Positions 1 through 32,000 of a DNA stretch of 32,000 nucleotides are shown here, piece by piece (position 1 is the stretch's first letter; every line of letters starts with the position of its first letter). Origin of the DNA: Rhodobacter capsulatus SB 1003 (lineage in GTDB: Bacteria; Pseudomonadota; Alphaproteobacteria; Rhodobacterales; Rhodobacteraceae). Location: contig NC_014034.1 of the NCBI RefSeq assembly GCF_000021865.1, forward strand, positions 3,030,001 through 3,062,000, given 5' to 3'. Both the position numbers and the translations under genes were made by a program. Under the pieces are notes generated by a model. That model was not told where the DNA came from. It searched no databases and saw nothing but the letters and a program-made list of their open reading frames with translations.

Positions 1-719
1 TCGCGCCGATGCGTGCGCAGCAGCCGTTCCTCGTTCCAGAGCGTGTCGATCATCCAAAGCCGTCCCAGCAGGCTCTGCCCCGCCCCGGTCAGGTGCTTGA
101 TCGCTTCCAGTGCCATCCGCGCCCCCACCACGCCCGGCAACGCGCCGACGACGCCCTTCGATTGCGCGGGCGGCAGGTGGTCGGGCTCGGGGAAGGTGCA
201 GGCATAGCAGGCCCCGCCCCGCCCCGGCGCATAAAGACCGATCTGGCCTTCCCATTGCGCGATGGCACCGGACAGAAGCGGCACCCCCGCCGCGACACAG
301 GCCCGGTTGATCAGATGCCGCGCCGCCAGATTGTCGGTGCAGTCGATCACCAGATCGAAGCCCGCGACCAGCACCGCCGTCTCGACCCCGAAGCGGATCG
401 CATGGGTCTCGATCTGCACCTCGGGGTTCAGATCGGCAAGCCGCGCCCGGGCAGAGGCGGTCTTGCTTTGGCCCAGCCGCGCCGTGCCGTGCAGCACCTG
501 CCGCTGCAGGTTCGACAGCGACACCACATCGTCATCAGCCAAAGCCAGCCGCCCGATCCCCGCCGCCGCCAGATAGAGCAGCACCGGAGAGCCAAGCCCC
601 CCCGCGCCGATCACCAGAACCGAGGCAGCATTCAGCCTGGCCTGTCCGACCGGCCCGATCTCGGGCAGGATCAGATGCCGGGCATAGCGGCCCTCGGGGT
701 CAAACGCGTGACCGTCCAT
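1..719 (-). CDS. moeB: Molybdopterin-synthase adenylyltransferase MoeB (ThiF/HesA family); 3' end cut by the window edge
   Basis: Absent from the ORF track because it runs off the window. The reverse-strand ATG at 717-719 lies 1 nt after the moaD stop. My translation is MDGHAFDPEGRYARHLILPEIGPVGQARLNAASVLVIGAGGLGSPVLLYLAAAGIGRLALADDDVVSLSNLQRQ..., which carries the ThiF/MoeB Rossmann GxGxxG motif. The + strand ORF 9..782 is its shadow frame. Confidence 0.8.
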   Translation of the reverse strand, partial: MDGHAFDPEGRYARHLILPEIGPVGQARLNAASVLVIGAGGLGSPVLLYLAAAGIGRLALADDDVVSLSNLQRQVLHGTARLGQSKTASARARLADLNPEVQIETHAIRFGVETAVLVAGFDLVIDCTDNLAARHLINRACVAAGVPLLSGAIAQWEGQIGLYAPGRGGACYACTFPEPDHLPPAQSKGVVGALPGVVGARMALEAIKHLTGAGQSLLGRLWMIDTLWNEERLLRTHRR

Positions 720-720
720 C

Positions 721-969
721 TCAACCCCCCGTCATCGGCGGGAAAAACGCCACTTCGCGCACGCCCGCCAGGGGCGCGGTGAAATCGGCCAGGTCCTGAT
801 CGAGCGCGACACGCAGCACCGCGGGATCGGCAAAGGCGGCCGCATAGCGCGGATCCTTCGCGCACAATTCGGCCACCAGATCGGCCACGGTCGCGGCCCC
901 GGTTTCCAACCGCTCGCGCGGCTGCCCGATCCGTTCACGGACCCAGGCAAAATAGACGATGTCCAGCAT
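721..969 (-). CDS. moaD: Molybdopterin synthase sulfur-carrier subunit MoaD
   Basis: 82 aa, ThiS/MoaD size, ending in the diagnostic C-terminal Gly-Gly (..FFPPMTGG). It sits between moaA and moeB with 1-nt gaps. A GGAGG Shine-Dalgarno is embedded in the last moaA codons. Confidence 0.85.
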   Translation of the reverse strand: MLDIVYFAWVRERIGQPRERLETGAATVADLVAELCAKDPRYAAAFADPAVLRVALDQDLADFTAPLAGVREVAFFPPMTGG

Positions 970-970
970 C

Positions 971-1984
971 TCAGCCTCCGGTGTGGTTCATGCCGCGGAC
1001 CATCTGGCCTGCGACGCTGCAGGGGCCGTAGCCGAAGGCATGGCCCGCAGGTTTCCTTGCGATCGCGGCGCGGATTTCCCGGGCCAGCGCTTCGCCCTCG
1101 ACGCCCGCGCGCAGCACGGGGCGCAGGTCGCTTGACCCTTCCTGACCCAGACAGGTGTAAAGCTCGCCCTTGCAGGTCAGCCGCACGCGGTTGCAGCTGG
1201 TGCAGAAATTGTGGCTGAGCGGCGAGATGAACCCGATCCGCTGCCCGGTTTGTGCCACCGTCACATAGCGGGCGGGACCGCCGGTATTCAGCCCATTGTC
1301 GATCAACCGGAACCGGGTTTCGAGATGTGCGCGGACATCATCAAGCGGCCAGAACTGGTCAAGCCGGGTGCCTGCGGGAATGTCGCCCATCGGCATCAGC
1401 TCGATGAAGGTCAGATCGCAGTGATGCGCCGCCGCCCAGTCGGTCAGGGCAAAGATCTCGTCGTCGTTCACGCCCTTCAGCGCCATCGCATTGAGCTTCA
1501 CCCGCAGCCCGGCCGCCTGCGCGGCGGCGATGCCCGCGAACACCTGTTCGATGCGGCCAAACCGGGTCAGCCGGGCATATTTCTCGGCCTGAAGCGTATC
1601 CAGCGAGACATTGACCCGCTTCACCCCGCACTCGGCCAGGGACTGGGCATGGGCGGCCAGCTGCGTGCCGTTCGTCGTCAGCGTCAGCTCATCCAGCCGC
1701 CCGGCGCGCAGATGCGTCCCCATCGCGGCAAAGAAAGTCCCGATGCCGCGCCGCACCAGAGGTTCCCCCCCGGTCACCCGCAGCTTGCGCACGCCAAGCC
1801 GGATGAAGGCGGAACAGAGCCGGTCCAGCTCCTCAAGGCTCAGCACCTGATTGCGCGGCAGGAAGGTCACGTCCTCCTTCATGCAATAGGAACAGCGCAG
1901 GTCGCAGCGGTCGGTGACCGAGACCCGCAGGTAACGCACGTCGCGGCCGAAGCCGTCGCAAAGGGGATCAGGCAGCATGGGCAA
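971..1984 (-). CDS. moaA: GTP 3',8-cyclase MoaA (radical SAM)
   Basis: 337 aa. N-terminal radical-SAM CxxxCxxC (CDLRCSYC), a second C-terminal Cys cluster ([18 protein letters not shown]) and the conserved C-terminal GG. Met3 (1978) is an alternative start. Confidence 0.95.
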
Positions 1985-2534
1985 CTCCCCGGCTGTCGTC
2001 CAGCCAGTGATGCAGGGTGGTTTCGTCGGGCATCAGCAGCAAAGCCGCGCCCTCGGTGAAGCGGATCCAGTCGGGCAGGTTGCGCGGATGCAGCGCGGTC
2101 AGCACCGGGATCTCGCGCGCCAGCGCCGCGGCGATCACGTCGCGAAAGCCGCGACCCTCGGCCTCGGCCTTGCCGAAGCGGTTCAGGATCAGAAGATCAA
2201 GCCCGGCGTCGATCTCGCCCAGCAGATCCTGTGCGACCTGCGCCAGCGCGCCGAAATCCAGCCGGCAGCCGGTCGAACCGGGGCCGAGCGGCTGGGCCAC
2301 GGGCGTGCGGTGGCCGCTGGCCAGCGCCAGAAGCGCCATCTCGGCGCAGCGGCAGCCCGCCGCGGTGGCCGGACGTTCCTGCACCACGCCGCCGACGCGC
2401 AGGCCCTGCGCGATCAGGCGACGGGCAAAGCCCGCCAGAAGCGCATCGGGCGGCGTGTCCTGATAAAGGATCGCGGCCAGCGGGCCGATCGGGGCGCGGT
2501 CGGGGCGGTCGGATAACAGATCCTGCGCGGTCAT
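1968..2534 (-). CDS. DUF2478-family protein embedded between dorA and moaA
   Basis: ORF 1968..2579. I prefer Met16 (ATG at 2532-2534) because AAGGACCAAGGAC lies directly upstream and the first 15 residues are R/P-rich. The sequence pattern (..[30 protein letters not shown]..) matches my memory of the DUF2478 family. It overlaps moaA by 17 nt. Confidence 0.65.
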
Positions 2535-2602
2535 GTCCTTGGTCCTTCGGGCCCTGGGTCTCGGGTCTTGGGGCAGCACCGCGCCCGCCGGCGCGGTGGA
2601 AG

Positions 2603-2624
2603 GGAGGGCCCCGGAGGGCCCTCC
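2603..2624 (-). terminator. GC-rich hairpin 15 nt downstream of the dorA stop (possible partial terminator or mRNA 3' stabiliser)
   Basis: GGAGGGCC (2603-2610) and GGCCCTCC (2617-2624) form a perfect 8-bp stem with a 6-nt loop. No U-tract follows, so read-through into the Moco genes is likely. Confidence 0.3.
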
Positions 2625-2639
2625 GTCAGGCGCAAGGGC

Positions 2640-5111
2640 TTATTCGGCCGCCTTCGGCGCGACAAAGCCGGTCAGGGTGACGGCGGGGCCGGTGTATTTC
2701 TCGACCTCGGCCAGCACGGTCTGACCACAGTTGCCCTGCGCCAGTTTCGACGTGCCGATATCGGCCGACAGCACGTTCACGTCGCCGTATTTGTCGAGCG
2801 TCCCCGCCTCGGTCACGTCCGAGGGATCATACCAGCCCCCTTCGTAGATCTGGATTACCCCCTTCATCACCGCATCGGTCACCTTGACCCCGGTCAGGAT
2901 CTGGCCGCGATCATTGTGCACCCGCACCACGTCGCCATCGGCGATGCCGCGCGCGGCGGCGTCGTCGGGGTGCATCAGGCAGGGCTCGTGCCCCTGCACC
3001 GCATAGCCTTCGCGCAGCACCGTGCCGTTGAGCTGCGAGTGCAGCCGGTTGAACGGGTGCGAGGCCGCGATGTGCAGCGGATATTTCGCCCCCGGCCCGT
3101 CGAGCCGTTCAAGCGGTTCCATCCAGGTCGGATGCGCCGGGCAGTCGTCATAGCCCATCTTCTCGATGTTCTTCGAGTAGATCTCGATCAGGCCGGTCGG
3201 CGTGCCCAGCGGGTTGAGCAGCGGATCTTCCCGGAAGCTGGCATAGCGCACGAAGTCCGCGCCGTCGGTGACCGGGAATTCCACGATCCCTTCCGCCCAG
3301 AAGGCGTCGAAGGCGGGCATCTCGACGCCGCCGGCTTTGCCCTGCTTGGCGGCATCGTCGTAGAAGGACTTGATCCAGCCCATCTCGTCCTTGCCTTCGG
3401 TGAACTCCTTGCCCTTGCCCAGCCGTTCGGCGACCGCGGCGAAGATGTCGTAATCGCTGCGGGCTTCGTAAAGCGGCTCGACGATCTTCTTCATCGCCAG
3501 GATGCCGGTGTTCGAATAATCGCCGATCGTCTCGATGTCGTTGCGTTCATAGCTGGTCGTCGCGGGCAGCACGATGTCGGCATGCCGCGCCGTGGGCGTC
3601 CACTGGAAGTCATGCACGATGAAGGTTTCCAGTTTTTCCCAGGCCTTGACCATGCGGTTGCGGTCCTGATGGTGCACGAAGGGGTTGCCGCCAACCCAAT
3701 AGGCCATCTTCACATCCGGGAATTTCGACCGCGTGCCGTTGAAGTCGAATTCGGCGCCGGGGTTTTCCAGCATGTCGACCACGCGCGCCACCGGGATCAC
3801 CGAAGCGCCGCTCGCCGCCAGCCATTCCGGCCCCTTCGTCGCCGCGCCGCCATCGGTGATGCCCGAAAGCGCCGGACCGCTGCTCGAGGGCGTGCCGCCG
3901 CCCGAATAGTGATAGGACAGCCCGAAGCCGCCGCCCGGCAGCCCGATCTGACCCAGCATCGAGGCCAGCGTCACCAGCATCCAATGCGCCTGCTCGCCGT
4001 GATGCATCCGCTGCATCGACCAGCCCGCCGCCAGCATCGTGCGTTTCGATTTGAACAGCCGCGCCAGTTCCTTGATCGTCTCGGCCGGAACGCCGCTGAT
4101 ATCCGACGCCCATTCGGCGGTCTTCGGCGTGCTGTCGGTCTCGCCCATCAGATAGGGCAGGAACTTGTCGAAGCCCGAGGTGTAGTTGGCGATGAAGTCC
4201 TTGTCATACAGGTCTTCGGCCACCAGCGTATGCGCCATGCCCAGCATGATCGCCACATCGGTCTGCGGTTTCGGCGTGACGTGATCCGCGCCGAAGAATT
4301 CGACCGTCTTGGTGCGGACCGGATCGATGACGATGACCTTGGTGCCCTTGGCCTTGAGCGCCTCAAGCCCCGGATAGGCGCCATGTTCGGGGATCACCCA
4401 GCCGATCTGGCTGGTCTTGATCGGATCGGCGGCCCAGAACACCATGACTTCGGTGTTTTCCGCCAGCACCGGCCAGGCGGTCTGCTGTTCATAGACTTCC
4501 AGCGTGCCGACCACATGCGGCATGATCACCTGCGCCGCGCCGGTCGAATAATCGCCCGCGCCGTTCACATAGCCGCCCGCCAGCGTCAGCATCCGGCGCA
4601 GAAGCGTGGTGCAATTGTGCAGCCGCCCCGGGCTTTTCCAGCCATAGGAGCCGCCAAAGACGCCCTGCGGGCCGTAGGTCTCTTCGACCCGTTTCACCTC
4701 GGCCGCGACCAGATCGAGCGCCTGATCCCAGCTGACGCGGACGAAATCGCCGTTGCCGCGGGTGGAGCGATCAGCATTCACGCCTTTTTCGAGGAATTCG
4801 CGCCGCACCATCGGATATTTGATCCGCGTCGGCGAATAGATCGAGTCCAGCACGCCTTCCAGCATCGGCGTCGGATGCGGGTCTTTTTCCCAGGGGGTGA
4901 AGGCGGTGGCGCGGCCGTTTTCGACCGTCGCGGTAAAGACGCCCCAGTGGCTGCCCGACATCACCGTGCCATTGGCCAGCGCCTCGGCGCGGGCGCCCTT
5001 GGCCAGAAGCGACGGGCCGAACATGCCCAGCGCGCCCGCGGCGACCGAGTAGCTGAGGAAAGCGCGGCGGGAAAGCTCTGCGCGCAGCTCGTTTCCGGAA
5101 ATCTTCGTCAT
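2640..5111 (-). CDS. dorA: Periplasmic DMSO/TMAO reductase, Mo-bis(MGD) catalytic subunit DorA
   Basis: 823 aa. It has a twin-arginine signal (LSRRAFLSYSVAAGALG...AKGARA). The full-length sequence looks like DorA/TorA-type single-subunit molybdoenzymes. Its ATG overlaps the dorD stop (ATGA at 5108-5111). Confidence 0.97.
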   Translation of the reverse strand: MTKISGNELRAELSRRAFLSYSVAAGALGMFGPSLLAKGARAEALANGTVMSGSHWGVFTATVENGRATAFTPWEKDPHPTPMLEGVLDSIYSPTRIKYPMVRREFLEKGVNADRSTRGNGDFVRVSWDQALDLVAAEVKRVEETYGPQGVFGGSYGWKSPGRLHNCTTLLRRMLTLAGGYVNGAGDYSTGAAQVIMPHVVGTLEVYEQQTAWPVLAENTEVMVFWAADPIKTSQIGWVIPEHGAYPGLEALKAKGTKVIVIDPVRTKTVEFFGADHVTPKPQTDVAIMLGMAHTLVAEDLYDKDFIANYTSGFDKFLPYLMGETDSTPKTAEWASDISGVPAETIKELARLFKSKRTMLAAGWSMQRMHHGEQAHWMLVTLASMLGQIGLPGGGFGLSYHYSGGGTPSSSGPALSGITDGGAATKGPEWLAASGASVIPVARVVDMLENPGAEFDFNGTRSKFPDVKMAYWVGGNPFVHHQDRNRMVKAWEKLETFIVHDFQWTPTARHADIVLPATTSYERNDIETIGDYSNTGILAMKKIVEPLYEARSDYDIFAAVAERLGKGKEFTEGKDEMGWIKSFYDDAAKQGKAGGVEMPAFDAFWAEGIVEFPVTDGADFVRYASFREDPLLNPLGTPTGLIEIYSKNIEKMGYDDCPAHPTWMEPLERLDGPGAKYPLHIAASHPFNRLHSQLNGTVLREGYAVQGHEPCLMHPDDAAARGIADGDVVRVHNDRGQILTGVKVTDAVMKGVIQIYEGGWYDPSDVTEAGTLDKYGDVNVLSADIGTSKLAQGNCGQTVLAEVEKYTGPAVTLTGFVAPKAAE

Positions 5112-5737
5112 TTGACTGTCCTTTCTTCCGGTTGGGGGATGAGTTCGTCGTGATCAAGCGCCGCCAGGAGCAGCGCCGCAGCCCCGGCAAAGAAGCCGGT
5201 GCGATCCTCGGCCCGGACCGCGGCGCAAAAGCCGGGCAGCCAGAGCCGCAGCCGGTCGCGCAGCGACCCGGCGCGCGGATCGGCATGGGTTTCAAGATGG
5301 GCGAGCAGCATCAGCTCGACCGAGAGATGGTCGGGCGCCTCGCAGCAGCCCTCGGCCAGACGCAGGTCGCAATCGGCCAGAAGCGCGGTCATCTCGGCCA
5401 CCGGGGCGCGAAACAGCCCGCCCTCGCTCCAGGCCGAGTCGTTCGGCGCCAGCGTGCGCTTGCCGCCCAGACCGAGGAAGAGCCCGTTGAAGGCGATGGT
5501 CAGCCGCGTCTGCAGCTGCGCCGTCTCCTGCGGGGCCGCCAGCGCGGCGCCGATCTCGGCGACCGGGGCGGCAAAGGCCGGTTCGGTCGCCAGCGCCGCC
5601 AGCCATTTCCGCCCCGCCCCGTCACGCAGCGCGGCCAGAGCATCGGCAGAGGGCGCGGCCAGGAAGACCTCGGCCAGCCAGTGCCAGAGCAGCGCGCGAT
5701 CGGCCAGGACGGCGGGGGGAAGGGTCATCACGGTCAT
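5108..5737 (-). CDS. dorD: TorD/DmsD-family maturation chaperone DorD
   Basis: The track ORF 5108..6388 is over-extended into dorC. Starting at MTVMTLPPAVLADRALLWHWLAEVF gives 209 aa. That ATG (5735-5737) overlaps the dorC stop as ATGA. The position between the cytochrome and reductase genes is the same as torD/dorD. Confidence 0.85.
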   Translation of the reverse strand: MTVMTLPPAVLADRALLWHWLAEVFLAAPSADALAALRDGAGRKWLAALATEPAFAAPVAEIGAALAAPQETAQLQTRLTIAFNGLFLGLGGKRTLAPNDSAWSEGGLFRAPVAEMTALLADCDLRLAEGCCEAPDHLSVELMLLAHLETHADPRAGSLRDRLRLWLPGFCAAVRAEDRTGFFAGAAALLLAALDHDELIPQPEERTVK

Positions 5738-6906
5738 TCCTCGACCTCCCCGCCCATGTCTTTCGCATGCATCTGCACGTATTTCTGCACCAGCCGGAAC
5801 TGTTCCTCGTTCAGGGGCGCCTTGGGCTTCATCGCATTCAGCGTGCCGATCCACTGGTTCGCCAGGAAATGGCTGGTATGGGGCAGCACGTGGCAGGTGC
5901 CGCAGGCGGCGCTGAACATCGAGCCCGCATAGGACCAGACCTTGTCGAGACTGTCGGTCAGATCGGCATTCTTCACCCAGACCGTCAGCGTGCCGTCGGT
6001 CCAGACCTGATCGGTGTCGGGATCGGTCATGCGCGCTCCCGGCACCACCGCGGCCACCGCCGTCGGCGCCAGCGCCACGTTGAAGATCCGCCGCCCCTGC
6101 GCGGCATAAAGCATCCGCTCGGCGCCTTCCTGCTGCCAGCCTTCCAGCTTGACCTGCAGCGCCTTGCCCGAGACCGCCTCGACCACCATCGGCGTCGCCG
6201 CGATCACCTTGCCCGCCGCCTTCACGCCGTCTTTCGGTTCGTCCAGATAAAGCTCGACCGTCTGCAGCGGATAGACCGTGTCGCCCGCCTTCGGCCGCAG
6301 CTGCCCGGCTTCGGCCTGCAGATCCTCGAAGAGCTTCTTGTAGCCCGAGGACATGTCGGGCAGCTTGTGCGCGATGCCCTTGTGGCAATCGATGCAGGTG
6401 CCGCCGTCCTTCATCGCCTGCTGCATCTGCTTGGCCGCATCGGGCTTGGTCTGATGCGCGAAATCCATCGCCTCGAAACTGTGGCAGGACCGGCAGCCGA
6501 CCGAGTCATTCGCCTTCATGTCGGCCCAGACGGTTTCGGCCATCTCGAGCCGGTGCGCCTCGAATTTCTCGGGCGTGTCGACCTTGCCGGTGATCTCGCC
6601 CCACAGATCCTTCGCGGCCAGCACCTTGGCCCGGTAAAGCCGCCAGCCCGATTTCGGCACGTGGCAATCGGCGCATTCGGCGCGCACGCCCATCGGGTTC
6701 ACGTAATGGACGGTGGTCTTGTATTCTTCGTAATTGCCCTGCATCGAGTGGCAGGACAGACAGAATTTCGTCGTCGTCGTCTGCTCGACCGCATAGTGAA
6801 AGCCGTTCCAGCCCAGCGCGCCGACGAAGGCCCCGCCCAGCACCAACGTGCCCAGCCCCCAGCGCGTGCTGGGCCTGCGCATCACGCCCCAGATTTTCCT
6901 GATCAC
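5734..6906 (-). CDS. dorC: Membrane-anchored pentahaem c-type cytochrome DorC (NapC/NirT/TorC family)
   Basis: Five CxxCH motifs (CLSCH, CADCH, CRSCH, CIDCH, CGTCH) and an N-terminal TM helix. I place the start at GTG 6904-6906, preceded by GGAGG with a 5-nt spacer. This gives (M)IRKIWGVMRRPSTRW, which aligns with the TorC N-terminus, and a 390-aa product. The track start at 7008 would run through the repeat boxes. Confidence 0.9.
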   Translation of the reverse strand: MIRKIWGVMRRPSTRWGLGTLVLGGAFVGALGWNGFHYAVEQTTTTKFCLSCHSMQGNYEEYKTTVHYVNPMGVRAECADCHVPKSGWRLYRAKVLAAKDLWGEITGKVDTPEKFEAHRLEMAETVWADMKANDSVGCRSCHSFEAMDFAHQTKPDAAKQMQQAMKDGGTCIDCHKGIAHKLPDMSSGYKKLFEDLQAEAGQLRPKAGDTVYPLQTVELYLDEPKDGVKAAGKVIAATPMVVEAVSGKALQVKLEGWQQEGAERMLYAAQGRRIFNVALAPTAVAAVVPGARMTDPDTDQVWTDGTLTVWVKNADLTDSLDKVWSYAGSMFSAACGTCHVLPHTSHFLANQWIGTLNAMKPKAPLNEEQFRLVQKYVQMHAKDMGGEVEE

Positions 6907-6963
6907 TTTCGCCTCCGGTCTTGCCACGGTCCGACCCCGTTCGAGTCCCTGTCTGGACCCGCG

Positions 6964-7020
6964 ATGTGAACCGCGTTGCGTCCGGTTGTGAACAGGATGA
7001 AAAATCATGTGAACAGGATG
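6964..7020 (-). promoter_or_regulatory. Three phased tor-box-like direct repeats, putative DorR binding sites of the dorCDA promoter
   Basis: TGTGAACAGGATG is repeated exactly at 6987-6999 and 7008-7020, 21 bp apart. A third copy, TGTGAAC, lies at 6965-6971, 22 bp further. In the dorC orientation they read CCTGTTCACA, close to the E. coli TorR decamer CTGTTCATAT. Confidence 0.6.
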
Positions 7021-7103
7021 TTAAAACCCGGAAAAACCACGGGAAATCGTGCGAAAATCATTGCCCGGCGGGGCTTTTGGCGCGATGACGGGGCAAAGGG
7101 GCC

Positions 7104-7805
7104 GTGATGAAGACGTCCTATCATATCCTTGTCGTCGAAGATGATCCGGTGGGGCGGCAGACGCTGGCCGCCTATCTGGTGAAGGACAATCACCGCGTCA
7201 GCGAGGCGGGCGACGGCGAAGAGATGCGCCGCATCTTCGCGCGGGGCGATGTCGACGTGATCCTGCTCGACATCAACCTTCCGGGCGAGGACGGGCTGTC
7301 GCTTTTGCGCGAATTGCGGCGGCAATCCGAGGTGGGGGTGATCATGGTCACCTCGCGGCGCGAGGATGTGGACCGGATCGTGGCGCTGGAACTGGGCGCC
7401 GATGATTACGTGACCAAGCCCTACAACATGCGCGAGATCCTGCCGCGCACGCGCAATCTGGCGCGCCGAGTGACGGCGGCGCGGGTGGTGAAGGCGGATG
7501 AGTCGCGCAAGAGCTTCGAGGGCTGGACGCTTGACATCGCGCATTGGACGCTGAGCGACCCGGCGGGCGAGGCGGTGAAGATGACAAGGGCGGAATTCGA
7601 ACTGCTGGCCACCTTCGTCACCCATCCGGGGCAGGTGCTGAGCCGCGATCAGCTGATGACGCATGTCAGCCGCCGCGGGCATGAAAGCTTCGATCGCACC
7701 ATCGACGTGCTGGTGCGGCGGGTGCGCCGCAAGATCGAGCCCGATCCGGCCAAGCCCCGGCTGATCGTCACCGTGCACGGGCTGGGCTACGTGTTTTCGG
7801 CCTGA
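7104..7805 (+). CDS. dorR: OmpR/PhoB-family response regulator DorR (TorR-like)
   Basis: 233 aa. Receiver domain (ILVVEDD...DVILLDINLPGEDG...KP) plus a winged-helix trans_reg_C domain (..IVTVHGLGYVF). It is divergent from dorC. The ATG at 7107 is an equally good start, since AAAGGGG lies 5 nt upstream of it. Confidence 0.92.
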   Translation: MMKTSYHILVVEDDPVGRQTLAAYLVKDNHRVSEAGDGEEMRRIFARGDVDVILLDINLPGEDGLSLLRELRRQSEVGVIMVTSRREDVDRIVALELGADDYVTKPYNMREILPRTRNLARRVTAARVVKADESRKSFEGWTLDIAHWTLSDPAGEAVKMTRAEFELLATFVTHPGQVLSRDQLMTHVSRRGHESFDRTIDVLVRRVRRKIEPDPAKPRLIVTVHGLGYVFSA

Positions 7806-7890
7806 GCGGCACTGCCCTGACCGAGGCCATCGCCGAGGTCATGCGGACCAGAAGTCCCGTGACCGCCGGGGGCCCAAAGGCCCTCGGCCT

Positions 7891-7916
7891 GCGCCCGCCC
7901 CGCCATCGGCGGGCGC
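7891..7916. terminator. Strong GC hairpin in the dorR/dorS convergent spacer
   Basis: GCGCCCGCC (7891-7899) and GGCGGGCGC (7908-7916) form a perfect 9-bp stem with an 8-nt loop. No U-tract. Confidence 0.3.
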
Positions 7917-7996
7917 ATTCGCGCCGCCGGGGCTGGGCGCAGGCCTCTGTCGTGCTTGGGGAAACGGTCTTGGCACAGGTGATGCGCCAGCGGGCG

Positions 7997-8017
7997 GGGA
8001 AAGGCAGTGCCTTTCCC
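7997..8017. terminator. Hairpin 23 nt beyond the dorS stop
   Basis: GGGAAAGGC (7997-8005), loop AGT, GCCTTTCCC (8009-8017): a perfect 9-bp stem that can form on either strand. Confidence 0.3.
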
Positions 8018-8039
8018 GATCCGCCCGAAACCTGGGGAC

Positions 8040-10493
8040 TCAGCCCGCGATTTCGGCCCAGATCGCCTCGACCAGCCCCACCGCCGAGCGGCACGACAGC
8101 ACCAGATCGGCCACCGGCCCGGCCAGATCCGCACTGCGCCGCCCGGAGGCAGAGGCCAGCATCTCGGCCCGTTCGGCCTCCTCGGCCAGCGCGCGCAGCC
8201 CCACATGCCGCGCCGAGCTTTTCAGCCGATGCGCGATCATCGCCACCTCGTTCCAGCGCTCCGCCCCGACCGCCGTTTCCAGCGCCGCCGCAGTATGCCC
8301 CAGACTGGCCTTGAACGTGGCGACGATCCGCCCGGTCGGCCCCGTCCCCAGCGCCTCGGCATGGCCGCGCAGCACCGTCAGATCGACCAATCCCGCGCCC
8401 TGCCCCGCGCCGTCGTCCCGCAAAGGCCCGCCCGAGCCGACCGGCCGCGGCGAGGCAAAGCCGGTCAACCGGCGCAGCAGATCTTCCAGCCGGGCAAAGG
8501 CGAAGGGTTTCGCCAGAAAGCCGCCGATCCCCGCCGCCGCCAGCGCCGCCGCATCGACCGCGGGCCCATGCGCCGACAGCGCCGCGATCGGCAGCCGCGC
8601 AATCGCCGGATCGGCATGGGCGCGGATCGCCCGGCCCAGATCGAAGCCGCTCAGATCGGGCAGGTTGAGATCGGTCAGCACCAGATCGAACGCCTGCCCC
8701 GCCAGGGCCTGCAACGCCGCCTCGCCGGTCTCGGCCAGCCGCAGCTGATGCCCGGCCTGACGCAACAGCGTCTCGGTCACCAGCCGGTTCACCGCGTCAT
8801 CCTCGACGATCAGCAACCGCAGCGCCTTCGCGGGCAGCGCCTGCGCCTTGGCCCGCGCCCGGGCGCAATCCGCCCCCTGCCGCGCCGCCAGATCAAGGGA
8901 CACCGCCAGCCGGAAACAACTGCCCTCGCCCGGATGGCTTTCGACCGTCAGCTCCGCCCCCATCAGCTCGGCCAGCCTGCGCGAGATCGCCAGCCCCAGC
9001 CCGGTGCCGCCATGCTTGCGCTCGATCGAGCTGTCGGATTGGGTGAAGGGGCGGAAGATCTGCTCCAGCCGCTCGGACGCGATGCCCGGGCCGGTGTCGC
9101 GCACCGAAAACCGCACCAGCACCCGCCCCGGGCTGCGCGAGATCAGGTCAAGCCCGATCACCACCGCCCCCGCCTCGGTGAATTTCACCGCATTGCCCGC
9201 CAGATTGAGCAGGATCTGCCGCAGCTTCGCCGGATCGCCGCTGACGCAGGGCAGATCGGCCGGGGCATCGACATGCAGCACCAGCCCGGGCTTGCGCGCC
9301 ACCAGCGGCTCGATCACCCGGGCGACCTCGGCCGTCACCTCGCCCAGCGGAAAATCCACCCGTTCCAGCATCATCCCGCCCGCCTCGATGCGGGAATAAT
9401 CGAGGATCTCCGAGACGATCGAGGTCAGCACCCGGGCCGAGCGGTCGATCGCCTCGACATAGCCCGCCGCGCGCGGCGGCAAGTCGTCCTGCCGCAACAG
9501 CTCGACGATGCCGCCGATGGAATGGATGGGGGTGCGGATCTCGTGGCTCATCGTCGCCAGGAAATCGGTCTTCGCCCGGGCCAGCGCCTCGGCCTCCTCG
9601 CGGGCGCGGCGCTCGTCGGTGACATCGGTGAAGCTGATCACCGTGCCCAGAAACTTGCGCGACACATCCAGCATTTCCTGCGTCGAGACCGAGACCCAGC
9701 GCCGCCCGTCGATCGTGTCGATCTCGTGTTCGGGCAAAAGCGGGCCGATGCCGCGCGGATCAAGCCCGAACAGCCCCTGAAAGCTGCGCCGCGCCGCCGC
9801 GCCGTAATAGACCGAGCCGGGCACGACATCCTTCGACAAAAGCAGCGCCGCGGCATGGTTCATGTTCTCGATCGCGCCCTCGGCATCGATCAGGAAGACC
9901 GGGGTCTGGATGCTTTCGAAAATCGTCAGATACTTGTTCTTTTCGGTCACGACGCGCTGGTTTTCCGCCAGAAGCTGTTCCTGACCGGCATCGACGACAC
10001 CGCGCCCCCATTGCGTGCAGATGCCGATTTCGGCGCGGTCGAAAAAGCCGCGCAACAGCCGCAGATACAGCGTCTCGGTCGCGGCGGGAAAGCCCGTCAT
10101 CTGCACCAGCCGCAGATAGCTGTCACGGTAGCCCTTGAAATTGCTCAGAAACATCGCCAGCGGCACGCCGCGCAGCCCGTGCCTGCGGGCGACCTCGATG
10201 CCATAGGCGGTCGAGGGATCCCCGCCGATGTCGCTGTCGTAATCGGCCTCGGCGGCGCCGCGGGTTTCCAGCATCAGCGCGATGGCGCCATTGAGCCCCT
10301 GCACCGAGGCCCGCCAGGCCTCGGGCAGCGTCGAGACATGGGCATTGTAGCTGCGGGTGATCGAATAGGCGATGTGCATCTCGATCAGCCGGGTCTCGTT
10401 CGCCTGCAGGAACCGTGTCAGCGCGGTCAGATCGGCGCGGGCGGCCTCTTCCGCCGCCGGAGGGGCAAACTGGCCTTGATGTTCGGATATCAT
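8040..10493 (-). CDS. dorS: Hybrid sensor histidine kinase DorS (TorS-like: sensor domain, PAS, HisKA, HATPase, REC, HPt)
   Basis: H-box ATMSHEIRTPI, an HATPase region with DTGPGI and GGTGLGLAI, a receiver (LRLLIVEDD...DLVLTDLNLPD...KPF) and a C-terminal HPt (HRLKSSARHVGL). I place the start at Met79 of the track ORF (ATG 10491-10493, MISEHQGQF). The upstream 78 codons are R/W/G-rich noise and would contain the FNR box. Confidence 0.85.
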   Translation of the reverse strand: MISEHQGQFAPPAAEEAARADLTALTRFLQANETRLIEMHIAYSITRSYNAHVSTLPEAWRASVQGLNGAIALMLETRGAAEADYDSDIGGDPSTAYGIEVARRHGLRGVPLAMFLSNFKGYRDSYLRLVQMTGFPAATETLYLRLLRGFFDRAEIGICTQWGRGVVDAGQEQLLAENQRVVTEKNKYLTIFESIQTPVFLIDAEGAIENMNHAAALLLSKDVVPGSVYYGAAARRSFQGLFGLDPRGIGPLLPEHEIDTIDGRRWVSVSTQEMLDVSRKFLGTVISFTDVTDERRAREEAEALARAKTDFLATMSHEIRTPIHSIGGIVELLRQDDLPPRAAGYVEAIDRSARVLTSIVSEILDYSRIEAGGMMLERVDFPLGEVTAEVARVIEPLVARKPGLVLHVDAPADLPCVSGDPAKLRQILLNLAGNAVKFTEAGAVVIGLDLISRSPGRVLVRFSVRDTGPGIASERLEQIFRPFTQSDSSIERKHGGTGLGLAISRRLAELMGAELTVESHPGEGSCFRLAVSLDLAARQGADCARARAKAQALPAKALRLLIVEDDAVNRLVTETLLRQAGHQLRLAETGEAALQALAGQAFDLVLTDLNLPDLSGFDLGRAIRAHADPAIARLPIAALSAHGPAVDAAALAAAGIGGFLAKPFAFARLEDLLRRLTGFASPRPVGSGGPLRDDGAGQGAGLVDLTVLRGHAEALGTGPTGRIVATFKASLGHTAAALETAVGAERWNEVAMIAHRLKSSARHVGLRALAEEAERAEMLASASGRRSADLAGPVADLVLSCRSAVGLVEAIWAEIAG

Positions 10494-10634
10494 TCGCAAC
10501 GTCCAGATCGTGGCACCCCTGCGGGCGCGTCTTCTTGTGCCGGTCCCCCGGCGCCAACCCCAAGCCACGGCCCAAGGGCCCGCATCATCGTCACGAAACA
10601 GCATCCCTGTTAGCGCAGACGGCGCCGCCCCGCC

Positions 10635-10648
10635 TTGATCGGGATCAA
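10635..10648. promoter_or_regulatory. Perfect FNR/FnrL box TTGAT-CGGG-ATCAA upstream of dorS
   Basis: An exact match to the TTGAT-N4-ATCAA consensus. Its centre lies about 148 bp upstream of the proposed dorS ATG and about 110 bp upstream of the TPP aptamer on the other strand. Confidence 0.6.
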
Positions 10649-10749
10649 AGGCCCCGCTCGCAGCCGCGACAGGAGCGGCAATCCGCGCGGCCGCGGCGGA
10701 AACATCCTGTCCCCGGCCACTGGACAAGCCCCGCCATCCGTGCTTCCCT

Positions 10750-10840
10750 GCCCTTGCGACAGGGGCGTCCGGGCATCCGGGCTGAGAAGCACCCTTTGAA
10801 CCTGAACCAGATCATGCTGGCGTAGGGAGTCCGCAACCGG
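10750..10840 (+). promoter_or_regulatory. TPP (THI-box) riboswitch aptamer
   Basis: Canonical elements are present in order: GGGGCG, a CCGG-GCAT-CCGG hairpin, CTGAGA, ACCCTTTGAACCTGA, a CCAG-ATCAT-GCTGG hairpin, and CGTAGGGA. P1 closes with TTGCGAC (10754-10760) and GTCCGCAA (10829-10836). It lies directly 5' of thiM. Confidence 0.88.
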
Positions 10841-10867
10841 TGTCGGACCCAGCGTCCGCCCGGCTTC

Positions 10868-10891
10868 GGTCTTCCGCGTCATGGGAGGACC
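10868..10891 (+). promoter_or_regulatory. Shine-Dalgarno-sequestering hairpin (riboswitch expression platform)
   Basis: GGTCTTCC (10868-10875) pairs with GGAGGACC (10884-10891) through 7 Watson-Crick pairs and 1 G-U. This buries the GGGAGGA Shine-Dalgarno of the thiM ATG at 10893. The CTTCC segment could alternatively pair with the aptamer GGGAG (10825-10829). Confidence 0.45.
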
Positions 10892-10892
10892 G

Positions 10893-11699
10893 ATGACCGA
10901 AACCGGATCGTTCGCAGCTGTGGGACAGCCGCTTGCGCAGATGCGGGCCACTGCGCCGCTTGTGCACAACATCACCAATTTCGTCGCGATGAACGTGATG
11001 GCGAATGTGCAGCTGGCCGTTGGGGCCTCGCCCGCGATGCTGCATGCTTTGCCCGAGGTGGCGGAATTTGCCGCGCTCTGCGGCGCGCTGACGGTGAATA
11101 TCGGCACGGCGGATGCCGACTGGGCCGAAGGCATGGTGCAGGCGGCGCGGATGATGCACCGGCTGAACCGGCCCTGGGTGCTCGATCCGGTCGGCATCGG
11201 CGCGACGCAGTTCCGCAAGGATCTCTGCGCTAGGCTGCTCGATCTGCGCCCGACGGTGATCCGCGCCAATGCCTCGGAGATCCTGGCGCTGGCGGGGCTG
11301 GGCGGGCAGGCGCATGGCGTCGATGCGCGCGACACGGTCGCGGCGGCCGAGGTGGCGGCGGCGCAACTGGCCGCGCGGACGGGCGGCGTCGTCGCGGTCT
11401 CGGGGCCCGTCGATTACGTCACCGACGGGAGCCGCGCCTTCCGCATCGGCAATGGCCATGCGCTGATGCCGCAGGTGACGGCGCTCGGCTGTTCGCTCAA
11501 CGGGGTGATCGGCGCCTTTCTGGTCGGGCAAAAGCCGCTTGAGGCCACGGTGGCGGCGCTGGCCTATTACGGTCTGGCGGGCGAGATCGCCGCAAGGGAG
11601 GCCAAGGGCCCGGGCAGTTTCGCCGTGGCCTTCCTTGACGCGCTGGCCAATCTGACGCCCGAGGCGCTGAGTGCCGGGGCAAAGGTGCGCGCGGCATGA
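10893..11699 (+). CDS. thiM: Hydroxyethylthiazole kinase ThiM
   Basis: The ThiM signature is present (PLVHNITNFVAMNVMANVQLAVGASPAM...). I prefer the second ATG (10893) because GGGAGGA lies 4-10 nt upstream. The track ORF starts at 10881. Confidence 0.9.
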   Translation: MTETGSFAAVGQPLAQMRATAPLVHNITNFVAMNVMANVQLAVGASPAMLHALPEVAEFAALCGALTVNIGTADADWAEGMVQAARMMHRLNRPWVLDPVGIGATQFRKDLCARLLDLRPTVIRANASEILALAGLGGQAHGVDARDTVAAAEVAAAQLAARTGGVVAVSGPVDYVTDGSRAFRIGNGHALMPQVTALGCSLNGVIGAFLVGQKPLEATVAALAYYGLAGEIAAREAKGPGSFAVAFLDALANLTPEALSAGAKVRAA

Positions 11700-12307
11700 T
11701 CGGGCCCGTCTATGTCATCACCGACCCGGGGGCGGCGCTTTCCGTGCCCGATCAGGCCCGGGCCGCGGCCCGCGGCGGCGCCCGCGCGGTGCAGTTGCGC
11801 GACAAGACCGCCTCCGATGCAGATCTGCTGGCGCTCGCCCGGCAGCTGTTGCCCGAGATGCGGGCGCATGGGGTGAAGCTCTTCCTGAATGACCGGATCG
11901 AAGTGGCCATCGCCGCCGGGGCGGACGGGCTGCATATCGGGCAGGGCGACGGCGACCCCGTTGCCATCCGCGCCCGGATCGGGGCGGGGATGCTGCTGGG
12001 GCTCTCGATCGAGACCGAGGCGCAGGCCAGCCGCCTTCCCGGCTGCGTCGATTACATCGGCGCGGGGCCGGTGCGGGCGACGGCGACGAAACCCGATGCC
12101 GCCGCGCCCATAGGCTTTGACGGGCTGGCCCGGATCGCCCGGCTGGTCGCGGTGCCGACGCTCGCCATCGGCGGGCTGACCCGGGCCGACATTCCGGCGC
12201 TGAAAGCCGCGGGCGTGGCCGGGATGGCCGTCGTTTCCGCCGTCACCCGCGCCCCCGACGCCGAAGCCGCCTGCCGGGCACTCGTGCAGGACTGGAGGCC
12301 GCGATGA
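11696..12307 (+). CDS. thiE: Thiamine-phosphate synthase ThiE
   Basis: 203 aa. TMP-TENI family pattern (VYVITD..., VQLRDK, GADGLHIGQGD, IGAGPV..T.TK, AIGG). ATGA overlap with thiM. Confidence 0.9.
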   Translation: MIGPVYVITDPGAALSVPDQARAAARGGARAVQLRDKTASDADLLALARQLLPEMRAHGVKLFLNDRIEVAIAAGADGLHIGQGDGDPVAIRARIGAGMLLGLSIETEAQASRLPGCVDYIGAGPVRATATKPDAAAPIGFDGLARIARLVAVPTLAIGGLTRADIPALKAAGVAGMAVVSAVTRAPDAEAACRALVQDWRPR

Positions 12308-13101
12308 TCCCCAACATTCTGTCGATTGCCGGCTCCGACCCCTCGGGCGGGGCGGGGATTCAGGCCGATCTGAAAGCGATTTCCGCCAATGGCGGCTATG
12401 CGATGGCGGCGCTGACCGCGCTGACGGCGCAAAACACCCGCGGCGTCACCGCCGTCGATCCGATCCGCCCCGCGATGGTCACGGCGCAGATCGCCGCGAT
12501 CCGGGCCGATATCCGCATCGATGCGGTGAAAATCGGGATGCTGGGCGACAGCGCGATCATCGCCGCCGTGGCCGCCGCGCTCGAGGGGCTTTCGGCCCCC
12601 CTCGTCCTTGATCCGGTGATGGTGGCCAAGGGCGGCGACCGGCTTCTGGCGATGGATGCCGTCACCGCCCTGCGCCAGATCCTGCTGCCCCGCGCCGCGG
12701 TGATCACCCCGAACCTGCCCGAAGCGGCCGATCTTCTGGGCTGCGCCGTGGCGCAAGGCCGGGCCGAGATGGTCGCGCAGGCCCGCGGGCTTCGGGTGCT
12801 GGGCGCGCGGGCGGTCTATCTCAAGGGCGGGCATCTGCCCGGGGCCATCTGCCCCGATCTGCTGCTCGATGCCGCGGGCGAGGTCTGGTTCGAGGCGCCG
12901 CGGGTCGAGACGAAAAACACCCATGGCACCGGCTGCACCCTGTCTTCGGCCTGGGCGACGCAGCTGGCCCGCATCCCCGATCTGCGCCAGGCCGCCGCCG
13001 CCGCCCGCGCCTATACGCTGCGCGCCATCGCCGCGGCCGACCGGCTTTCGGTCGGACAAGGCCATGGCCCGCTGGATCATTTCTTTTCGATGAGGTCGTA
13101 A
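12304..13101 (+). CDS. thiD: Hydroxymethylpyrimidine/phosphomethylpyrimidine kinase ThiD
   Basis: 265 aa. The N-terminus is typical of ThiD (ILSIAGSDPSGGAGIQADLKA) and a GTGCTLSSA motif is present. ATGA overlap with thiE. Confidence 0.92.
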   Translation: MIPNILSIAGSDPSGGAGIQADLKAISANGGYAMAALTALTAQNTRGVTAVDPIRPAMVTAQIAAIRADIRIDAVKIGMLGDSAIIAAVAAALEGLSAPLVLDPVMVAKGGDRLLAMDAVTALRQILLPRAAVITPNLPEAADLLGCAVAQGRAEMVAQARGLRVLGARAVYLKGGHLPGAICPDLLLDAAGEVWFEAPRVETKNTHGTGCTLSSAWATQLARIPDLRQAAAAARAYTLRAIAAADRLSVGQGHGPLDHFFSMRS

Positions 13102-13102
13102 G

Positions 13103-14026
13103 ATGAAACCGCTTCTGCTTGCCCTTTTGCTGCTGGCCCCCCGGGCCGAGGCCGCCGAGAGCCTCTCGGTCATGCTCGATTGGTTCGTGAACCCCGATCA
13201 CGGGCCGATCATCGTCGCCGCCGAGCGCGGCTATTTCACCGAGGCCGGGCTGGACGTGACGCTGATCCCGCCCGCCGACCCGTCCGACCCGCCGAAGATG
13301 GCCGCCGCCGGGCAGGTCGATCTGGCGGTCAGCTACCAGCCGCAGCTGTATCTTCAGCATGCCGCGGGGCTGGGCCTGAAACGGGTCGGAACGCTGATCA
13401 ATGCGCCGCTTTACTGCGTCATGGCCGATGCGGCGGGGCCGGTGCACACCATGGCCGATCTGCGCGGTCGCAAGGTCGGCTATTCGCTGGCGGGGATCGA
13501 GGCGGCGCTGATGCAGCGGATGCTGCGCCACAACGGCGTCGATCCCGCCGAGGTCGAGACGATCAACGTCAATTTCGCGCTGACCCCCGCGGTGGCGACG
13601 GGGCAGGTCGCGGCGGTCTCGGGGGCGTTTCGGAACTTCGAGCTGCATCAGATGGCGGCCGTCGGCCATCAGGGCCGCTGCTTCCTGCCCGAGGAAAACG
13701 GCGTGCCCGCCTATGACGAGCTGATCTATCTGGCCCGCGCCGATCTGGCGCATGATGACCGCATCGCCCGGTTTCTGGCCGCGACCGGCCGCGCCGCCGC
13801 CGAGATCGCCGCCGATCCGCAGGCGGGCTGGGACACGTTCCGCGCCCATGCGGCGGAACTGGATGACCCGCTGAACGCCAAGGCCTGGCCCGACACCTGG
13901 CCGCATTTCGCCCGCGATCCGGCGGCGCTGGATACAGCGCGCTACCGCGATTTCGGCGCCTTCCTGGTGGAAACCGGGCTGATTCCGACCGCCCCGCCGG
14001 TGGAGACGATCGCGGTGGGCAAATGA
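13103..14026 (+). CDS. thiY: Periplasmic NMT1/THI5-like substrate-binding protein of a pyrimidine-precursor ABC importer (ThiY-type)
   Basis: 307 aa with a signal peptide (MKPLLLALLLLAPRAEA). The NMT1/THI5-like start (LSVMLDWFVNPDHGPIIVA.ERGYF) is present. It starts 1 nt after the thiD stop. The symbol follows the thiXYZ naming and is assigned from context. Confidence 0.75.
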   Translation: MKPLLLALLLLAPRAEAAESLSVMLDWFVNPDHGPIIVAAERGYFTEAGLDVTLIPPADPSDPPKMAAAGQVDLAVSYQPQLYLQHAAGLGLKRVGTLINAPLYCVMADAAGPVHTMADLRGRKVGYSLAGIEAALMQRMLRHNGVDPAEVETINVNFALTPAVATGQVAAVSGAFRNFELHQMAAVGHQGRCFLPEENGVPAYDELIYLARADLAHDDRIARFLAATGRAAAEIAADPQAGWDTFRAHAAELDDPLNAKAWPDTWPHFARDPAALDTARYRDFGAFLVETGLIPTAPPVETIAVGK

Positions 14027-14712
14027 CCGTTGCGATCGCGGGTCAGGTCTGGCTGGGCGGGCGCCCGCTTGTCGCCGCGCTTGATCTGCGGCTGACCCCC
14101 GGCTGGACCTGCCTTCTGGGGGCCTCCGGCGCCGGGAAGTCGACGCTTTTGCGGCTTTTGGCCGGGCTGCCCGTCGCGGCCCGGCTGGAGGGCACCCGGC
14201 AGGCGCCCGACCGCATCGGCTGGATGGCGCAGGCCGATCTGTTGCAGCCGCGGCTCTCGGTTCTGGGCAATCTGCGGCTGATGGCGCGGCTGCGCGGCGA
14301 GCCCCTGCCCCGCCCCCGGGCCGAGGCTTTGCTGGAGGCCGTCGGGCTGGCGGGCCGCGGTGCCGACCGGCCCGAGGCGCTGTCGGGCGGCGAGCGGCAG
14401 CGCCTTGCGCTGGCCCGGGTGCTGGCCGATGATGCCGCGCTTGTGGCGCTCGATGAACCCTTTTCCGCGCTTGATGTCCCCACCCGCGCCGCGATGCAGG
14501 ATCTGGCGGCGGCCTGTCTTGCGGGCAAGACCGTGGTGATGGTGACCCATGATCCGACCGAGGCTCTGCGGCTGGGCGACCGGGTGTTGCTGCTGCAAGA
14601 CGCCCTGCTGCACGAGATCCCGCCCCTGCCCGGGCCGCGTCCGGTGCCGCTTTCCGATCCGGGGCTGGCGCAGGCGGCGGCGGCGCTTCTGGCGCGGATG
14701 CGGCGGCCATGA
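14023..14712 (+). CDS. thiZ: ABC transporter ATP-binding protein (ThiZ-type)
   Basis: Walker A GASGAGKST, ABC signature LSGGERQR, Walker B LVALDEPFSALD. ATGA overlap with thiY. Confidence 0.85.
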   Translation: MTVAIAGQVWLGGRPLVAALDLRLTPGWTCLLGASGAGKSTLLRLLAGLPVAARLEGTRQAPDRIGWMAQADLLQPRLSVLGNLRLMARLRGEPLPRPRAEALLEAVGLAGRGADRPEALSGGERQRLALARVLADDAALVALDEPFSALDVPTRAAMQDLAAACLAGKTVVMVTHDPTEALRLGDRVLLLQDALLHEIPPLPGPRPVPLSDPGLAQAAAALLARMRRP

Positions 14713-15428
14713 GCGCGCGTATCTGGCCGGTTCTGGCGATTTTCGCGCTGTGGCAGGCGGTCTGCGCCGCGGCGCTGGTGCCCGCCTTCGTGCTGCCGCC
14801 GCCCTTGCGGGTGTTCGAAACGCTGTGGCACGAGCGCGGCCTGATCGGGCAGCACGCGCTGACCACCCTGGCCGAGACCGGCGCGGGGCTGGCGCTTGGC
14901 ATCGGCCTGGGCGTCACGCTGGCACTGGCGATGGCGCTGGCGCCATGGCTGCAAAGGCTGATCGGCCCGGTGCTGGCGGGGGCGCAGGCGCTGCCGGTCT
15001 TCGTGCTGGCGCCGGTGCTGGTGCTGTGGCTGGGCTATGGGCTGGGGCCCAAGGTGGCGATGGTGGCGCTGCTGGTGGTCTTTCCCGTCGCCTCGGGGCT
15101 GCATGACGGGCTTTGCGCCACGCCCGCGGCGGTGCTCGATCTGGCGCGGATCGCCCGGGCGTCACGGCTGCGCACGCTGCTCTGGCTGCGGCTGCCGCAT
15201 GCGCTGCCGCAGGGCGCCGCCGGGCTGCGCATCGCCGTCACCTATGCGCCCACCGGCGCGGTGATCGGCGAATGGGTGGGCGCGTCGCAGGGGCTCGGCT
15301 ATCTGATGCTGATGGCGAACGCCCGGATGCGCATCGATCTGATGTTCGCGGCGCTTCTGGTCATTCTGGCGCTGACGCTGCTGCTGAACCGGCTGACCGA
15401 CCGGGCGCTGGCGCGGGCGGGGCTGTGA
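14709..15428 (+). CDS. thiX: ABC transporter permease (ThiX-type, BPD_transp_1)
   Basis: 239 aa, strongly hydrophobic with about 6 TM segments. ATGA overlap with thiZ. It is the last gene of the riboswitch-controlled operon. Confidence 0.8.
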   Translation: MSARIWPVLAIFALWQAVCAAALVPAFVLPPPLRVFETLWHERGLIGQHALTTLAETGAGLALGIGLGVTLALAMALAPWLQRLIGPVLAGAQALPVFVLAPVLVLWLGYGLGPKVAMVALLVVFPVASGLHDGLCATPAAVLDLARIARASRLRTLLWLRLPHALPQGAAGLRIAVTYAPTGAVIGEWVGASQGLGYLMLMANARMRIDLMFAALLVILALTLLLNRLTDRALARAGL

Positions 15429-15443
15429 CCGCCCGCGCCGCGT

Positions 15444-16682
15444 TCATGCCATGCGCTGCGTGCGCTGGAACATCCGCATCGTCGTGCCGATCCCCTCCGA
15501 GAGCCGCATGATCGTTTCCAGCCGCAGCCGGATGTCGGAATGCGAGACATCGAGCTGGTCGATCGTCGCCGACAGCTGCGTGTTGGTGCCGCGCATCCGC
15601 CCGGTCTCCACCCGGCCCAGCACCCGGATCGTGTCGAGCCCCAGCATCTGACGGCGGATCTCGGCGCTGGCGCGGCCCAGCACCTCGGCATGGGCGATCG
15701 CCTGTTCCATCGCCGTGCCGGTGTCCTGCTGCGCCTGTGTCTCGATCGCGCGCAGGGTCTGGCGTTCCCGCGCCCAGTCGATCCCCGGCACCGGCGTCGC
15801 ATCGGCGAAGTTCTGCCGCATCTCCGACAGCACCCGATGCGCCCCGATCAGGAACAGCGCCTTCGACGCCTGCCGGGACACCCGGTCGCACAGGTTGTCG
15901 GGCCCGGAGACGAAGCTGCGCAGCCGTTCCGAAATCACCTGCGAGGAGCTGCGGTAGTTTTCCGAAATCGCCGAGACCGGCCCGCCCGAGGGCTCCAGCC
16001 GCGAGGCGATGATACGCATGTTGTTGGGCACCGATTGCAGCGCCTCGAAGCTGCGCAAAAGGTTGCGCTGCTCGCGCGAGACCTCTTCGAGCGAGGTGTT
16101 CAGCGCGATCAGCTGCGCGGTGCGGGCATCGGCCGGACGGCCCAGCCGGGCATCGCGGGCCGCCAGCTCCTGCCCCATCGCCGCGGCCATGAAGCTCGTG
16201 TAGCTGGAATATCCGGCCGCGGCGGCAAAGTCGCGCAGCGCCCGGGCCCCCTCGGCCGGGTCGAGCCCCTCGGCGCGTTCGCGCTGCGCGATTTCGGCAT
16301 AGATGTCGCGGACCCGGGCAAACAGCGGCGTCGAGGGTTTCATCCGCACCGACAGGAACCCGCCCGGCACCGGCAGCAGCACCGCGAAGACCCAGTAGTG
16401 ATCGCCGTTGCGGGCGCGGTTCTTCACATAGCCGCCCACCGGATCGCCCCTGCCAAGCGCGGTCCACAGGATGCGGAACACCCCGCGCGGCGTGTCGGGA
16501 TGGCGCACGACCTTGTGCGGGGCGCCCAGAAGGTCGCTCCAGCCAAAGCCGGAGACGCGCCGGAAGACCTCGTTGCCGGACAGGATCACGCCGCGGGGGT
16601 CGGTGCGCGAGAAGAAAAGCTCATGAAAGCCGAAATCGGCTTCTCCCTCCCGGGGGGGGGAGGTCGGACAGACTGCGTTCAT
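15444..16682 (-). CDS. Soluble Aer-like PAS signalling protein with a degenerate MCP-like helical C-terminus
   Basis: Residues about 20-100 match the Aer-type PAS pattern (FSRTDPRGVILSGNEVFRRVSGF...GAPHKVVRHPDTPRGVF...YVKNRARNGDHYWV). No TM segment is present. The C-terminal half is helical and holds two stretches that only loosely resemble the MCP hairpin (NNMRIIASRLEPSGGPVSAISENY and TIRVLGRVETGRMRG). Confidence 0.7.
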   Translation of the reverse strand: MNAVCPTSPPREGEADFGFHELFFSRTDPRGVILSGNEVFRRVSGFGWSDLLGAPHKVVRHPDTPRGVFRILWTALGRGDPVGGYVKNRARNGDHYWVFAVLLPVPGGFLSVRMKPSTPLFARVRDIYAEIAQRERAEGLDPAEGARALRDFAAAAGYSSYTSFMAAAMGQELAARDARLGRPADARTAQLIALNTSLEEVSREQRNLLRSFEALQSVPNNMRIIASRLEPSGGPVSAISENYRSSSQVISERLRSFVSGPDNLCDRVSRQASKALFLIGAHRVLSEMRQNFADATPVPGIDWARERQTLRAIETQAQQDTGTAMEQAIAHAEVLGRASAEIRRQMLGLDTIRVLGRVETGRMRGTNTQLSATIDQLDVSHSDIRLRLETIMRLSEGIGTTMRMFQRTQRMA

Positions 16683-17020
16683 CGGGGCTCTCGTTGAGTG
16701 GGAGGAGGGTCGAGTGCGGTGGGTGGTGCCCCAGCCTAACCGCGGGATCGTTAGCCAAAGATTGACAAGGCCCCTTGATCACAAAGGCGTTTTTCAACCC
16801 GGGCGGGCAGCGGCGGGCGATTGCGGGCAAAATCCTGCGTCACCGGGCGGTGCGGACAAAATGTCGCAGAAGCGCTGCGCAACGCCTGCGTGTGCAGGGA
16901 TGCCGCCCCGAACGCCCCGCGCGAAATCGTCTCGGTCCTATCCTTTTGCGCCGTTGGAAACGCCGCATTAACGGGTTCCGGGTTTTGTGAGTCGCATCCA
17001 CTCGAAGGGGTCCGTTCCCG

Positions 17021-20000
17021 ATGTCCCTGACTGCCACGCCGCTCATCGCCCTGCTTGCCGCCTGCCCCGGCGCCGCTTTCGTCGTCTCGCGTCCGGGGCG
17101 GATTCTGGCCGCCAACGCCGAGGCCGACCGGGTCTTCGGCACGGCCCGGCCCGCCGTCGCGGGGACCGGGCTCTCCGGCCTGCGCCTGGCCGAGGTGATC
17201 CCCTGCGCGCTGGGACACCGGATCATGGCGGCGCTGCGACGCGACGGGGTCCGGGAGGCGACGCGGTTCCGGCTGGCGCTCGACCGGGTCGAGGGCAGCC
17301 CCCATGTCGTCGAGACGCTGGTCTGGCCCGCCACCGCCGAAACGACCGACGACACCGCGGCGCCTTGCGGGTCGGCGGGGCCGCTCTGGATCGTGCTGGT
17401 GCTTGACGTCGGCGCACAGGCCGCGGCGACGGGGGGCGGGCGGATCCTCTGCACCGGCCTTGCCGCGCTGCGCGCCACCGAGGAAGCCCGCCGCAAGGCC
17501 CGGGAAAGCGCGGAAATCCTGCGCATCTCGACCGAAAACAGCGATCTGGCGCCCTGGGTCCACCATCCCGGCCATGGCAGCGGCGAGCTGAGCCCGCATC
17601 TGGCGACGATGCTCGGCCGTCCGGCCAATCCGCCGCTGGATCTGGCCGCTCTGGCCGCGCTGATCCACCCCGAGGACAGCCTCCGGATGCGGCGGGCCTT
17701 CGTCGCGCTGACACGTGGGCGCAGCGACCGGTTCAGCCAGGACATGCGGCTGCGCCGCGCCGATGGCCAATGGGCCTGGTTCACCGCGCGCGGCTACCGG
17801 ATGCCGCAGACGACGCCCTGCCAGCCGGTGACCCTGTGCGGCAGCCTGACCGACATCAGCGCCCGCAAGGCCGACGAGGCGCTGGTGGCCCGGACCCTTG
17901 CCGAAGCGCTGCACGCGCGCAGCCGCGCCCAGCAACGCGAGGAAATGCTGCGCACCTCCGGGCTTTGCGCCGGGATCGGGCATTTCTGCGCCAGCCCGCT
18001 GCAGGGCGAGGCCTGGACCCCCGACGAGACCTATCGGCTGTTCGGCTTCGAGCCGGGCGAATTCGCCGCCACCGATGCGGGCTGGCGCAGCCTGATCCAT
18101 CCCGAGGATCTGCCCGCGGCGATCGCCGCGATGGAGGATCTGAAGGCCGGTAGCACGATGCTTTACGACCATGTCCACCGGCGCCAGCACAAGGACGGCA
18201 GCTATCACTGGTATCGCGCCGTCGCCCGCCGGGTCGAGCGCAGCGATCTGGGCCTGCCGCCGCTGGTCGCCGGGGCGCTGATCTGCGTCGATCAGGCCAA
18301 GGAAACCGAGATCCGGCTGGCCGATGCCGCCGATGCGGCGCGGCTGGCGCGCGAACGGCTCGACACCCTTGCCGACAATGCGCCGGGCGCGCTGTTCGAA
18401 TGCCGGATGGCGGCCTCGGGGCAGATGATGCTGCCCTATTTCAGCGCCCGGCTGCCCGATCTGGCCGGGGTCTCCGGCTCCGAGATCCTGTGCGACGCCT
18501 GCGTCGTCTTCCGCCATGTGCCGCCGCAGCAGATGACACGGCTGTTGCGCCGCGCGATGACCGCCCTGCGCAGCGGCGCCGCGATCGAGATGCGGCTGTC
18601 GGTCCGCCATCCGCTGCGCGGCCTGCGCTGGGTCAGCGTCGCCGCCGCGCCCTTCCGCCGCGAGGATGCCTCGGTGTGCTGGTTCGGCCAGATCCTCGAC
18701 GTCACCGAGAATGTCGAAACCGAAGCCCGGGCGGCGCTGGCCGCCGAGGCGGCGCTGAAAGCCCATGCCCGGCTCGCCTCGATCGCCGCGGTCGCCCCGG
18801 CCGGGCTTTACGAGATCGAGCGGTTCCCCGAGGGGGCGGCCACGATCCCCTATGCCAGCCCGCATTTCCGCAATCTGCTGGGCCTTGATCACCGCGACAC
18901 GATCCGGCTGGGCGAGGGCGGCGGCGGCGCGCAGGAAGTCAAGCTGGACGACCTGCCCGCCTTCCTGACCCGGGATGCGGCCTCTCCGGTGCCGCCCGGC
19001 GGCGTGGCGCGGCGGTTCTGCATCCAGCATCCGCTGCGCGGCGCGGTCTGGCTGTCGAATTCGGCGACGGCCAAGCCGCAGCCCGATGGCACCGTGGTCT
19101 GGACCGGGGCGCTGCACGATGTCACCGGCGATGTCCGCCGCGAGGCCGAGCTGCATGCCGCCTATCGTCTGGCCGAGGACCGGCGGCAGGAAAACGAATG
19201 GCAGGCGCTGCATGACGGGCTGACCGGGCTGCCGAACCGGCGCTATTACGATCAGGTGCTGGCGAACCGGATCGAACAGGCGAAGGCGGGGGGCAAGTCG
19301 GGCTGCACGCTGATCCGCATCGATCTGGACCATTTCAAGCATGTGAACGACACGCTGGGCCATGATGCGGGCGATCTGGTGCTGTGCCGCGTCGCCGAGG
19401 TGCTGCGCGCCAGCCTGCGTCAGGGCGATTTCGCCGCCCGTCTTGGCGGCGACGAATTCTCGGTGATCCTGGCGCGCGGGCTGGGCCGCGAGGATGCCGG
19501 GGCGCTGATCCGGCGGGTTCAGGACCGGCTCGTCGAGCCGCTGATGTTCGCCGGGCGGCAATGCCGTTTCGGCGCCTCTTTCGGCATCGCCGAGGCCGAG
19601 GATCTGGCCAGCACCGGCCCCGAGATCCAGTTCTTCGCCGATGCCGCGCTGTATCGGGCCAAGGAAACCGGCCGCAACCGGATGGAATTCTTCACCCCCG
19701 AGCTGCATCAGAACCTGCGCCGCGACCGCGAACTGGCCGCCGAGATCCAGGAGGGGCTCGACCGCGACGAATTCGAACCGTTCTTTCAGGCGCAGGTTTC
19801 GGCCCGCGATCACCGTCTGACCGGGGTCGAGACGCTGCTGCGCTGGCGCCATCCCGAACGCGGCCTGCTGACGCCCCACGCCTTCATGCATGTGGCCGAA
19901 CAGCTGCGTCTGGTGCCCGAGATCGACCGCGTGGTGATGGAACGGTCGCGCGAATCGCTGGCCTTCTGGCGCGAGCGCGGGCTGATCGTGCCGAAGATCA

Positions 20001-20497
20001 GCTTCAACGTCTCCTCGGGGCGGATGCACGATCCCGATGTGGTGAAGGCGGCGCAGACGATCGCACGCGGCGAGACGCGGGTGACCTTCGAGCTGCTCGA
20101 ATCGATCCTGGTCGAGGATGAAAGCGATCTCTTCCGCTTCCATCTCGACGCGATCCGCGAAGCGGGCATCGACATCGAGATCGACGATTTCGGCTCGGGC
20201 CATGCCTCGATCATCGGCTTGATGCAGATCGGCCCCTCGGCGCTGAAGATCGACCGCCGCATCGTCGAGCCGCTGGGCCGCGATCCGCAGGCCCGCCATC
20301 TGGTGCGCGCGATCATCGAAATCGCCGAGACGCTGGGCACCGCCACCGTGGCCGAGGGCGTCGAAACCGAGGCCCAGGCCGAGATCCTGCGCGATCTGGG
20401 CTGCGACGTGCTGCAGGGCTTCCTGTTCTCGGTGCCACTCTCGGCGCCCGATTTCGTCGCGTTCTGGCAGCGCCACCGCAAGCGGCTGCCCGCCTGA
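17021..20497 (+). CDS. Multi-PAS/PAC diguanylate cyclase / phosphodiesterase (GGDEF-EAL)
   Basis: 1158 aa with four to five PAS/PAC-like units. GGDEF lies at 19445-19459, with an RxxD I-site (RQGD, 19418-19429) at the canonical spacing. The EAL domain has ETL at 19829-19837 plus DDFGSG, KIDRR, AEGVET and QGF. Confidence 0.93.
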   Translation: MSLTATPLIALLAACPGAAFVVSRPGRILAANAEADRVFGTARPAVAGTGLSGLRLAEVIPCALGHRIMAALRRDGVREATRFRLALDRVEGSPHVVETLVWPATAETTDDTAAPCGSAGPLWIVLVLDVGAQAAATGGGRILCTGLAALRATEEARRKARESAEILRISTENSDLAPWVHHPGHGSGELSPHLATMLGRPANPPLDLAALAALIHPEDSLRMRRAFVALTRGRSDRFSQDMRLRRADGQWAWFTARGYRMPQTTPCQPVTLCGSLTDISARKADEALVARTLAEALHARSRAQQREEMLRTSGLCAGIGHFCASPLQGEAWTPDETYRLFGFEPGEFAATDAGWRSLIHPEDLPAAIAAMEDLKAGSTMLYDHVHRRQHKDGSYHWYRAVARRVERSDLGLPPLVAGALICVDQAKETEIRLADAADAARLARERLDTLADNAPGALFECRMAASGQMMLPYFSARLPDLAGVSGSEILCDACVVFRHVPPQQMTRLLRRAMTALRSGAAIEMRLSVRHPLRGLRWVSVAAAPFRREDASVCWFGQILDVTENVETEARAALAAEAALKAHARLASIAAVAPAGLYEIERFPEGAATIPYASPHFRNLLGLDHRDTIRLGEGGGGAQEVKLDDLPAFLTRDAASPVPPGGVARRFCIQHPLRGAVWLSNSATAKPQPDGTVVWTGALHDVTGDVRREAELHAAYRLAEDRRQENEWQALHDGLTGLPNRRYYDQVLANRIEQAKAGGKSGCTLIRIDLDHFKHVNDTLGHDAGDLVLCRVAEVLRASLRQGDFAARLGGDEFSVILARGLGREDAGALIRRVQDRLVEPLMFAGRQCRFGASFGIAEAEDLASTGPEIQFFADAALYRAKETGRNRMEFFTPELHQNLRRDRELAAEIQEGLDRDEFEPFFQAQVSARDHRLTGVETLLRWRHPERGLLTPHAFMHVAEQLRLVPEIDRVVMERSRESLAFWRERGLIVPKISFNVSSGRMHDPDVVKAAQTIARGETRVTFELLESILVEDESDLFRFHLDAIREAGIDIEIDDFGSGHASIIGLMQIGPSALKIDRRIVEPLGRDPQARHLVRAIIEIAETLGTATVAEGVETEAQAEILRDLGCDVLQGFLFSVPLSAPDFVAFWQRHRKRLPA

Positions 20498-20504
20498 ACC
20501 CGGC

Positions 20505-20852
20505 TCAGACGGGCTCGTCGCGCCCGCGTCCGAAGCCTGCGGGGAAGGTCAGCACATTGCCGCGCGACGGCGGATGGGCCTCGGCATGCCAGGCTTCCTG
20601 CGCGCGCAAGAGCCGGGTTTCGACCTCGTCCAGCCCCTGACTGTGGCAATAGCGGGCCAGCTCGTCGATCACCTCGCCCAGCCAGCGGTCCTGCTGATCC
20701 TCTGCCAGCACGTGACTGCGCGGCCCGCATTGCGCCACCAGCGCCACCCGCGCCGCCTGCAGCCCGGCCGCGGTCGATCGCAGCGACTGGATTTCGCAAT
20801 GCGCGATCAGATCGTCCAGAATCGGCAACAGCCACCCATGATCTTCAAACAT
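20505..20852 (-). CDS. Hypothetical small cytoplasmic protein (115 aa)
   Basis: The third codon position is strongly G/C, as expected for real coding sequence in this genome. I place the start at MFEDHGWLLPILDD (ATG 20850-20852), with GGAAGG about 13 nt upstream. The track ORF extends to 20912. I recognise no family. Confidence 0.5.
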   Translation of the reverse strand: MFEDHGWLLPILDDLIAHCEIQSLRSTAAGLQAARVALVAQCGPRSHVLAEDQQDRWLGEVIDELARYCHSQGLDEVETRLLRAQEAWHAEAHPPSRGNVLTFPAGFGRGRDEPV

Positions 20853-20984
20853 CGGGACAAAACACCTTCCACCATCTGCCCGCAGCTTCCCCCGGTTTCG
20901 CGCTTCGGGCAACCCTGAACCGACACGCCGGTCGATGCGACGGCCGCGCCACCGCCTTGGGGAAGTGGTTGAAATGCTGCGATG

Positions 20985-21100
20985 TTTGGCGGCACGGATA
21001 ATGAATTTACAGAATTGACCACCAAAGTGATAACATCTTTACAGTTTTCCCTTTTTATTTTAAGGGTTTACATGCGCCATCACGTTCTGTTTACAATATC
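20985..21100 (+). promoter_or_regulatory. AT-rich promoter island of acs with four TTTACA motifs
   Basis: This is the only markedly AT-rich stretch in the window. TTTACA occurs at 21006-21011, 21038-21043, 21067-21072 and 21090-21095. A candidate sigma-70 pair is TTACAT (21068-21073), an 18-nt spacer and TACAAT (21092-21097), about 75 nt before the acs ATG. Confidence 0.45.
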
Positions 21101-21173
21101 CCCGAGGAACGGGGCCAGGGCTTCGCCCGGCGCCGACGGCGACAGCCGCATGCCGTCAGAGAGGGAGGGACAG

Positions 21174-23144
<1,971 letters not shown>

Positions 23145-23151
23145 CCGGAGG

Positions 23152-23170
23152 CGGGGGGCGCCGCCCCCCG
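23152..23170 (+). terminator. GC hairpin 8 nt after the acs stop
   Basis: CGGGGGGCG (23152-23160) and CGCCCCCCG (23162-23170) form a near-perfect palindrome. The innermost pairs must open to make a loop. No U-tract. Confidence 0.35.
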
Positions 23171-23378
23171 ACTTGCCCGCGCCACCTCTCCCCCCGGGAG
23201 ATTTGCGCCAGGGTGAACGGGCAAAAGTCTGTGCTTTTTCCTGGCGCAACTACGCCACGGGGGTGCGGGGGTGTGAAACCCCCGCCGCTACGGGCGGGTC
23301 AAGAGCAACGGCCGGGGCAACACGGCCAAACCGCGCCGCGCAAGCCGGAGCGGACGACTTCAACGAGGAGGAAAACAC

Positions 23379-23687
23379 ATGCAAGACACGATGCTGGAAC
23401 GCATCGCCAGGAGCCCGGCCTACCACGCGCTGAAGACAAAGCGCTTGCGGTTCGGCTGGCTGCTCACCATCGCGATGCTGCTGGTCTATTACGGCTTCAT
23501 CACCGTCATCGCCTTTCGCAAGGACCTTCTGGCCGTGCCGATGGGCGAGGGGGTGATGACCTGGGGGATCCCGGTCGGCTTCGGGGTGATCCTGTTCACC
23601 ATCGTGGTGACGGCGATCTACGTCTTCCGCGCCAACAGCGACTATGACGAGCTGACCGCCCAGGTGAAGCGCGAGGTGCTGAAATGA
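23379..23687 (+). CDS. yjcH: DUF485 inner-membrane protein (YjcH-like), partner of ActP
   Basis: 102 aa with two TM helices. Shine-Dalgarno GAGGAGGA lies 7 nt upstream. ATGA overlap with actP, the same arrangement as E. coli acs-yjcH-actP. Confidence 0.85.
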
Positions 23688-25420
23688 GCCCGGTCACGAC
23701 CTTCACCCGCCTTGCGGCGGTCTCGGCGCTGAGCCTGACGCCCGGCCTTGCCCTTGCGGCGGGCGCGATCGAGGGGGCGGTGCAAAAGCAGCCCACGAAC
23801 TGGACCGCGATCGCGATGTTCGGCTTTTTCGTGGTGGCGACGCTGTTCATCACGAAATGGGCGGCCGGGCGGACGAAATCGGCGGCCGATTTCTACACCG
23901 CGGGCGGCGGCATCACCGGCTTTCAGAACGGGCTGGCGATCGCGGGCGATTACATGTCGGCGGCGTCCTTTCTGGGGATTTCGGCGGCGGTGATGCTGCA
24001 GGGCTATGACGGGCTGATCTATTCGATCGGCTTTCTGGTCGGCTGGCCGATCCTGACCTTCCTGATGGCCGAGCGGCTGCGCAACCTTGGCAAGTTCACC
24101 TTCGCCGATGTGGCGGCCTTCCCGTTCGCGCAGACGCCGGTGCGGGTCTTTGCGGCGATGTCGACGCTGGTCGTCGTGGCCTTTTACCTGATCGCCCAGA
24201 TGGTGGGCGCGGGGCAGCTGATCAAGCTGCTGTTCGGGCTGGAATATCTTTATGCGGTGATCGTCGTCGGCATCCTGATGATGGTCTATGTGCTGTTTGG
24301 CGGCATGACCGCGACGACCTGGGTGCAGATCATCAAGGCCTGTCTGCTGCTGGGCGGGGCCAGCTTCATGGCGCTGATGGTGATGGTGCATTACGGCTTC
24401 AGCCTGGAAAGCCTGTTTGCGGACTCGGTCAAGGTGAAGACCGATCTGGCGCTGGCGGCGGGCAAGACCCCCGAGGAGGCGGCGGCTGCGGGGATCTCGA
24501 TCATGGGGCCGGGCACCTTCGTGAAAGACCCGATCTCGGCGATTTCCTTCGGCATGGCGCTGATGTTCGGCACCGCCGGTCTGCCGCATATCCTGATGCG
24601 CTTCTTCACCGTGCCTTCGGCCAAGGAAGCGCGCAAGTCGGTGATGTGGGCGACGGTCTGGATCGGCTATTTCTACATGCTGACCTTCATCATCGGCTTT
24701 GGCGCCATCGTCTATGTCCTGACCAACCCGGGTCTGGTCAGCTATGATGCCAAGGGCGCGCTGACGCTGGTGGGCGGCAACAACATGGCGGCGATCCATC
24801 TGGCGCAGGCGGTGGGCGGCAACATCTTCCTCGGCTTCATCTCGGCGGTGGCCTTTGCCACGATCCTGGCCGTGGTCGCCGGTCTGACGCTCTCGGGCGC
24901 CTCGGCGGTGTCGCATGACCTTTATTCGACCGTGTTCAAGAACGGCAAGGCCGACAGCGCCTCGGAGCTGCGGGTCTCGCGCATCACCACGATCTGCCTT
25001 GGCATCGTCGCGGTGGTTCTGGGTCTGGCGTTTGAAAAGCAGAACATCGCCTTCATGGTGTCGCTGGCCTTTGCCATCGCCGCTTCGGCGAACTTCCCGG
25101 TGCTCTTCATGTCGCTTCTGTGGAAGGGCATGACGACGCGCGGCGCGGTGATCGGCGGTTCCCTCGGGCTGATCAGCTCGGTGGCGCTGACCGTGATCTC
25201 GCCCTCGGTCTGGGAGGCCACGCTCGGCTTTGAAAAGGGCTCGGCGCCCTTCCCCTATACCTCGCCCGCGCTCTTCTCGATGGTGCTGGGCTTTGCGGGG
25301 ATCTGGCTCTTTTCGATCACCGACAAGAGCCGGCGCGGCGATCAGGACCGGGACGGCTATCTGGCGCAGGAGATCCGTTCGGAAACCGGCATCGGCGCCG
25401 CCGAAGCCTCGGCGCATTGA
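23684..25420 (+). CDS. actP: Cation/acetate symporter ActP (SSS family)
   Basis: 578 aa, collinear with E. coli ActP from the N-terminus (..[16 protein letters not shown]...[32 protein letters not shown]..). Confidence 0.93.
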
Positions 25421-25428
25421 TCCGGCGG

Positions 25429-25450
25429 CGGGCGGGGTCCTCCCCGCCCG
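25429..25450 (+). terminator. Strong hairpin 9 nt after the actP stop
   Basis: CGGGCGGGG (25429-25437), loop TCCT, CCCCGCCCG (25442-25450): a perfect 9-bp stem. It is followed only by TT, so termination may be partial. Confidence 0.4.
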
Positions 25451-25490
25451 TTCCCCCGCCTTCACGGGCCCCGCCTGCACAGGAGAGATC

Positions 25491-27317
25491 ATGGAACCCG
25501 ACCGTCAGGCCGTCCTTGCCTTTCTGGAAACCGTCCATCCCTATGATACCCTGCCGCGTGACGAGCTGGCCGAGGTGGCCCGTTCCTTTCGCCGCATGGA
25601 ATTTTGCGCCCAGGCGCTGATCTATGTGCATCAGACGCCCCTGGGCGGGCTTTACCTGATCAAGCAGGGCGCGGTGGAAATCACCGACGGCAATGGCGGG
25701 CTGGTCTCGCTTCTGGGTCCGCGCAATTCCTTTGGCGAGCGCGGTCTTCTGCGCGACGGGCTGGCCGCGACCCAGGCGCGGGCGACGGCGCAGACGGTCT
25801 GCCTTGTGCTGCCCACCCCCAGCTTCAAGCGGCTGATCGAGACCTATCCGGCGTTCGAGCGCTTCTTCAACAGGAAGCGCGGCGAGAAGGTCTCGACCGA
25901 GATCGCGACGCAGAAAGTGGCCGATCTGATCGCGCGCAAGCCGCTTGCCTGCGCGCCCGACACCCCCGCGATCGCGGCGGCGCAGCAGATGCGCGCGGCG
26001 CATGTTTCCTCGCTCGGCGTCGTCGCGGCGGACGGGACGCTTTTGGGCATCGTCACCCAGCGCGATCTGTCGAACAAGATCCTGGCCGAGGGGCAAGCGC
26101 CCGAAACCCCGGTGGCGGCGGTGATGACGGCGGATCCGGTCAGCCTGCCGCCCACCGCGCTCGGCTCCGACATCCTGCATATCATGCTGGAGCGGCGCAT
26201 CGGCCATCTGCCGATCACCGAGGCGGGGCGTTTCGTCGGCATGATCACCCAGACCGATCTGACGCGGTTTCAGGCGGTCTCGGCGGCGGTGCTCATTCGC
26301 GACGTGGTCTCGGCCGAGACCCTGGCCGAGATGGCCGCGGTCACCGCGCGGATCCCGCAGCTGCTGGTGCAGCTTGTCGGCGCGCATCACGCCCATGACG
26401 TGGTGACGCGGCTGATCACCGACATCGCCGATGCGGTGACGCGCAGGCTTCTGGTGATGGCCGAACGCGATCTCGGGCCGCCGCCGGTGCCCTATCTCTG
26501 GCTCGCCTGCGGCTCTCAGGGGCGGCAGGAACAGACTGGCGTGTCCGATCAGGACAATTGCCTGATTTTGGATGATGCGGCAAAGCCCGAAGACATGGAG
26601 TATTTCCGCGCTTTGGCGAAGATCGTCTGCGACGGGCTTGACGCCTGCGGTTACGTGCATTGCCCGGGCGAGATGATGGCCACGGCCGCGCGCTGGTGCC
26701 AGCCGCTCGGGGTCTGGCGGCGCTATTTCCACGACTGGATCGACACGCCGAACCCCGAGGCGCAGATGCTGGCCTCGGTGATGTTCGATCTGCGCCCGAT
26801 CGGCGGCACTGGCGCCGATCTCTTCACCGCGCTGCAGGAAGAAACCCTGCGGCTGGCGGCGCAAAGCCCGATCTTCATCGCGCATATGCTGGGCAATGCG
26901 CTCAAGCACACGCCGCCTCTGGGCCTCTTGCGCGGCTTTGCCACGATCCGCTCGGGCGAGCACCGCAACCACATCGATCTGAAGATGAACGGGGTGGTGC
27001 CGGTGATCGATCTGGCGCGGGTGCAGGCGCTGCGCGGGCGGCTTGGTCTCGCCAATACCCGCGCCCGGCTGAAGGCCGCCGAGGAGGCCGGGACGATCGC
27101 CCCCGGCGAGGCGCGCGATCTGATCGAGGCCTATGACCTGATCGCGACGACGCGGCTGGAAAACCAGGCCCGGCTGATCCGCTCCGGGCGGGCGCCGGAC
27201 AATTTCCTCGCGCCCTCGGATCTGAGCGATTTCGAACGCGCGCATCTGCGCGACGCTTTCGTGGTGGTGCGCACGATGCAATCGGCGCTGGGTCATGGCA
27301 AGGCCGTGGTGGGCTGA
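25491..27317 (+). CDS. cNMP-binding / tandem CBS / DUF294-type putative nucleotidyltransferase
   Basis: The product is 608 aa when started at MEPDRQAVLAF (ATG 25491), with AGGAGAG 4 nt upstream. Domains seen: a CAP-type effector domain (SFGERGLL...ARATAQ), two CBS repeats (..SSLGVVAADGTLLGIVTQRDL.. and ..IGHLPITEAGRFVGMITQTDL..), a nucleotidyltransferase core (LACGSQGRQEQTGVSDQDN) and a helical DUF294_C-like tail. The track start at 25230 overlaps actP. Confidence 0.85.
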   Translation: MEPDRQAVLAFLETVHPYDTLPRDELAEVARSFRRMEFCAQALIYVHQTPLGGLYLIKQGAVEITDGNGGLVSLLGPRNSFGERGLLRDGLAATQARATAQTVCLVLPTPSFKRLIETYPAFERFFNRKRGEKVSTEIATQKVADLIARKPLACAPDTPAIAAAQQMRAAHVSSLGVVAADGTLLGIVTQRDLSNKILAEGQAPETPVAAVMTADPVSLPPTALGSDILHIMLERRIGHLPITEAGRFVGMITQTDLTRFQAVSAAVLIRDVVSAETLAEMAAVTARIPQLLVQLVGAHHAHDVVTRLITDIADAVTRRLLVMAERDLGPPPVPYLWLACGSQGRQEQTGVSDQDNCLILDDAAKPEDMEYFRALAKIVCDGLDACGYVHCPGEMMATAARWCQPLGVWRRYFHDWIDTPNPEAQMLASVMFDLRPIGGTGADLFTALQEETLRLAAQSPIFIAHMLGNALKHTPPLGLLRGFATIRSGEHRNHIDLKMNGVVPVIDLARVQALRGRLGLANTRARLKAAEEAGTIAPGEARDLIEAYDLIATTRLENQARLIRSGRAPDNFLAPSDLSDFERAHLRDAFVVVRTMQSALGHGKAVVG

Positions 27318-27372
27318 CATGCAGCGGGCGGAGAGGCGGCGGGCAGAGATGGCCCCCGCGCGGGAGGACGGA

Positions 27373-27768
27373 ATGACCGGGGAAAGCGGCGGCAGGCCGC
27401 GCGTGCTGATCGTCGAGGACGAGGACAACATCGCCATTGCGCTTGATTATCTTCTGGGCCGCGAGGGGCTGGATCATGCGCGGCTGGCCACCGGGCTGGG
27501 CGCGGTCGAGCGCATCCGCGCCGAGCGCCCCGATCTGGTGCTGCTCGACGTGATGCTGCCCGAGGTCTCGGGCTACGAGATCTGCCAGCAGGTCCGGGCC
27601 GATGGCGCGCTGGCCGGGGTGCGGATCGTGATGATGACGGCGCGCGGCTCGGCGCTGGAGCGGCGCAAGGCGCTGGCGCTTGGCGCCGACGGGTTCATCG
27701 CCAAACCCTTCGAGCTGAAGGAGCTGCGCGACGAATTGCACCGGCTGCTGGACCCGGAGGGGGCGTGA
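27373..27768 (+). CDS. Stand-alone CheY-like receiver protein
   Basis: 131 aa when started at MTGESGG (ATG 27373), with GGGAGGA 4 nt upstream. The phospho-pocket is complete: VEDED, LVLLDVMLP, MMTARG and IAKPF. There is no output domain. Its stop overlaps the start of the next gene (GTGATG at 27765-27770). Confidence 0.85.
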   Translation: MTGESGGRPRVLIVEDEDNIAIALDYLLGREGLDHARLATGLGAVERIRAERPDLVLLDVMLPEVSGYEICQQVRADGALAGVRIVMMTARGSALERRKALALGADGFIAKPFELKELRDELHRLLDPEGA

Positions 27769-29882
27769 TGGGGCTGGCCCGGCTCAGCCTGCGCCTCCGG
27801 ATCTTCCTGTTCTTCGCCGCGCTGGCGATGGGCAATCTTGCGGCGCTGGTCGCGGGGCTGGTCTTCGGCTTTCACAAGCTCGCCCGGCCCGAGGCGCTTT
27901 CGGGCTTCGTGATCGGCGGCACCGTGGCGGGGCTGGTCATCCTGGGCCTGATCGGGGTGGTCTGGGCGCTGTTCGACGCCAATCTGGCGCGGCCGATCGA
28001 GCGGCTGGCGGGCTCGATCCGGGCGCGCACCCAGACCGCGGTCGACAGCGCGCTGGATGAAAGCGCGGGGCGCTATCTGGGCGATCTGGCCCCGGCGGCG
28101 GCGGCGATCGCGCAGCATCTGAACGAGACCCGCTCGGCGCTGACCGAGGCGGTGCAGCGCGAGACCACCCGGCTTGCCCGCGAAAAGGACCGGCTGGAGA
28201 CGCTGCTGTCGGACGTGCCGGTGGGGGTGCTTTTGTGCACCGCCGATCATGCCCTGGTCTTTTACAACGGTCAGGCGGTCGATCTGCTGGGCGGGGCGCA
28301 TGCGCCGGGGCTCGACCGGCGGGTCTTCGACTATCTGCACCCGGCGCCGATCCGCCATGCCCATGCGCGGCTTCTGGCGACGGCCGATCCCGATGCCGCC
28401 TCGGATCTTCTGTGCGCGACGGTGGCCGATGGCCGCACGCTCGCCGCGCGGATGCGGCTGATCTCGGAGGGGGAGGATCATCAGGTGCGGCGCCTGGCGG
28501 GCTATGTGCTGACCTTGCGCGATGTCTCGGCCGATCTGCGCGCCCATGCCGGGCGCGAGGCGCTGATGGACGAGCTGTTCGACCGCATCCGCCGTCCGGC
28601 CGCGGCGCTGCAATCGCTGATGGGCGTGCTGATCGCCGAGGACGGGCCCGCCGATCCGCAGGCCCGCGCGCAGCTGCGCGAGGCCGCCCGGGCCGAGGCG
28701 GGCCATCTTGCGCAGGCGATCCACAGCCTGCACGACCGCCACGAGGCGATGCGGGCCGACTGGTGGCCGCTTGCGATGATCCGCGCCTCGGATTTCGGCG
28801 CCGCCGTGCAGGCCCGCGTCGCGGCCGAGGGGGCGGGCGATCTGCTGCCGGTGACCGCGGCCCTGCTGCTGCGGCTGGAGGGCTTCGAGATGGTGGCGCT
28901 GATCGCGCATCTGGTGCGCCGTCTGGGCCCGGGCCGGGCCGAGAAGCGGCTGGAGGTGCTTGAAGACGGCGCGGGGGCGCTGATCGCGCTCGAATGGCGC
29001 GGCGCGGCGGTGGCGATTGCCGATCTGGAGCTGTGGCTCTCCGAGCCGCTGGATGTGGGCCAGGCCGAGGTGACCGGGCGGCGGGTGCTCTCGGTCCATG
29101 CGACCGATCTGTGGCCCGAGCGGCTGCACGAGGGGCGGCACCGGCTCTGCCTGCCGCTGCGCGAGGCACGCCGGATCGGCCCGGATCCCCATCCGGTGCC
29201 CCGTCCGGTGCCGCGCCAGGTGGTCTATGACTTTGATCTGCTGGGGCGGGGCGGCGAAAGCGCGCTGGCCGAAACCCCGCTCGACAAGCTGACCTTCGTC
29301 GTCTTCGACACCGAGACGACGGGGCTCTTTCCCACCGGCGGCGACGAGATCGTGCAGATCGCGGCGGTGCGGATCGTCAACGGGCGGCGGGTGGCGGGCG
29401 AGGTCTTTGACACGCTCGTGAACCCGGGGCGGCCGATCCCGGCGGCCTCGACGGCGGTTCACGGCATCACCGAGGCGATGGTGGCAACCGCGCCCGCGAT
29501 CGCCGAGGTCGGGCGGCGGTTCCACAAATTCGCCGAGGGCGCGGTGCTGGTCGCCCATAACGCGCCCTTCGATCTGGAATTCCTGCGCCGCAAGGAATTG
29601 CTGATCGGCAAGAATTTCGACAATCCGGTGCTCGACACGGTGCTTTTGTCGGCGGTGGTCTTCGGCGCCGCCGAGGGCCACAGCCTGGACGCGCTGACGC
29701 ATCGGCTGGGCATCACCATCCCCGAGGAAGCCCGCCACACCGCGCTTGGCGACACGGTCGCCACGGCCGAGGCCTTCCTGCGCCTGCTGCCCGCCCTCAA
29801 GGCCCGCGGCCTGACCACCTTCGGCGCCGTCCTCACCGAAGTCCGAAAACACCGCCGCCTCATGCGCGACATGAACGCCTGA
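27765..29882 (+). CDS. Membrane HAMP-PAS pseudo-histidine-kinase fused to a DEDDh (DnaQ/RNase T-like) 3'-5' exonuclease
   Basis: 705 aa. Two TM helices are separated by an 11-aa loop, followed by a HAMP-like linker and a PAS domain. The DHp-like helix reads ELFDRIRRPAAAL, with Asp273 (28581-28583) where SHELRTPL has the phospho-His. The CA-like domain shows no N, G1 or G2 boxes. The C-terminal exonuclease carries ExoI FVVFDTETTG, ExoII LVAHNAPFDLEFL and ExoIII HTALGD. The start is either GTG 27765 or ATG 27768. Confidence 0.85.
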   Translation: MMGLARLSLRLRIFLFFAALAMGNLAALVAGLVFGFHKLARPEALSGFVIGGTVAGLVILGLIGVVWALFDANLARPIERLAGSIRARTQTAVDSALDESAGRYLGDLAPAAAAIAQHLNETRSALTEAVQRETTRLAREKDRLETLLSDVPVGVLLCTADHALVFYNGQAVDLLGGAHAPGLDRRVFDYLHPAPIRHAHARLLATADPDAASDLLCATVADGRTLAARMRLISEGEDHQVRRLAGYVLTLRDVSADLRAHAGREALMDELFDRIRRPAAALQSLMGVLIAEDGPADPQARAQLREAARAEAGHLAQAIHSLHDRHEAMRADWWPLAMIRASDFGAAVQARVAAEGAGDLLPVTAALLLRLEGFEMVALIAHLVRRLGPGRAEKRLEVLEDGAGALIALEWRGAAVAIADLELWLSEPLDVGQAEVTGRRVLSVHATDLWPERLHEGRHRLCLPLREARRIGPDPHPVPRPVPRQVVYDFDLLGRGGESALAETPLDKLTFVVFDTETTGLFPTGGDEIVQIAAVRIVNGRRVAGEVFDTLVNPGRPIPAASTAVHGITEAMVATAPAIAEVGRRFHKFAEGAVLVAHNAPFDLEFLRRKELLIGKNFDNPVLDTVLLSAVVFGAAEGHSLDALTHRLGITIPEEARHTALGDTVATAEAFLRLLPALKARGLTTFGAVLTEVRKHRRLMRDMNA

Positions 29883-29892
29883 AACGGGGCGC

Positions 29893-30681
29893 TCAGAAGG
29901 CGGTCAGCCCCCGGGCGCGAAACACCGCCCGCGCCGCCTCGGTCGCTTCGGGCGCGGGCGTCGGGGTGTCGGCCAGCGCATAGGGATGGCCAAGCATCGC
30001 CCATTTCGAGGCGCCAAGCTGATGGAAGGGCAGCACCTCGACCAGCTCGACCGCGGGACCCAGCCGCGCGACGTGATCGGCCATGCGGGCGATATCCTCG
30101 GGCGCGTCGGTCCAGCCGGGCACCAGCACGTAGCGAATGCGCATCTTTTTCCCCAGCCGCACCATCCGGTCGGCGCAATCGAGCGTCGGCTGCAAGGGCT
30201 GCGCCGTCAGCGCCAGATGCCGCGCCGGGTCGATGTGCTTGATGTCGAGCATCACGAGGTCGATCGGATCGAACCAGTCGTCGGTCACGCGATCATGCAG
30301 ATGGCCCTGCGTATCCAGCGCGACATGCAGCCCGAAGCGGTCCTTCAGTGCCCGGGCGGTGGCGTGGACAAAGGCCGCCTGCATCATCGGCTCGCCGCCC
30401 GAAAAGGTCACCCCGCCCGCGAATTTGAGGAAACTGGCCAAGGGCGCAACCTCGGCCACGAGATCCTCGACCGCCACCCGGCGGCCTGCATGCAGTTTCC
30501 AGGTGTCGGGGTTGTGGCAGTAAAGGCAGCGGAACTGGCAGCCCGACAGGAAAAACACGAAGCGCATCCCCGGCCCGTCGACCGCCGCCCCGGATTCGAG
30601 CGAATGCAGGAAACCGTGACAGGCGGCCTCGTGCGGATCGCAGACAGCGTCAAACCCGGGATGCGGCGTCAGGATCGTCAT
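29893..30681 (-). CDS. pflA: Pyruvate formate-lyase activating enzyme (radical SAM)
   Basis: 262 aa. CQFRCLYCHNPDTW radical-SAM cluster motif and a GVTFSGGEP motif. It lies immediately downstream of pflB. Confidence 0.92.
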   Translation of the reverse strand: MTILTPHPGFDAVCDPHEAACHGFLHSLESGAAVDGPGMRFVFFLSGCQFRCLYCHNPDTWKLHAGRRVAVEDLVAEVAPLASFLKFAGGVTFSGGEPMMQAAFVHATARALKDRFGLHVALDTQGHLHDRVTDDWFDPIDLVMLDIKHIDPARHLALTAQPLQPTLDCADRMVRLGKKMRIRYVLVPGWTDAPEDIARMADHVARLGPAVELVEVLPFHQLGASKWAMLGHPYALADTPTPAPEATEAARAVFRARGLTAF

Positions 30682-30687
30682 CGCGGC

Positions 30688-32000
30688 TCACAGGCTGGCG
30701 TGGAAGGTGCGGCTGATCACGTCAAGCTGCTGCGCCCGCGTCAGCTTGACGAAATTCACCGCATAGCCCGAGACGCGCACGGTCAGCTGCGGATAGGCCT
30801 CGGGGTGGTGCATCGCATCTTCCAGCATCTCGCGGGTCAGCATGTTGACGTTGACGTGAAAGCCCCCTGCCCCGCAGAAGCCGTCCAGACAATTGGCCAG
30901 GTTCGTCACCTGCTCGGCCTCGGTATGGCCCATCGAGCCGGGGGTGGCCGAGGCCGTCCAGGACACGCCATCAAGCGCGGCATCGTAAGGCAGTTTCGCG
31001 ACCGAGGCGCCCGCCGCCACGAAGCCCTTCTTGTCGCGCCCGTTCATCGGGTTGGCGCCGGGCGCAAAGGGTTCGCCCGCGCGGCGGCCATCGGGGGTGT
31101 TGCCGGTCTTCTTGCCGTAAACCACATTCGAGGTGATCGTCAGGATCGACTGCGTCGGCATGGCGTTGCGGTAGAAATGCGGCTGCGCGGCGATCTTGGC
31201 CATGAAGGCCTCGGTCACGGCGACGGCGATTTCGTCCACCCGGTCATCGTTGTTGCCAAAGGCCGGATAGTCGCCCTCGATCGCGTAATCGACGGCAAGA
31301 CCGGCGTCGTTGCGGATGACCCGAACCTTGGCATGCTTGATCGCCGAGAGGCTGTCGGCGACGATCGAGAGCCCCGCAATCCCCGTCGCCATCGTGCGCA
31401 GGATATCGCGGTCATGCAGCGCCATCTCGATCCGTTCATAGGCGTATTTGTCATGCATGTAGTGGATCGCGTTCAGCGCCTTGACATAAGTCCGCGCCAG
31501 CCAGTCCATCGCCAGATCGAATTTGGCCCGCACCTCGTCATAGTCGAGCACATCCGCGGTGATCGGGCTCAGCCCCCTGGCCACCAGCGCCCCCGACTTT
31601 TCATCGACGCCGCCGTTGATCGCGTAAAGCAGCGCCTTGGCCAGGTTTGCCCGCGCGCCAAAGAACTGCATCTGCTTGCCGATCCGCATTGCGGACACGC
31701 AGCAGGCGATGCCGTAATCGTCGCCCCATTTCGGCCGCATCAGATCGTCGTTTTCATATTGGATCGCCGAAGTATCCTTGGACACCTTGGCGCAGAAGGT
31801 CTTGAAGCCGCGCGGCAGGCCGACCGACCAGAGCACGGTCAGGTTCGGCTCGGGCGCCGGGCCAAGGTTGTAAAGCGTCTGCAGCACCCGGAACGAGGTC
31901 TTCGTGACCAGCGTCCGGCCGTCTTCGCCCATGCCGCCGATGGCCTCGGTGACCCAGGTGGGATCGCCCGAGAAGAGCTCGTCATAATCCGGCGTGCGCA
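30688..32000 (-). CDS. pflB: Formate C-acetyltransferase (pyruvate formate-lyase) PflB; 5' end outside the window
   Basis: The C-terminus carries the glycyl-radical motif ([28 protein letters not shown]). The frame stays open beyond the track start at 31932 (..[33 protein letters not shown]..) and is collinear with E. coli PflB. Confidence 0.93.

Follow-up and report, generated by a model that had tools for sequence, protein, structure and literature searches.

A sensor-coupled nucleotidyltransferase and exonuclease module behind acs-DUF485-actP in Rhodobacter capsulatus: a possible writer/eraser control of monocarboxylate uptake

What do the three genes that follow the acetate activation and uptake genes of Rhodobacter capsulatus SB 1003 do? 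The DNA analysed, called the window below, is a stretch of 32,000 nt (NC_014034.1, 3,030,001-3,062,000), in which acs, a DUF485 gene and actP are followed by three co-directional genes on the + strand, here termed P1, P2 and P3, as a preliminary description of the sequence had already reported. The context gene acs encodes acetyl-CoA synthetase (20982-23144, +; Pfam ACAS_N, AMP-binding and AMP-binding_C), and its true start probably lies downstream of 20982. It is followed by the gene for a small yjcH-type DUF485 membrane protein, the partner of ActP (23379-23687, +; Pfam DUF485, E 1.9e-30), and by actP, coding for an SSF-family monocarboxylate symporter (23684-25420, +; Pfam SSF, E 2e-111). 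RNA folding places a perfect 9-bp GC hairpin without a U tract just 3' of the actP stop (25429-25450, +), with a z-score of only -1.8; it is absent from the terminator calls and could serve as a partial terminator, or as a stabiliser, in the gap between actP and the module. On the other side, pflA (29893-30681, -; Pfam Radical_SAM/Fer4_12) is a convergent neighbour outside the module. The position beside pflAB had been read as a functional clue, which we have to abandon: only one of 67 related loci has pflA behind the module, a lineage-specific arrangement, and the adjacency is incidental and gives no information on function.

P1 (25491-27317, +; 608 aa) is a DUF294 nucleotidyltransferase formed, according to Pfam, by a CNB-like domain (25596-25847, +; cNMP_binding, E 2.7e-13), a CBS pair (about 25917-26270, +; CBS x2, E 7e-24), the NTase core (26349-26759, +; DUF294, E 5e-47) and a helical domain (26868-27293, +; DUF294_C, E 2e-43). 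The Pol-beta motif G341-S342...D353-x-D355 plus D433 is invariant in the homologue alignment. The domain architecture proposed earlier is thus recovered, but the gating by cyclic nucleotides that went with it is doubtful because the CNB-like domain, whose best PDB match is Cmr, lacks the Arg of the phosphate-binding cassette (PBC). Its ligand is probably something other than a cyclic nucleotide. The CBS pair is similar to AcuB-type nucleotide and Ap4A binders.

P2 (27373-27768, +; 131 aa) is a single-domain receiver, as first called (Pfam Response_reg, E 1.3e-25), in which E15, D16, D59, T89 and K111 are invariant in 80 orthologues. P2 is a canonical receiver, and its stop overlaps the start of P3 in the sequence TGATG, so that the two are predicted to be translationally coupled. 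The receiver accompanies about 85 of 86 long P3 forms, L086 being the one long form without it, versus none of the five forms without the DHp/CA insert. The absence of the receiver from all five short forms supports the earlier suggestion that a simpler pair was elaborated by adding the receiver and the kinase-like N-terminus. In Paracoccus denitrificans, no kinase gene was found within 12 kb of the module.

P3 (27768-29882, +; 704 aa) is a membrane-bound fusion of a pseudo-histidine-kinase with a DEDDh exonuclease, as assigned from an AlphaFold2 model, Foldseek, PDB profile searches and Pfam. Its start is most likely ATG 27768, which gives the TGATG overlap and agrees with the N-termini of homologues; GTG 27765, the start given previously, is a less likely alternative. 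Pfam matched nothing at E <= 0.01 in the N-terminal 500 residues, and neither HisKA nor HATPase_c was matched in the scan of P3, while the N-terminal segment scanned alone gave a sub-threshold PAS match (E about 0.002, PAS_8/PAS_4). In the model, a pair of TM helices leads into long helices of HAMP-like character, which are followed by a PAS fold, a helical DHp hairpin and an alpha/beta domain that is CA-like. Foldseek relates it to WalK, VicK, YF1, ThkA, HK853 and NifL (E 1e-13 to 1e-7), and the family profile searched against the PDB finds VicK at E 7.6e-17. The kinase-like shape attributed to P3 is therefore confirmed, with the HAMP part less clear, since its profile matches are weak (Tsr, 4.5e-4; Af1503, about 0.008). 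The TM and HAMP-like signalling helices span residues 9 to about 149 (27789-28211, +), the TM helices being modelled at 9-39 and 42-90 with a short connecting loop, 2 to about 10 residues long. The cytoplasmic PAS domain follows at residues 153-253 (28221-28523, +); its profile matches the WalK PAS domain at 1.5e-4, and distant homologues reach the Pfam PAS threshold.

The kinase core (28527-29174, +; DHp hairpin 255-332, CA-like domain 337-470) is nevertheless dead as judged from its alignments, with Asp/Glu in place of the phospho-His and without ATP-binding boxes. HMMER aligns the His of the VicK motif SHELRTP with the D of FDRVRRP in P3, which puts D273 at the phospho-His position, and this position is E or D in 53 of 67 diverse family members. 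In the alignment with ThkA the N-box Asn, the G1 box and the G2 box are all absent. P3 is thus not the sensor kinase that its shape had suggested and, its kinase core being degenerate, it should be unable to phosphorylate anything. The output domain, in turn, is the intact DEDDh 3'-5' exonuclease that had been described (residues 510-700; 29292-29864, +): Pfam RNase_T covers residues 512-671 at E 3.5e-40, and all five catalytic residues, D515, E517, D603, H658 and D663, are conserved without exception in 31 sequences and again in 67/67 diverse sequences. Foldseek matches of this domain are PolC, epsilon, DinG and RNase T.

The linkage of these genes was observed in a census of 80 Paracoccaceae species genomes, the only family that the genome scan yielded; the loci counted are not phylogenetically independent. 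DUF294 is followed by the receiver in 78 of 79 loci and then by the exonuclease fusion in 69 of 71. Upstream, related loci carry acs (56/57), adk (56/57) and DUF4212-SSF (61/63); this acs-adk-DUF4212-SSF set is the usual one in Paracoccaceae, and the window has DUF485-actP in the symporter slot. A 2-TM protein of about 176 aa, present in 77 of 79 relatives, is missing from the window. ActP of the window is only 27-31% identical to the SSF proteins of the relatives and the module is unchanged; this constancy behind a varying transporter type argues against a transporter-specific protein contact. The same module was also detected at 30-33% identity. In the window, every part of the module has a dN/dS of 0.16-0.35 when compared with the closest relative.

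Beyond Paracoccaceae, the predicted co-occurrence of nucleotidyltransferase and exonuclease genes extends to Rhizobiaceae, Roseobacteraceae, Vibrio and Bacteroidota. In Vibrio penaeicida, as in Hymenobacter (Bacteroidota), the two genes are overlapping or directly adjacent, and a single metagenomic protein holds both enzymes in one chain. The exonuclease partners belong to differing DEDDh subtypes, PRK09146-like in Vibrio and PolC/PRK07883-like in alphaproteobacteria, so the coupling is to the exonuclease activity and not to one orthologue. Skermanella has a chemoreceptor in place of the exonuclease. Membrane attachment recurs, by two N-terminal TM helices in alphaproteobacteria and by a C-terminal hydrophobic tail in Hymenobacter. 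The gammaproteobacterial order DUF485-actP-DUF294-exonuclease, proposed earlier, exists as PA3232-PA3235 (PMC9765439, PMC9927547). The module is thus a widespread accessory set of SSF-family monocarboxylate symporters (ActP/DUF485 or SSF/DUF4212) and acs.

To state that its genes have no assigned role, as was done at first, is too strong. PP_0354/PP_0353 and PA3233/PA3232 are direct targets of CrbS/R (MxtR/ErdR), and the PP_0353-PP_0354 operon ranks among the most MxtR/ErdR-dependent genes; on pyruvate, the exonuclease mutant of P. putida phenocopies the loss of actP and the nucleotidyltransferase mutant Delta-PP_0354 does not (PMC9927547; bioRxiv 10.64898/2026.09.07.749794). Such asymmetry would be expected if the writer acts negatively and the eraser positively. 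On propionate both pair mutants are impaired and the actP-I mutant is not, so simple regulation of ActP does not describe the pair, nor does pure antagonism between its two genes. Propionate co-induces PA3232-PA3235 about 16-fold (PMC9765439). The DUF4212-SSF symporter of Shewanella amazonensis and Pseudomonas stutzeri has a cofit neighbour with an RNase T domain, although the wording of Price et al. is ambiguous on which of two genes was cofit (bioRxiv 10.1101/072470).

We think that the module probably tunes carboxylate uptake. As to how, our best explanation, to which we give a probability of roughly 45%, is that the module regulates the uptake and activation of monocarboxylates as an antagonistic writer and eraser of a nucleotidyl group. 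The anatomy, the intact catalytic residues, the loss of kinase motifs and the linkage are observed here, and co-regulation and phenotypes come from the Pseudomonas and Shewanella literature; the antagonism, the nature of the target and the docking of the receiver are our inference. P1 would be gated by its CBS pair, probably via adenine nucleotides or energy charge, and also by the CNB-like domain, and would attach a nucleotide to a putative target in the uptake/activation pathway, which would be turned down. The exonuclease of P3, predicted to be anchored in the membrane through two TM helices and to sit behind HAMP-like helices, PAS and the dead kinase core, would hydrolyse that phosphodiester and turn the pathway back on. 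The dead kinase would most likely be DivL- or NifL-like: P2 would not be phosphorylated by P3, which would instead dock its co-translated receiver and read its phosphorylation state. Exonuclease activity might thereby follow a phospho-signal made elsewhere, by an orphan kinase or acetyl phosphate. Against a protein as the target stands the fact that we know of no DEDDh enzyme that removes a nucleotide from a protein. The core pair was already known from Pseudomonas; the dead kinase core, the loss of the PBC Arg, the census linkage with its usual upstream genes, the distribution of the receiver and the occurrence of the pair in Vibrio and Hymenobacter are newly described here.

The same parts could also serve the control of RNA 3' ends, which we regard as unlikely, if the strongest of the alternatives. 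The nucleotidyltransferase would extend an RNA 3' end, for example that of the symporter/acs operon mRNA or of a small RNA, with non-templated nucleotides that the exonuclease would trim, setting transcript stability or transporter expression, in parallel to the turnover of tRNA ends by the CCA-adding enzyme and RNase T. The kinship of the exonuclease domain with nucleic-acid 3'-5' exonucleases (PolC, epsilon, DinG, RNase T), the membership of poly(A) polymerases and CCA-adding enzymes among Pol-beta NTases, the GC hairpin 3' of actP and the mRNA degradation speculated by Henriquez et al. (PMC9927547) suit this proposal. However, DUF294/DUF294_C fall with the protein-modifying enzymes of the GlnD/GlnE type, apart from PAP and CCA enzymes (PMC3710099; Pfam names), domain profile scans found no RNA-binding domain in P1, P2 or P3, the Rfam scan of the locus found no conserved RNA, and the membrane tethering of the exonuclease is left unexplained.

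Somewhat less probable still is the turnover of a second messenger, in which the product of the nucleotidyltransferase, a small oligonucleotide (linear or cyclic) or an NpnN-type compound, would inhibit uptake/activation and be degraded by the exonuclease, as pGpG is by oligoribonuclease (Orn). The genetic logic is the same, with loss of the degrader harmful and loss of the synthase silent on pyruvate (PMC9927547); both enzymes lie behind sensory domains like cyclases and phosphodiesterases, the CBS pair resembles nucleotide and Ap4A binders, and the dinucleotide-acting Orn belongs to the DEDDh family. Yet the exonuclease domain looks more like proofreading domains than like Orn, DUF294 is unrelated to known CD-NTase or GGDEF synthases, and a receptor or effector for the signal is not apparent in the locus. 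That P3 is a DNA proofreading/repair exonuclease with unrelated neighbours, as database annotations ('DNA polymerase III subunit epsilon') and 29-39% identity to PolC and epsilon exonuclease domains would have it, is very improbable given scores far from the DnaQ equivalog cut-offs (TIGR01406, 113 vs 222.7; NF004316, 110 vs 196), the modelled membrane anchor behind sensory domains, the invariable linkage to DUF294, receiver and carboxylate symporter, and the carbon-source phenotypes in relatives (PMC9927547).

All five catalytic residues and the fold of P3 are common to DnaQ/PolC proofreading domains, RNase T and oligoribonuclease, from which P3 differs in being membrane-tethered and sensor-coupled; with scores below the DnaQ equivalog cut-offs, it is not a polymerase subunit. 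DivL of Caulobacter and NifL, the latter among the Foldseek matches, signal through a histidine-kinase fold without phosphotransfer and, like P3, keep the PAS-DHp-CA fold and have lost the phospho-His. DivL has a Tyr at this position and reads the phosphorylated single-domain receiver DivK, a pairing that matches that of P2 and P3. In contrast, P3 has a covalently fused exonuclease output, a conserved Asp/Glu at the His position and no ATP-binding boxes, and its receiver binding is suggested by co-occurrence, whereas DivL does read DivK. For P1, the working analogy is with GlnD/GlnE, the uridylyl-/adenylyl-transferases of PII and glutamine synthetase, in which a Pol-beta-type NTase core is likewise followed by a KNTase_C/HEPN-clan helical domain (PMC3710099) and nucleotidylylation is reversible and gated by a sensory domain. 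GlnD/GlnE own their removing activity (HD or second NTase domain), while P1 lacks such an activity and is constantly accompanied by a separate DEDDh enzyme.

Sama_1522-1525 and Psest_0346-0349 (Price et al.), in which fitness data connect the accessory gene with the function of the transporter, comprise small subunit, SSF symporter, DUF294 and exonuclease, the order of 61 of 63 Paracoccaceae loci; they carry DUF4212-SSF, whereas the window has DUF485-ActP and lacks the 2-TM protein. The Pseudomonas pair (PP_0354/PP_0353 of P. putida, PA3233/PA3232 of P. aeruginosa, Pflu5625 of P. fluorescens), part of the CrbS/R (MxtR/ErdR) acetate regulon, has the same cNMP-CBS-DUF294 architecture with a DEDDh exonuclease immediately downstream (PMC9927547, PMC5715377, PMC9765439, bioRxiv 10.64898/2026.09.07.749794). 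It is likewise tied to acs-dependent use of short-chain carboxylates, and in P. aeruginosa it adjoins yjcH-actP as in the window. Its exonuclease is small and soluble, of a subtype that differs between gammaproteobacterial (as in Vibrio) and alphaproteobacterial enzymes, whereas that of R. capsulatus belongs to a membrane protein of 704 aa that also contains HAMP-like helices, PAS and a dead kinase core, and its gene, unlike that of Pseudomonas, is preceded by a receiver.

The three genes that follow actP on the forward strand form a unit that is real and selected. The plus-strand order starts with a gene for a PAS-GGDEF-EAL protein (17021-20497), the first of the series leading to acs, and continues with a 114-aa ORF directly 5' of acs (20574-20918), acs itself, DUF485 and actP. 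Then come the genes for a DUF294 nucleotidyltransferase (P1, 25491-27317), a single-domain receiver (P2, 27373-27768) and a 704-aa kinase-shaped protein with a C-terminal DEDDh exonuclease (P3, 27768-29882); pflA and pflB lie downstream of P3 in convergent orientation. The 114-aa ORF, for which Pfam and NCBIfam gave no match, is a possible gene. Spacers of 70 nt and 55 nt separate actP from P1 and P1 from P2, and the P2 stop overlaps the P3 ATG in TGATG (P3 start 27768, alternative 27765). Directly after the actP stop, a perfect 9-bp GC hairpin with a UCCU loop and no U tract (25429-25450, plus strand; fold z-score only -1.8) could be an attenuator of read-through from actP into the module. 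The G+C content of the window is about 68%, its proteins match R. capsulatus entries at full or almost full identity, and a scan for promoters and terminators gave counts no higher than chance. Pfam, the structural model and family profiles bore out the three-gene module and the domains ascribed to it in the preliminary description.

In P1, the cNMP_binding, two CBS, DUF294 and DUF294_C domains are all above their Pfam thresholds, with 159.6 bits against a cut-off of 21 for DUF294 (PF03445) and 148 bits against 22.5 for DUF294_C (PF10335). By these family scores and its Pol-beta nucleotidyltransferase motif, P1 is a DUF294/COG2905 signal-transduction nucleotidyltransferase. The catalytic motif G[SG]...DxD was assigned by reading the sequence; G341, S342, D353, D355 and the third carboxylate, D433, are invariant in a 15-sequence alignment (A2). 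The cNMP-binding-like domain is also present (cNMP_binding E 2.7e-13), its best PDB match being the CRP-family protein Cmr. A cyclic nucleotide, which had been proposed as its ligand, is doubtful because the Arg of the phosphate-binding cassette is missing: the yeast PKA-R segment 'PRAAT' stands opposite 'LAATQ', with Arg opposite Ala. A PDB profile search with P1 gave no solved DUF294 relative among the matches listed.

The C-terminal part of P3 is a DEDDh domain (RNase_T, PF00929; Pfam 138.7 bits), with a Foldseek TM score of 0.8 to Pol III epsilon and further Foldseek matches to PolC, DinG and RNase T. The residues of Exo I (DxE; D515, E517), Exo II (D603) and Exo III (Hx4D; H658, D663) are invariant among 31 close and 67 diverse relatives. 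P3 is not a DnaQ equivalog, scoring 113.4 against 222.7 for TIGR01406 and 109.8 against 196 for NF004316. Between a disordered linker and the DEDDh domain lies an invariant motif, 'VVYDFDLL' (P3 residues 486-493, window 29220-29243), which short forms of the protein share, e.g., that of Shinella. A defense-system reading was discarded, PADLOC having given nothing beyond a generic DEDDh domain.

The kinase-like nature of P3 was shown via structure prediction and family profiles because Pfam failed on the N-terminal segments: in the first 500 residues it detected PAS below threshold only and no HAMP, HisKA or HATPase_c, and neither of the last two appeared anywhere in P3 even at E 10. The AlphaFold2 model (mean pLDDT 72.7, CA-like domain 85-90) runs from TM1 over a very short loop to TM2 and on through long helices like those of HAMP; it then folds into PAS, a DHp hairpin and an alpha/beta domain resembling CA, from which the disordered linker leads to the exonuclease. 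Foldseek related the front part to WalK, VicK, YF1, ThkA, HK853 and NifL, with E values of 1e-13 to 1e-7 for WalK, VicK, HK853 and ThkA, and the P3 family profile matched VicK with E 7.6e-17 and HAMP proteins weakly. Thus, the kinase shape first perceived in P3 stands, as model, Foldseek and profile all give the DHp-CA fold of a sensor histidine kinase, but the kinase itself is dead. In the HMMER alignment, the phospho-accepting His of VicK (SHELRTP) falls opposite D273 in FDRVRRP; this position is Asp in at least 90% of 31 sequences, and Glu in 37 and Asp in 16 of 67 representatives with 27-53% identity. The alignment with ThkA shows no N-box Asn, 'WxG' instead of DxGxG (G1) and no GxGLG (G2). 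Because the phospho-His and the N, G1 and G2 boxes are gone and the DEDDh residues are invariant, P3 is, as judged from its sequence, a pseudokinase joined to an active-looking exonuclease. A single-sequence PDB search with the N-terminus gave one marginal match, FixL (E 0.096); a heme-PAS reading was dropped, since the FixL heme His is opposite a position that varies between H and Y in the family. Cys158 and Cys217 of the PAS domain are conserved in at least 90%.

P2 is a canonical CheY-like receiver (Pfam E 1.3e-25), in which the acidic pocket, phospho-Asp, Thr and Lys (E15, D16, D59, T89, K111) are invariant in 80 orthologues. Presence of the dead kinase scaffold tracks presence of a canonical receiver: about 85 of 86 long forms, i.e., P3 homologues with the DHp/CA-like insert, go with a receiver, against none of five forms without the CA-like insert. 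Compared with R. viridis, dN/dS is 0.16-0.17 for P1, P2, PAS and exonuclease and 0.35 for the dead core of P3, with dS probably compressed by codon bias; these ratios indicate a core that is relaxed yet still constrained.

As for a kinase that might serve P2, the only real one in the window is a TorS/DorS-like HisKA-HATPase-REC-Hpt hybrid (8040-10727, minus strand), whose partner is most plausibly the OmpR-type regulator at 7104-7805 (plus strand) and not P2. No gene like CrbS, of the CrbS/R (MxtR/ErdR) regulators of the Pseudomonas acetate regulon, was found in the window. The Paracoccus denitrificans locus has no kinase within 12 kb, and the L087/88 locus has a genuine HisKA-HATPase kinase next to it, along with a second receiver. 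The hybrid kinase and the OmpR-type regulator stand in a gene cluster for DMSO/TMAO-type respiration (971-10727), together with, on the minus strand, a MoaA-like radical SAM protein (971-1984), a molybdopterin oxidoreductase (2640-5111), a chaperone of the nitrate-reductase delta type (5108-6388) and a NapC/NirT cytochrome (5734-7008); we take this cluster to resemble the R. capsulatus dor locus. An ordinary TPP riboswitch (RF00059, 63.5 bits; 10751-10846, plus strand) lies 5' of thiM-, thiE- and thiD-like genes and those of an NMT1/THI5-like protein and an ABC transporter (10881-15428).

Conservation of the neighborhood was followed with a DUF294-alignment scan of one genome per species, from which the best 80 loci, all Paracoccaceae, were kept; neighbors were counted by tblastn with the window proteins, each count being conditional on sufficient flanking sequence. 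The receiver is 3' of DUF294 in 78/79 loci and P3 (N-terminus plus exonuclease) beside it in 69/71, which, with the wider loci, confirms the proposed linkage of nucleotidyltransferase and exonuclease genes. On the 5' side are DUF4212 and an SSF symporter (61 of 63 loci) and acs (56 of 57), the latter followed by adenylate kinase (56/57). The stable association of the module is with SSF-type carboxylate symporters and acs, not with pflAB: pflA lies 3' of it in just one of 67 loci, so that the adjacency once thought meaningful is incidental, and a pflAB or acetyl-phosphate coupling read from the neighborhood was rejected. The window and R. viridis (L001) depart from this pattern: both have DUF485-ActP instead of adk-DUF4212-SSF, and both are missing a 2-TM protein of about 176 aa that is found between DUF294 and receiver in 77/79 loci. 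This protein (about 165-193 aa, two N-terminal TM helices; e.g., L008 11840-12376, L081 8839-9369, L082 8851-9432 and L092 13811-14308) has no Pfam family and occurs also in Shinella, Skermanella and Ruegeria. A second DUF294 paralogue with about 80% identity is found in R. viridis (L003 10001-11821), 3' of HlyD/MacB-type efflux genes and with no exonuclease or receiver; two paralogues seem to be present in R. capsulatus genomes as well (P0134 vs P0123).

Beyond the Paracoccaceae, the census drew on plasmid records and single look-ups, and the P3 N-terminus, searched exhaustively, yielded at least 783 relatives. These form two groups, long (about 700 aa) and short (about 470-560 aa), the latter with TM-HAMP-PAS fused directly to the exonuclease. 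Both in the window and in relatives, co-directional nucleotidyltransferase and DEDDh genes no more than two genes apart are found beside an SSF symporter and its small subunit. Short forms with no receiver occur in Shinella (561 aa), in Ruegeria TM1040 and at L085, L094 and L095, where the order is DUF4212-SSF-DUF294-2TM-short exonuclease. A receiver followed by a long form is present at L089, L090, L087/88, in P. denitrificans and in the neighborhood of the metagenomic protein P0320, and L086 has a long form with no receiver; at L090 the transporter-DUF294-2TM block is divergent from the receiver-P3 block. On a Skermanella rosea plasmid (L082 9590-11647), a HAMP methyl-accepting chemotaxis protein occupies the exonuclease slot after DUF4212-SSF-DUF294-2TM. 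DUF294 overlaps a 238-aa exonuclease in Vibrio penaeicida and, on a Hymenobacter plasmid (L084 6283-6996), one of 237 aa that ends in a hydrophobic tail. The DUF294-exonuclease pair is not restricted to acetate loci, because the Hymenobacter pair stands amid glycoside-hydrolase genes (GH43/arabinose) with no acetate genes. The best NCBIfam models of the exonuclease partners differ among loci; two enzymes of predicted opposite chemistry, both apparently intact, are kept together across phyla even as the exonuclease subtype changes. P0320 itself, preceded by a receiver, joins sensor/pseudokinase, RNase_T, CBS, DUF294 and DUF294_C in one chain of 1154 aa; with its partial RNase_T match it counts as weak evidence, and the fusion could be natural or could reflect an artefact of assembly or deletion.

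The preliminary description knew of no assigned role for these genes, but prior literature on the DUF294-exonuclease core pair exists, and the pair is already known. In Pseudomonas putida, ErdR binds the promoter of PP_0354 (nucleotidyltransferase), which forms an operon with PP_0353 (exonuclease), and deleting either one leaves growth on 20 mM acetate unaffected (PMC9927547; bioRxiv 10.64898/2026.09.07.749794). On propionate, both deletions lower growth and actP-I is dispensable (bioRxiv 10.64898/2026.09.07.749794). Propionate co-induces PA3232-PA3235 (PMC9765439), and mutation of Pflu5625 was without phenotype (PMC5715377). An 'RNase T domain protein' adjoining DUF4212-SSF was cofit with the symporter in the work of Price et al., who guessed that this neighbor is needed for symporter expression (bioRxiv 10.1101/072470). 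Our literature search turned up neither a biochemical study nor a paper describing the kinase-like exonuclease fusion; the form with receiver and pseudokinase-exonuclease appears undescribed in the literature searched, yet widespread.

The idea that the two enzymes act as writer and eraser is plausible and unproven. On pyruvate, the P. putida exonuclease mutant resembles loss of actP and the nucleotidyltransferase mutant does not (PMC9927547; bioRxiv 10.64898/2026.09.07.749794), phenotypes that fit a nucleotidyltransferase as negative writer and an exonuclease as positive eraser; the propionate data make this model incomplete. As regards the substrate, a protein target is a candidate on account of the kinship of DUF294 to GlnD/GlnE (PMC3710099) and of the membrane location of the exonuclease. 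A fold search with the P1 model recovered CBS and CNB domains only and placed the nucleotidyltransferase nearer neither to protein-modifying nor to RNA-modifying enzymes, the DUF294_C part of the model being poor (pLDDT <50). A small nucleotide signal is a further candidate that the same P. putida genetics would fit. The third candidate, an RNA 3' end, has in its favor the known substrates of DEDDh enzymes.

We give about one chance in five to the reading that the DEDDh exonuclease erases a DUF294-written nucleotidylylation mark or nucleotide signal on the carboxylate uptake/activation machinery, the Paracoccaceae eraser being the output domain of a two-component-like pathway with a dead kinase that senses whether its own receiver, perhaps charged by acetyl phosphate, is phosphorylated. 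If this is true, two-component signaling would gain a novel class of output and DEDDh enzymes a novel chemistry. The DUF294-exonuclease pair occurs in regulons for the uptake of acetate, pyruvate and propionate in Pseudomonas, Vibrio, Shewanella, rhizobia and Rhodobacterales, and even in those of Bacteroidota. Solving the system would show what a large DUF family (COG2905) does and explain post-transcriptional tuning of short-chain carboxylate uptake, and it might reveal a new DEDDh substrate class and a new two-component-type output. The genetic asymmetry in P. putida leads to a clear epistasis prediction. Moreover, the Rhodobacter form brings a phosphorylatable receiver, a PAS domain and a dead-kinase scaffold, through which in vitro tests could address how the exonuclease is regulated. 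P2 would be phosphorylated elsewhere, presumably by an orphan kinase or acetyl phosphate, the docking site of the phospho-receiver would be the P3 DHp, and docked receiver and PAS domain together would set the exonuclease activity. By analogy, we think that the most economical reading of this Rhodobacter elaboration would be a mechanism like that of DivL or NifL.

Follow-up and report, generated by a model that had tools for sequence, protein, structure and literature searches.

The window that we analyzed is a stretch of 32,000 nt of the Rhodobacter capsulatus SB 1003 genome (positions 3,030,001 to 3,062,000 of NC_014034.1). It carries an operon in the order acs, yjcH-like, actP, DUF294, receiver (REC) and pseudokinase-exonuclease, and the operon order in R. 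xanthinilyticus is identical. The features are collected in Table 1, with positions counted from the first letter of the window. The open reading frame of the acetyl-CoA synthetase is open from 20982, and its likely start is the ATG at 21174; the receiver likely starts at the ATG at 27373, which gives a product of 131 aa. A search with Rfam found no match in or near the operon. The window contains a DUF294 nucleotidyltransferase-exonuclease module linked to acs and actP. This link, which had escaped the initial annotation of the stretch, concerns a module partly known from Pseudomonas.

Table 1. Features of the acs-actP-DUF294 operon and of the pseudokinase-exonuclease gene in the window
Feature	Position	Strand	Basis
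Acetyl-CoA synthetase	21174..23144	+	Pfam ACAS_N, AMP-binding, AMP-binding_C
Small two-TM protein at the YjcH position, overlapping the actP start	23379..23687	+	Assigned by position and length only
ActP-like sodium:solute symporter	23684..25420	+	Pfam SSF, E 2e-111
Protein with cNMP-binding, 2x CBS, DUF294 and DUF294_C domains; GlnD/GlnE-like nucleotidyltransferase	25491..27317	+	Pfam
Single-domain response-regulator receiver	27295..27768	+	Pfam Response_reg, E 2.2e-25
Membrane-anchored pseudo-histidine-kinase and DEDDh exonuclease, whole gene (705 aa)	27765..29882	+	ORF list
Two TM helices (about aa 12-35 and 47-68) with a loop of about 10 residues	27789..27968	+	Hydrophobic segments; AF2 helices 9-39 and 42-90
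HAMP-like segment and long signalling helix, followed by PAS	27969..28211	+	AF2 helices to residue 149
Cytoplasmic PAS domain	28212..28526	+	Weak Pfam PAS matches in the protein; conserved columns
DHp-like hairpin (helices 255-290 and 298-333) with H-box-like ELFDRIRRPAA	28527..28763	+	Profile matches to solved kinases; AF2
Codon of Asp273, at the position of the phospho-acceptor His	28581..28583	+	Alignment to ZraS His and DivL Tyr550
CA-like (HATPase_c-fold) alpha/beta domain, no N, G1 or G2 boxes	28764..29174	+	Column statistics, profile alignments, Foldseek
Linker from the CA-like domain to the exonuclease	29175..29291	+	Conserved columns 484-492
DEDDh 3'-5' exonuclease domain	29292..29879	+	Pfam RNase_T, PDB sequence matches, Foldseek

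The product of the last gene shows 100% identity with one R. capsulatus protein. Its start codon GTG shares 4 nt (GTGA) with the TGA stop of the receiver gene, and the two genes are, as judged from their reading frames, translationally coupled in R. capsulatus. The initial annotation placed the kinase-shaped exonuclease protein at 28548-29804; this span lies inside the gene and covers only the middle and C-terminal parts of the open reading frame. The AF2 model of the full protein reached a pLDDT of 92.2 and a pTM of 0.83. A periplasmic sensor domain is absent, the loop between the TM helices being about 10 residues long. Pfam HAMP matches were obtained in 5 of 70 family members and PAS families were matched in 45-57 of the 70, and column conservation indicates that the PAS residues Cys158, Asn168, Gly182, Leu183 and Arg185 are kept family-wide. 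The linker in front of the exonuclease carries a signature (29214-29240) that reads RQVVYDFDL in R. capsulatus and RPEFYDFDL in most lineages.

The C-terminal domain is a DEDDh exonuclease with an intact active site. Pfam RNase_T was matched at residues 512-671 (E 3.5e-40; 138.7 bits against a cut-off of 24), and the catalytic residues D515 and E517 (ExoI DxE), D603 (ExoII D), H658 and D663 (ExoIII Hx4D) are all at least 90% conserved across the family. The initial annotation was right about the intact site and about D603, H658 and D663, while its D514/E516 should read D515/E517. PDB sequence matches of this domain are the PolC exonuclease, epsilon and DinG, and Foldseek superposed it on the PolC, DinG and epsilon domains at about 2 A rmsd. 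Basing on this closeness and on the database name "DNA polymerase III subunit epsilon" carried by relatives, one may suppose that the protein is a proofreading or DNA-repair exonuclease of the Pol III epsilon type whose sensor domains are incidental, but we regard this as very improbable. The NCBIfam dnaQ models stay far under their cut-offs (TIGR01406, 113.4 against 222.7 bits; PRK05711, 109.8 against 196 bits), and no NCBIfam score of the protein reaches its cut-off, so that it belongs to no curated equivalog. Furthermore, the protein has a membrane anchor, only 34 residues follow the RNase_T match where epsilon has a long polymerase-binding C-terminal segment, and the gene belongs to the acs-actP-DUF294 operon, away from replication genes. 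The domain shares fold and five catalytic residues with DnaQ-like DEDDh exonucleases (Pol III epsilon, PolC, the N-terminal exonuclease of DinG, RNase T) and differs from them in being joined to a signalling chassis. PADLOC gave generic DEDDh matches only, with no sign of a defence system.

Residues 256-470, in the middle of the protein, are homologous to HisKA and HATPase_c, with a match well beyond chance. When a family profile of this region was compared with solved histidine kinases, the best PDB sequence match was DivL (E 4.6e-9), and 9m08, ZraS, VicK, EnvZ, HK853, CpxA and KdpD followed at E values from 2e-8 to 5e-3; the alignments extend through the CA domains of ZraS, VicK and HK853. 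To obtain a significant match, the profile had to be built from diverse representatives, because a profile from close orthologues gave ZraS only, at a non-significant E of 0.17, and a search of PDB sequences with the single whole-protein sequence found exonuclease domains and no kinase. Predicted structures agree with the profile result: a DHp hairpin is followed by an alpha/beta CA fold (AF2 pLDDT 90-92, Foldseek). For a model of the DHp and CA part alone (pLDDT 90.6), kinase DHp-CA cores made up all of the top 50 Foldseek matches. For the whole model, WalK was the best match (472 columns, E 1e-14), VicK, LOV-kinase chimeras, ThkA, HK853 and DivL were also retrieved, and the alignments with the HAMP-PAS-DHp-CA kinases VicK and WalK covered 420-472 columns. 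The DHp and CA shape that the initial annotation had read from the letters is thus borne out by profile and by fold, with histidine-kinase cores as the top structural matches.

The residues on which kinase chemistry depends have been lost from this fold. In the profile HMM alignment, Asp273 falls on the phospho-acceptor His of ZraS and on Tyr550 of DivL, and Arg276 and Pro278 correspond to the Arg at H+3 and the Pro at H+5 of the H-box. Among 96 family representatives sharing pairwise identity of no more than 50%, the phospho-acceptor column holds Glu in 56, Asp in 19 and His in none, and no other DHp column of the family alignment is rich in His. The N, G1 and G2 boxes and the Gly-rich lid are absent from the aligned family columns of the CA-like domain. 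The ATP-box positions are occupied by His/Arg382 (N-box), Arg386 and Trp411-x-Gly413-x-Pro/Ala, with Trp411 at the G1 Asp position in 89 of the 96 representatives. The domain has its own conserved residues instead, namely Trp334-Pro335, Asp/Glu372, Trp411, Gly413, Trp424, His445 and Trp450. With Pfam, the R. capsulatus protein has no HisKA or HATPase_c match even at E<=1, and relatives give weak sub-threshold matches (HisKA in 17 of 70, HATPase_c in 3 of 70). With its kinase fold and a residue that cannot be phosphorylated in place of the His, the protein is a pseudo-histidine kinase, and the missing motifs suggest that ATP binding has also been lost. By its acceptor residue, its boxes and its Pfam scores, the family would not be classed with functional HisKA kinases. 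Canonical members (WalK/VicK, HK853, EnvZ, ZraS) share with it the domain order, the folds and the H-box Arg (+3) and Pro (+5), and differ in having the acceptor His, the phosphatase Thr/Asn and the N, G1 and G2 boxes, and in lacking a C-terminal nuclease.

It might still be supposed that the protein works as a kinase through a non-canonical acceptor such as H261 or H445 and a cryptic ATP site, or that it dephosphorylates the receiver. The initial annotation itself had named a conserved H261 as the observation that would overturn its pseudokinase reading. This His is indeed present in 116 of 121 close Paracoccaceae orthologues, but in only 16 of the 96 representatives of the wider family, where Leu is commonest, and H261 is accordingly ruled out as an alternative acceptor. 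H445 is kept in 90 of the 96 but sits in the CA-like domain, off the DHp helix, and ordinary kinases often have His there too. The few weak HATPase_c matches among relatives are likewise to be set against the family-wide replacement of the N-box Asn, the G1 Asp and the G2 glycines. Phosphatase activity of HisKA proteins needs a Thr or Asn at H+4 (E/DxxT/N motif), and this column is Arg, Ala or Gln across the family. A working kinase or phosphatase is, in our judgment, improbable. The assignments of the initial annotation concerning the replaced His and the missing boxes hold, and the orthologue alignment that it had proposed found a non-His residue kept throughout the family.

The family is large, amounting to 539 clusters at 50% identity, and occurs in Alpha-, Beta- and Gammaproteobacteria and a few Actinomycetota. 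The linker pattern RPE[FY]YDFD alone retrieved at least 566 species genomes; this retrieval used the subset sharing RPEFYDFDL and leaves out the variant of Paracoccaceae (VVYDFDL). When a large protein database was searched with a profile of 70 diverse members, it returned mostly the same Paracoccaceae proteins again. In the literature, we found no paper on a histidine-kinase-like chassis fused to an exonuclease, in agreement with the initial annotation, to which no characterized example of this architecture was known, and nothing that combined DUF294, exonuclease and acetate; in the fitness-annotation preprint of Price et al., DUF294 was not found and "DUF2946" was the sole match.

The gene has recurrent neighbours across this family. 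In 59 of 73 loci it is immediately preceded by a co-oriented receiver gene; in the other 14 the receiver does not hold this place, and in two of them (L004 and L032) a receiver gene follows just downstream. In R. capsulatus the catalytic set of the receiver is intact (E41/D42, D85, T115 and K137 in ORF numbering), and all 70 REC matches found in the loci by tblastn keep the phospho-acceptor Asp, the Lys and a Thr/Ser, while nearly all of them keep the acidic pair. Helix alpha-1 of the receiver is strongly conserved in 61 adjacent copies, and on the pseudokinase side the DHp surface past the H-box is kept family-wide (A280, N281, L282, R283, A284, A285, E287 and L289). A DUF294 gene is present in 40 and an ActP-like transporter in 29 of the 47 loci longer than 14 kb, and in one representative the pseudokinase-exonuclease is fused to CBS-DUF294 in a single protein. 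In 53 of 80 loci the gene adjoins that of a genuine HisKA and HATPase_c kinase whose N-terminus is SLC5-like and whose DHp-CA part resembles the pseudokinase region in BLAST (E down to 8e-9). This SLC5-type kinase is absent from the R. capsulatus window and, in R. xanthinilyticus, from within about 8-10 kb of the gene; when it was sought among named Rhodobacter and Paracoccaceae genomes, a Rhodobacterales MAG was the sole match.

What the dead core does may be considered with the aid of DivL of Caulobacter crescentus, whose kinase core serves as an input that senses DivK~P (PMC4211667). Both proteins have a PAS-DHp-CA chassis, a non-His residue at the acceptor position and a single-domain receiver as partner. 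DivL, however, has Tyr at the acceptor position whereas the R. capsulatus family has Asp or Glu; it has no enzymatic output and modulates the kinase CckA, whereas the family is fused to an exonuclease; and the family has a CA-like domain without any ATP-binding box and is associated with acetate metabolism instead of the cell cycle. In the model that we consider best, a DivL-like pseudokinase would, as part of the acs-actP acetate module, read the state of the receiver and control the exonuclease accordingly, and we put the chance that this is correct a little above even. Like the initial annotation, we infer a non-phosphorylating signalling dimer that would control a nuclease, and the gene context strengthens this view. 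A coupled, intact receiver lies upstream and, in most lineages, an SLC5-type kinase lies next door; such neighbours would be expected of a dead core on which the receiver docks and is read out, as in DivL and DivK. Docking itself is suggested by gene order, conservation and analogy.

Another possibility, to which we give a limited chance, is that the dead core only dimerises and relays the PAS/HAMP input as a scaffold, the receiver acting on another target, for instance the DUF294 enzyme, or as a phosphate sink of the SLC5 kinase. The conservation of PAS, HAMP and signalling helix, with Cys158, Asn168 and Arg185 near-invariant, is in keeping with such a scaffold, and so are the 14 loci in which the receiver is not directly upstream and the absence of an adjacent kinase from Paracoccaceae operons. 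However, the receiver is adjacent and co-oriented in 59 of 73 loci and translationally coupled in R. capsulatus. The face of DHp helix 1 past the H-box, on which the receivers of real kinases dock, ranks with the most strongly conserved parts of the region despite the lost phosphotransfer, and a pure scaffold would have no need of a CA-like domain with invariant residues of its own. For the docking reading too, certain points should be kept in mind. Without a bridging Mg2+, an acidic residue and the phospho-aspartate opposite it would repel each other electrostatically, and therefore the partner could be the unphosphorylated receiver. In the CA-like domain, the conserved Trp/His set might build a new pocket for a ligand, and this ligand could be of greater importance than the receiver.

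The wider module can be compared with Pseudomonas. The SLC5-type kinase system MxtR/ErdR has its strongest target in the unfused DUF294/exonuclease pair PP_0354/PP_0353 of P. putida, whose deletion causes mild pyruvate and propionate phenotypes (PMC9927547; bioRxiv 10.64898/2026.09.07.749794). This pair and its homologues, such as Pflu5625, targets of MxtR/ErdR (CrbS/CrbR), likewise consist of a cNMP/CBS/DUF294 enzyme and a DEDDh exonuclease and are linked to acs/actP and an SLC5-type sensor kinase (PMC9927547; PMC5715377; bioRxiv 10.64898/2026.09.07.749794). The Pseudomonas exonuclease is small and soluble, whereas that of R. capsulatus carries a membrane sensor and pseudokinase N-terminus of about 500 residues. 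In Pseudomonas the SLC5 kinase acts transcriptionally through the DNA-binding ErdR/CrbR, whereas the R. capsulatus receiver has no DNA-binding domain; this, together with the exonuclease fusion, implies post-translational control.

In the mechanism that we favour, the protein would be a membrane-anchored and presumably dimeric sensor on a full chassis (two TM, HAMP, PAS, DHp and CA) whose kinase chemistry has been lost. Its dead DHp/CA core would most likely serve for docking and readout of the receiver encoded upstream, in the way that DivL reads DivK~P. In most lineages the receiver would be phosphorylated by the adjoining SLC5-type transporter-kinase; in R. capsulatus, whose window, like R. 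xanthinilyticus, has no nearby SLC5 kinase, the phosphodonor may be a kinase encoded elsewhere or acetyl phosphate. The bound or free state of the receiver and the input of the PAS domain would be relayed by the conserved RPEFYDFDL-type linker and turn the exonuclease on or off. This nuclease and the cNMP/CBS-regulated DUF294 nucleotidyltransferase would act on a shared substrate, candidates being RNA 3' ends and signals or adducts that bear a nucleotide, and the pair would tune the assimilation of acetate and short-chain carboxylates (acs, actP). The analysis shows the fold, the homology, the lost motifs, the intact nuclease site, the intact receiver and the conserved gene neighbours, whereas docking of the receiver, the sense in which it controls the nuclease, the substrate and the part played in physiology are inferred. 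We can also assemble a complete pathway, which we offer tentatively and consider doubtful as a whole: the SLC5 transporter-kinase would sense a short-chain carboxylate and phosphorylate the stand-alone receiver, the receiver would dock on the dead core, the acidic "pseudo-phospho-His" would read its state and so gate the exonuclease, and the exonuclease would reverse what DUF294 writes, giving a reversible 3'-nucleotidylation or nucleotide-signal switch on acetate assimilation in thousands of Proteobacteria.

Very few pseudo-histidine kinases are known to us, DivL being the main example. The pseudokinase-exonuclease family would be a large one of this kind, in which an acidic residue recurs at the acceptor position throughout, and an exonuclease output on a pseudo-histidine kinase would be unprecedented. 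What is new here is the conserved gene context (receiver, DUF294, SLC5-type kinase and acs-actP). Because the family adjoins genes for a receiver, a nucleotidyltransferase and the uptake of acetate, it is probably a nuclease, and not transcription, that the two-component signal controls, and if the pathway reading is true, the terminal output of a two-component system would be a nuclease and not a transcription factor. The family may also give a handle on the unexplained DUF294/exonuclease pair targeted by MxtR/ErdR (CrbS/R) in Pseudomonas, the function of which has resisted deletion analysis. The name "DNA polymerase III subunit epsilon" would be a mis-annotation in thousands of database entries. 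The family would provide a natural system for learning how a kinase chassis can signal without phosphoryl chemistry.

The target protein is 100% identical to a Rhodobacter capsulatus protein, and Pfam assigned to it an RNase_T/DEDDh exonuclease at residues 512–671 (E 3.5e-40) and, weakly, PAS at residues 143–255; residues 256–500 gave no Pfam match, and neither Pfam nor NCBIfam holds a model for this region. Checking on the translation, we found that the initial annotation had placed the catalytic residues D603, H658 and D663 correctly and that the acidic pair it gave as D514/E516 is actually D515/E517; the DEDDh site is intact as it stated, the five catalytic residues being kept in at least 90% of family members. 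An AlphaFold2 model (118-sequence alignment; pLDDT 92.2, pTM 0.83) consists of two TM helices, a HAMP/signalling helix, a PAS domain (154–253), a helical hairpin (255–290 and 298–333), an alpha/beta domain (337–470), a linker and the exonuclease, the last of which was matched by Foldseek to PolC, DinG and epsilon exonuclease domains at about 2 Å rmsd. The label "DNA polymerase III subunit epsilon" that databases give is nevertheless scarcely credible: NCBIfam scores are far under the cut-off, the target is membrane-anchored, its C-terminal tail is short, and its operon context argues against the name. Within the PAS domain, Cys158, Asn168, Gly182-Leu183 and Arg185 are near-invariant throughout the family, and this sequence conservation suggests a specific ligand or cofactor.

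The kinase character of the middle region was examined with profiles and with predicted structures. A profile of close orthologues gave, among solved structures, only a suggestive match to ZraS (E 0.17), in which Asp273 was aligned to the phospho-His, and a profile of residues 256–470 built from 22 diverse representatives gave DivL, the Caulobacter pseudo-histidine kinase (4q20, E 4.6e-9), 9m08 (E 2e-8), ZraS (E 1.8e-7) and VicK (E 1.4e-6), together with significant matches to a WalK-type kinase (4u7n), EnvZ, HK853, CpxA and KdpD. These alignments span DHp and CA, and the H-box register is fixed by Arg276 (H+3) and Pro278 (H+5), so that residue 273 falls on the ZraS His and on DivL Tyr550. The kinase-shaped scaffold proposed initially is borne out by Foldseek against the PDB, where the target model matched full-length WalK over 472 aligned columns (E 1.3e-14), and also VicK (420 columns), LOV-kinase chimeras, ThkA, HK853 and DivL; the top 50 matches of a separate model of residues 256–470 (pLDDT 90.6) were all kinase DHp-CA cores. 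Pfam matches among 70 representatives were weak (HisKA 17/70, HATPase_c 3/70, HAMP 5/70).

Judged by its motifs, this fold has lost the chemistry of a kinase. Asp273 lies within ELFDRIRRPAA as had been read, and among about 120 close orthologues the position is Asp in 118 and Glu in 3. In 96 full-length representatives no more than 50% identical pairwise, it is Glu in 56, Asp in 19, Gln in 4, Thr in 4 and otherwise scattered, and never His. The pseudokinase interpretation could have failed at the nearby H261; this residue is His in 116 of the close orthologues but in only 16/96 representatives, where Leu is commonest, and on these alignments it is a clade feature and not the acceptor of the whole family. 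The missing N, G1 and G2 boxes were likewise confirmed in the family alignment, in which His/Arg occupy the Asn positions, Trp411 replaces the G1 Asp in 89/96 representatives and the glycine-rich lid is absent. HisKA phosphatase activity requires Thr or Asn at H+4, and this column holds Arg/Ala/Gln. With the motifs lost throughout the family, a cryptic kinase or phosphatase is very improbable. The family has near-invariant residues of its own, namely Trp334-Pro335, Asp372, Trp411, Gly413, Trp424, His445 and Trp450, and a near-invariant linker motif RPEFYDFDL, which is RQVVYDFDL in the target.

The close-orthologue profile, run against 1.84 billion representative proteins, retrieved 539 clusters at E<=1e-3, of which 299 reached E<=1e-10, and the best 150 clusters are mostly about 700 aa with the match at the same position. 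A scan for RPE[FY]YDFD, with each species represented by a single genome, found relatives in at least 566 genomes (at least 600 matched stretches); the matches listed include Rhodospirillales, Kiloniellales, Hyphomicrobiaceae, Stappia, Thiodiazotropha, Competibacteraceae, Rhodoferax, Zoogloea, Dechloromonas, and a few Actinomycetota and Gemmatimonadales MAGs.

In the window, the operon genes run in the same direction and are tightly packed, and the GTG start of the target overlaps the TGA stop of the receiver gene. Because the likely ATG starts, which have Shine-Dalgarno-like sequences, are internal to the mechanical ORFs of acs, the DUF294 gene and the receiver gene, the longest-ORF coordinates are too long for these three. 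The convergent pfl genes are a possible metabolic neighbour, connecting pyruvate, acetyl-CoA and acetate.

Features of the window, with likely starts where these differ from the mechanical ORF
Feature	Position	Strand	Remarks
Molybdopterin oxidoreductase	2640-5111	-	DMSO/TMAO-reductase-type cluster (2640-10727), unrelated to target
NapC/NirT multihaem cytochrome	5734-7008	-	Same cluster
Hybrid kinase (PAS, HisKA, HATPase_c, REC, Hpt)	8040-10727	-	Sole kinase in window; adjoins DMSO-reductase genes
TPP riboswitch	10751-10846	+	Rfam RF00059, 63.5 bits
thiM-, thiE-, thiD-like genes	10881-13101		Downstream of riboswitch
NMT1/THI5-like binding protein, ABC ATPase	13103-14712		Downstream of riboswitch
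PAS-PAS-GGDEF-EAL protein	17021-20497	+	1158 aa; just 5' of acs
acs	21174-23144	+	Operon member; likely ATG start; ORF excess 20982-21173
Small YjcH-like membrane protein	23379-23687	+	Operon member
actP	23684-25420	+	Operon member
cNMP-binding, CBS, DUF294, DUF294_C nucleotidyltransferase	25491-27317	+	Operon member; likely ATG start; ORF excess 25230-25490
Single-domain receiver	27373-27768	+	Operon member; likely ATG start; ORF 27295-27768, excess 27295-27372
Target	27765-29882	+	705 aa; contains whole stretch initially annotated
PAS domain of target	28212-28526	+	aa 150-254
Asp273 of target	28581-28583	+	
pflA/pflB	29893-31932	-	Downstream of target; pyruvate formate-lyase activating enzyme and C-terminal part of pyruvate formate-lyase

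Among 80 loci of relatives, 73 have sufficient flank, and in 59 of these the gene immediately 5' of the homologue, on its strand, encodes a receiver; in the 47 loci longer than 14 kb DUF294 occurs in 40 and an ActP-like transporter in 29. All 70 REC tblastn matches in the loci keep the phospho-acceptor Asp, the Lys and the Thr/Ser, nearly all keep the acidic pair, and helix alpha-1 is strongly conserved in 61 adjacent copies. In one representative protein, P0167 (1154 aa), PAS, pseudo-kinase and exonuclease are joined to CBS-DUF294-DUF294_C. As a Rosetta-stone fusion it supports a functional link between the two enzymes, but it is the only such representative seen and may instead result from a frameshift or a gene-calling error. 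In three Hyphomicrobiaceae loci (L041:4835-6916, L042:9462-11537, L043:9509-11581), a second, stand-alone exonuclease, 32–35% identical to the fused domain, and DUF294 directly follow the fused gene, and thus fused and unfused versions coexist in one locus. In the orthologous operon of Rhodobacter xanthinilyticus (L081:4252-9609), acs is followed by an adenylate kinase gene, the SSF transporter is preceded by a DUF4212 protein, and an extra 175-aa ORF with no Pfam match separates DUF294 from the receiver; all three are absent from the window.

Unexpectedly, the loci have a fourth partner, a genuine kinase. This protein, about 910 aa long, contains HisKA and HATPase_c (E 1e-18 to 1e-30) but lacks a receiver domain. 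Its N-terminal domain is multi-pass and SLC5/sodium-solute-symporter-like and matches a solved "histidine kinase" (10ed_A, E 3e-69). The kinase is faintly similar to ActP, and its relatives are named "Na+/proline symporter/signal transduction histidine kinase" in the database. It occurs in 53/80 loci at 54–84% identity (e.g., L072:3927-6680 and L080:4058-6778), just upstream of the receiver in Betaproteobacteria and Actinomycetota, and just downstream of the target homologue in Alpha- and Gammaproteobacteria. It was not found in the window, whose own hybrid kinase is unrelated, nor within 10 kb of the R. xanthinilyticus locus.

The analysis shows for this family a kinase chassis that is complete but lacks the chemistry, an intact nuclease, an intact receiver dedicated to it, usually also a real kinase of its own, a partner nucleotidyltransferase, and acetate-uptake/activation genes. 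The kinase core of DivL reads DivK~P (PMC4211667), and by this analogy the dead DHp/CA core would be most economically explained as a readout module for the receiver. The receiver would dock on the core either when phosphorylated or when unphosphorylated, and its state together with PAS input would gate the exonuclease, by either activation or inhibition. The DHp surface from A280 to L289 and receiver helix alpha-1, both conserved in sequence, fit a maintained interface but do not prove it; that the receiver acts elsewhere and the core is a scaffold only is less likely but plausible. For the preferred docking on the core, an acidic residue facing a phospho-aspartate points either to bridging by Mg2+ or to selection against the phosphorylated receiver. 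Speculatively, acetyl phosphate or a kinase encoded elsewhere might serve as phosphodonor in R. capsulatus. DUF294_C has been classed with GlnD/GlnE-like nucleotidyltransferases (PMC3710099), and the presence of such an enzyme beside a 3'-5' exonuclease suggests that one may write what the other erases, either at a 3' end or on a nucleotide signal.

A DUF294/exonuclease pair is also known in Pseudomonas, where PP_0354/PP_0353 is unfused, whereas the target exonuclease is fused to the pseudo-kinase. Of all targets of the SLC5-type system MxtR/ErdR, that pair is the strongest; deleting it causes no more than mild defects on pyruvate and propionate, and its function has been called unclear (PMC9927547; bioRxiv 10.64898/2026.09.07.749794; PMC5715377). 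Full-text literature searches did not turn up any account of an exonuclease fused to a kinase-like chassis. Taken singly, pseudo-kinases, DEDDh nucleases and the DUF294/exonuclease pair all have precedents; the family is large, coherent and mis-annotated, and its proposed mechanism is clear and testable.
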